A DNA stretch of 64,000 nucleotides from Anthoceros angustus (taxonomy: Eukaryota > Plantae > Anthocerotophyta). Location of the stretch: contig MU008197.1 in the NCBI GenBank assembly GCA_010909165.1, positions 186,001-250,000 of the forward strand, read 5' to 3'. Positions 1-64,000 of this stretch are shown here, in pieces. The notes beneath the pieces are model-generated. The model saw only the letters and a list, made by a program, of their open reading frames with translations. It searched no databases and had not been told where the DNA came from. How positions within the stretch are numbered: position 1 is the stretch's first letter; each line of letters opens with the position of its first letter. The translations under genes were made by a program, and so were the position numbers.

Positions 1-351
1 CAGGACAGGCGGCAGGCAGGCCACCTGATCGAAGCTGACTCCCATGAGCCTCACACACCGCGTACTGTACAAATTGTACATACACTGTATGTACATACTT
101 CCGGCGTACACTGTTTGTACCGCTCCACAGACTTGGGTCCAGCGCACTCCAGCTGCGGGTTAAGGGAAGCCAGACGTGGTGCCGTGCGTTATCTGTTCCG
201 TTCTGTTGAGAGGCAGGGGGCCGTTGCACCGTCGCCCTCGCACCCGAGGATCCCAGGATTCCGTCACGTCGCGTTTACTGCCGAGAACCAAGCTGTTGGC
301 TTGCGGAAACGAACGTGATTGGGGGTTCCGGGATGTATGGGGAGACTAGCT

Positions 352-400
352 TGTATGTATGTATGTATGTATGTATGTATGTGTGTATGTATGTATGTGT
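352..400. repeat. (TATG)n/(TG)n microsatellite
   Basis: Run tgtatgtatgtatgtatgtatgtatgtatgtgtgtatgtatgtatgtgtg seen directly. Confidence 0.9.
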
Positions 401-605
401 GTGTACGTGTGTACGTACGTACCCAAGCATGCGCGCATGACCATGTCCCGTGAGACCATGGCACCACGGGAGGCTTCCGGAACCCGGTACCCGGTAGCCG
501 GAAGCCCACACTCATTACATACATGCTTCCATTTTCTGCGCGCCTTCTGGCCTAATTATCCTACCTACACCAGGGAGCCTACTCTACTTCCGACACAGAC
601 AGAGA

Positions 606-2126
606 TCAGCGGCTGTAGTCCTTCAGGTCGTTCACTCTCTCCACAATGGCAGTGTCCACCAGGCATTCCTCGGCGCTGAGGGGAGGCAGGTCTTTCAACT
701 TCCGCTGGAGGTTGTGTTTGTGCCACTCCGATTTGAAATGCTCCCGATACTCTTTCGTGTCTCCTACATCTGCGTCGCAGATTTTGCACCTCTGTTGCTT
801 CCCCACTTGGACAGCTTTGGAGCTTCTCGTTGTAGAGGAGGAGGTGGTGGTGGTAGCGGTGGTGGCACTGGTGTCCCTGGCACCAGGTTTGCTGGACCCT
901 GTGATTGCTTCCAGTTCCTCACGATTCAGTGTAGGTCCCTCTGATAGGGACAGAGATGTCAGTGCTCGCCTGTCGGCCTCCTCATCACCATAATCATCCA
1001 ATCTTGCATCTCCCTCCTTCTGCACTGCCACAGACATGACATCTAACCGCCCCTTGAGCTCCGTTGTCAGTGCATCCAATTCACGAAACCTGCCAGGCTC
1101 CAACTCGCAAACCTGATAGTCCAAAGGGTGTTATCCCACAGAGTGCAGGCACATGGCATGCCATTCAGACAGATGCTGCATCGACAGTGGTTTCATCATA
1201 CCAGGACGAGGGACGTTGCTACTTCCGTGGACTCGATGTGAGCATCCCAAGCACTCAACCTTTCCTCCAACCTTTGCCGTTCGTGCAGAGGAACAACCAG
1301 CCGCAGCTTCATCCGTGCCCTAGTGATGGAAAACTTCTTCTGTAACACGGGAATGAGCTCCAATGCCTGAACATCCACATCATCCAGTCATTCAGTCATT
1401 CGTCACTTCCAACTCCTCCACAACCTAAAATGAAAATGCTCTCACCTGCTGCTTTGAGCTTCTGTGTGGATCAACTGCAAAGTGGACATCCTTCATCAAA
1501 CGTTCTACCATACTGATAGTGTATGGCCGCTGTGTCTCTGGGTTCACTGTTTTCTCCATCACAATCATTGCAATGTCCCGAAACTGGTTAGTGAATTTCG
1601 ATTCTCGCTCTTTATCAGCAACCTGGACGTCGCCCGTGTTCAGAATCTGCACCAAACATCCAAGTGTCAGAACACAAACCCCAGGTTGATCACGCAGCCC
1701 GATGACATGCTGCTCAACTAGTTAGTTTAGGTCACAGCAGATTGCACTAGAATCCAAACAACCACCTCTACCTCCAAGCAAAGTTGGTTTTCATCGCTTG
1801 TCCCAAACGCTTTGAGCAGGTCCACCGAATTGGCTAGCACTCCCTTGGAAACGTTGGCAAACACCGTCTTGGTTTGCAGCACCTCGTCAATGTCCTTTTC
1901 CCTGCGAATTTCACAACACAATCAAATGCTGCTCAGAAGCCGCAGCCGGATGTCAGTCACGCACTCAACACACTTCAACGCGACATGCTTACACTCCAGA
2001 TCGCCATGACAGCACTTTGTTCTTGTAACACGCGACCTCAAAACGCTTTCCACCCTTCTTGAGCCGCACCACGGCGACGTTGGTAAGGCGCTTCTGCCCC
2101 ACCGGCTGCTTCACATTTCGCGACAT
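606..2126 (-). CDS. SBDS: Ribosome maturation factor SBDS/Sdo1 with plant-type C-terminal C2H2 zinc finger (multi-exon)
   Basis: ATG at 2126 gives [44 protein letters not shown]. Later exons read [42 protein letters not shown] and RARMKLRL. Last exon has [14 protein letters not shown]; stop at 606. Confidence 0.96.
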
Positions 2127-2729
2127 CTCCTGCTAGTGCAAGGTCGAGCAATCACTTGTAGAGTGACAATTTGACAGATACGGAGGCTTGATAACACATT
2201 CTTGACTTTTGTTTAATATATAGGCTCCAATCCGGTTCCCACACCGTAAGAGTTAACCCGGAAAGTGCCAAAGTGGGACTATCCATCGTCAAAACGCGGC
2301 TCCCTGTAGTCTCCAGTCGTTTAGGGGTTAACCTACACCGAGGGCCAAGGAAGGGAAACGGGAGGGATGGGGAGAGGAATCGGATGGGCTCAAGCAGGAA
2401 CTCCGGTCAAAATTTTCAGGTCAATTGTTCAGTTTCAAGAGAGTCCTCAAGCACAGTCTCTACCGGAATGGGGAAATGAGAGACCGTAGGTTGTGACTTG
2501 AAAGGTCGGTCTGATGGAAACCCTAATTAAGATGAATAAGTGTGTCCAGTTCATGGGCGCAGGCTAGCAACTCGAGGGTGGCGGAATCGGTGTCTCTGGG
2601 GGTGATCTGACTTTTTCTCGAAAATCACAGTCCCCCACGTTTGGGGCTGTGGTCACGTTTGCGTGAAGGTAGCTTCATCAGTTGATGTCTTCACCGATCC
2701 CTACGTGCAGGAACATTGAGAACAGGGTA

Positions 2730-4529
2730 TTAGGACAGGCTTTGACACTGTTCGCACGATATAGCGAATGAGGATGAGCAGCTCACGTTCTCGAGAAGTG
2801 GTGCAGTGAGATCACGTGCTTTCTCTGCCCTTTCCAGGTCTGCGATGGAAGCCATTACTGCCAGTGCCTTGAGCCGGATGGCCTCTGACCTGCCCCAGGT
2901 GACCAGGTATAGGCCGGTGATAGTGATAACGGCTCCAATGACACTGCAAATGATTCAAACAATTTGACACAAGCAAATAGAAATCAATCAAACAGGAAGG
3001 AAGGAAAGCCGTGTTAAAAGAGGAGGACTGGGGGAAATCTGGTGAGCAAGTTGCTGGCGCACAAACCTGCCCAGGTAAAGTGTGTCGCCCAAAAGGATGA
3101 CAGCCATGATCAGCCCCATAAGCGATTGCATGGGGATGTAAACTGATGTCAGGAGTGGCCCGCCTGTTTTGACACACCAGGCCTGTAAACTGTAACAGAA
3201 GCAGGATGCTACCAAGGCCTGAAAAGGAGGAGGAGGAGATTGTTAGAATAGCGCGAATGAGAAGAGGAAATCAAGGTCGACAAGCTGTAGCATAGGAACG
3301 ATGAGCATGGAAAAGTACCGAGTAGGCAATCCCTATAAGACCGGACCCCCATTCGAGGCTCCAGTCCGAGATGTCTCTCTCGAACAGCACTGCTGCAATT
3401 CCAAATTGCAATGCACCAAAAAAATAGGTGAAAGTCATGATCGTTATCGGTGCTGGATATTCTTTCTGAACTGGAGCCTGCAGTAACGTCCAAATGTTAG
3501 GCATGTCCATAAGGTCCATAAATTTCAATCTTACTCTCAAGAACTGCAGGTGTATTGCATCACTGAGAAACTGTATCAAGGGCCGCTAACCTGGAGTGTG
3601 AGGTAGAAAGACCAAGTCAAAGAGGTGAGAACCAGTAGTATGGCACCCAGCTGCCAGTTACTCAATCCATAACCTGACTGTAAAGTTACCCATTGATCCA
3701 TTGGAGTCCCAGTCAACATGAGAAAGAATTGCCCATTGAGATCTACCGGGCTAGGATTGTTCCAGAGCCATGGCCCCTTGTACAAAGACATTATGAGGGC
3801 ACCTATCATGCACAGCGTTGTTCCTACAACTTTGGCTTTCCCATCACGTCTCTTGATGTGCACCTCCTCCACACTGCAGCATGGCAGCCAGAAGCTGTGA
3901 GACAGCAAGCAACACCGGGCAAAATCTGATGGAAGTGGGGTTACAGTGCCATAAATGCTAACCCCAAGGACGCGGCCACGATGAAAGTGGCAACAGGGAT
4001 AGTATTTTGAAAAGCTGCCCCGAACGCAGAAGATGAGAGGCCCACTGCCACAAGAAAGAAGGATTGTGTGCCGGTAATTCTGCAGCAAAAGCAAAGGAAG
4101 ATTAAACACCGCACTTGCAACAACCATTGGCAAGCAATGCAGTTTCAGTGAGTGAAGGAATGCACAACCAAGAGAGACGTGCTCACCCTAGGAATCCCAA
4201 GAGACAGAAGATGGCCAGCAGTCTGAGAGTTAGAGGGGGTCGAGTTTTTCTGCACCACACACAAAAATGAGTATGCCTTAGAACGAGGCAGAGGCGTGTG
4301 AAACTGAAACAAACTGTGAAAACGAGTGTGCAGAGGAGATCCACCTCTCCAACACCAGTGCGAATGGAATGAGCACCGCCAAGGCAATCACGCTTCGATA
4401 GAAGGAGAAGATGAGGAAATTGAGGCCAGTGTTGAGGGCCACCCGGGATATGATCTGGTACCCGGCGAACAAGGTCTGCAACAGGATCAGAGCCAAATGC
4501 ACCTGCGTTCGCTCCCATAGCCGCGCCAT
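2730..4529 (-). CDS. WAT1-related / UMAMIT (nodulin MtN21, EamA) transporter (multi-exon)
   Basis: Exons read MARLWERTQVHLALILLQTLFAGYQIISRVALNTG, AAFQNTIPVATF, KAKVVGTTLCMIGALIMSLYKGP, QAWCVKTGGPLLTSVYIP and VIGAVITITGLYLVTWG. TAA at 2730-2732. Confidence 0.93.
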
Positions 4530-5344
4530 CTTCACCTGCTTTGACTAATACTAGAATTACAGAGCAAGCTGCACCGCAGACACTCGAGGCTGGCTGGCCT
4601 CCAGGTCCTACGATTTCAAGCTTTTTTCCATGCCTGACAAGAGGGAGAGATGGAACCAATGATTGACCGCTGGATTCAAAGCTGGAGACAGACGAAGATC
4701 CGGCAGTCAAGACTGTTCTGAATCTTTGGCCGAGGAAGTTGAAGAAAGCAGGAGCAGAATTGCTTCATCCAATTCCAGCTTTTCAATCGGAAAGAGTGGA
4801 TGCACAAATGCCTGCGTCGTCCCCAGGACGCGCTTGGGAGCGCAGCTCCGAAGAGCCGAGCAGTCCACGCGACGCCGAAACTGCGGCAAGACACTAATAT
4901 TATTGGCACGCATGTTGCAAAATAGCACCAGAGGAATGATTGAAGAGTGAAGAAAGAAGGGACTTTCAATTATTGGCCGACTGCTTCCGCCGCGAGCGGA
5001 AGAAAGGGCATCTAAGGAACGGTTGTGAATAAAGGTTACTCTGAAGGCACTGGAGTCACACAGAACGTGACCAGCGAAAAATACTCCGGAGCAGAAGTCT
5101 TAAAGACACGAGGGTGCCAAACACTTGGCACAAGCTTGTGGCCCTCGCCAGTCGACTCTCACACTCCGGTTTGTAAGCTACCTGACCCATGGGAAGAAGA
5201 CGATGAAGACCTCAAACATAAGAGTGCCAGGTTGATGGTCCTGGCGCTCGTTCTCGAGCTCCATCTGCTGCAAGCCATGGGCTTACCCGGCTCCCTTGAG
5301 GGAGCCATGAGCTCGAGAACAATAAATAACCGCGTTCGCCTCCC

Positions 5345-7371
5345 CTACCTACCGCCCCTGCCTCCCTTGGCACCACCTCTGGGGGCACCAGGTGATGGAG
5401 GGGGAATTAGTGTACCATGAATCAGCCAAGTGTCAAAAAACATCTGGACGATGAACGGTCCAGTCATTTCACCCGCTGCAAGTCCTGTACAAGAGGACAA
5501 GGTCCCCGTTAGTAAGTCACGAGGATTGCAAATCCATGCAACAAGAAAATGGGTGCACCAACTTGCAGCCAAAAAAATAAAAAGCCGGAACACACCATTT
5601 CTCCATTTGTACTATTGTTAGAGACAAGCTTACACACATAACAGACATTCTCCTGAGGAGTAACGGGAACGGAAGAGCAAGGCACGTACCAATCCAAGTG
5701 CCCGTCTTCGGTCTTATCAAGACTGTTCCAAGGCCGGCACCAATTGATGCAAAAATGAGGGAAGCGCCGGCTCTGAGAGTGTTTCCGGCTGTTCGCAATG
5801 CTAACTTCTTCAAGTCCTCAGATTCAAACTGCAAGAACCTTTTGTTTCCTTCCTTTCTCCGTTCATAAGCACTTTGCAGAAAAGAGGCGACATCCAGAGC
5901 CAGCTGTACAATCCAGTTTGCTACCACGCCCAATACTTGAGCTGTCGTAAGAAACGCACAAAACAGTTAGTTTGCTCCAACAGTAAACGAGCGACACAAA
6001 TCAAGACCCTCCACAGTAGCTCCTGGTTGGTGTTACAACTTGCATACAGTTCCGGAGCTGCTATCTACGATCAAACAGAATTTATCACTGAAAAACACAG
6101 GGCCAGAGTAAGCAGGCCACATACCTCGGAAACCGGTCTTTTTCACACTTAAAAAGAGCTGCCACCGAGAAAGATTTCGGTGGGCTTTGCGGGCAGCAGA
6201 TTTAGGCACGTCTGGACAGCAGACACAGAATGCATGTCAGTAAAACGTGAGCAAAACGGCTCTCCTTGAAAATAGTCAAGTTCACTGCCAACATACCCTT
6301 CAACAATTTCCAAGCCGTGCGGGGTGAGACATGGCGAACAACAATCCTTTCCAGTACCCTTCGGGTGGTTATCACTGCCACCTACAAAAAGGGCAAGTCA
6401 TACGTGGTAAGAAACTTATACACGACCTAGCCGACAGTGTGTTTAAGATATGTCACCACAGGATCTGCTTAACAATCAGAAACCAGGTGAGAACAACAGT
6501 TTAGGGTAAGCATGGATCACAGACTTCTCTGGTAATGTGCTTCGCAGATTGCCGCAATGCAACGCTGGGATCCGGAGGAAGCTTGGAAGGGTGTTCAGCT
6601 TCTTCATCCAAGTCATCTTCGTCTGGCTGAATGTAAGCCTCGAGCAGGGGAATGAAGTTCACAATCAGAGCTCGCAGGGATGTAGCGACCAAAGCCTTCA
6701 CCCGAAAAGCAGAAAAAAGGGGCTTCAACTCGATGTCATACGTCTTTGGATAGAGCTTAGGATCCCAACTCCACCTTGGATTCCAAGCATCAGGATCCGC
6801 AGCCTTGTCACATAGAGCCACCGTGGTACCAGTCCATTCACTGCAATCAATTCCATCCCACATACAGATCATCAACTCAGCTCAGGGACAGACCAATTTG
6901 ACAAAATCCTAAGTCAGCTAAAACCAGAGATTCTTATTGAAGGACGTCTGCTAAAGATTCTTCAGTCATCGATCCAAACCTAACTCACCTCCCACAAAGC
7001 ACGGGCCCTTCTTCACGGGCTAAATGCAAACAACAGCACAGCACAGCACGGCACAGGTGCACCAAACCAAACCGAACCAAACAGGAGGCCAACCCCTAGC
7101 TCTGGACGAAGGATGGAATAAAATACCTGGACTCCACCAATTCTCCCGGGGAAGGCCGTGATGGCAGAAACGCGACAGTGGCCGCGGCAGCCGCAGCAGC
7201 TGAGGCTGCGTTCAAAGACCAAAAGGAGTGCACAAAGTGGGACGAAATCGCGGGAGACCTGCCGAACACCTCCAATGCTATTCCTGACCCTGCTCCAGGT
7301 GACATGCAATTTACCCTCGGCACCAGCTCCAGCACTGACGCTAAACCCTTCCCTGAAGAGAAGCCGGCCAT
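5345..7371 (-). CDS. Conserved plant protein of unknown function with C-terminal hydrophobic helices (multi-exon; start uncertain)
   Basis: Spliceable exons: YDIELKPLFSAF..FIPLLE, TTRRVLERIVVRHVSPRTAWKLLK, DVPKSAARKAHR, GVVANWIVQ..RAGASLIFASIGAGLGTVLIRPKTGTWIG and GEMTGPFIV. GT-AG borders are present. Confidence 0.8.
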
Positions 7372-7820
7372 GGCCGCTGGCTGCAGTCCCCGCCACGAAA
7401 TATCCGAAATTTCACATGAACGCCATCAGATCTGGGCGACCACCATGGCACCCGCAGCTGTGCACCTTCCCTGCCAGCCTCTCTTAGATCCCACCGCCAA
7501 GCCACAGCCTGCCTGGCGCCAAGGCCATCATCGCCAACGCCCCCGTCCTTCCAAATTCCTGGACCACTCCAAAGAAAGTCACCAAGAGGCTCGGTACAGC
7601 CCGGTCCGAGCCTGCCTGAGTCGGCGGGAAATCCGTAACCGCCGCGTTTCACTCGAAGGTTAGGTTAGACGAGGAACACCGCCTTCTTCCCGTCTCTACC
7701 GAAACGTGTCCTGAATTCGGGGTAGTGTGGGTTAACTATAGTTTATCAAGTTCCTTGGGCAGGAAGGGAGCCCTATACTATACTGGGCGCAAGGAATCGT
7801 GATCCACAGCGGCATCTATC

Positions 7821-10800
7821 ATGAGCAATTTGGCTACTTCCATGGCTATCTCCAATTTGCCTGGCCGGACCCTGCCTTCTCAAGCAGCAGGAGCTTCAAG
7901 CTCGTTTACATGCTCTGAATTTATTCCCGGCTCGTGGATCTGTGATCGGAGGAGGTTCAGGTGTAAGGGCGAAGGTTTTCCTTTACGGGTGCATGCTAGC
8001 ACAGAGGAAGATGGAGGTGGGATTTGAATCTGAAATGTGCGTGAGATAAACGCAAGTGATGGATTCTTCGGTCACGATTTTTTGTTGTTGTTGTTCTGTT
8101 GGCAGAGGTGACGGTGCTGGATTATGGAGCTGGGAATGTGAGGAGTTTGAGAAATGCCATTCACCTCCTGGGTTACAAGATTCGAGATGTATGTCACGCA
8201 ACATGAATTGTCAGGGAGCTATGCAGCATGTGTGAATGACTGGTTATTTTGGACGACATGTGATTTTTCTTTTAACTTCCGAGTAACTTTTCTTCGCTTG
8301 TATGGAGCAGGTACAAAAACCTGCCGACATCAATGCTGCCAAACGGCTGATTTTTCCTGGTGTTGGAGCTTTTGCTAGTGCTATGGAGTTTCTGAATAAG
8401 GATGGGTGTGTATGATAGCTGAAAGAGATGGAAGACTGCTTCTCGTGTACCTGACAGTGCAACTGATAATAGTTGTTCTCTGAAGAGGTTGTTGGTGGTG
8501 GCGGCGTCTAATGGTCCTGTGTGCTGGTTGGCAGGATGGCAGATGCTCTGCGAGACTACATAAGAGAGGATCGGCCTTTTTTTGGAATCTGTCTTGGCTT
8601 ACAAGTCCTGTTTCAATCCAGTGATGAAAAGGAATTCGGTATGGCATCCTCTCCCACTCAGAGTGGTTTGTTAAGGAGGCTGTGTTTGTCTACAAATTGC
8701 TCTTGCTTTCTCAGCCAGTGATTACGGACTCCTTGTTGTCACTGCAGTTGAGGGTCTTGGCCTCATACCAGGGAAGGTCAGTTGCTTTGATGCGTCCAAG
8801 GGCCTCCGGGTGCCGCACATTGGCTGGAATGGTCTTCAACTGAAACAGACCTCTGATCTGTTGGAAAGTGTCAAAGGTCATCATGTGTACTTTGTTCACT
8901 CCTACCGCGCCGTGCCTGTATGCTCTTAAAACTGGCAGGTCGATTTGGTCGTGGAGGCACAATCTGTGTATGTTATTTGTACCCATGGCACTGAAGCATT
9001 GATCAACTGATACCCTTTCTCTGGAATTTTATAGTCTGAAGAAAACAAGGATTGGGTGCTTGCAACTTCTGATTATGGAGGGGAGTTCATTGCTGCAGTG
9101 AAGAATGGAAACGTCCATGCTGTACAGTTTCACCCGGAGAAGAGTGGTGGTCAGTATGTATCTTCAGATATGGCAAGAGAGCTTGGTTTTTCGGTCTTTC
9201 ATCGAACTGATCGTAACTGCCTCTTGCTGATTTCACCACTTTGTCCCTAACTCCAACTGGGAGAATTGCCTGACATGCTGCACATGCAGTTGTAGGTCTT
9301 GACATCTTGCGAAGGTTTCTTGGAGGGCCCCTTTCAGAGTCTGCAGAGGTCAGTGGGTTATTTTTGCTGTTGTCTTACTGAATTGCATATTACCTGTCCA
9401 TTTCTGGCTGTAGCTAGGGATCATACTGATCGACCCTGCCCTGTCTCTGGCTGCAGGAGGTGTCTCGTATAGCAAAGCAGCCATCCCTGAAGTCCGCTTC
9501 CTCCTTGGCAAAGCGGGTCAGTGGGTCTGCAAGTGATCATGGCCCTTTGTTGAGCCTCTGTGTCGATCCCAAGTGGAGCTTGTTTTATAAGAAATATTCA
9601 AGGCCAAGCTGGCTGTGATGCAGGTCATTGCTTGCTTGGATGTAAGGTCAAATGACGCTGGGGACCTTGTCGTTACTAAAGGAGATCAGTATGATGTGCG
9701 GGAGCAGTCAGGACATAATGAGGTGACGTTTTCCAATATCAGTTTCAGCACATGAGACAACCAACGGTGAACTCCAACCTGAGATTGTCTCTTAATGGCA
9801 GGAAGGGTTATAATAAGTCTTCCACTTGCAGGTTCGCAATCTGGGAAAACCTGTAGAGCTTGCAGGACGATACTTCCAGGATGGAGCCGATGAAGTAAGT
9901 TTATATGCATAATTGTTCACCAAGTATCTTTGTCAGTCTACTCGTCATCCATCTTTGATATTCTGCACCTTTACGGTGTGCAGGTTACCTTTTTGAATAT
10001 CACAGGTTTTCGAGATTTTCCTCTTGGTGACATGCCTATGTTGGAGGTAAAGTTGGCTCAAAAGCTGTGTGTTTATGTGACAATCGCATATGCAAACAAT
10101 CTCTGACAATGCTGTCATCCTGCAGGTGCTTCGACGCGCTTCTGAGAATGTCTTTGTCCCACTTACTGTTGGTGGAGGTATCCGTGATTTCACCGACAAA
10201 GAGGGCAGGTGATGGGAATTGGAGTACGGTTGAGTTATTGCTTGCAAGTCCTACGTGCTTCCGAAGGTCTTACGTGCGCATGATTTTGTAATGGTTTCAC
10301 AGGTACTACTCTAGTCTGGAGGTGGCGGCTGAGTATTTTAGGTCAGGCGCTGACAAGATTTCTATCGGCAGCGATGCAGTTTATGCTGCTGAAGAATTTC
10401 TCAAGACAGGGGTAGGTGAACGTCCTTGCATTCTTGTCTTTGGTATCAAATGTTTTTTCTATCTTTCTGACATTCCCAACCTCTTGATGGCAGACAAAAA
10501 CTGGCAGAAGTAGCTTGGAACAGATCTCCTATGTGTATGGGAACCAGGTAAATCTTGGGCGCTGGAGATCTCCTGCTTTTCAGTCCTGCCTTCCCTGTGT
10601 GATTGTTGTTGATCGGGATGCCACAGGCCGTGGTGGTCAGCATAGATCCTCGAAGGGTTTACGTCAAAGATCCAGCTGACATTCCCTTCAAGACCATTCG
10701 AGTCAATGTCCCAGGTAAGTTCATGGCTCCTGTTTGCGCCCAATGCCATGCAGGGTCTGCAGCTACAGGGAGGTTGCTAAGAGGTGCTGTCCTGCTGCAG

Positions 10801-11423
10801 GACCAAACGGCGAGCAGTATGCCTGGTACCAGTGCACGGTGTGAACTCTTCCCCATTCACCCAGCACCACTGAAACCGCTCCCGCTCCCCTTCCAAACCA
10901 TATCTTGACAAGCAGTACTGCCACAGGTGAATGGCGGCAGAGAGGGCCGACCAATCGGCGCCTACGAGCTAGCAAAGGCGGTGGAGCAGCTCGGAGCTGG
11001 TGAAATCTTGCTGAACTGCATCGACTGTGATGGTAAGTCTCCAGGCACCATTTCAGCAACCACCTTTGGATGCACCAATAACCGAGTCACTTCCCCGCAT
11101 CCCATCCGCTGCAGGACAAGGACAAGGCTTCGACACAGAGCTCGTCAAACTGGTATCGGATGCCGTGACAATTCCAGTCATAGCTAGCTCCGGTGCCGGA
11201 TCCCCTGAGCACTTCTCCGAGGTCTTCCACAGAACCGCAGCATCAGCCGCCCTTGCCGCAGGGATCTTCCACAGAAAAGAGGTGAAGGCGCTTTGCCCGG
11301 AAACACCAGCCCACACCTGTTAAGTTTCCAGCCGACTAACACTGCGGATTCCTTGTCGAGCAGATAACCATCTCGGAGGTGAAGGAGCATCTGGTGCAGG
11401 TAGGCGTGGAGACGCGGCTTTTG
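7821..11423 (+). CDS. HISN4: Imidazole glycerol phosphate synthase HisHF, chloroplastic (multi-exon)
   Basis: Transit-like N-terminus, then [92 protein letters not shown] and [14 protein letters not shown] at 11421-11423. Confidence 0.97.
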
Positions 11424-12090
11424 AAAACCGCCTAGTCGAACGAAGTTGAAAATATCTTGTGTTTTCCTTCCGATACCATATCGGTTGGTCACACCTAAAA
11501 AGTATATACACATGTACTTAGGTTGTTTGTATGGACAGTATGGACACCATGGTAAGGGCCTTTCACAACGAAGACAAAATTGGAGTATGCAGTCTATCGT
11601 CGGGTGCGAAAAGGTAGAACATGATTATTTTTATCATTCTTTCACTATCATCTATTGATCGGTAAACTAAACTTTCACGCTCCGTTTACAGCGCCGTTTC
11701 GCGTTTGTCAGTGCGGGAATGTAAATGTTTTGGGACGAGTTAGTCCCATCACAACACGCGTGATGGGTTTTCAACACCGTTCGATATCGAGATGCGGGCG
11801 ATTCGTCGCAAACTTATCGGTGCACTATGGGTTATTAACTTATCGGTGCCTTATGGTCGCGACACCGAAATCTGGGCGACTCGTCGCAAACTTATCGCGG
11901 CCATCCTAATTGACGAACAGCGCCTTTCGCCTTCCGTGATCCTTATTGTCGTTCCTTGTTGAGGTTAGTGTATAAATATTTATCAAAATTATTATATACT
12001 ACTTATTAAAATTAAAATAAAATAAAATGTATTTTATATATATTATTTAAAATAAAATTATTGCAGAAACATTTCCTCCACGACGGTGAA

Positions 12091-12135
12091 GGCGCCTATG
12101 GCATACCAAAGGGACAGAGGGATGGGACATTTTTT
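12091..12135 (+). repeat. Left TSD (GGCGCC, 12091-12096) and left TIR (from 12097)
   Basis: First 15 nt (TATGGCATACCAAAG) are identical to the reverse complement of 33446-33460; the match continues imperfectly to about 35 nt. Confidence 0.9.
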
Positions 12136-12349
12136 TTTTGAAAACCCATGCAAGGCGTGGGGATCTTGAGAATATACCCTACATTCCAGTACGGTTTCTT
12201 TTTCACAGCACATGCACATGGCGCTTTGGCGCCCTAACCAAGAGCGGCCAAGCACCAAAGGGACACACACAATGTCCTCCAAGCGGAAAATTTTGGTGCT
12301 TTCACCTTTGAAAACAAAGACGGGACACTATGTTTTCAAATGTTTCCAC

Positions 12350-14380
12350 TACCTTGTGCCATTAAGTTTTCTTGAGGGCATCCAATGGCCACCAAACCCT
12401 AACGTGGCCTTCGCTCCATTGATTGACAACCCTACCGGCATGGGTATCGCCAATAATGACGCTGGGCAGCCATGGTTTGCGAACCATGCCGACAGCCGTT
12501 CCTCGTCTTGACTATGGACTTTGGGAACCGTGTATTCCTTAAGGAACCCGCGATCTGGAAACAATGAGAGCCACGATCCTCTTTCAAACAAGAAGAAGCA
12601 CGATGCGGCTCGAAGCGGGAAGAGGGATGGCGACCCACCACCTCCTGCCCAACAACCTCGCCAAGAATGTTTATCTTTGCGTGCAAGAGCCAAATTCACG
12701 CAAGAGTGCCATTCCATTGATCAAAAGGATGTCCCGCACACATCGCAAAATTGCGGCTAGCATCAAACCCTATCTCCCTACTGCGGCCTTCCTGCATGCT
12801 TGACCCCTATGCAAAACCAAAAACCCGATGCACTCTCGGCTGAGGATGACGGCCGCCTACTTCCCTCGTCCTCCATGCGCTTGATCATCTGTAGGAGAAC
12901 CTTAATTGTGCCCTCCATGGCCTCGGCGGCGTCAGCATTCATGACTCATCGCTCTCTGTCGGTTGGCGCGTCCCGCCTCCGGCGCGTCCGGGCATTGGGC
13001 GTCGGAGGCACCCGCCTTGCGCCGCGCTTCCCGCCGGACCGTGTCCGACCTCGTAGTCGCCTCCCCTTGTGCTCGCCCTCCGGAGTTGGGGTTGGGCGCA
13101 CTCCGCTCTCCATCTTCTTGAGCATGGCCTCCGCTCCGCCACCGTCGGTGACTTGCTCCCACCCCTCCTCCTCCTCCTCCTCCTCCCTCAGTGTGCCGCG
13201 GATCTGGCCTCCATGGCCGTGAGCTCGCCGGCCGCCTCCGCTCCTCCCTCGCCACCTCCGAGCCTCGCCTAATCTGCTGCTTCCGCTCCACGTCGAGATC
13301 GCCACCGATGGGCGGTTATTCCTCCCATACGCCTTCCTCAGCGGATGGCGCGCTCGACTCCCTGAGATCGCCGCCCGGCCGCTGGCGCGTGGCTCGCCGT
13401 CCGCTCCGGCCGCGCGCCCTCCACGCCTTCCGCATCCCGCCCTCCATCCGCCATCGCCGAGCCCTCGTCGGCCTCGGTCGGGCGGCGATCATCGCCCTCC
13501 CGCCACCGCCCAGGACCTCGGGGAGTCCGGCATGGCGGGCCAGTGTACGCTGCCGCCGCCATGCGGGCTCGGCCTCCGGCTCGGCGGCATCGAGCCCATC
13601 CCCATCCTCTCCACCCCTCGACCTCGGCCCGGCCCCGCGCCGCCCTGCGTCGGCGTCCTCACCCGCGGGTTGGCTTCCCTCTCGAAGGAGGCCATCTCCA
13701 TCGGCTCGATGTCCATCGGCGCTCGATGTCTACTCCCGCACCGCCCGGCCTCGCCCCGCTTGTGGGGGAGGCAACCTCACCTCCCAGGTCGGCTGGGCCT
13801 CGTGGCGTCGCCGTGGGGGAAGGTGCCCTCCCCACTCCCGTGATGCGCCGCCCCCACGGCGTTGGGAGATCACCGTCCTTCTCCCTTCCGCCTCCGCCTC
13901 CGCTCCTGCGCCGCCCGCTGCTGGCGCGCCCGTGGTATGGGGATAATGGTGCCATCGGACCCTCCTCCTCCTCCTTGTCGCCGCCCCCACGCATCTGCCG
14001 TGCATGCACAGGGGAGGGCTGCTGATCTCCCTCCCCTCTGATGCCCCGAGGTGGCGATGGCGTGCGGTGGGGATGGCAGATGCCTCCCCACCGCTGCTGC
14101 AGTGCAGCCCGCCCCTTGCCGAGTGGCGTCTGCGCCACGGAGGTAAGATGCCTCCCCGCTGATCACTGCTGCGGTGTGCCGGGATCTGCGTCGGTATGGG
14201 GTGCACTGCCCCTCCTCCTCCTGTTCGCCGCCCCACGGCGTCTTTGTCGGGATGGGGAGGAAGATCTTATCCCCGCCTCCGCCGGCTGAGCCGACCCGGA
14301 GGCCCATGGCAGCGGCCTTCCACTCCCGGCTCGTGCAGCTGCTGCGCCGCCCCCCTTCCCGCCCGGCAAGCGCGTGGGCA
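12350..14380 (-). pseudogene. GC-rich frameshifted orphan ORF(s) inside the transposon
   Basis: Protein-like fragments in shifting frames: LREEEEEEEGWEQVTDGGGAEAMLKKME, AEAMEGTIKVLLQMIKRME and EERLSAWFANHGCP. No family recognised. Confidence 0.35.
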
Positions 14381-14509
14381 CGGGGGCTTGGTGCCTCCAC
14401 CCCTTTGTGGACTCGGACTTCCCTTGAGGTTAGAAATAAGTAGGGTTTTGTTTTTGTAGGCGAAGGATAAAATAAGGCGGAAAAGGAATAAGCACGGATA
14501 GCACTCGGC

Positions 14510-17500
14510 CTCGGAGTATACTCGGACTCGGAGTGAGAGCATACCCGGACCTACTATGGTAGGGGAGTAGCAGGATAAGTCCGGACCCACTCCAGTCAAG
14601 CGGGATAAATGCATGATAACTTAGAAGTTGAGCCGTGAGGGCGGACTAGGCGGCGCCACGTGGCGGCCACAGTGGAGGGCGGGCATCGGTGGCAGGCCGT
14701 AACCTTGCGAGGCCGTTATAGCGGTATTCACGCCCGGGCGGCCAGTCTGGCGGCGTAAGGCGAGTAAGCGGGCGTAAGGTCGAGAATAAGCCATGCGAGA
14801 CCTCTCAGCGATTCTGAGACGAGGGCGCCTTCCAGCCCGATTACTCCGGCGTGGCGAAGGAAGTCATTCATTGCTGCGACCTCGAGACAATTCGCGATCT
14901 CTTGCGCTCCATGATCCGGCTCTCTGGCGCTATCTCGTTGGGCCTCGGATCTTGGTCACGTTGAGGTTGGGCGTGACCGGCGGCGCAGCGTGCCGTGTCT
15001 CGGCCAGCGGCTACGGCAAAAGGAGGCGATGGCACCCAAAAACTGCGGAAGTTTGGGAGCCATGGAACCTCGTGGGCGCAACATTGTGACTCGGCGCTAT
15101 CGGACTTTGGGCCACAGGCTGGAGGCGGAGGGTGGCGGGGTGGCACTTGGATGCGTTCGGATAGTGCGGGCGTTGACAGTGTCACTCTGGTCAGGGTTCG
15201 CCGGAAAATCTTGGCGGTCAATAAGGAGGTGCGGTCAAGAACCTCGGGAGGACCAGGCGATGGACCTTGGAGGTCTGAGGCGGCCTACAACCGCCCAAAG
15301 GAGGAAGAAGGGGTGGTGCGGGCCCCTCAAGGCGAAGGGAAGATAGGGCAGCAATGGCGATCTTTGAGGCACAGGACGCGGAGGACCCTGTGGATGGGCG
15401 ATATCCGACTGTTGGACGGTCGAGTAAGGCGGTAGCCGGATCATTATCCATTGGAACCTCACCAAGGTGGATCACCTTGGTGATAACTGTTAGTATTCAC
15501 GCATGCGCTGCGGTGGAAGAAGGCGGGGAGGAAGGATTATCTTCGCCGGTTTAGTCGAGGCCAGCTCGGGCGAAGCCCTCGCCATCAGGCATCCCCATGC
15601 AGATCCATGTATGGGGGCATTTGACTCCTCAAGGAGGAGGCTTGGCGCTCGGAAAGAGGCGAGGAGGAGGAGGCGAAGGCGCTGAGGAGGAGGCCGTCGA
15701 AGCCAAGCGGACCGGGAGGAGGCGGTGGAGGATTCCGGACTCCATCGTGCAGAGCGGACCCCTCACCACCCAGTATGGGAAGAAATTCGCTTCCCTCCTC
15801 ACAGTGCCCAGCCGGGCGGCCGATCGGCGAGCGGCCCCGACCCCAGCCCGCCACGGCCACAACCCGGCGCGGGCCCCGGACCGAGGAGGCGGAGGCGAAG
15901 GCGCCCCGGCTACCAGCGCGGCACCTCAGGCGGTGCAGTACCCTTACCCTTGCAGGGTAACAAGCGGAGGCGGTAAGGAGGCGGAAGGGCAAAAGGGCCA
16001 AGGAGGCGAGAGGACAGCGGCGGCCCGCACAGCAGTCTGTCGCCCGGCGGAAGGGCAAAAGGGCTCCGGACTCCCTCACCTCCTCAAGGCCCAGGAGAAA
16101 AAGGCGGAGAAGGAGCTCGCGGCCAAAAGGGCCAAGGAGGGTGAAGCTCGGCTCGGCCTCGGGACCTAAGGGTCTGATTAGGTCAGAACCAGTCCGGACT
16201 TACTCCGGGCAGTATGGAGGTCCTTGGCGGACCGTGAAATCGGCTCCCGCTCACGGACTTTGTGGGAGCCTCACGGTGGCCGTGGAAGAAACACGGTCTG
16301 GCTACCGTCATGGACGGTATGCTTTGGGGTCTCGGGATGGCCGAGACCCGGAGGTAGAAGCCACCGGGCGCATGGTACTCCTCCGGGAGGCGGTTGGAGG
16401 GGGGAGGCGAAGGAAGGCGAAGCTCTCGGCGGATTGAGAAGGAAGGCCAAGCTCGGCCGATTGAGGAAGGGAAACGGAGGCCGAGAGGGAGGTCCGTCCA
16501 TCCGCAAGGACCGGACTAAATTCCTTCAGTGGAGGAGGCGGTGAGCGAGGCTAAGGAGGCCCAAGCGGCCGAGGACCTCTGCTGCGGAGGGAGGCGGAGG
16601 CGGAAGCGGAGGCGCAGGACTGGCGGAGGCGGCGACTAGACGAGCCAAGGCTGGAGGCTCGGTGAAGGTGGCCAGGAGGCGGAAGCCACAGGCCGTCGCG
16701 ATCACTATCGGCGTGATCGGGCCGGTGGAGGAGGCGGTGGTAGCAGCCAATCGAAGGCGGCGGGGAGGCGGTGGCGTGAGCAGGCGGAGGCGGCGGAGGC
16801 TGGAGGCCGGCACGAAATCGGGGACCTCGGTAGCAGTGCGGGGAGAGTAGAAGGAGGCGGCGGGGAGGCGGAGGCAGCAAGGACACCTTGGAGTTACAAC
16901 TCAAGGCAGCGTCGGAGCGGGGGGTTCTCAACGAGAATCCAAGACTTGGAGATAGGCGCCTCGGCTCTGCACGAAGATGGGCGGGAGGTGGCGGAGCAGC
17001 GGACCAGGGCCCAAGTTCGCGACAAGGAGATGGAGGATCTCGGACTCGGCTCCGGGAGGTGGAGCAGCGGCGGAGAGATGGAAGACCGCAAGGAGACTTT
17101 GGGCTGGACTTCAAACTACCATTGAGAGGAATGGTAGTGCGGGACATGGTCGCGGCAGCCGAAATCGGCTCGGCTCGGTTGGCGGGCCAGTCGATGCAGC
17201 GATGGAGCAGGCGGGGCGTCGCCGAGATGGAGAAGGGCTGGCGAAGCCCGCGATGCAGCAGTTGCCCGGCCGTCGGAGAGGAGATGGCGGAGTTGCGAGA
17301 ATGGACAAAGAGGCGGGGCGGACAAGAAGGCTGGTCCGGTGAGGAAGGCGGAAGGAGCAGCTATGGTGCAGGTGGCGTGAGCAGGCGGAGGAGTTGGGCG
17401 GGTGGAGCAACGGCGGCTGCGGGAGGTAGAAGGGAGGCGGCCCTGCGACCTCGCGCGACGGCTCCGGCTATCAAACTGGCGGGAGGTGGACCAACAAGCG

Positions 17501-18755
17501 GGCGCAGCTCGGCTCCGGAGCACCTATGGCGAAGGAGTATCGGGTGCTCGGGCACACGTGGAAGAGCAATCCAACAAGTGGATTCGGACTTTGCCTATTA
17601 CCACCGAGCCCAACCCGGCTCGGCTCCGGGAGGCGGAGGCGGAGAAGGAGGAGGCGGAGGCGGAGAAGGAGGAGCCAACCCAAGACAAGGGCCTGGGTAG
17701 GAGGAGGACCTAGCGATCTGAGGTCCCAGTGAGGGGTCGAGCTTGGGGACGGACCCGGTAATAAGTTCGGACCACGAGGTCGAACCCGGAAAACGGACCA
17801 GCGGCCGGACTCGGCTCCGGACCCACAGGTTGAGACTCGGGTCGAGACGGACCTCGGTCGGGACTTGGCGATGAGGCCCCGACTTCGCTGGGGAGCGATG
17901 GCGGTGGCCCCAGGAGAGGACCCAGGGGAGGCGAGGATGACGCGTAACGGCGGCCGCCGACCACGAGCCCAACCCGGCTGTGATTCCGGGAGAGGAGGGT
18001 CCGCCTCGCGGATCATCCGATTAGTGCGCCCATAGCTGTCGGGACGGAGATTGGACCACCAATCCCAAGGCGGAACTCGGACCTTCCCACCCCACCGGCA
18101 AGGAGATAGGGGAGGAATAGGATGGTAGGCGGCCGATTAGGGCATCTTGGTGACCATCGGCTCGGAATAGGTGTAATAAAGGCGCCCGACTTGGGCGTAG
18201 TATAAGAAGAGGCTGCCTGAATAAATCATCTTTCTCTTGGTGTTGATGCGTTCTTGCAGACCTTTGTGTCTTCTTGCTAACGTGAGTCTGAGTCATGGCG
18301 AGCCGGCTCGGAGGATTGATCGGTCTGGTAGCGGACCTAACGTGTTGTGGTGTGTGCGGGGAAGGGTGACTGGGGACCCGTGCTCGTCGAGCGACCCGGC
18401 CGAACGGACCGGAGCGTGTGGCCGGAGGGACTCGGGAGGCGTCTGAGCCGGACGGAGGCCGGTGAGCAGCGGAGGAGGTCGGGGTAACCAGCGTCTTTCC
18501 TTAAGGCGATAAGTGTAGTGTGAGTGGAGAGGAGCGGATGAGGTGTGAGTGTGAGCGTGAGCGAAGCAGGGTGACAGGTCCTTAAGCGTTTGGCCATAAG
18601 ACTGTGCGGTGTTTGTCGCGAGTAGTTAGACGTGAACTAAGGGTGTGTGCGTTGGGTGACAGACGCCAAGTAAGGCGAGAATCGCTGAAGCAGCGCAAGC
18701 AGCTTGTCATTCCCTTGAGAACGAACTCCTTCCTACAACGACACGGATTGTGCGC
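14510..18755 (+). mobile_element. Unclassified ~4.2-kb interspersed repeat (copy A) with a frameshifted ~2.9-kb orphan ORF (ATG 14793), nested in the transposon
   Basis: Collinear similarity to 51908-59815 on the minus strand. Shared segments include gagaataagccATGCGA, AEVWEPW.LV.RNIVT.RY.DFGP, AIQQVDSDFAYYH and the terminus acaacgacacggattgtgcg. Confidence 0.75.
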
Positions 18756-18782
18756 CCGGGGCCGTCCGGCCAAAGTCGCGCC

Positions 18783-19130
18783 ACCGCCTCCTCCTCTGCT
18801 GCAGCGCCTCCCCGCCCGCTGCCGTCTGATGGGGGGATGGCAGTGCCCTCCACCCGCCTCCCCGCCTCCTCTGCTGCAGCGCCTCCCCGCCCGCCATCCA
18901 TGGCACACCCCGCCTCCTCTGCTGCAGCGCCTCCCCGCCTCCTCTGCTGCGCCTCCCCGCCCGCCATCCATGGCACACCCGCCTCCCTCGGCGGTGCGCC
19001 GCGCTTTCCTTCGCATCCTCCATCTAAGCGGGCGGCACTCCCTCCACCGTTCTGCAGCCGCCACCGCCCGCCAAAGGGAGGTGGCGCTGTATCCTATGCC
19101 TCCTCCTCTGCTGCAGCGCCTCCCCGCCAC
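18783..19130 (+). repeat. GC-rich minisatellite (core ccgcctcctctgctgcagcgcctccccgcc)
   Basis: Core repeated about 5 times; translates as recurring PPPLLQRLPA. Confidence 0.8.
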
Positions 19131-20799
19131 CCCGCCTCCCCGCCGCCCGCCGCCGCAGCGCCGATGCCCTCGCCGCCATGGCGCTCCTCCTCTCCGCGCG
19201 CCGCCGCCATGGCGCTCCTCCTCTCCGCCATGGCGCTCCTCCGCCGCTGCCGCCATCGCTGGGCCACTGCACGGGAGAGTGTCCTCCACCTTCCTCCGGC
19301 CGCGTCGCCTCGCCTCGCCTCCCCGCCACCCCGCCATGCTCTTCTCCTCAGCGGTCTCCTTCGATGAGCCTGACCTTACTCCCTCCACCCCGCCTTCCCC
19401 GCCTTTGTACGCCCCAAATTTCCAATTGCCCTGCACTTGTGGTTGGCGGGAGGTGTCTACGGTGGCCGCACGCTTCGACTCCGCATGTCCTCCTGTGTTG
19501 GGATTCATATCGCTGAATCCGCTCGCCATACTGCCTGGCCCCAGCTGGCCGCCCAATTTACGCCCCCGCAAAAGTTATCTGCATGCATTGGCTGGAATGG
19601 GCAGTTGCAGTTCTCGTGCGCATGCCTGCCACACTGATTGTCATGGACACCAATTGTCCAGCACCCCAGTTCGACCGCAGAACCACTTTGGCAACCATGA
19701 CACGGGCGTCCCGGCCCCTTTGTCAACCGTTTTCGCCTACCTTTTGTTTGTAGACGTAACCGCCAACTCCTTTCCTCTTCCCACGACATTTGCAGATGAC
19801 CGTGAACTGGACCGCCATGACTCTGCACTCTTAGAAATCACTATTCGGTTTCTCACACCAATTATAGCTATAAACTTTGTCCGGGTCACCCGTCTCGGTC
19901 CACGCAAACACAGGCGCAGGCTGCCACCGCCACTACTACTACCAATGCCACAATTGTGATGGCACCGCTATAATCAGGATCATAGTGTAAAAAGCGACAG
20001 AAAACGTAGCTCAGAGACCCCATCCTCATCCGTCGCACCTCTCATACCGAGTGCCAACGATCGCCCGCCATCCATGGCACACCCGCCTCCACGACCGCCT
20101 TCCCCGCCTCCGACGGCCATCCCGCTGGGCCACCACCCCGCCCCTCTCCCGATTGCTTCCTTTGTCCCACGGAGCTTCACCTCCTTCGATCACCAAGACT
20201 GGACGACAACCGCCCCTCGCCATTCTTCGCTCGCTGTGTGTTGTGATCGCAGCCGCACTGTATGTTTTACCCTCGATTCCGCACCACCTCTTCCGCGTTT
20301 CCACTAGCCACTCGCGATGCAAACTCCTCCGCTTCCATTCCAAGGAGGTGCGCACGGAAAAGGCGCTGCCCACCGCCGCCCATCGCCATCGCCGAGGAGC
20401 ACGCGCACTGCACTCCTTCCTCTCCATCCATCACACTTCTAAGTTGTTCATCGCGTTCGCACCCTACACCCCGGTACAAGAAATCGGAGGTGTCCATCGC
20501 ACGCAATATCACCTCCACCAATCGCCTTACAACACCGGGTTGGCGGCTGCCACAACCGTTCTATGCGATCGTCCGCCGCTTCCAGCTCGCCCGCCATTCT
20601 TCGGCCGCCTCGCCGCTTCTGGCCTCAGTGCTCCAGCCGCAAGTTCGGATCGGCTTCCCAACGCTTCACCGCCGTTGTGGATCGCCGACGGGACAGTTTG
20701 CCGCGTTCGCCCTTGGACTCCACAACCTTGAGAACAAGTGCGTCATGCAGGACAACGACAGCATGCATCATGCAAAACGTCATCCGCCATGTGGCCAAG

Positions 20800-22120
20800 C
20801 CGCCACGATGCGGAGGGAAAAATCATACCAACTTCGCAAGCACCATGTTTGTTTTCCACGTTATTCCTACATATATAGCCATGTATGATATAACTAGTTT
20901 CAAAGACCAGGTCATGAACAATGACTTGTACCATAGGCCAAGGACCCTTTTCAATGATGCATGTAGAGACAATTCCATTGGCCAAGCATACACATAGGCC
21001 AAGCATACAGACCGGGAAAAAACATAAGGCAAATTTCCGACGCATCCTGGGAAAAAATCATTCCCCATGGGCCAAAGAACTTTTTGGAGGATGCATTGAA
21101 AAAATTGCCACAGGCGAAGATTACAAGGGGACAAAACCAAAACAAAACTTCGCCCATGTCATGCAGGTTTACGTTGTTATTCCCAATATATAGACATACA
21201 TGATATACCTCGCTCAACGACGAATACATTCATAGTCACATGTGCCAAAGGCCAAGGAGCCTTTTCCCACATGTCGGGAAAGATGCACGAAGCATACAAA
21301 AGGTAACATATGGAAAGGAACTTTCAATGCACTGAAAGCCTTCGCCATAGGCCAAGGAACTCATCTGTGATGCATGGAAAAAGCGATGCGCAAGCACAAA
21401 AGGCAAAACCCACAACACAACTTCTATCCTATCATGCACGTTAACGGTGTTATTCTTGCATATATAGACATACATAATATACCTTAGTTCTAAGATGAAG
21501 ACATTACCATTCACTTCTACCAAAGGCCAAGGACCATTTTCTTCAGAAAAAACCCAGAAAATCAAGGGCAAAAACAATATGCGCTGTGCATGCATCATGG
21601 ACAAAGTTCATTCCCCATGCCCCAAGGAACTTTGTTCATGATGCATGGAAACTTGCCATCGACGAAGGATAGAAGAAGGCAAAACTAGAGCACAACTTCT
21701 CACATATCATGCGGTATACGGTGTTTTCCATATATAGAAAACATAATATACCTCTTTTCCAAGACGAAGACATTATCATCACTTGTACCAAAGTGCAAGG
21801 ACCCTTTTCATTGATGCATATAAAGGAAAACCCTTTCGCGATACATAGAAAAGGGAAACAAAAATAAGAAGCTTTTCCATTGCTACGCACAAAGATCCTT
21901 AGGCATATGCCAAGGAACTTTATCGACGATGCATGGAAAATTTGCTTTCGCAAGGGATAGAGGAAGAAAAACGAGCACATCTTGCAAGAAAGATGCTTAG
22001 TTTTCAACTTTCTCCTACATATATATCCATATATTATATACCAACCTTTCAAGGATGCTAGCATGTCCTCAATCCTACTATAGGCCAAAGTCCAAGGAAC
22101 AAGACATATGTAATATTTAT
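20800..22120 (+). repeat. Degenerate AT-rich tandem array, unit ~270-310 bp, ~4.5 copies
   Basis: Recurring ..ggccaaggaccctttt.. at about 20935, 21250, 21525, 21795 and 22090, with recurring catatatag and gatgcatggaaa segments. Confidence 0.75.
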
Positions 22121-22699
22121 GTCTATATATGCGGATTACATGCATATGTGCACATGCTCTAACACGCCAACGCCCCTTCGCTAAACCCTAAAGATGTTTT
22201 ACCTTTACATCTACATGCCATCCAACTATTGACACACACACATATGGGAAGAGCAAGCCTACACTGTATATGTAGCACTAACTTCCTTGGCCTTTGGTGG
22301 TTGAAACAACATGCATGATGTTTCGTTTGTGACAAATCCCAAATGCCAAGGATGACATGTCTTTTGTAGTATATGCCTCACTACCTTTTCTTGGCCTTTG
22401 CCATGGAAACACCATGCATGATGTTTCCTCCTTTCAAATATCCCAAAGGCCAAGGTTGTCATGTCTTCTGTAGTATATGTACCACTACCTTCCTTGGCCT
22501 TTGAAAATTGGAACATTATGCATTATGTTCCAACCTTTTTTGGGCCTTATAGTTTGGCCCAAAAACTGTCCATACTAGACATGTGTGAACAAAAAAACAT
22601 CATACTCAAAATCCATCTGTTATTCCGCCATCCATTCAAGTTCTCAAATGCCAGGGACAAATTCACTATATATGCTTGGGTTCGGGGCTGTAAACTGTA

Positions 22700-25600
22700 T
22701 GGAGGAAGTGATTTGACATAAACCGCAAATTGCTACGACGAGAACACGGCCGTCCTTGGTCATGTCGGAATCCCCCCTTCCTGTGAGCAGACCGATGTTT
22801 TGTAGACGAGGCTGCGCGAACCGCCTGTTCACGACCGCCACCGGTGCACGGAGCATGGCCCCTGTTTGCTGAAGATGCGACCCGCGTCTTCCCCAAGCGT
22901 CGCGCGGGCCGCATTCTTGTCCACGGCCTCCTGTCCCGGTCCCTCTGCACCAGAATACTTCAAACATAAACAACGCGTCTTCTAGAAGGGCGCGTTTAAA
23001 GCAACATGTCCTCATCTCCACCATCCGCCTTAAACAATGCGGCCATCCGACGAGGTGCATGCCGGAGACGGCGGACGACGCGCCATCTCCGCTCTTCCGA
23101 TGTAATGAATGTCGTGTTTCCGTCTGAAAGGCGGGCATTTGTTAATCCTAAGCGGGGTTTGAGGCGTTTGGGGCACGACTCCACGAAATAATGAACCTCC
23201 GCTCTTGTCATGCGAAAGATCGTGAAGACGGGAGAGCGGCGTGATCTTCAGATCGCCGGGCGGCTGGTTCGCCATCGCGAACTTCGCCCGCCATCTCCCA
23301 CCCTTGACCGGAAATCGGAGCCGGAGGCCGTGACCAAGGCACACCATCTTTTTGGTGGACTCGCACCAATCCAAGTGAAAACATGGCGAGCGAGGAGAGG
23401 CCGAGCGCCGCCGCCGGCCGAATGTCCGGCACGATGGCGGTGGCGACATTCTCGGAGATTGGGTGAACTCCGACGAGGATGCAAATGTCTTCCACCAAAT
23501 CCCCACGCCAAGGTCGGCCTCATCGCGTTTCCAAGCCTCCCGCACGCTAGAATTCACGGCGCGAGGCAATCCGCAAGGCCCCTCCGGTGTGTGACACCGC
23601 CGCCATCGCGGCGGACCCTTGGCCGGCGTGCATTGCGATCGGCGCGCGATGCAGGCGCGGCGGCCGGGCGGTACCTTCCGGACAAGGAGGTGGGGTGCAC
23701 GTTCCCTCCACGGCGGAACCGCAACGCGCGGGTAATGGGAAACATCCCCTCACACAACGCCGCAATCACCCGATTATGGTTCCCGGGAGACGGCAGAGAG
23801 GCGGGCGCCGGCGCGCAGGGGCCGGTGCACATGAAGAAGCTCTCTATTACGGTTCCGAATCGCATTACGAGGCCATCCACTTAGGACCGAGGCGATGGGG
23901 GAGGCGGTTTGTCGAGGATTGCTGCAGCCTGATGGTGGAGTTGCACGCACGGCCGCCATGCCCGTGGGAGGCGAGGACGTTCTCGAGTTTGAACCGGGAC
24001 TGGCGCTGCACTGTGGACCGGTGGCGCCTCTTCCGCCTTCCCGCAGCAATTTGGGCCTGGTTGCTTCATCGAGCAACCGGAAAGTGCAGCCGCCGATCGC
24101 AGCCTCACAGATGACCCGCTCCCCGTTTCGCCGAGCACCGCATCACGAGCGCTAACGTTTTGCAAGGTGCGCTTTTGTATGTCCGGGATCCCGATCCCGA
24201 TGACGCCTGCTCATGGTCCGCAACTACCGAGAAAAGGGGTCTTGGAAGAGGAGGAAGGAGCGCGGGCGGAAGCGGATTTCGACGGAGATGACGCGGCACA
24301 CCGGTGGTGGACGGACAGACTCGATCTCGGTCGGACGAGATCCGACTTGACCAAGTGGTTTGTGGCGCATCGACCGCACACAGCAATCGCAGTGGGGCCT
24401 TCGTAGTCATTGACGATTCGCGAGATGAAAGGACAGCGGCGCCCTCCGGCCGCTGCTGCGGGACGATCGTCATGGAGCATCCAAAGGCGGTGAACGCATC
24501 GCAGCCATCCGCCATCGGCGTCGATTCTTGAAACATACGGGCGTTGCGGCATGGCGCCTGCTTCCGCCCCGAGGCTGCGAAGAAAGCTGCCAGCCATCTC
24601 CCGTGCGCGAAACGGAATGCGCGAGCGCGTGAGGCCAAAATGTTTTTCGACATCCTGCGCGAGGCGCGCGAGAGGGAGTGCAGGATGGGGGGAATCCGGA
24701 CCACGCTGCGGTGTTGACCGAAGTGCACTCGATTATGGAGAAGGCGACAGGGACATCGGATAGACACGGAGGGTTGCCGCGCACCGGTCGGCGTCCCCGG
24801 GTTGGAGCTTTACGATGGGGATGAGAAGGCTTCATCGACGTGACCCGCGCAGGCTCGCTGGAAGACGAGACCCGGCCCTCGATCTCGGGGCCATAGAGCC
24901 CGAGGACTTGCGGAGACATGGGCCACAACCAACCTCCGCCACTGCTGATGAGGAGGAGTTGCCGCGCTGCACGGCTCACCGAGAATGGAAGAGAGCGCCC
25001 GCCCGGGCGGCGGAGCGTACAGCCAGTGAGGGAGACGCCGGGCGCTTTACCGGAAGTGGCGCAAGAGGCCCACGATGCCGCCAACTCCGCTATGCGCGTT
25101 CGCCTCACAAATACCACTGGAGCCCATCCACGAGCAGACGCATCGCTGTAAGAGGCGGATTGTCTTGAAGGTAGGACCTCCTGCGCCTCTTGCCATTCAA
25201 GAATTGAAGTGCCCAAGATACGCCGCCATGGCCACTTTCCGATGCTTATGCGGGTGGCGTAGAGGTCAGCGAATGCGGGCCTGTCGACCTCTTCAAGCAA
25301 CATTGTGATGGGAAGTCTGTTCTACGGTTCCATGTCCAAGACGCAACCCGGCATGGGGGTAGTTGCAGGCGGAGACGGTTGATTTAGGGACTCGCCACGA
25401 CGGCGAGGCATGGCGGCACTCGCGTAATCCCATGTTCATGAACTGCGTGTTTGAGGCGAGGACAACCCGGGGCTCGGGACACCGCACCACATCAAAGGGA
25501 AGTCCATCTCGGATGAGCGATTGTGTGGTGAGTCGCGTGTGTGTGGAGTGTTCATCATAGCCGCAGCCTTTCATTCTAACACGCAGCCTCGACTCACGGC

Positions 25601-26399
25601 TCGGTTCTTTGGCTACCTCGTGTACATGGTGCGGACCGCGTGCAAGTGTCATGCCCCATGGCCGTGGCCACAATTGCACACGCCCTTGGCGGCCGGATGG
25701 ACGGGCGGCGTGTGGCAAGATGCGCCGGCTCATCGTTCTTGAGGAAGGCCTTCAAGGCGGACATGAAAGCGTGCTACCGGAGGTGATGGGTGTGTTGTCT
25801 ATCTTTGAAGAAGGCCTCATGGGCAAGTGCGGACCGGCGATGCGGCCATCAAGGAGGCCGTTGCCCTCATCACGGCCGGGATCCGGAGTTTTTCGACATT
25901 TTGCACGCCGCCCGGGACCGCAGCTTGGCATGGAGGTGAGCATGGTCCGTGAGAGGCTAACCGAGGAGGTCTTGTTTAAAAGTGCTTGCATGTTGGGGGC
26001 TTGTGGACGGGTTCGGACTTGTGGTGCAGCTTGGGCCTTTCGGGCGGTGATGCCCATTGTGAACACGTTATCTTTGAGGTGGTCGCTTTTTCTCCGGTGC
26101 TCAAGGATGTACAGATAACTTCCGAACGGACGACCTTTGAGGCATGCACCCACAGTGAAGACCATGTTCGCCGCGACGCGTGAGGTTGTCTTTGCGACGA
26201 GGCGGTACACCTTCATTACGGACCGCGTGTTCTTTGGTGAGGGGCGCCAATTGTGGTGTTTGAAGTACCATTGATGACGGAGGACAGCCTCCCCAGCCAT
26301 GACGCAGCCGGGACATTGCTCCTTCCATTGTATGACTCGAGGACACTATGTGCGCGGTCTTGTGCCATTTCTCACAACACGGTTTATGGCATGGCCTAG
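22700..26399 (+). pseudogene. HECT-type E3 ubiquitin ligase-like gene, frameshifted (HECT ~25350-26399; 5' limit uncertain)
   Basis: C-terminus FITD..EDSLPSHDAAGTLLLPLYDSRTLCARSCAISHNTVYGMA* matches the HECT C-lobe pattern. N-lobe-like ETVDLG..NPMF..VFE and ARFFGYLVY lie about 300-350 codons upstream. Confidence 0.65.
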
Positions 26400-27112
26400 C
26401 GAGATTGCCGAGCCATTGTAGAGGTGGCCAAGTCGTTGTGTGATGTGTGATGTTCGATTGGGATTGTGGACTACATGTTTCAAATGCCATCCCATTGGTA
26501 ATTATTGATGAGTTGCAAGTTGCGTGTTCATTGGTCATTGTTTGTGAGTATGTGGGGCGAAGGAGGTAGCTTGTGCACACAAAAGGAGGCGAATTAATGC
26601 ACCCGCGTCGAGAAGGACAACGTGGCGGCGCGTGCGAATCTTAAAGTGTGGCGGAGGAGCAATGACATCGCGCCTCTGCGGGTGCCTCCGAAAAATCGCG
26701 ATGCCCGCCCTATTCAATTTCAAGCGGAAGGGGAAGAGTCCATGCGCGCCGCCGTTGTAGGGAGACTCCATTCTCCTGCGACCGAGTTGTGGAAATCGTG
26801 GAGCCATGGCCGGGTCATCGGGCAGAGCAGGACCACCGTTTCCGACGACGCCGGAGGGCGCGACAACGGAAGTCGACGAAAACTTGTGGGTGAAGGGACA
26901 TCGTGAACTTGAATCGCGGTCCGGGGGGCAAGACCCGTGAGAGCGGGCGTGAATAGTTGGGGTTGGGCGGAGGGGGCGGCTAAGGAAAGGAGGGGGGGAA
27001 ATCATTGAGCATGGAACGAAGAAGGCGGCGGTGGCTCGATGCGCGGTTGTTTTGCGGATGGGGCCACAGCAAAGCGCGGATCCGTTGGGCGGAGCGAGCG
27101 AGGACACGGGCG

Positions 27113-27885
27113 TGGGCGGCGATGGCGGCGAGCGCGTTCCAGGTGATGACGAGCGTCGACATCATCGCCGTCCATGCCGGTGTTCGCGCTTGCCGGACGA
27201 CATTCGCACGTCTGCATAGCGGATGGGGGGACATGGTGGCGCATGTCTTGAGGTGGAGGAGACAAGGGCTGCGGGCTTGGACTCGTGGGTGGTTTTGGTG
27301 CACGGATGGAACCATGCCGGTGGAGGATGCTCCGATGAGAGGTGGGCAATGCAGTTGTGGACGGGGGTTGCGGCACATGCACCGAGGGTATCTATTTCAG
27401 CACATGGACACATTTGAAGTGCGGAGGCTGCGAAGAACAAGGAGCCTCGCCACGCGGATTGGTGGGTTGGGGCGGGTCCAACACGGAAGGAGAAGGGATG
27501 CGGCGATGGCGGCGAGCGCGTTCCAGGTGATGACGAGCGTCGACATCATCGCCGTCCATGCCGGTGTTCGCGCTTGCCGGACGACATTCGCACGCGTCTG
27601 CGGATGGGGGGACATGGTGGCGCATGTCTTGAGGGAGGAGACAAGGGCTGCGGGCTTGGACTCGTGGGTGGTTTTGGTGCGTGCAGGATGGAACCATGCA
27701 GTGGAGGATGCTCCGGATGAGAGGTGGGCAATGCAGTTGTGGACGGCGGGGTTGCGGCACATGCAGGGTATCTATTTCAGCACATGGACACATTTGAATT
27801 GCGGAGGCTGCGAAGAACAAGGAGCCTCGGCACGGATTGGTGGGTTGGGGCGGGTCCACGGAAGGAGAAGGGATGCGAAGGCGAT
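27113..27885 (+). repeat. Imperfect tandem duplication, ~385 bp x2
   Basis: ASAFQVMTSVDIIAVHAGVRACRTTFAR occurs twice in ORF 27005-28297. Confidence 0.9.
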
Positions 27886-28889
27886 GGAGTTGGCCGCCGC
27901 TCAAGAGTGCAATGGTGGTGTGGTGAGGCGGATGCAATGTGGTCGCCGCTTTGGTGACGATGGTCGACCGGTGTACGTGGGTGGGTTCGATCGCGGACCC
28001 ACGTGTACCATGCGACGGTGGTGGACACGATTCACCGAATCTGGATCGCCATGCACGAAAAGGAGCATGCGCGCACCGCAAAGGGCGCGGGTGCCGGTGG
28101 AGTGGGGATGTGACACTGGTGCATCGTGTATGGACCGCCAGCAGTTCCCGCTTAGATGTGTGGACCGGGCAGCGGGACTACATGGGCATGTTGGCGATGG
28201 CCTGCAGCGATCGGCAGGGCCGAATGACAATTGCCCGCGCGGAGTCGACGACGGGGGTGCCGCCGGTCTGGCAATGTCGGTTGCCGTTTCTCCTTGACAA
28301 CCAGGATGCGTATGTGTTGTACGTGGACAAGGCTGTGAGCTTCTTTGCCGAAGAGGAGGCATTGCAGGCTGCTCACGTCATCCTCGAGCACTGCGCAGTA
28401 TATGGGAGCCCGAAATTCCCGAGTGTTGGGGGGCTGCTACAAAGAGTCTCGTGTTTCTCTTCAACGTGCACACACCGCGTCCTATCACCGAGAGTTGTGG
28501 GGTGGAAAGGCGAGGAATAATGGTGGGCCGAGGTAAAACATTGTATCGTGGATTTGTGGAAAGAAGCAAGGTACGCATCAATGTCCTAAGGCATGGGGGG
28601 GCAACCCAAAGCGTTCAAGTGAATAAGGCACATGACGCTCATTTCATGAAACAGGCCGGTGGCGTGAAAGCGGAATTATTCGACATGGGGCCGAGATGAG
28701 GAAACCACGCATTGTCGATGGAACAAGTGGCGTGCTCGGTCAACCCGACCGCTCCAGTGAATCCCCGGAGACCGCGCAACGGCGAGGACAGGCTGTGGGG
28801 AGGATAGGCCTGAGTACGCCAAACACCCGCATGATCATGGGGACGCCGAGAACGGCGGGGTTGGGTTCGCCTGCATGGCGGATCTGATT

Positions 28890-29420
28890 GATGGCGCGGA
28901 GGAGGGGCGGGCGGGCGGAGGAGGGCGGAGGCGGAGGCGGTGTGGGGAAGGAGGGAGATGAGGGTGATGACGAGGGCGGGTGGATGGCGGGCGTGAACGG
29001 GGCCTGGACGATGGGGTTGGATGGAGGGGCGGAGGGGCGGGGCGAGCGGAGGCGGGAGGAGGAGAGGCGGAGGCGGGGCGGAGGGAGGGGCGGTGGGCGG
29101 GGCCGGGCGCGGGTGGGAGGAAGGAGGAGGGGGCGAGGCGGTGTCTGGGAGGCGGGCGGGGCGGGGCGGGCGGGGCCGGAGGGGAGGCGGAGGCGGGCGG
29201 GAGGAGGCGGAGGGGCGGAGGCGGAGGCGGGGCAGGAGGCGGGCGGGGCAGGGGGCCTGAGGCAATGAGAGGATGGCGAGGCGGAGGGGCGGGCCGAGGC
29301 GCGGGTGGAGTGGGTGGCGGAGGGAGATGGGCGTCTGCAAGGGGAGGGGGGGAGATGGAGGGGCCGAGGCGCGAGAGGACGGAGGGGGATCCGATGGAGG
29401 AAGGGAGGAAAGCGAAGTGT
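28890..29420. repeat. G-rich low-complexity tract
   Basis: Runs of ggcg/ggag/gggg with almost no T. Confidence 0.8.
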
Positions 29421-29599
29421 CGGAGGTGGAGGCGATCACGAGCCCTCCGACATCAAAACAGAGGGCGGGAGAGGGAAGGGAACGTCGGCAGCCGCCTTCA
29501 AGTGGAGACTTTGAGGAACATCGCAGAGGGGCGGAGGAGGGCGGACATTGAAAGGGCTCGCAGCGAGCCGGGATGTGCACCGCGGACGCTGAGGAGGTG

Positions 29600-31036
29600 G
29601 CCGCACGGTGCCCGGGATGGAGAGGTCGCCACGCCGGGTCCGAGAACAATAGAAGACGTCTGCAACCTCATCCTACAAAATGTCTCCATCACGCGGCAGG
29701 GTGTGAACTGGGGAGTGAGGATTGTGCAAAGATCGGGCCACGGCCGTGCCTGTGAGGTGTGACGGCAAAGATTGCGAGCCATGCAGCCGGAGGCCATGGA
29801 AATGAGGTCGCAGCTGCGCATTCGGCGGGGTGCAATACGTAATAACCGATGTACATGTGGCACATGGATCGTGGAGTGTGCGGAACTTGGAGCACATGGT
29901 GGTCGCTGAGTAGATAGCCGCAGCAGACAACGCATGCAAGCTAACGGTGCGAGAGCCGCAGCACACACAAGATGTACATGTTCCACTTCAGGGTGCACGC
30001 GGCCATAGATGGGGCCACGCACTACATAACGTGGGCGGTGCTGGAGGACAACAAGCGGGCAGGAACAATCTACAAGGCGTACGCGGAGGCGGTGCGGAGG
30101 TTTGGGCACCCGCAGCGGATTCGGTCCGATTTCGCTGCGGAGCACAACCTAGTTGAGGAGGACCTGAACCAGGCGAGGCCGCGAGAGAACGGTAGGAACT
30201 TCATTCGGGGGCCATCGGTGCACAATCAGGTAAGGTGGATACTGGATGTCATGTGAAGGGGATTTGCCGCAATGTGCTTCACGAATGCGGCTGCGGAACT
30301 TCCGGAGGCGGAGGGAGATGGGGCAACGCACTACATAACGCGTGGTTGGTGGGTGGAGTGCGTGGGTGTGAGGCGCGATCGAGCACTTCCGGAGGAGGCG
30401 GAGGGAGATGGAGGGGCGGTGGGGCTGCATAAGAGGTACATGTTGGAGCCGCAGGATGCCGTGAGTTGGATACCACGAACCCTTGGCACATACATTCCTT
30501 GCACGCAGATTCATGCCCACCATGAGGATGACAGAGCCACTGCTCGGGTGTGGAACTTGCATGTGGTGAGGAAAATGAGGTCGGAGGCGATGACATAGCT
30601 GGCCACGTCCCGCGGAGGCCTTCCAGAGGAGGAGGGGCGGGCCGGCCGGTAGGGCCGCCCGCATATGGGGTAGACGAGGAGGGCGACAACGACTACTATG
30701 TCCCGGACCACAAGACGCTCAATGTTGCACCGGAGGTGCCACCGCCTCCGATAGCATTGCCGACAGGGTAAGTGAACGCCACCAAGACCGTCTGAATGTG
30801 AACACCAGCACGATGACGACAAATGTTTTGTGTAGGACATGCAAGTGGCGAGGACATGGCGACGAGGTGCTTGAAGTGTACAAATTACCTCCGGACATGT
30901 ATCGCTCGTGACAGAGCGTGATGTACAAGTTGTATTGCGCGACGGGGATCCCTCCGCAGGAGATGGTGTGGGAGTGGAATGCGACTGGCACATGTGGACA
31001 TGGAGAGCCCTTAACCTCTTGACGCTTTTCATATGA
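29600..31036 (+). CDS. DDE transposase, IS3/IS481-like integrase core; intron-containing, with apparent frameshifts
   Basis: Reads RLRAMQPEAMEMRSQLRIRR..MYMWHMD, then THKMYMFHFRVHAAIDGATHYITW..DNKRAGTIYKAYAEAVRRFGHPQRIRSDFAAEH..FIRGPSVHNQ, then IEHF..WNLHVVR. Splice donor GT at 30230 and an intron at 30768-30835. Confidence 0.85.
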
Positions 31037-31736
31037 GGTGCGTCGCGGGTGGCACGGGGCGGACTAGGGGCGGGCCGTAGTGCAAGCGGGGAGACAATGA
31101 CATGGATAGGGAAGGCGACGGGACAGGGCATCACCGATAGGATAGAAACGTGAGGGCCGAGGGGCCACCGCGTGGACACATGACACAGGGCTCATGGAAT
31201 AGCCTCCGGCCCAAAGAACCGCTGGGTCCACCGCAAGGCATGGGCGAGACATTCCACAAGTTACATCACGACCTTCCGAGAATGGTGGAGGAAAATTGTG
31301 GAGACGCGTGTCGGAATCACCTTTGTGTGTAACCGCATTCCCCTTTAAGTGGAGGCAGCAGCTATCAAATCGACGAACCTCTGTGAAGAGCGAGTTCCGC
31401 GGACCCAAATCACACTGAAAGAAGGCAGCCTGTATGGGTTGTCAATGACGCACATGGAAAGCTGGGGCAAAAGCCGGGGGCAGGGGTTGACAAGGCGAAG
31501 GGAGAATGGAAAAGCGGGCCAAAATATAGGCACGAGGGAACACGATGCGCGGCGGCAAGCATGAACCGAGGGCCAAGTTGAAAACGTGGGCATGATATCC
31601 GCCGAGTGGTGAGAATAAACCAAGAGGGAAGCGTCAAAATTTGGTCAAGTCAAACTGTGGGAAGCGGTCAAGACACCTACAAATCTAAACCGTAAAGGCC
31701 TCAGACATCAAGTCCTATCAAAACCCTCGCCCATGC

Positions 31737-32480
31737 CTAAAGCACATGACCACGCCCAACCCCATGATCACCGCCCTCGATGATGTAGAGGTCGCTCATC
31801 TCCTCCCACAAGACATGGTTGGCGTCGTCCAATTCGTAGAAGGCGTTGAGATGAAATCCGGGAGGGGCGATAGGCCGAGGCCGCCTGCAGCTGTGAGTCA
31901 AGCCGTCGGAGTGAAACTTGGCCATCCACGGCTTGAAGTCCTCCGGTGACTCGGTGCTTGGACCGCGAGGCCTCGCAGGATCGTTAGGACCCAATGGCCA
32001 CCCATCAAAATGGGTATGCATGAAATAGTGCGCTCACTGGAAGGCACTCAGAGGGAAGTCCGTGTCCAAATACACTGCGACCACGCCCTCACCAAAAGAA
32101 CTTCAAGTCCAAGGGTAGTTCTCTATGTGGCGATGAGGTCGCTAGGTCCTCCGCAGTCGCAAAAGCGCATCAAGCTCCTCGAGGACAAAGGATGCATTGG
32201 CTTCTTGGGGTCATAAGACCAGAAACAACTCACTCCACATATTAGGATCGGGTGAGCTCGGAGGAGATCGTGGAACCCTCCTCCTCCACACATGCGCCGC
32301 AGGGCCGCGCTGCCCCGGCATGTGAGGAGGAGAGGGTGGGCGGTGCACGCCATCCCGCCCACAACCGCAGAAGCCTACAATACTCGCAGGGCACGTACCA
32401 TCTCGCGGTCACCGCTTGCAAAGAAATGAGCATCAAACAATTCGGCATCACCATGGGCGGAAGGAATGGGGCGAGGTTAG
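31737..32480 (-). pseudogene. Orphan frameshifted ORF inside the transposon
   Basis: Fragments ARWYVPCEYCRLLRLW, LMRFCDCGG and FKPWMAKFHSDGL..FHLNAFYELDDANHVLWEEMSDLYIIEG. No family recognised. Confidence 0.4.
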
Positions 32481-32509
32481 TTGCGGCTTGGTGCAAGGAT
32501 GGGGAGGGC

Positions 32510-33155
32510 ATCACCGCCTCGCCCGCCTCGCCCGCCGCCTGCCGCCCGCCCGCCCGCCTCCGTCCCTCGCCGCCCGCCGCCCCGCTGGCCCCTCGCCGCC
32601 CGCACCGCCTTCCTCCGCCTCCCGGCCTTCCCGCCTTGCCCGCCTTGCCTCGCCCGCCTCGCCCGCCTCTCGCCCGCCTCTCCTTGCTGCGGTGGCCGCC
32701 TCCGTCCGTCACCCAGTGAAGGCCCGCCGCCTCGCCCGCCTCGCCCGCCTGCCGCCCGCCCGCCCGCCTGAGTCCTCGCCCGCCCGCCCGCCCGCCCGCC
32801 TCGCCGCCACCGCAGCCCTCCTCCGCCTCCCGGCCTTCCCGCCTTGCCCGCCGCCCGCACCGCCTTCCTCCGCCCGCCCGCCGCCGCCCGCCGCCCGCCG
32901 CCGCCGCTCGCCGCCGCCCGCCGCCTCGCCCGCCTGCGGTGGCCGGGCTCGCCCGCCGCCCGCCCGCCCGCCCGACCACAATGAGGGCGCCTGCCGCCCG
33001 CCTGCCGCCCGCCGCCTCGAGGCGCCGCGGCTCGCCGCCGCTCGACACGCCCGCCGCCGCCTGCCCCGCCCGCCCGCCGCCTCCGCCTCCGCCTTGCCCG
33101 CCTCGCCGCCCGCCGCCGCCCGCCGCCGCCTCGCCCGCCGCCGCCGCCCCGCCAA
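32510..33155. repeat. C-rich (CCG/CCCG)n low-complexity repeat
   Basis: Reiterated cgcccgccgcctcgcc units. Confidence 0.85.
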
Positions 33156-33424
33156 ATCGCTTGCCCTAAACCCCTGCCCTAAACCATGCCGCTCCACCCT
33201 CTTAGCACATGAACCCTAAAACGGCATGTGGCTTGCCTATGAGGCCCACCGGACCCTAAACAGAACGCGCATGAACAATAATTTTTGTTCGCGTGGGAGA
33301 AAACACATAGAGTGCGCGAAAAACCCTAAAGTTCCCTTTATGAAATGTGACCGCATGCTTTGGTGCGTCCCTTTGGGCTACCCCATTTCGGGTTACCAAA
33401 CCGACACCAAAAGTTTTATGGAAG

Positions 33425-33466
33425 AAAAAATGTCCGTCTCCGTCTCTTTGGTATGCCATAGGCGCC
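33425..33466 (-). repeat. Right TIR (to 33460) and right TSD (GGCGCC, 33461-33466)
   Basis: Reverse complement reads TATGGCATACCAAAGAGACGGAGACGGACATTTTTT; flanked by GGCGCC. Confidence 0.9.
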
Positions 33467-33858
33467 TACCCTTTTGTCGTGCTGGTTGTGAAAGGCAGGG
33501 CCAGGACTCTACGACATAGCTATGTATGTTTACACATAATTTTTGATTGCTTAAGCAAAAATCATAAACTGATAAAAAAAAATTCTAGAAAACAATCCAG
33601 TTCTGGTTTCGAAGAAGAAGAAGAAGAATTTTATTTAAGTCCACTAAGGACGGATTTTCGTCATGGGACTTGTACTTGGGCCAAGGGCATCCACTCCCTT
33701 TAGGCACCCCATCTAAGTACCGATGAAAGCTCAGGATGCTCAATCACGACGTTCTTATAAATGTGTGTCCATTTGGCCTAAGCCATTTGGACACACATAG
33801 TCTATACGCGCTCCCTTGGGTGCGAGCCCATGGCAATTTTGACGAAAGCAACCTGACA

Positions 33859-34407
33859 TCACGCTGTGGTATTGCGTGCAATTTTGATGTGTTGGTGCTC
33901 GGCGAAGTCGGTGTTGAGGGCGGGGCCAAGGCTGGGAGGCAGGCCGAGCGGGGTCTGCAGGCTGCCGTTGCCGGTGTTGGTGGCCCAGTGGGCGGTGCCC
34001 AGCGCGTTGTAGAGCACCACATTGCCGTCGCACTGGAGGATGAGGATCTTGGGGCCGTCGACGAGAACCGCAGTACCGGTCTGGAAGACGGCGGTGCCGG
34101 CGGACGTGTAGAGGACGGCGTTACCGTCGCTCTGCAGCAGGAAGTAGCAAGCGGTGCCGAGGCCATTGGTGTTGGAGGCCCAGATGGCTCCGTCCCCGTC
34201 CGGGTTGGGGTCGGTGCCGAAGTACAGCACCAGGTTGCAGTCGTCTTGCATGACGAAGATGTAGTCGCCCTCCGTGAGGCGGGAGCCGGCCGCCAGGTAG
34301 TAGCCTTGCAACAGCGTGTTCCATCCTGCCACCGGCGCCGCCCCCTGCATCGCCAGCAGGATCGCCAATGCTGCTGCGCAAGCGAGCTTGTATGAGAATC
34401 CCCCCAT
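33859..34407 (-). CDS. Secreted bulb-type (GNA / B-lectin) mannose-binding lectin, intronless, 182 aa
   Basis: Signal peptide, three QxDxNxVxY sites (QDDCNLVLY, QSDGNAVLY, QCDGNVVLY) and WASNT/WATNT motifs. Confidence 0.93.
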   Translation of the reverse strand: MGGFSYKLACAAALAILLAMQGAAPVAGWNTLLQGYYLAAGSRLTEGDYIFVMQDDCNLVLYFGTDPNPDGDGAIWASNTNGLGTACYFLLQSDGNAVLYTSAGTAVFQTGTAVLVDGPKILILQCDGNVVLYNALGTAHWATNTGNGSLQTPLGLPPSLGPALNTDFAEHQHIKIARNTTA

Positions 34408-34951
34408 TTTGGGACCCTCGCCGGCGCCCACTTGGAGAAATTTACAGTCCGGGTGCTGCTGCCTCGGTTTATATCTTCACGATCCGGAGCAGCGCAGTCT
34501 CTCAACAGACACGCAGCCTGCATTATTGTTCTTGTAGCAATCTAAGAAAGAAATTCATGTGAGCTCTCTTCTCAGCTACTCCGAGCTTGTCGTTGCGCGA
34601 GCTCTTGTCCTTAACCTTCAATCATCTGGTTATTCTATACTGCAGGCACCTTGTCGTCTGAGTCCCTCCAAGGTAGACTGAGGATATCCGCTTCTCTGAA
34701 CTGGGTGGATATGTTGATATGTTGGTTACCAGGATGCTGCTCTGGCGTCCATGCGAGACATGCTCTGTCCTGGAATGAGTAGCCTACCTAAATGTATTTG
34801 GATGACCTGTGCTGCTTCCAGGACGATGAAAGGAGATCAAAATAGGCCAGACACAAGTGTGGCCTCTTGGGCTGTTGCCACGTGGTGTTGAAGGCGGATA
34901 GGCTTTGTCCTCTGCGAGCAGGTGATACTGAGCCTGAGGGGGCAAAGCAAC

Positions 34952-36557
34952 ATGGCTGCGAGCGTGGGGATGGCAGGCCATGCCTGCGCCATCGCTCTGG
35001 GACGGAATCGTGCTACTGGGTCATGCAGCACTTCGAGCCTCGCATCCTGCTCTCCATTCCGTACAGGACTTGCGTTTGGAGGGGGCAAGGGATGGGGAGT
35101 TGGGTTGCGCACGGATGCGAGGCTCAGAGTGCACTTGGTGCGGGCCATGGCCAGTTCGGGAGATGCGGATGTGCCAGAGGTGAGCGAAATGGGTGTGTGT
35201 GTGTTCAGTTGGGTCATGGAACTGCAACGTTGCGCAGGATGGTGAATGTGACTTTGCACTGACTATGTTGCAGCGATGCAGGCTACTGGTGCGGTTGGGG
35301 TGAGGAAACGACAGTATTCCTTGCCTGGTAGCAAGGAGGAGAGTGTGGAGCAGGTGGGTATGGCAGAGATTTTGGAATGCTACGTTTGTTAGAGGACTGG
35401 AGGCCGCTGGGTCACCGCGGTGGTGGATTTTGCGTGCAGGCGAGGATGGCTTGCAGGCAAGCCATTCGGAATGGAGAGACAAGGCTCCAGCTGGAACTGT
35501 TGCTGCCGCTGATCGGGGCCACGGATCTCGATGATTGGCCGGTAAGTATCCAGCTTGCTCCTGAAGCTTCTGGGAGGATGAGGAGCAGTTGTTTGGAGTT
35601 TCAATGCCGGATGCGTCTTGACACCGGATTTGAACTTGACTGGAGCGTGCGGCAGCGGCTGCCTGGTGTCTTGTGAAAGCAGGGCGGGATCCAGCAGCAG
35701 TTCAAGGCTGCAGCACCGATGGTGTCCTCCTTGCTGTCTGGCCTTCTGGATGACGGCCCAAGTGCGGGAGAAGATGGAGGCCGCCGGAAGTATATCATAG
35801 CCGACGAAGATGCGGTCGCGGCTTGGGAGAGTGACAGTGTAGAATCAAGGGCCCTACCTGTCATGATGTAACACGCGGGTCCCTGGCACGTCCTGTGCCA
35901 TTGCATTTGCTGATTGTTTGTTTTGCTGCCTGTAGATTGCTTTGGTGCTGTTCCCCACGGCGGAGTCTCTGTCCAAAGTAGAGGCCTTAGCCAGAGTGGA
36001 GAATCGCCCTTTGCTGCTCATGAATGCACAATGGCAAAGTGGGCAGGTGTGTGGTGGATCTTTGACTACCCCAAGTTGTCCTCTTCCTCTCCTTCTTGCT
36101 ATCTACTGCGTTTTCTCGAGCTCCACGCTTAGCAGGATGTTTGGAAATGCCTGCAGGTAATCTCTGACTTTGGGTTTGGTGCTCGTCGGAAAGAGAGGGA
36201 GCGCTTTGTTGCGAACTTCGTGCCAGTTTACGTCTTGAAACAACTGAGAATCCTTGGGGAGGATGTGCGACTGTTGAGGCAGTACCCCGGGGACTGGCAG
36301 GTTGGGTCCCAAGCCCTCAAGCCAGTATTTCAAGCATGCTGCGTGTGTGCAGAATCCTGATGCCTCGTCTCGTGCAGGTGTTTGTGGTGGATGCAGCAGG
36401 AGGCAGCGAATGTGTCGCGACCGAGCCTGAGAAACCTTCCTACAGCAGACTGCAGGAGATCTTGAAGAGCAGGAAAGGATCCAACGCACAAAAAGGCTGG
36501 TTGGACAGGCTGCTTGGTGAACTCAAATTCAACCAGGACTCTTTGAAAAGGGATTGA
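34952..36557 (+). CDS. DUF1995-family putative chloroplast protein (multi-exon)
   Basis: Transit-like N-terminus, then RLQLELLLPLIGATDLDDWP/GGIQQQF, LVLFPTAESL, RPLLLMNAQW, SDFGFG, LLRQYPGDWQ and EKPSY. Stop at 36557. Confidence 0.8.
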
Positions 36558-37063
36558 GCTTCAAGCCAATTTTGTAAGAGTGTATGGGTAGCATGTCGAG
36601 TCTTCGCCTCTACTGGTAGGTTTCAACCTTGCTTGGAGTTCCAATGGTGGGTGAGTACTGGATTCGATTCCGAGGTTGACTCCCCCCCAGCTTGCAGCAG
36701 CGTGTCCCTCATGTCCCATGAAAACAGAAGCGGGATTGTCTGGCCAGTGGACGAGCACGACACCATCTCGTGCTTCTCCCGATGACCCAAGGGATCGCCT
36801 CTTCCCCTGATGCGCATGTACTTTCTTGCAAATCCTTGTGTTGGTAGGCAGAATGCCCTGCAGAGTACTGTTTCGCACGGCGGAATCTCTGTGCAAACTT
36901 GAGGCATCAGCCATCCTTCCTGCTGCATTTTTCGAGATCTCGTACTACACGCTTAGTAGGTTAGCAGTATGGGTTGGAGGTGCAACGGGTGTCTGGCATC
37001 GGGTATGGTGATATAGGAGGCTGTTTGTTGCGTGCTTCGCGACGGTCTACTTCTTGAGACTAC

Positions 37064-37340
37064 CGAGAATCCTTGGAGAGGTAGACAAAATAACCTCGGG
37101 GCTGGCAGCTTCTGGCCCATGTTTTGAGGCTTCCAATTGAGCATGCCGCCTGTGTTGCACAATCCTGATGCCTCGGTCCGTCTAGGTACTTTGACAGTGG
37201 TTGATGCAGCCGGAGGCAGTGGATGTGTGGCTGCAGTTGAGCCTGAGACATGACCTTCGTACAGCTAGCAGGAGATCTTGGAAAGCAGGAAAAGATTAAT
37301 TGTAAAAACTCTGGTGGGTGGCTGAACAGACTGCTACTTG
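37064..37340 (+). pseudogene. Decayed duplicate of the last intron and exon of the DUF1995 gene
   Basis: Similar to 36246-36553 (gagaatccttgg, aatcctgatgcctc, gatgcagc.ggaggcag, gcaggagatcttg, ggactc.ttgaaaaggg), with indels and stops. Confidence 0.8.
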
Positions 37341-37647
37341 AGGACTCGTTGAAAAGGGTCAGAGGATCATACCACTCCACAAGAGCCTCATAGCTATGTA
37401 TGCCTCATTCACCACTAATTAGTCATTACATCTGGTGGTTGATTGATTGCTTGACACTCGATCAAACGGCCAGGATAGAGAAGAAACGAAGAAAGCCTGC
37501 ACTCAAACTTAACACCGGAGAAAGTAATCTGCAAGACACAAAACATGGTGTTGTTTCTTACACAATTACAACCTGGAGTAACCTACTTTCAGGCTTTAGA
37601 AATCGGATATCATCAGAAAGACGAGATACATCAATAGCTACATAGTT

Positions 37648-37717
37648 TGGATTACAGGTTGCTAGCTCATGGACAGTAGGAATGGATTACAGGTTGCTAG
37701 CTCATGGACAGTAGGAA
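37648..37717. repeat. Perfect 35-bp tandem duplication
   Basis: tggattacaggttgctagctcatggacagtaggaa occurs twice in tandem. Confidence 0.95.
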
Positions 37718-37820
37718 TAAAGAATGTGCTACTTTCTGAAATCTGAAGTATCCAGATCACATGAAACAGCATGTTGAATCACGATGTCACGTATTCTGTT
37801 CAATATTAATCCATCCCAAG

Positions 37821-38357
37821 TCACACGCCTACTTCACTCCAAACGGATGAAGAAGCCAGAAGTGGGTCTTGCTCGGTGGAAGCAAGGGGAACAGCAGCAA
37901 CTGGGTCTACCACAGCTGCGGAGGCATGTACAACAGCGTCAACTGGATGTAACTCAGTGGATGCAAGTGGAGCAGTGGAGTCGAACAGAAGGTTGTCTGA
38001 AGAAGCAAGTGGAGCACTAGCATCTGATGAACTTGTAGAATCCAAGCCAAGTTGGTCCGTAGAAGTTAGACCCGCCATTGGAAGACAGAGTTCCCCAAGG
38101 AAAAGGAGTCTTTGGCAGCTTGTCAAAGCACAACAAGTTCCTCCGCGGCATCCTTGGAATGAACAAGTCAAGGGAATAGAGAAGTCTGAAAAATCAAGCA
38201 GCCCTCGCCTGCTCGAGCTCACATCTCGTGAGAGAGAAACTGCTCCTTTTAGCATACGTCCGCCAAGTTTGCTTTGCTCGTGCGCGTTACAGGAAATGAC
38301 GGTGAAGCATACACAAGCGATTAGCAAAACGGCAATGCTATTTGTGTTGTTAGCCAT
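37821..38357 (-). CDS. Secreted cysteine-rich precursor with knottin-like C-C-CC-C-C core and acidic tail (paralog 1)
   Basis: Signal peptide, pro-region ending RR, then CSFQGCRGGTCCALTSCQRLLFLGELC and a Ser/Asp/Ala-rich tail. Confidence 0.8.
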   Translation of the reverse strand: MANNTNSIAVLLIACVCFTVISCNAHEQSKLGGRMLKGAVSLSRDVSSSRRGLLDFSDFSIPLTCSFQGCRGGTCCALTSCQRLLFLGELCLPMAGLTSTDQLGLDSTSSSDASAPLASSDNLLFDSTAPLASTELHPVDAVVHASAAVVDPVAAVPLASTEQDPLLASSSVWSEVGV

Positions 38358-39456
38358 TTTGCTCGGACCTGCTGCAACCGATAGCTATGTAAGTCCTGTG
38401 AGGGAGAAATCACAGAATAGTACTAGTATTTAGAAAAACAATGTAAAAATACCATGGAATAAAAACGTTCAAATACTTATATACGCACACGGAATGCTTG
38501 AGTTATGAAGACGGGTAACATGTGCTGTGGACCTCTTCTAGAGCCACTGTATAAAGAAAGAGGGAGACTTTATGTAGAAAGAAAAGAGATAAAAAAACAA
38601 TACTATCTACACCCGAAAAAATAACGGGGGTCAACTCAACAAAGGGCACAAGGCCAAGGTCCACTCTTTGAAGTTTGGTTTGGTTGGTTGACTTAGTGTA
38701 ATTCCTTCTAAAATTATTTTTTATTCTTATTTATTCTCGTAAAAATCGTGCGTATTTATTAAAATAAGAGCTATGTTTCTAGGAACTAGATATTGGTCAA
38801 GTTTAATATTATATCAAATATATTATATTATATTACATTATACTATTTATTTTTAATTTTCTAATATAATATTATATACAAAGAAATAACCTCATCCACT
38901 AGATCAAACAACTTCATTACAACCACCTCCTGCTCAAGAGCTATTTTTAATGAGGGACGTCAATGTGAAATGATATTAATAATATTTTAATTTAATTTAT
39001 CTCCCTTTCAAAAATGATTAGAATGTATCATTATCAAGTTAAAGGTTTGACCCTAGCACTAGGGAAAATTACTGTAGGTAATGACTACGACATAGTTTTG
39101 CTTCTAAAGAAAGATAATTACCAACATATAGGTAAGGAATTACAATGTCTTCCCTTTCTCTTTACACATGAGCTTATTAGGAAATTGTAATATGAAAGCA
39201 GTAATAGATTTTAAAAAGAAGAAGAAATATAAAGTGTTATGTAGATAAATAAAATTATATATTATAAACAATAAATCAGGACCTTAGGTAATATTGAAGC
39301 CATTCCATTGCACACTTCAAAGCACCTCCCACCCATATCTAATAGTTCAACAATTCATCAGGTGCATGGATTATTTATCTTCTCCATCACCACCTTCTGT
39401 TCTTACGTAACCTTTACCACTTGTCAAGGAGGGAACAATGACCCAGTCCAGTATGT

Positions 39457-39885
39457 TTATAACCCCCTTGAGAACCAATCATCTTGTGAACCATCACTTC
39501 CCGGTCCCCCTAGTGAACCATCACTAGGAGGACCTAGTGAACCATCACTAGGTCCCCCTAATGAACCATCGTCTCCACCACCACGTCTTGGTGAACCGCC
39601 AGCCACTAAAGGGATGCAAACTTTTGGTCCAAAAAGAAAGAGTTGAGTACAAGTGGACAAGCCATTGCAACAAGTATCACCTTCTAGACATTTTAAATAT
39701 AAAACACACTCAAGTGGATTTGTAATTTCAACTGCACTACGTTTGGTTATTTTATTAGAAATAGAAAGAGCTCCTTTCATTAGTCGTCCATCACTTTTAC
39801 CTTTTTTCTCAGCTTTACAAGAGGATATAACACACAAAACTATAAGGAACAAAGAAAGTAAACCAATTCGAGATTTTTTTTCCAT
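39457..39885 (-). CDS. Secreted cysteine-rich precursor with knottin-like core and Gly/Pro/Asp repeat tail (paralog 2)
   Basis: MEKKSRIGLLSLFLIVLCVISSCKA; GRLMKGALSIS matches paralog 1 GRMLKGAVSLS. KR is followed by CVLYLKCLEGDTCCNGLSTCTQLFLFGPKVC and DGSLG[GP]P repeats. Confidence 0.8.
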   Translation of the reverse strand: MEKKSRIGLLSLFLIVLCVISSCKAEKKGKSDGRLMKGALSISNKITKRSAVEITNPLECVLYLKCLEGDTCCNGLSTCTQLFLFGPKVCIPLVAGGSPRRGGGDDGSLGGPSDGSLGPPSDGSLGGPGSDGSQDDWFSRGL

Positions 39886-41176
39886 ACTGACAACGATCAA
39901 AACGACCTTCACAACAATAAAATATTGATGGAACAATATATCAATGAATGTATCAAAGTGAAATTCTAACTCATACTCTTGAAGGGGGTTAGCTCATCCC
40001 TCGCAATCTCAAAACATAAGTCTTACATGACATAAAGGAGAAGTAGGTTTATATAGGTTATTAGAGAGTGTAAATAATATGTTATCAATTTGCTGAAAAA
40101 AAATGTTACACTGAAAATAATAAAATAATAAAATAAATATAAGTATAGTTCAACAAATCTCAATTAGAATTTATAGCTAACCATACAATGATGATTGATT
40201 ATGACTACATGATTAAGCAAAATTGAATTGGACGGTAGAAGCCGATTCTATTTGTCCTTCATTATATAGAAAAAAAGAATGACCATAGTGAATCAAGCAC
40301 AGTTGATCCATATTGTACCATGTCTGTCCAACATTTCTGACTTGCTAGACAATTGACATGTATTTCGGGGTCAAAGGCCGTGCGAGCTCAGCAATTTGGT
40401 AAGCGGCGAGAAGCATAGACACATACTTTGCTTAAAATAGTCTTGAGGAAGGAAGCCTAGCTTGTGGACAAGGTGTGCATTCTCTGTTAAGATATGTTCA
40501 TTTCTCACGATTGAATGCGCTGGAATCAAAGTAGGCAAATTGCCTCTGCCCTTTGCCACCAGGCTACATACCCTCAACACCCTCACACCACGAAGCCATG
40601 CCAGGCTTTCAAAGAACAAAACGCCTCTGCCTAAGAGCAGAAAGAATTACAAATTCATTAGGAGCACGCAAACACTACAGAGAGCTAATCTGCCTTAAGG
40701 AATGCAACGAAAACCTTCAACACTATGCCTAGATATGCGCCTGCTCCGTACTACTGCTGATTGGTCAAGAATTGGAACTTCGAGGCTTCGTAGACTCTAC
40801 AGAATATGACTGGGGCTACATCCAAATAGCCTTCATGTTCACATCATGACAATCACGGACTACACGTCACATTTCAAGGTCACAACACCTCTGTCCACCC
40901 CACATGTAAAAGAAAAAATGGCCACCCACCTATCTAACATTTGTAGACATCACAATCTCACCAGTTTATCTTTAGACTAGGAGAGATTGAATCAATTGAG
41001 GAAGAAATCCTCCACAAATTAATTACCCTCGAACACAATTCTGCACAGTAAGCCAAGAGCTAGATTAGAACTTACAAAATTGTAATGCCCATAAGGCTAG
41101 AAATAAACCAGGTCATAAGGCACACTGTGACTAGCCTGTAGCTTGAAAATTACACATTCAACCCCATACACTCAAA

Positions 41177-42335
41177 ATGGCTTCCTCATTGATTTCCTTG
41201 TCCAAAGAGGACTGCTTTGACAAGCAACAGCACAAGTTCGCTGTTTGGAAATTCTGCATTACAAACATCCTAAAAGAAAGTTATGGCGTTATGTAGGCGA
41301 TGTTGACGACCCACCAAGTGTCATCGTAAACCCTAGTGCTGTCGGAACACAAGCCCAAAGAGAAGAGTGGGAAGAGAAAAATCAGTAGGCTAAAAATGTT
41401 CTCATGCAATCAATGCGGCAAGGTGACGTCAGCAAATTGAGGGTGCGGACTCCACCGCTGAAGCATGGCAACAGTTCCACGACATCAATGCTGCAACGGA
41501 TATAATGCACACATTGCATACCTTGAAGAATTTAGAACTACCCCTTGAGAATGGCCGAAGGTGACCCGGTCGACCTCCACACTATTTCCTTCCGTAGCTG
41601 GAGTGCAAAGTTTCACGCCACGGGATTTACAATTAACGAAGACCTATTGACCGCCATTCTACTTACCACCCTACGAGAATTGTGCGTTAGCGTGGTATAA
41701 TCCTTGCAGGGGGCCAAGCCTCTTGCCGTCAACAAAGTCATAAGCGCTATGCTCACTGAAGAAGCTCGGCGCAAGATCTGTGCTCACTCCTTCGGTGGCG
41801 ATAGGTAGCGCTCTAGCTCTAGCGCTTTCTACTCATGCTAACAGCACTTCAGAGGCAGAGGCAGGCCCGACTTCAGGGGCAAAGGATTCCAGGGTAGAGG
41901 TATCTTCAATCCAAACTAGGGCAGGGGTACCCATAATGCGACATGGTGGAAGATTTGTGGGTACTGTAAAATTCTTGGTCATACATATGAAGAATGCCGA
42001 AAGCAACTTGCTGTACACAACACAAGGCAGAATGAACATTCAGGGCAATTAGCCCTTACTATGAAACGACATTCCAAGGCGTTCATAACACACATCAGCC
42101 TCACCGGGTCAGAACCTACACCTTCAGCACTTGTAGCATCATGCCTGACAGCCCAAGGACAACACCTGGTATATCAATTGCGGTGCCTCCCAACATATGA
42201 CACCACACAAAGAATACTTCAGCAGTTTTTCAGCATCTTCCCCTCCTCACTGTGGTAGTCTTGAAGATGATACCAGGCACTCTATTACAGGTCATTGCGG
42301 TCAATCTAAAATTGAATCCCGGCCATACCTTCAAA
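41177..42335 (+). mobile_element. Ty1/Copia gag-protease fragment (degenerate)
   Basis: Zinc knuckle CGYCKILGHTYEEC (~41945) and protease motif TWYINCGASQHMT (~42165). Confidence 0.85.
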
Positions 42336-42336
42336 A

Positions 42337-42612
42337 TATTAGAAGTTCTACATGATGAAATGCACTTGATTTAGGACACTATTCACTATGGCAACTTTAC
42401 TTAAACATTAGTTTCTTCTTAGGGCATTAAATGGTTACTTAATTAGTTGCTCTTAGGTAGTTAGTTGTTATATTAGTTACAAGTACCTATTGGTTACAAC
42501 CACTCATGGTTATAACCACCTTGCCTTTATAAAGGCATGTACTTTCTATTATGCAATGTAACAAAGTTTGTGTGCAAGTATGTATACGTGGTTTTCATCA
42601 TGGTATCAGAGC
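42337..42612 (+). mobile_element. LTR ending ..TCA (42600) followed by tRNA-iMet primer-binding site
   Basis: gttttcatca|TGGTATCAGAGC at 42601-42612, with an internal TATA-like ctttataaag. The LTR 5' end is approximate. Confidence 0.75.
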
Positions 42613-42937
42613 TTTAGCTCTAGATTCTTAAGCATCTTGCTTGCCATATTCTAAGGCATTAATCCTACTATGCATTTTCTATTCTATTCAGCTGAATGTT
42701 GCTGATGTTTGACATAGGTAAGTGCTTTGGTTAATACATCGGCCGTCATTAGCTCTGTCAGTAAATAAAATACCTCAAATTTACCGTCTTCTACCACTTA
42801 TCAAATAAAGTGGAATTGGACTTCTATGTGCTTGGTCCTCGCATGGAACTTTGGGTTGTAAGTGAGTGCAATAGCACTCTGATTATCACAATATAGCAGC
42901 CTTGGTATCTATTGTATTTCTGAAAGTTCAGAGAGCT

Positions 42938-43358
42938 GTAGTAGCTGCCATAGGCTGTCCTTGCAAGCATGAGTGAGTGAGCAATGTAGTAGCTGCCATA
43001 GGCTGTCCTTGCAAGCATGAGTGAGTGAGCAATGTAGTAGTTGTCATAGGCTGTCCTTGCAAGCATGAGTGAGTGAGCAATGTAGTAGCTGCCATAGGCC
43101 GTCCTTGAAAGCATGAGTGAGTGAGCAATGTAATAGCCATAGGCTGTCCTTGCAAGCATGAGTGAGTTAGCAATGTAGTAGCTGCCATAGGCCGTCCTTG
43201 CAAGCATGAGTGAGTGAGCAATGTAATAGCCATAGGCTGTCCTTGCAAGCATGAGTGAATGAGCAATGTAGTAGCTGCCATAGGCCGTCCTTGCAAGCAT
43301 GAGTGAGTGAGCAATGTAGTTGCTGCCATAGGCTGTCCTTGCAAGCATGAGTGAGTGA
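42938..43358 (-). repeat. 45/48-bp minisatellite (~9 units) derived from Copia RNase H coding sequence
   Basis: Unit gtagtagctgccataggctgtccttgcaagcatgagtgagtgagcaat. It continues in frame from SSTEAEYFSLTHACKDSLW. Confidence 0.9.
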
Positions 43359-43359
43359 G

Positions 43360-44525
43360 AAATATTCGGCTTCAGTTGAGCTGAGTGCCATCACTTGTTG
43401 TCGTTTGATGCTCCGATTTGTTGCTGTTCCGCCAAGCATGTATACGAAGTTGCTTGTGCTCTTCCTGTCATTATTAAGATTCTCTGCGCAGTCAGCGTCA
43501 CTGTAGCCCTCAAGCTGTAGAGGCTCACCTTGCTTAGTTGATGATTGGTGTAGGAGTCCCATGTGGAGTGTTGCGCTCAAATATCTTAACACGGGCTTGA
43601 CTGCCCTCCAACGAGCTTGAGTTGGAGCTGCTAAGAGCTTAGGATAATGGTCCCGCTAAAAAGAAAGGGTCTGGGCTAGTACAAACCATAAGATACATCA
43701 GGCTCCCAATAGCAAAGGAATATAGTAGCTCGTTCTCGCAAGAAGGAGTCACCTGACGATCTTCCTCCTTATTAAGCTTCAGGTTAGCGTCCATAGGTGT
43801 GGAAATAGGCCTAGACTCTAACATGTTGTACTTAGTTAGAACTTCTTAAATATACTTAGACTGATGAATGAAAATGCTTCTAGGTTCCCTACACCTTAAA
43901 ATTTGAATGCCTAGACAAAATGAAAGTTCTCGGCATGTTGTCATGGAGAAGCTCTTTCGAAGCACTAGTCTAGTGTCCTCTAAGACCTTTAGAGTTGGAC
44001 ATGAGAACAATGTCATCAACGTAAACAGCTAGTACAATGAAGTACCTACCGTATCTCTTAGTGTAGATATTGCTATCCGAGTGTAGTCTAGTGAAGCCTA
44101 GAGACTTAAGACTAATATCTAATTTAAAATACCACTTCATTGCGCTTTGCTTAAGCTCATACAGCGACTTTAATAATTTGCAAGCATTATACTTTGCCTT
44201 ATTCTCCACTCATATGCCCTCGGGTATTTCCATATAAATGGTGTGGTCCAGGTCACCGCATAAAAAAATTTCTTAATATCTAGATATATAAGCTCATAGT
44301 CATGGTGAGAAGCTAAGGTTATAAGAATCCTTAATGAGGTTATTTTCAGTACGGCTCTAAAGGTCTTAGAGTATTCTTTGGCCACTAATATGGCCTTGTA
44401 TCTCTCTATGCTACGATCAGCATTTAATTTAATCTTAAAAGTCCACTTGGAACCTACTAGTTTTCTATTTAAGGGTAAAGAAGTTAGTGTCCAAGTTTTA
44501 TTAGCTTCTAAGGAATCTAGTTTTG
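43360..44525 (-). mobile_element. Ty1/Copia RT-RNase H fragment (degenerate)
   Basis: LLKSLYELKQSA, LAVYVDDI, IGSLMYL, GYSDADCA..RKSTS and ALSSTEAEY. Confidence 0.92.
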
Positions 44526-44551
44526 ACCTTACCTAGTCCAGGCACCGACTA

Positions 44552-44862
44552 GCAATGGCGGGAGCAAGAAGGAGGCAGTGAATGGCGATGGTGGGAGCAA
44601 GAAGTAGGCAGCGAATGGCAATGGCGCGAGCAAGAAGCAGGTAGCGAATGGCCATGGCGGGAGCAAGAAGCGGCCGACCGCAATGGAGCAAGAAGGTGGA
44701 GCGACGGCGATGGCGGAGCAAGAAGCGTGCAGCGATGGCGGGAGCAAGAAGTGCAGCGATGGCGGCGAGCAAAAGCGCAAGAAGCGATGGCGGGAGCAAG
44801 CGAGGCGGCGATGGCGGGAGCAAAAAGTAGGCAGCGACTGGGATGGTGGGAGCAAGAAGCAG
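44552..44862. repeat. Degenerate ~27-33-bp tandem repeat (gcgatggcgggagcaagaag)
   Basis: About 10 imperfect units seen directly. Confidence 0.8.
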
Positions 44863-45084
44863 GTGTCGAAGATGTCCCTCACAAGCCATTGGTGTGTGAA
44901 GGCAACCCAAGTTGGAGATCTCGTCCATTGATCACTTCCAATTTTGCTAATGCCAAGGCTGCCAATACCCTCAATAAATTCGCATCTGATATAAACATCT
45001 TGATGCAAACCGAGAACTTGAAGTAAAACAGACTTTTTGACCTTGTAAACTTGTGATAAATTGGGCAAGTTGCAGCTAGGGGAT

Positions 45085-45240
45085 TATATTTATTCCTAAA
45101 TACAACGCAAAAAGTTAGATCCCAAGGCTGTCAAATATACTTTTATTGGCTACACCGAAGGCATCAAAGGTTACAAATTATTTGATCCTTTTACCCAAAA
45201 GCTTCTTTATGCACGGAGTGTTACCTTTCATGAGTCTCAA
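45085..45240 (+). mobile_element. Copia integrase C-terminal (SH3-like) fragment
   Basis: KKLDPKAVKYTFIGYTEGIKGYKLFDP. Confidence 0.8.
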
Positions 45241-45581
45241 CTATTTTCGTCTTCAGTGGGAGCTCATGACTCTAGCAATCAACAAGTTTCCGATGACGAT
45301 AATGAATATTCTCTATTCGATGATACTGACCATCTTACCGTCTTCCCTGTGCCTGCTTCACGTGTTCCTTTGGTATGTTATATCTTATATAATCAATGTT
45401 AAATCTTATATATCAAGTTAACCTTATTTGGTATGCAAACTCATCAAATGCATAGATGTATTTGATGATGAGGACTACTTAGAGATAGAAGAAGAACTTG
45501 AAACTTTTGACAAACTATGTGGTCTATAGTTAAGGTTAACTTTTAGTTGCCCATTCAAGTTGCTAACTTAAGCTAGCTAAG

Positions 45582-47950
45582 TTAGGGTGGTTTAGACTTG
45601 ATATCTAGTATCCCTAAACTCTTCATATGTTTACCATGTAACTCTCGACTTAGGGATTTGGTTAATAAATCGGCTGAGTTATCATGTGTTGGGATATAAT
45701 TGATATCTATTATCTTGTTTTCTAATATTTTTCTTATATAGTAGTATTCAACTGCTATGTGCTTGGTTCTTGAGTGAAATACAAGATTTCTAGCCTTGAC
45801 TATCGTTGAATAGTAGCGTAGGGTCATCTTGAGTATGATTAAGTTCATCTAAGGCCAACCTACTCCAGACGATATCTTAAGCGATTGATGTTAGTACCCT
45901 ATACTCTGACTCAGTGCTAGAAAGGGCAATTGTAGGTTGTTTCTTACTTGACCATGAGATGGGGGCCTTGGCTAGTATGAGCACATAACCTGATCCGGAT
46001 CTTCTATTGTCGGGCTCACCAGCATAATCAGCATCAGCGTAGGCTGTCAATCTTAGCTTGTTGATGCTGGGTATATGTTGATATACAAGTCCAGTATGCA
46101 TGGTGCTCTTAAGGTATCTGAAGATACGCTTAACTGACATATAGTGTTCTCGTCCAGGATTTTCTAAAAATTGTGAGTAACTACTAACTTCAAATGATAT
46201 ATCAAGTCTTGTGAAGTTGATTAAGTAAATGAGAGTGTCAATAACAAGTTGATATGGAACTGCTGATATTTCTAACTTGTCTGCATTTGTCTTGGGACTC
46301 ATATCTAATGTGAGTTGAATCCCACTAGCGAATGGTGTTGGAGGAAGTTTAACATCCTGTAATCCAAACTTAATTAAGCTTTCCTTAATATACTTAGTTT
46401 GAACTATACTTAAAATTTTATTGCTTTGATCTCACATAATATTAACACCAAGTGCATCAGTCATCTCTCCAAGATCGTCATCTCGAAATGACTTCTTAAC
46501 CGAGCTTTAAAGGAGCTTTAAAGGCTGTAAAGGAGCATTTTATTTCTTCCTTCACTTACTTTTCTCAACTGTCACTTTTTATTTTCCTTTCCTTTATCCT
46601 CTAGTACTAGTAAGCTGGAGATCCAAAAATTCGAAGATGGTTAATAGAAGGCTTTTTACCAGTAAATGCTTCATATGGTGTCATACCAGAGACAGCGGAT
46701 GTTGGCAATCTATTGATGAGATATATAGCTGTAAGAATGGCTTCAGCCCAATAAACCTTGGGGAGCTTGGCTTGGGTCAATAAGCATCCAATGATCTCTT
46801 GAAGACATAAATTCTTGTTTCAACTATGCCATTTTGCTGAGGTGTGTGTACAACTGTGAGTTGTTGAGCTATACCTTCAGCTCGACAAAAATCAACAAAT
46901 TCATGTTATGTAAACTCTCTTCCACTGTCAGAACGCAAGGTTTTGAGTTTCTTATCAATTAATCTTTCCGCCCTAGCCATATAATCCTTGAAGAAGTTGT
47001 AGGCGTCACTCTTGTGCTTGAGGATGTATGTGAGGACAAAACGGAAATAGTCATTTGTGAAGGCTACGAAATATCTGCTACCACTGAAGGATGGTGTAGA
47101 GATAGGACCACAAATGTCGATATGAACAAGTTCTAAAGGAGAGGATGCCCTCTGTGGAGATTATATTTGTTCTTAAAAGGAGCTTGGTCTTTATTGGTAA
47201 CAACATTGGCTTTCACCATGGTAGGTGTTGTATGTTAGAAAGACAGGGAGTTCTATAGAGACTACCCTTCGACATTTGGAGAAGCTTTAAGCTATTTGGA
47301 TTACCTAAGCGTCAATGTCAATGCATGGTACGTGTAGGTGTCGCTGTATTTTGAGAGGCAATGTTGATAGAATGGGAAACTCCCACTTGAAGTGACAATC
47401 TATAGACACATCGTCTAACATGCCTATGCAGATGACTAGTTTTATGTTACTTGTGTAGGAAATGAGACAATTATCTGCATTTAAGGTCACCGGTGTCGCT
47501 GTATTTTGAGAGGCAATGTTGATAAAATGGGAAACTCCCACTTGAAGTGACAATCTATAGACACATCGTCTAACATGCCTATGCAGATGACTAGTTTTAT
47601 GTTACTTGTGTAGGAAATGAGACAATTATCTGCATTTAAGGTCACTTGCATAGTGTGTTCTTTACAAAGACTCGTAGCTGACACTAAATTTTTGCATATG
47701 GCAGGAATATGAAGGACTTAATGGAGGTGAAGGGTCTGACCTATATTACATCTGAGTATAACTGAACCAATACCGAAGATGGTAAGAATGTGATCATCCC
47801 CCAAGAAGACAGACTGGTGTCTTGTGGTTGAAGAATATGACTCAAAAGAGTCCTTATTGTAATAGATGCGTGAGGTAGCTCCACTGTCAAGATACCAATT
47901 TTGATTTGAAGGCTGAGATGAAGCCAAACAAATAGTGAGAGCTGAGGGAG
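45582..47950 (-). mobile_element. Ty1/Copia pol remnant (protease, integrase, internally deleted RT, RNase H)
   Basis: WYLDSGATS; LELVHIDICGP, LRSDSGRE and WAEAILTAIYLINRLP; YADADYAG, SSTESEY and HSRTKHI. Confidence 0.9.
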
Positions 47951-49554
47951 TTGAAACTGTCTCCATAGTTAGTGTTGTTGATAATCGTTGGGTTTGGTTC
48001 CTTGTCCTGATTGATAGGTGGTGGAAGATTAACTAGCGGAGGGTCAATGTGATCACCACCATCATCCAAAGCAGCAGCCAAAGCAGATGGATTTAGGCAC
48101 GACTATGTCGTGTGCGTGCATTTTTTGGGGAGATCATTTGAGGAAGTATCTCGATGTAGATATCTTCATCAGAATTGGAGTTTGCACGTGAATGAAATGA
48201 ATTTTGCAAAGAACTATTAGAAACTGTATTTTCTAAGTCTTCAATACGTTTAATTAAACAATTGAAACAAAAAATAAGCAATGATAATTGCTGAATTGTG
48301 GCCTTATGATTTAGTTATGTATCTAACTTGATGGACTCTACAGTTAGTTGCAGGAAACTGATATTAGTGGAAGCATTAGTGGAAGCACTAGGACCAACAA
48401 ATATGTTAGGAAGATGTTGGAGTGCAAGTATAATTGATTATGCTTGTGAGTAGCTAAAACGAGAAAGTAGATCACTTCTAGCAAGCTTAATCAATTGTCC
48501 TTGATTTTCTGATTTGATTATGATCTATAGCTCCAATGTAGTTACTAATAATCTTAGAATCTCCTTCAACTTGATCTCTAATGATGTTTGATCGTTTCTC
48601 TGTTGTTGTAGCCTTGAATCTCCTTCTATTCTCTTGTCTACCAGGATGAGAATGTTAAGATAGTAACCTCCAGCCCTTAGGGCACGCTTCGAATATAGTA
48701 TATATTAAATGTTACTCAAAGTAGACGGTTAGGTTTTGCCCACGACGCGTCATCTCTATAGACATCTGTACATAACGTTTGATACACATTTTCAATGAGA
48801 GCACATCTGTTCATTGCTCCTACGTTCCAGACATTCTCAAATGTAAGTGGAGAAGGGAATGTTTCTCGTGCGTCAACGCAGAGCCCACCAGCACTGTCCC
48901 TATGCATCCAGTCAAGCTGTGACAGACAGGCTAGTACTAGTCTGATGAGACTTAAAAGATTCGGGCATGTGGACACCTGGAATGTGTGAAGGGAGATAGC
49001 TGCTGTGACAAACGAGGACGATATTGGATCTCAGGAGAATGAGTGTGTTCTTCAACACAGACCATTTATGAGAAGAAGAGATCTTTGAGGAGAGAAGATG
49101 CAATCTCTCCTTCCCCACGCCCTGCTAGTCGAATTTTTATGGTGCAGCCTGCACCTGCTGGACCCGCCTCCAGTCCTGGACTGTTTTGTTGGATTGGATG
49201 GCCTTGTGGTTGATAGTCGTATAGCCTTTCCCTGAATGTTTTGCACTGCCTCAACTCTGGTCTTGAAATGTTCAGTGCTCATACGCTTGTGTTATTCTCC
49301 CTGCTGACCCTTGCACGTCCAGGATCGAGACCCAGAAACAAAAGATGGGCAGTATCTCGTAGGGACAGCATCCCCTTTCTATCCTACCTCATATCGAGAA
49401 GCCTCAAGAGGCCATCCCTCTCGTCAGGAGACGTGGCTGAGAGATCCTGTTGTTGCAAACTATAGATTACTGAGGACATCCCACCCCACAAGATGAAGCA
49501 CCCAAATGGCGTGGAAGCTGCCAAGAATAGCTAACAACAAAAGTGAGCAAACCC

Positions 49555-50525
49555 TGGATGCGCCTATCCAACTTACGCAATTCAATCTTTACGCTACGAG
49601 TATCCTTGATCATAGGCCCGATCCAGACTAGGAACAACATAATATTTGAAGCGGCTGAATATACAAAGCCGCTTCAGAAAAAAACCAGCCGCTGGAAACC
49701 GGTGGCAATTGGTCCGCGATTCGTGACTATTTGGTTTTGGTGATGGTTCATTCCTTCCTCTCGCATCCTACTTTTCTCGCCGAAAGTGCACACGCTATGG
49801 TCAGATCGCGCTTCGAAAGCCCCAATGGTCTTTCGCAATGATATTCATCAGATCGTTGTCGATCGCTTTTAACACCTACTTGAAAGCACAACCGACTAAA
49901 AAGCAATAAAAGATTAAAGAGGATGTTATGGACGTGCATGCCGGCCTAAAAGGCTTCCAAGTCACGCAATGTAAAGCAAATGTCCAATAACCTAACTACC
50001 AAAATCTTCACAAGAAATTTGAGTCTCGTGGCATTGCCCAGACACGCCTATCCAACTTACGCAATTCAATCTTTACGCTACGAGTATCCTTGATCATAGG
50101 CCCGATCCGCATTAGGAACAACATAATATTTGAAGCGGCTGAATATACAAAGCCGCTCAGAGAAAAAAACCAGCTGGAAAACTGGGCAATCGAATCCGAT
50201 TCGAGCTTTGGTTTTGGTGATGGTTCATTCCTTCCCTTCCCGCTACTTTTCTCGCCGAGTGCACACGCTATGGTCGATCGCCTGGAAGCCCCAATGGTCT
50301 TTCGCGGTGATATTCATCAGATCGGGTTGTCGCTTAACACCTACTTGGAAAGCAATACACAAAAAGCAATAAAAGATTAAAGAGGATGTTTTGCATGACG
50401 CGCATGCGGCCTAAAAGGCTTCCAAGCTGGCTACGCAACAGAAAGTAAATGTCCAATAACCTAACTACCAAAATCTTCGCCAGCAGCTTGAGTCTCGGGT
50501 GGGCATTGCCCAGATACGCTATCCA
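49555..50525. repeat. Imperfect tandem duplication, ~490 bp x2
   Basis: cgcctatccaacttacgcaattcaatctttacgctacgag at 49561 and again at 50045. Confidence 0.9.
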
Positions 50526-51907
50526 ACACAACATCGACGTTTCTGTGTCAGCGGGTTGGAAAGAAGACGGGGAAAATGCTGATCAACACCGGTGAATTTG
50601 TATAGCCGCAATCTCGCCCGGGCTACCTTGGAATTCCTCTCCTCCCAGCGTTTGTAGCGCCCATATCCGCTAGCCACCCCAAATGCGGAGCTTGGTCACT
50701 GAGCTCTCGACCACCCCAAGGATCTCCCTGGCCCTCTTGTGACGAGAGGGCGGTGCACCGAATCGGTTTTGTGGTAGATGGACGTCTCCAATCAACCCTA
50801 CGCGCAGATTCGACACACGGAAGCTCGCACCTGAAATTGTCTATCAAGAGAGACACAAAAGGGTCTCTTATATATCCAGCTGTGGCTCCCCACAGCTCAT
50901 TCCTCTCCAGGGTCTAAAAATTTGGCTAACCACCACGAGCGCTCCTACCAATTTAGGTAACTACAGCTCCCCAGGCCTTCCTAACACCTTATCCCTTAAT
51001 CCAAGTAAAAGCCTCTGACCTAGGATGCCGCCTCTATAATCTACCACCCCGCCTCACTGCTAGCCTACCACTGCCCATGGGTGTTCCCCTCGCTCTCCTT
51101 CCACGCCTCTGATCCGAACGGTTCTCCCTCAAAATTTCCACCTTACTTTCGCTACCCGAAGTTCCCTCGCCTCTTGTAAACGATCTCGTAATTGGAAACT
51201 CCTCATTGGATTGTGTCTTTAAGTGATTTTGTTTTTTTGTTAAGTCGGTGTCAAGAAGAGCTAGGTTGTCAGATAGGGATATTTATAGTAGAAAGTGTCC
51301 TTGGCCTATGAGTTTTGGGGTTGTTTTCTGGATTAAATAATAATCGGTCCTTGGACTATGAACTCGATACTCCTTGGCCTTTAGTCTTGGAATATTTAAT
51401 AAAAAGGCCTATATATGGGGGGAAGGGGTCCTCATATTTATGCAGGTAGTCAAGTTCATAGGCTAGTGGTCGAATCCAACCATGAGTTGAATTGGTGGTC
51501 ATTGACTGTGTGTGGTAGCTATGTTCAAGGCGGTAGAAGAACCGGGAGGGCTACTGGAGGAAGAAGGCGGTGAAGCCGGGGTTGGCGGTCGAGAGTTCCA
51601 GGAGTAACCTAAGGGAACTCCTTTGAAAGGCACCTGCGGCTACGGGTAGCTCCAGAATTCTCGAGTAGGCACGAGCTCGGCATGAGGCATGAAGGGCAGC
51701 CCCGATGGGGCGTGAGACTCTGAGGCAGTGGGGTAGGAACCTTGGGGATCACCTGTTGAGATTCTGAGGCGAGCTATCAAGAATTCGAGGCGTGCGGGCG
51801 TGAGGTTTCGCAGGAGCATGGCGCCAATGACTGAAATTTCACCGCCCAATCGCCAACTGACATTTGAGGGTCTGTGATCACGATGGTCGCCGGTCTCGCT
51901 GTTTGCC

Positions 51908-54900
51908 GCACAATCCGTGTCGTTGTAGTAAGGGGTCGTTCCCAAGAGAATGATAACTCCGTTTGCCACGTTTCAATCGTTTCTCACCTCACGAGTACCG
52001 TTTGACTCAACCCACACATTCATCGCTTTACAACTAACTACCCGGACGCTTCGCACGACAAGAACCAAAGCGCATAACGGTTAAAGACCCGTTCGGCACG
52101 TCTTATCATTCATGTTTGTCGCTTCCTCACCATTCACACTACACTCATCGCCCTTGGAGAAAATCGCGGGTGGTCAGCAACCGGACCTCCTAGTCGCTCG
52201 CCGCCTACTATCTCCTTATTCCACTCCAGCCCTCCGGCCACTCGGCCCGGGCCCGTTCCGACGCGGCCGCCGCCGCGGGCAAGGGTCCTTGATCGCTCTT
52301 CCCTGCACACACCACCACACGTTAGGGTCCGTCACCAGGACCTTGATTAGTCTCCCCGGGGCTGTCGGCCTGCTCAGTGACTCAGGACTCACGTTAGCAA
52401 GAAGGCGCACAAGGGCCTGCAAGGAAACGCGGCATCAACACCAAGAGAAAGATACTTTACTTACAGCAGCCTCAGCCCTCTTATACTACGCCAAAGGTCG
52501 GCGTCTTTATTACACACCTATTCTGAGCTGGTGGCGAGCCCAGTGGGCCCTTGCTGGCCGCCTACTATCTCCCTTATTCCACTCCATTCATGCCTTCATG
52601 GTCCACTGTCTGGGTGCCTCGGCGCTCCGGCCTCGCCCTAGCCCCTCGACCCGCTACCCGTCGGATGGTCCGCCAGGCGGGCCCCTACCTCTCCCCGAGA
52701 CTCTTCGTCAGGCTCTGAGCTGCGGCCCTGACGGCGGTCACTCAAATCCTCCTCACCATCCTCTCTTATTTGCATGGGCCCTCGTGCCGAGCCTCCAAGA
52801 GATGGTTCCCGCTGTGCCGTGGTTGCGCCTCCCTCCGCCTCCCGAGTTTGGACCTCAAGCCCGACTGAGGCCGGACCTCAGGTCCGGTCTTCTCTCGGTC
52901 CGGACCTCGGTGGTCTTCTTTCTAGTCCGGACCTCGTGGTCCAGCCTTTTTGAGTCCGGACTGTGGTCCGACTCGCCTGGGTCCGGCCTTCTAGGCCCAC
53001 TCCGGTCCTGACTGGCTCACTAGAGTCCTGACCTCGAGTCCAGATTTTTTCGAGGCCACCTGGGTCCGGCTTCAAGAGTCCTGACAAAGTCCGAATCATG
53101 AGCACCCGCTCCCGGACTTCTCAATGGTTCACCCACCGAGCCTCCCTGGGGTCCAAAGCGTCTCGAGTCGCCTTCTACGCCTCTAGGGCCCTCCTCCTCC
53201 TTCCGTGGCCGAGGTGGTAGTGCTCCTCCTGCCTGACCTTCCCCGCCCCCGCTCCACCCCCTCGGCCGCTGCTTTGTGCCATCAAATAGCCCTAAGGTCC
53301 AAAGTGGCTGCCGGCCTCCTCCCTCGCTCCTCCTTCTGACCCGTCTGGAAGTCCGTCCACCTGCCGAGGGTGGCGCAAGGCCTCCAGGGCCTTGAGGAGC
53401 TCCGCGTGGTAGTAGGCAAAGTCTGAATCGACTTGTTGAATTGCCTCCTCCACATGGGCCCGGAGCACCCGGTACTCCCTCCTCCAGAGGTGCTCCGGCA
53501 GTTGGGCGTGTTGTCCAGCTTGCTGGATCGTCTCGCCCGAGCTGTGCCAAGGCCGGGAGACTCCTTGATGCCGCCAAGGCGGCCTCAAACACCTCCTGCG
53601 GCCTTTGCTTTCTCGTGCTCCTCCTCCCGTGTCGCTAGTAAGGGGTCCGCTCCTCAAGAGAATGATAGTCTGCTTACATGCTTTCAATCGCTTTCTCACC
53701 TCATCGAAAATTCGCTTCAGACTCAACCCACACATTCATCGCTTTACAACTAACACCAGAACGCTCACCGGATGGTGCCTGCGGCTAAACGCTTTAAAGA
53801 CCCGTCAAGGTCGTATCATTCATGTTTGTCACCTGCCTCTCACCATCTACACTACACTCATCGCCCTTGGAGAAAATCGCGGTGTGGCGGCCCGACCTCT
53901 CCTCCGCTCGCCAGCCTCTCCGCCCGGCCTACACGCCTCCCGAGTCCTCCGCTCACACGCCTGGGCCCGTCCGACGTTGGCCGCCGACGCAAGGGTCCTT
54001 GATCGCTCTTCCGCACACACACCACCACACGTTAGGGTCCGCTACCAGACCTTGATTAGTCTCCTGGTCGCGCCACCGCTTGACTCGTAGACTCACGTTA
54101 GCAAGAAGGCGACAAGGGCTCGGGCAAGGAAACGCATCACTCAAGAGAAAGATACTTACTTACAGCAGCCTCAGCCCTCTTATACACGCCAAAGGTCATG
54201 CCTTTATTATTACACACCCTAGCCGGGGTGGCGCCTGGGCCCTTGCCGGCCGCCTACTATCTCCTTATTCCACCTATCTATGCCTTCTCGGTGGGCTGAT
54301 TGTCTCGGTTCCGCCTCTGGCGGCCCAAGCCCTAGCCCCGATAACCGCAGCACCCCCAATCGGATGATCCGCGAGGCGGGGCCCCTACCTCTCCCCGAGA
54401 CTCTATCAGTCGCCATCACGGCGGTTCGACAACGCGGTCACCACCAAATCCTCCTCACCATCCTCTCTTATTTTGGCGGGCCCTCGTGCCGAGCCTCCAA
54501 GAGATGGCCCGCTGTACGGTGGTTGCGCCTCCCTCCGCCTCCCGAGTTTGGACCTCAAGGTCCAGCCTCACTGAGGCCGGACCTCTAGGTCCGGTCTCTC
54601 GGTCCGGACCTGTGGTCCTTTTCTTTCTTAAGTCCGGACTCGTGGTCCAGCCTCTTTGAGTCCGGACTGTGGTCCTGACTGGGTCCGGGCCTTCTAGGCC
54701 CATCCACGTCCTGACTCACACTAGAGTCCTGACCTCGAGTCCAGACTTTCTCCAGGAGGCGACCGGACCTTTTCGTGGAGTCCTGACAAAGTCCGAATCA
54801 TGAGCACCCGCTCGACTTCTCAATGGTTCACCCACCGAGCCCTCCTGGTCCAAAGCGTCGAGTCGCCCCTTCACGGCCCTCTAGGGCCCTCCTCCCTCCT

Positions 54901-57900
54901 CCGCAGGAGGTCCGAGTGCTTACCTCGTGCGCACGCTCCTTACGCCCCCGCCTCCTCCACCGCCTCCCCTCGCCACGCCGTTGTCGCCAAACAGGGCCCT
55001 AAGGTCTCGTGGGCTGCCTCGGGCCTCCTCCTCGCTCTCCTTCCGACCCGCTCGAAGTCCGCCCACCTCACGGGTGGCGAACACCTCCAAAGGTTTTGAG
55101 AAGCTCCGCGTGGTAGTAGGCAAAGTTTGAATCGACTTGTTGAATTGCCTCTCCACATGTGCCCGGAGCACCTGCATTCTCCTCCGAGGTGCTCGTATAG
55201 CTACGGTGGTCCAAATTGCCGGATCGCTCACGCTGTCGCCAACCGAGTCGGGCAGACTTTGATGCATGCCTGACACTTCCTCGCAGCCTTTGGCATTGCT
55301 CGACGTGCTCCTCCTCCCTTTCGCTGCTGTAGCTCCACCCGGTTTGCTGGCCATGGAGCCTCCCCTCGCCTCCCTCGGACAAGCGACTCTGCTCCTCCAG
55401 CTCTCGTCCCTCCGTTCATCCTTACCGGAGGTCCGCCACTTCCTTCTCCAGGCGGGCGGTATCTCCGCCGCTCCTGGCTTCCTCCGGCTCCTTCTTGACT
55501 GGCGGCGTCAACTCCTTGGACGCGCCTATTCTCCTCCGTCTTCAAGCGGCTGGGCGCTCTATCTCCAAGTCTTGGATTCTCCCGTTGAGAATCCGTGTTG
55601 CTCCGAGCGTCTTGGAGTTGCGCCTCGGGTGTCCTTGCCTTCCGGCTCTGGCACCTCCACTTCACTGCCGCACCACAGGTCCCCTATTTCGGGTCTGGCC
55701 TCCATTTCTTCTTCACGGCTCTTGGTGCCTGCCGCCACACAGTCGGCCTTGAGGTTGGCGCAGCTACCCGCCGTCTCCCTCCACGGTTCGATCACGTTGT
55801 GATCTAGTCGATTAGCTTGGCTTCCGCCTCCGGCCGCCTTCACGAGCCTCGCGCTTGGTGTTGGTCTGGCCGCCTCGGCCGGTCGCGGGCGTTCTCCGCC
55901 TCGACCCTCCTCGCCTCCTTCTGCGCCTCCCTCCGTTTGCGGTCTTCACCGTGCTTGGGCCTCCTGCGCTTCAGCTGACCATGAAGGGGTCTTAGTCGGT
56001 CTTGCCGAGCCATCCGGACCTCCTCTCCCTCGGCGTTTCCCTCCTCGATTGGCGAGGGACTCCGCCTTCTTCTTTGCCCGGGCCGACCGCCTTGAAGTTC
56101 CACCATCCTCCGGTGGCTCCACTGGGTCTTCCGCTATTCCACAGAGGCCCCAAAGCATACCGTCCATGATGGTAGCTAAAACTCGCTGCTTTTCCATTTG
56201 GACGCCTGACTGGGAGATGCTCAGAAGTCCGTGGGCGGTATCTCTCTGGTCCGTGAAGGACCGCCATACTGCCCGAGCGAAGTTCGATCCCGGACTTCAG
56301 ACCCTTAGGTCGAGGCCGTGGTCCGAGCCTCACCTTCCTTGGCCCTCTTGGCCGCTAACCTTCTTCGCCTTCTCCCTGGGCTCGGAGGTGGTGAAGGGGT
56401 CCGAGTCGCCCTTTTGCCCCTCCCGGCCGGGGACAGTGCAGACGGCCCGGTGGTCACGCTGGCCTCCGCCTCGCGGCCTTCCGCCTTCAGACGCTTCTCC
56501 TCCGCTCGCCACCCGCTGGCAGTGAGGCAAGGGCACGGCGCCCTGGTGCTGCGCTAGCGGCGCCGCTTCCGCCTCTTCTGCCTCGACGAGTCCACGGGGC
56601 TCGCATGTTGTCGCTATCATCACGAGCTGAGCCGCTAACTCCTGGCCCTGTGGCCCCATCCTTGCTACTGGCCGCCCGGTGGGCACCAGAGAAGAGAAGT
56701 GATGTCCTCCCACACTTCCCTAGGCGGGGTCCGCCTGATGTATGGAGTCCGAATCCTCCTGCCCTCCTCCCGACCTCTGCTTGACCGCCGGGCGGGCCTC
56801 AGATTCTTCCTTCCGCCTGTGAGGGCACCTTTCTGGAGTGCCTGCCTCCTCGCCCTTCCGGAGGTTCGCGTGCCCCACATGGATCAAGAACGCGATAGCG
56901 CCGGGACGGAGGTGGCTTGCCTCACCTGAGCCTCCCGCTGATCCGGCGAAATTATTCCCGCCCGCCTATGCTTCTTCTAGAGGTTGTGGAGGAACACCAG
57001 CAATTGTCTCCAAAGTGGTCCACCTTGGTCAAGCATGTTCCGATTGGATAATCTTCGCCAGCGATCGTACCCTCTCCGGAGGTCCGACATCGCCCACCCG
57101 TTGGAGGATTCTGCGCCACAGTCGCAAAAGGCCATACGGCGCTTCCACCTTCCCCTTCACCTTGAGGGTTCGATACTACTCCTCCTACTTCCTCCAGCTT
57201 CCACTTAGCGACGCCCAACTCCTTGGATCGCCGATTCTCCTCTCGCCTTCAAGCCGGAGACGCCCATCTCCGCCTCAAGTCTTCGATTTCCCGCTGAAAA
57301 TCCGCCCGACGCTTTGAGTTGCAGCCTGTGGTGTCCTCAGCTTCCAGCCTTCACCCGCACTGCTTCCCGCACCGCACCTCAAGTCCCCTATTTCCCGGTG
57401 CCGGCCTCCATTTCTTCTTCACTACGGCCTGTGCTTGTCCACGCCAATTGCTCCGGCCTTGAGGTTACCTGCCACCCCCCCGCTCCTCCACCGGCCCGAT
57501 CACGCTGGTACCGATCCTAGTCGATCTTAGCTGTGGCTTCCGCCTCCGCCCACCCGAGCCTCACCGGCTTGGTGTTGGTCTACCGCGCCCGGCCAGTCGC
57601 TACATGCTCCGCCTCACGACCTTCCTCGCCTCCTTCTCGCGCCTCCCTTCGCTTGCAGGTCTCACCGTGCTTGGGCCTCTCACAGACGCTTCAGTCGCAC
57701 AGCCTAAAGGGTCTTGGTCCGGCCTTTTGCCGAGCCATCCGACCTCACGCTTCCGCCTCCCAAGCCCCTCCTCGATCTGAGGGACTCCTTCTTTGCCTCG
57801 GGCCGCCCACCGCCTCAGTTCCACCATCCTCCGCCCAGGGTGGCCTCCACTGGGTCTTCTCCGCTATTCCACAGAGGCCCCAAAGCATACCGTCCATGAT

Positions 57901-60900
57901 GGTAGCTAAAACCGCGCTTTCTTCCACGGACGCCTGGGGGAGATGCCTGTGAAGTCAGTGGTATCTCTCGGTCCGTGAAGGATCACGATACCGCATTCCC
58001 GAGCGAAGTCTCGATCGGGCTCTCCGACGACCTTAGGTCCCGAGGCCGTGGTCCGAGCCTCACCTTCCTTGGCCCTCTTGGCCGCTAACCTTCTTCGCCT
58101 TCTCCTCCCCGGGCTCGGAGGTGGTGAAGGGGTCCGAGTCGTCTTTTGCCCTCCCGGCTGACAGACGGCCCTGGTACTGCTGGCCTCCGCCTGCGCTGGC
58201 CCTTTCCACTGACCTTCCTCCGCTCGCCACTCGCAAGGGTGAGGCAAGGCACGGCGCCCTGGTGCGCTAAGGGCGGCGCCGCTTTTCCGCCTTTTCGCCT
58301 CGACGAGTCCATCGGGGCTCAAGCACTGCCGTGCTGTTGTCATTGCCCGCACGAGCTGAGCCGCTAACTCCTGGCCCCGTGGCCGCCCATCCTGCTACTG
58401 GCCGCCCGGTGGGGGCACCAGGAGAAGAGAAGTGGGATGTCCTCCACACTTCCCTAGGCGAGGGTCCGCCTCCATGTATGGAGTCCGAATCCCACCTGCC
58501 CTCCTCCTGACCTCTGCTTCCGGACCGGGCCGGCCTCCGCCTCAGATTCTTCCTTCCGCTCCTGTGAGGGCGCCACTTCTCGGAGTGCCTGCCTCCTCGC
58601 CTCCTTCCGGAGGTTCGCGTGCTCACATGGATCAAGAACGCGAGGCGATGGCCGGGACGGAGGTGGCTTGCACCTCACCGAGCCTCCTGCTGATCCGGCG
58701 AAATTATTCTACCACGTATGCTCTTTCTAGAGGTTGTGGAGGAACACCAAGAAATTGTCTCCAAAGTGGTCCACCTTGGTCAAGATGTTCCAAAGACGAG
58801 CACCTCGGGCGCATCGACTGCACTCTCCGCCTGTGGAGGTCCGACATCGCCCACTGCTGAGGATTGCGCCCCTCGCAAAAGGCCGCCCGGCCGCTTCCAC
58901 CTTCCCCTTCACCTTCAGGGTTCCATTACCTCCTATTCCTCCGGGTGGTTGTAACACCTCAGGACCTCCACGGTCCACCTCCTAGGGTCCTCCCGCAGGT
59001 TCTTGGATCGGACCTCCTTGTTGGCCGCTGCCAACATCTTCCGGGCGTACTCCCGGACTAGGGTGACGCTGTCGAAGGTCCAGACGGCCTGGAAAATGTC
59101 CAGGTGCCATTCCTCCACCAGCTCCTCCGCCTCCTCCAGCCACGGGCCGAAGTCCGGGTAGCGCTTGGTGACGATGTTGCGCTCCACCAAGCGCCATGGC
59201 TCCCACACCTCCGCCGCTTTGGCCCCATCCCCACACTCTTCTCCTGCTGACGTGAGGCTCCACAATCTCGCTCGCCTGCGTCGGCCGCACTTGCCCAAAG
59301 TCGAGCCGCGGTGCCCGGCTCGAAAAGACAACGCCAGAGTCAGTGTCCGAGCGCCAGAGAGTGTGAAAATCGCCGCGAGGTTGTTTGAACAATGACCTCC
59401 GCTCGCTTCTCTTTGTCAGAATAACCGCAGCGCGAGGGTCTTCAGCCCGTGAGGCCTCGCATGGCTTATTCTCGCACTTATTACGCCATCGCCGCTTACT
59501 CACGGCCTATCAGATTTAGGCCGTACTCTGACTCTGACTTTGAGCGGAGCGAATACCTACCTATAACGGCCATCGGCAACCCTACGGCCCTGCTTGTCAG
59601 ATGCCCGCTCACCACTCTACACCGCCCACGTGGCTTCACCTCCAAATCACGCCCAACTTCTAAGTTACTCTACTGGGCGATTTATCCTGCTCACCCTGAG
59701 TGGGGTCCGGACTTATCCTGACACTCCCGGCATTGGTCCGGAGGTCCTCCGAGGGCTCCAGTGGTCCTTTCACCTACCCCGAGTCCGCGTCCCGAGTATA
59801 AGGGGAGTACGCCTCGTGACAAGCACATCGTACATATGAAGCATGTATACATAAGCATGCATCGATCGCAGAATATGAAGAGCATGAAACCGCAAATGAA
59901 GATGTTGAGGACGAAGAGATGCATCGGACAACCGGCGTGAGTTGAAGCTGACAACAAGGAGAGGATATACATAGCGAGGGTGGCTCAAAACGCGTTAGTC
60001 AAATGTCGAAGAATCGCCATGCATTGGACGATGCCAGCTTCTACAAAGTTTGGACAAGAGGGTCAAAGAATCGTGAAGGAGCGAGCCCGTGTACAACCAA
60101 CCTCGAAGGAGGTAGCAGCGGATGTTCGGTTTCACAGCAAGGCGAAAGGTAAACCAAAAGCGGGAAAAGAGGAAGTAATGACATTGAAGACACCGGCGGG
60201 CGTCATCACCAAAAGGTGGAAAAGAGGAAGAGTAATGACATTGAAGACACACGACGGGCCGCTATCACCAAAGTCAGGCCGACGGACAACGAGAGTGGAG
60301 CGAGCCCAACAAAGATAAGGACCTGCTACATCAAATTCGAGTCGTGCACAAAGAGGTGCATTCCGCATGATATGGTTGCCATCACCAAGCGCCATGGCTC
60401 CCACACTGGCCGCTTTCGGCCCCATCCCCACACCTTCCGTCTACTGCTTGAGACGTGAGGCTCCACAATCTCTCGCCTTCACGCGCTTTGCCCACCGAAA
60501 TGAGTCGGAAGGGAGTGCCCGAGCTAAAAGACAACGCCAGAGTCGGGTGTCTCGAGCGCCGAGAGTGTGAAAATTGCCGCGAGGTTGTTTGAAATAATGA
60601 CCTCCGCCTCGCTTCTTTGTCGAGTAACCGCGCGAGGGGGGGTCTGGCCGTGAATCGCCGTGAGGCCTCGCATGGCTTATTCTCGCCTTACCGCCGCATC
60701 CGCTTCACGCCGCCACTTCGCCTTATCTTACAGACGACTTACGCTCACTGCATCTGAGCGTGAATACCTAATAGGACCACGCATCGCAACCCTACGCCCT
60801 GCTTGTCAGATGCCCGCTCACCACTCTACACCGCCCACGTGGCTTCACCCACAAATCACGCTCCAACTTCTAAGTTACTCTACTGGGCGATTTATCCTGC

Positions 60901-61020
60901 CCGACCGAGAGGGGTCCGGACTTATCCCGATACTCGTGCGTGGTCCGGAGGTCTCCTGAGTGGGCTCGTGGTCCTTTCACCTACCCCGAGTCCGGCGCCC
61001 GAGTATAGCCTGAGTACCAG
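51908..61020 (-). mobile_element. Copy B of the orphan-ORF repeat family, with internal ~1.7, ~1.7 and ~1.2-kb tandem duplications
   Basis: Homologous to 14510-18755. Duplicated blocks are about 51915-53628/53629-55320, 55490-57200/57200-58930 and 59185-60385/60385-61530. Confidence 0.8.
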
Positions 61021-61199
61021 GCCGAAGCACAAACGGCGTACAAGCATGCATACGTATGCTACGCATCGGTAATATGAAGAGTATGAAACCGCAAATGAAG
61101 ATGTTGAGGATAAGAGATGCATCGACAACCGGCGAGTTGAAGCACGACAACAACAGTAGAGGATATACATAGCGAGGGTGGCTCAAAACGTCAAATGTC

Positions 61200-63170
61200 C
61201 CAAGAATCGCCATGCATTGGACGATGCCCAGCAGCCTTCTACAAAGTTTGGAGTCAAAGAATCAGTGAAGGAGCGAGCCTGTACAACAACCTCAAGGAGG
61301 TAGACGCGGATGTTCCAGCCACCGCAAGGACGAAAGGTAAACCAAAAGGTGAAAAGAGGAAGAAATGACATTGACGAGACACTGACGGGTCATTATCACC
61401 AAAGTCAGGCCGACGGACAACGACAGAGTGGAGCGAGCCCAACAAAGATAAGGACCTGCTACATCAAATTCGAGAGTCAACAAGACAAGAAGAGGTGCAT
61501 TCCGTGACAGATATGGTTGCCATCACCAAGCCGAGAAGCGCAGACTACATTACTCGTGGCCTTTCGGATCCGAGAGTGGATGAATCATGGGGAAAACATC
61601 TTCTCGGAAATTAAAAGGGACCCGTGCAAGAGGGAGTACTTCCTCTGTATGATCGATCCAAAGTGCAAGCGTAGAGGTCTTTGACAAAGACAAGTTGAAA
61701 AGGCAGCGGTACACCATGGGAGTATTGGGTGGGAACCACGGCTTCTATGCGTTCAACGCACTGTCTGTGAAGACCGGAGAACTCACACTTCCGATTATAT
61801 GGAAGCTCATATATGACGATGTGTCGGAAGAAATGTGACTTGTGGCCGAGGATGTCTTTCATTGAGCAAGTCCCGTTGCCGCATTACAATAGTTTTCCCG
61901 CCTCATGTGTGGACACGGGTGGGCCGGGTTTTCGATCTTTGGGAGAGGGGTGAGCTTCCGAGCAAGGTAAGCGGAAGAAAGGCAGCAAGAGGGGAAATCA
62001 AAGCGTGGGGCGGATACGGAGCCGGCATTGCGGGATCAAATTTGATGATAAAGCCAATGCATGCGACCAATTGGAGAGTTTTCCGGGCATGCCTCCGGTG
62101 CGGTGAAAAGGATTATCTTGTCTGCTGGAGAAAGTGATTCAAGGCGAGTTGACCGTGGCGGCATGAAAACGTGGATACGAAGGCCAAGAAGTTGAATGTC
62201 ATCCAGAAGACATTTTGCTGGGTGAGGTGCAATTCATTTGCGAAGTTGAGAGAGAATATCCGAGGCACTCAACACGGAAGATATAGCGAAATTTCAACCG
62301 GTGTTTGATCACATTGTGCAGTAATCCGACACGAGTTAGCAAGTGCGCAAACTAGTTTGCGCACTGTCTTCGTGTTCGACCTATGAACGTCTCCATCTGC
62401 GGACCAAAAGCGGTGAAGAGTACAAGAGAAGATGATACCCGATAGCTTCAAAGAGCACATCAATGCGGCAAGAAATTGGAAGAGGGTGGAAGATTTTGCG
62501 AGAGAGGCGAGAGGAAGACAACGGCAAACTAGACATTTTCCATGTTCGAAAAGCAAGCAAAGGTCCGTTACGGTGTAATGGTGATATTCGTGAAATGGCT
62601 GCCTACTTGGGGAAAAGAGAATACAAGGCGTTGGTCGTCGATTTACCAAGGGGCAATTTATCGGAGACATGGGATAAGGAGATGACATGTGAGGATATGG
62701 AGAAGATAATGGATGGATTCATGACAATCACCGAATGCAAGACTTTCCGTGATATTATGCATGGACGGACGGATGCGGGATGTCAAAATGCTACGAAAAT
62801 GGTGTGAAAAGGGGGTTTATACAATGGTGCAGGAGAAAGACAATTTGGTCTCGGACGAGGACTTTCACGAGCTGAGTACATGACTGGGGTATGGTGTTCA
62901 CCCCTCTGAAGATATGAGGAAGTGCGTGCATTGTCCAATAGTCGGTAGAGATTGGAGCAATGCTGCGTTTATTCGACATAAGCGATCGTGAAGAAACTTT
63001 TGAATGTGTCCAACGATGGCCATGTTGTTTCTCCTTACCAAAAGCCAATAGGGTTGATGGTTACGCTATGACCTATTCACGGAAAGGGGAATGGGTTATA
63101 GATGGATGCTCGGGAAGCGGAGTGGAATACTTGCGGCATTCTTTGGAAGGAGGAAGGCTGTTCTGTTGAC
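61200..63170 (+). pseudogene. ParB-like domain plus beta-class N4C/N6A DNA methyltransferase (N6_N4_Mtase-like), frameshifted; 5' limit approximate
   Basis: ParB-like part: VDESW..IKRDP..FLCMIDP..FDKDKL..VLGGNHGFYAFNAL (~61570-61770). MTase part: NGDIREM..ALVVDLPRG..WD (motif IV position, 62640), SPYQKPIGLM (~63030) and YSRKGEWVIDGCSGSG (motifs X and I, ~63075-63120). Confidence 0.72.
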
Positions 63171-63171
63171 C

Positions 63172-63945
63172 AAGAACAGAGGAGCACAATATTCATCGAG
63201 CAGTATTACGCCATGAAGTGTTTCCTACAGACGAGGAAGAGTTGACCACCAAACCACACAAAGCGTGGACATCCGGTTTTGCCAAAGAGATGGCGGCGGG
63301 GAGATCGATTAAGCCCGGGGCATAGCGCTACACTTGGTTCAAGGAACATGCGCACCCATCGACCTTCAAGACTTGAGTCAATCAGGGCCGGAAGAAGAAG
63401 GAGAAAGATGGCAAAAAGGTCCGGATAACCCTAAGAACAGAGGAGCACAATATTCATCGAATCAGACATGTGCCATGAAGTGTTTCATGCATTTGAGGAA
63501 GAGTTGACCACCAAACCACACAAACGTGACATCCGTTTTTGCCAAAGAGATGGCGGGGAGATGCCTGTGTGGCCGCAACGCTACACTTGGTTCAAGGAAC
63601 ATGCGCACCCATCGACCTTCAAGACTTGAGTCAATCGCAAGAAGAAGGAGAAAGATGGCAAAAAGGTCCATAACCCTAAGAACATGTAAGGAAAGAAGAG
63701 CTAAGACCAAGAAAGCGACCTACTTGGGACAACCAACATCAGGAGGCGTTTGGGTTTGGCGAGTCCCAAGGTGGAGAAAGCCATATCTTCCTCTTGCTTT
63801 TACGATCCATAGCGGCTGCAGAGAGCGATGACATCGTCGTCCGAGACGCTTGGGTTTGGCGAGTCCCAAGGTGGAGAAACGCCATATCTTCCTCTTGCTA
63901 TTTACGATCCGCAACTACCGCAAGAGAACGATGACATCGTCGTCC
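63172..63945. repeat. Imperfect tandem duplications (~260 bp x2 and ~100 bp x2)
   Basis: aagaacagaggagcacaatattcatcga at about 63172 and 63433; tgggtttggcgagtcccaaggtggagaaa at about 63751 and 63851. Confidence 0.85.
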
Positions 63946-64000
63946 CGAGGAAAGACAACATTCGCCAAACTAGCTAGAAACATAGACCGATGTCAATTGT

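Follow-up and report, generated by a model that had tools for sequence, protein, structure and literature searches.

A 21.4-kb stretch of the Anthoceros angustus genome is very probably a genuine insertion of a cut-and-paste DNA transposon of the IS3EU/GingerRoot type in a non-seed land plant. The element carries a transposase and a probable HECT accessory gene. Its size appears to have been increased by a 4.3-kb repeat, by expansions of low-complexity DNA and, in part, by duplication in the assembly. The analysis covered a window of 64 kb, by which we mean the whole stretch of DNA, and related loci elsewhere, which are numbered with an L.

Ends, target-site duplication and genomic setting

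The element occupies positions 12097-33460 (21,364 bp) and is flanked by GGCGCC at 12091-12096 and 33461-33466. Both ends start with TATGGCATACCAAAG, which is perfect over 15 bp, and imperfect inverted similarity continues to about 40 bp. The terminal features are as follows:

12091..12096, no strand: left target-site duplication (TSD) GGCGCC, palindromic and all G/C
12097..12136, plus strand: left TIR with a TATGG start, 15 bp perfect and ~40 bp imperfect
12255: second subterminal CCAAAGGGAC copy, left side
33376, minus strand: second subterminal CCAAAGGGAC copy, right side
33421..33460, minus strand: right TIR with a CCATA end
33461..33466, no strand: right target-site duplication GGCGCC

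The 64-kb window contains 140 perfect 15-mer inverted pairs, just one of which has a 6-bp direct repeat at its flanks, and this pair is made up of the element's own ends. Roughly 0.03-0.07 pairs combining a 15-bp TIR with a 6-bp TSD would be expected by chance, and no further TIR-like ends with the family terminus were seen in the window. In addition, the motif CCAAAG[GA]GAC is present exactly twice at each end of the element, in inverted orientation, and is absent from the rest of the window, a pattern as expected if these subterminal repeats are bound by the transposase. The ends and the TSD are real, and a chance origin is unlikely. The initial annotation had described a complete 21.4-kb element with TIRs and a perfect GGCGCC duplication, and the uniqueness of the terminal pair in the window supports that description. 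It had also read the insertion as recent; here the perfect duplication stands but the age does not follow from it, since a 6-bp TSD alone is weak evidence and holds little information on insertion age. When the empty site was rebuilt by joining 12079-12096 to 33467-33481, it gave an imperfect palindrome with a short hairpin fold, for which z was about -2.3 with 20-base flanks and not significant with longer flanks.

The placement of the insertion between HISN4 and a lectin gene was likewise borne out. On one flank, motifs recognised by eye mark exons that we take to be those of HISN4 (DYGAGN at 8120, QFHPEKSG at 9125 and IFHRKE at 11264). The lectin-like ORF on the other flank matched Pfam B_lectin with an E-value of 0.012 only, and a search for homologues of this ORF found none.

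Several other features of the window were noted. Genes are compact, with a GC content of about 50%, which is in keeping with a hornwort. Ordinary host genes recognised by eye at 606-2100 and 2800-4560 (-) and at 5500-7400 (-) are an SBDS/Sdo1-like gene, a gene for a transporter of the WAT1/EamA type and, upstream of HISN4, another gene with multiple exons. Two related ORFs at 37821-38357 and 39457-39936 (-) encode small, secreted proteins rich in Cys, whose starts resemble signal peptides. A tandem array with a unit of 45-48 bp lies at 42899-43411, and broken pieces of a copia-type retrotransposon with RT/RNase H motifs lie at 43167-47966 (-).

The transposase and its relatives

The element contains a single gene of this type, identified by its Pfam rva_4 match, its motifs and a frameshift-aware scan:

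29650..30630, plus strand: IS3EU/GingerRoot DDE transposase, spliced and frameshifted

The core exon, a stop-free piece at 29960-30229, matched Pfam rva_4 with 56.6 bits (E 3.6e-15; cut-off 26), and a match of the transposase to Pfam rve was weak (E 9e-4). The first catalytic residue, D1, lies in WHMD at 29858, D2 in IRSD at 30119 and a candidate E in AIEHF at 30375; further motifs are HK at 29966, VHAAIDG at 29993, GPSVHNQ at 30209 and WNLH at 30551. The N-terminal region contains GVNWG, and NPWH accompanies WNLH among the C-terminal motifs. All motifs quoted earlier for an integrase-type transposase inside the element were found, though split over frames, with those downstream of GPSVHNQ spread over three frames and no single clean frame. 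A GT donor at 30230 directly follows GPSVHNQ, and the ORFs of several relatives also lose similarity at this point. The frameshift-aware scan extended the gene to ~29650 upstream and ~30630 downstream, and its N- and C-terminal parts scored 80 and 69, respectively, versus shuffle maxima of 58 and 53. HHCC, YPYY and GPY integrase motifs were not seen in three-frame translations of the frameshifted region. Because the assembly is noisy in indels, the frameshifts do not separate a dead copy from a mis-sequenced one.

We found 592 relatives of the transposase, the closest with a species name being EFJ27351 and EFJ24363 from Selaginella moellendorffii (52-53% identity); more distant species-named relatives came from animals and fungi. 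A tree of the core, built from rva_4 matches only, over 89 columns and without IS481EU, Ginger or LTR-integrase outgroups, grouped the query and the Selaginella proteins at 95/70, and the named animal and fungal matches split off at 100/99. This grouping with a known plant family is an outcome that the initial annotation had set against its own proposal. The Selaginella relatives themselves sit in TATGG...CCATA elements. Taken together, the TATGG...CCATA ends, the 6-bp TSD, the rva_4 match and the best named matches in Selaginella confirm the assignment to the IS3EU superfamily. When metagenomes were scanned for the core of the transposase, no locus was confirmed. In a close plant-type IS3EU transposase at L002:7396-10480 (also L003 and L004), a ceramidase-like fragment (Pfam PF05875) lies between the N-terminal and core exons, and is possibly a piece of a host gene caught in an intron.

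As is generally known of DDE transposons, and in line with the published traits of this family, transposition involves end pairing, excision and staggered insertion. By analogy with the family, the integrase-like DDE transposase would bind the TIRs and the subterminal CCAAAGGGAC repeats, pair the TIRs and cut the element out. The element ends would then be joined, at a stagger of 6 bp, to target DNA rich in GC; repair after insertion would give rise to the GGCGCC duplication. It is on this basis that we infer cut-and-paste chemistry, and any present activity, for the element described here.

Internal sequence and the HECT-like candidate

The interior of the element contains the following features in addition to the transposase:

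13000..14420, no strand: C-rich low-complexity DNA with 72% GC, from a degenerate repeat family that is found again at 18760-19400
14503..18754, plus strand: 4.3-kb segment, colinear with a repeat copy that lies in inverted orientation at 59790-51907 (62-64% gapped identity)
20830..22530, no strand: AT-richer diverged internal arrays, with ~280-290-bp units at 70-78% and a 104-bp unit x2.5
25350..26396, plus strand: frameshifted gene, probably for a HECT-like E3 ligase; order of landmarks as in HECT, weak statistics
27116..27877, no strand: tandem duplicate of ~380 bp, with 3 substitutions and 12 gap events between copies
28880..29400, no strand: low-complexity, G-rich stretch upstream of the transposase
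32510..33160, no strand: C-rich low-complexity (CCG/CCGC) array

The 4.3-kb segment is an embedded repeat, which aligns over its whole length to a repeat copy outside the element and breaks up the C-rich repeat family. Because this family flanks it on both sides, the segment is most simply read as a nested insertion, probably of another element that would have arrived later. The segment itself yielded neither a TSD nor a domain, and inspection by eye for LTR, Helitron, DIRS and TIR boundaries turned up nothing convincing. We considered the direct repeat TTCCCTTGAG (14419 and 18710) as its TSD and rejected it, the second copy lying inside the region that is common to the other repeat copy. That other copy, at 51900-61500 of the window, owes part of its length to three duplications in tandem (1.2-1.8 kb, ~77% identity), in which gaps outnumber substitutions and which are probably assembly artefacts.

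More generally, tandem duplicates in the window differ chiefly by indels, which we read as typical of long reads with poor polishing or of unpolished nanopore sequence, and the duplicate at 27116-27877 is a probable long-read assembly artefact. The A. angustus assembly was built with wtdbg and Pilon (PMC7027989).

About 6 kb of the element is DNA that is low in complexity, arrayed or duplicated (G- or C-rich low-complexity DNA ~4 kb, diverged internal arrays ~1.7 kb, the duplicate ~0.4 kb), and roughly 8 kb has no recognised feature. Without the embedded repeat and the duplicate, the element would measure ~16.7 kb. PDB and Atlas searches of the cargo pieces were blank. The multi-gene cargo proposed in the initial annotation is weakly supported, with one probable HECT-like gene, no other gene that could be recognised, and much of the length being embedded repeat or low-complexity DNA.

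A different account of this length, which we regard as unlikely, is that the element belongs to a multi-gene IS3EU family that is large by nature (17-21 kb) and possibly still active, with sequencing indels concealing its genes in this copy. The indel-rich duplicates of the wtdbg and Pilon assembly would fit such a family, as would an IS3EU element with a HECT gene that reaches at least 14.7 kb in L009 and L013, and a stop-free stretch at 28200-28520 (+) that reads as protein (…LPFLLDNQDAYVLYV…), itself without a Pfam match. However, no Pfam match above threshold was obtained for ~45 stop-free pieces from outside the transposase core, three-base periodicity was near background across most of the element, and the transposase was the sole part common to the element and the related loci compared.

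Within the cargo, the segment at 25350-26396 presents, by eye and from domain knowledge, what we take to be HECT-like landmarks in the right order, with the tail LLLPLYDS...AI...YG. Searches of this segment against Pfam, PDB and Atlas gave no match, and the position expected for the catalytic Cys is garbled as assembled. The best match in the window to a profile of the Selaginella element-borne HECT proteins falls on this segment (E 0.09), and Fisher p-values were 0.03 and 0.13, on windows picked after the motifs had been seen. Our first choice, a HECT gene on the minus strand, was dropped in favour of the better motifs on the plus strand. Direct support for a HECT identity is weak and the context in related elements supports it better; overall, this identity is moderately probable for the segment.

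We found HECT genes in related element families of two other sources, copies of these families being as follows:

L007:8744-13159: S. moellendorffii, complete TATGG-ended copy
L010:9665-18156: S. moellendorffii, complete TATGG-ended copy
L011:6237-14694: S. moellendorffii, complete TATGG-ended copy
L009:5939-20640: copy of the element in ENA ERZ25067590
L013:5938-20642: copy of the element in ENA ERZ25067590
L015 from 6705: copy of the element in ENA ERZ25067590

In the S. moellendorffii family, which has TATGGC ends, the 8.5-kb copies carry a transposase of the same type together with a HECT-like gene. The TSDs are 5 bp long in all three complete copies (GAGAG, GAATG and GCTCA), compared to the canonical 6 bp. 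The second source is a eukaryote (ENA ERZ25067590), in which an IS3EU element of at least 14.7 kb with a TATGG start is present on three contigs with differing flanks. This element contains an rva_4 transposase ORF that looks intact and, in convergent orientation, a HECT gene with multiple exons (Pfam E 2e-9), and is 99% identical between two of the contigs, its right end lying beyond the DNA examined.

Because HECT genes thus lie in TATGG-ended IS3EU elements of Selaginella and another eukaryote, the candidate in A. angustus is likely to be an accessory gene of the lineage more than fresh host cargo. It is doubtful that the segment is instead a fragment of a host UPL gene captured by this one copy (Pack-type cargo), or no gene at all; GingerRoot is known to capture host gene fragments (PMC6839031) and the HECT statistics are weak, yet HECT genes are present in the related elements and the best window match to the Selaginella profile is this very segment. 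The broader proposal that a HECT E3 ligase is an old, element-encoded accessory of IS3EU/GingerRoot in a lycophyte, a hornwort and other eukaryotes, and that the hornwort family is natively large at 16-20 kb, is a tentative one, for which we judge the balance to lean slightly to the negative. A literature search, with Repbase entries outside its scope, found no paper linking IS3EU or GingerRoot to HECT. If a ligase is indeed encoded by the element, it could regulate how the transposase is turned over or break down host proteins that act in silencing. If HECT is a conserved accessory, the use of the ubiquitin system by a DNA transposon could be put to the test here, as a parallel to the TET/JBP genes of fungal IS3EU elements.

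Finally, it is very improbable that the ends derive from different elements or enclose a mis-assembled span with a chance TSD match, a reading to which the noisy assembly and its probably artefactual tandem duplicates lend some weight but which is at odds with the sole TIR and TSD pair in the window, the lack of other family-type ends there, the symmetric subterminal motif and the single transposase of matching family between the ends.

Comparison with known elements

GingerRoot elements were described in 2019 from Selaginella lepidophylla, with TA..TA ends, 6-bp GC-rich TSDs and lengths of 3.9-12.9 kb; gene fragments were found in 29% of copies, and the group was detected in mosses and lycophytes (PMC6839031). 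GingerRoot and IS3EU form one lineage with 99% bootstrap support (PMC10045372). The novelty for plants that had been implied for IS3EU does not survive these reports: non-seed plants had already been shown to contain the superfamily, and its presence in a plant is not new. Our literature search found no paper placing IS3EU or GingerRoot in hornworts, and hornworts are not mentioned in PMC6839031. What remains is modest: the group probably extends to hornworts, the sizes exceed those published, and a HECT ligase recurs inside IS3EU elements. Of these points, only the HECT accessory gene merits further work.

Like S. lepidophylla GingerRoot (PMC6839031), the element described here has TA..TA ends, a 6-bp GC-rich TSD, extra internal sequence and a non-seed host. 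By-eye comparison with the printed sequence also reveals the same series of motifs in the integrase-like DDE core (H.AID, RSD and G.S.HNQ.IE). The two differ in size (3.9-12.9 kb in S. lepidophylla versus 21.4 kb, or ~16.7 kb net, here) and in their TIRs (100-150 bp versus ~40 bp plus subterminal repeats), ranges that describe one species and are not criteria of the superfamily. Moreover, S. lepidophylla GingerRoot lies mostly far from genes, whereas only ~0.7 kb separates the A. angustus element from HISN4, and ~0.4 kb from the lectin ORF.

Fungal IS3EU elements have TAYGG..CCRTA ends, TIRs of just over 30 bp and accessory genes (PMC12730594). The element shares with IS3EU (Repbase; PMC10045372, PMC12730594) its TAYGG..CCRTA ends, a TIR longer than 30 bp, the 6-bp TSD and, probably, the presence of accessory genes. 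No HHCC motif was seen upstream of the core, a region that is frameshifted here. The accessory genes differ, being TET/JBP and alpha-kinase genes in fungal IS3EU and a candidate HECT E3 ligase in A. angustus.

The 8.5-kb S. moellendorffii family (L007, L008, L010 and L011) resembles the element in its TATGGC start, has the closest named transposase (52-53%) and likewise carries a HECT-like gene and a transposase on the same strand. In this family the transposase precedes the HECT gene, the TSDs are 5 bp and the size is under half, whereas the gene order is reversed in the hornwort element. IS481EU, Ginger1/2 and LTR integrases share a related integrase-type DDE fold, as reflected in the weak Pfam rve match. 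Ginger elements have TG..CA ends, and IS481EU has TSDs of 4, 15 or 25 bp (PMC10045372, PMC6839031). In contrast to all of these, the A. angustus element combines TA..TA ends and a 6-bp TSD with a far better rva_4 score and best matches of the IS3EU type.
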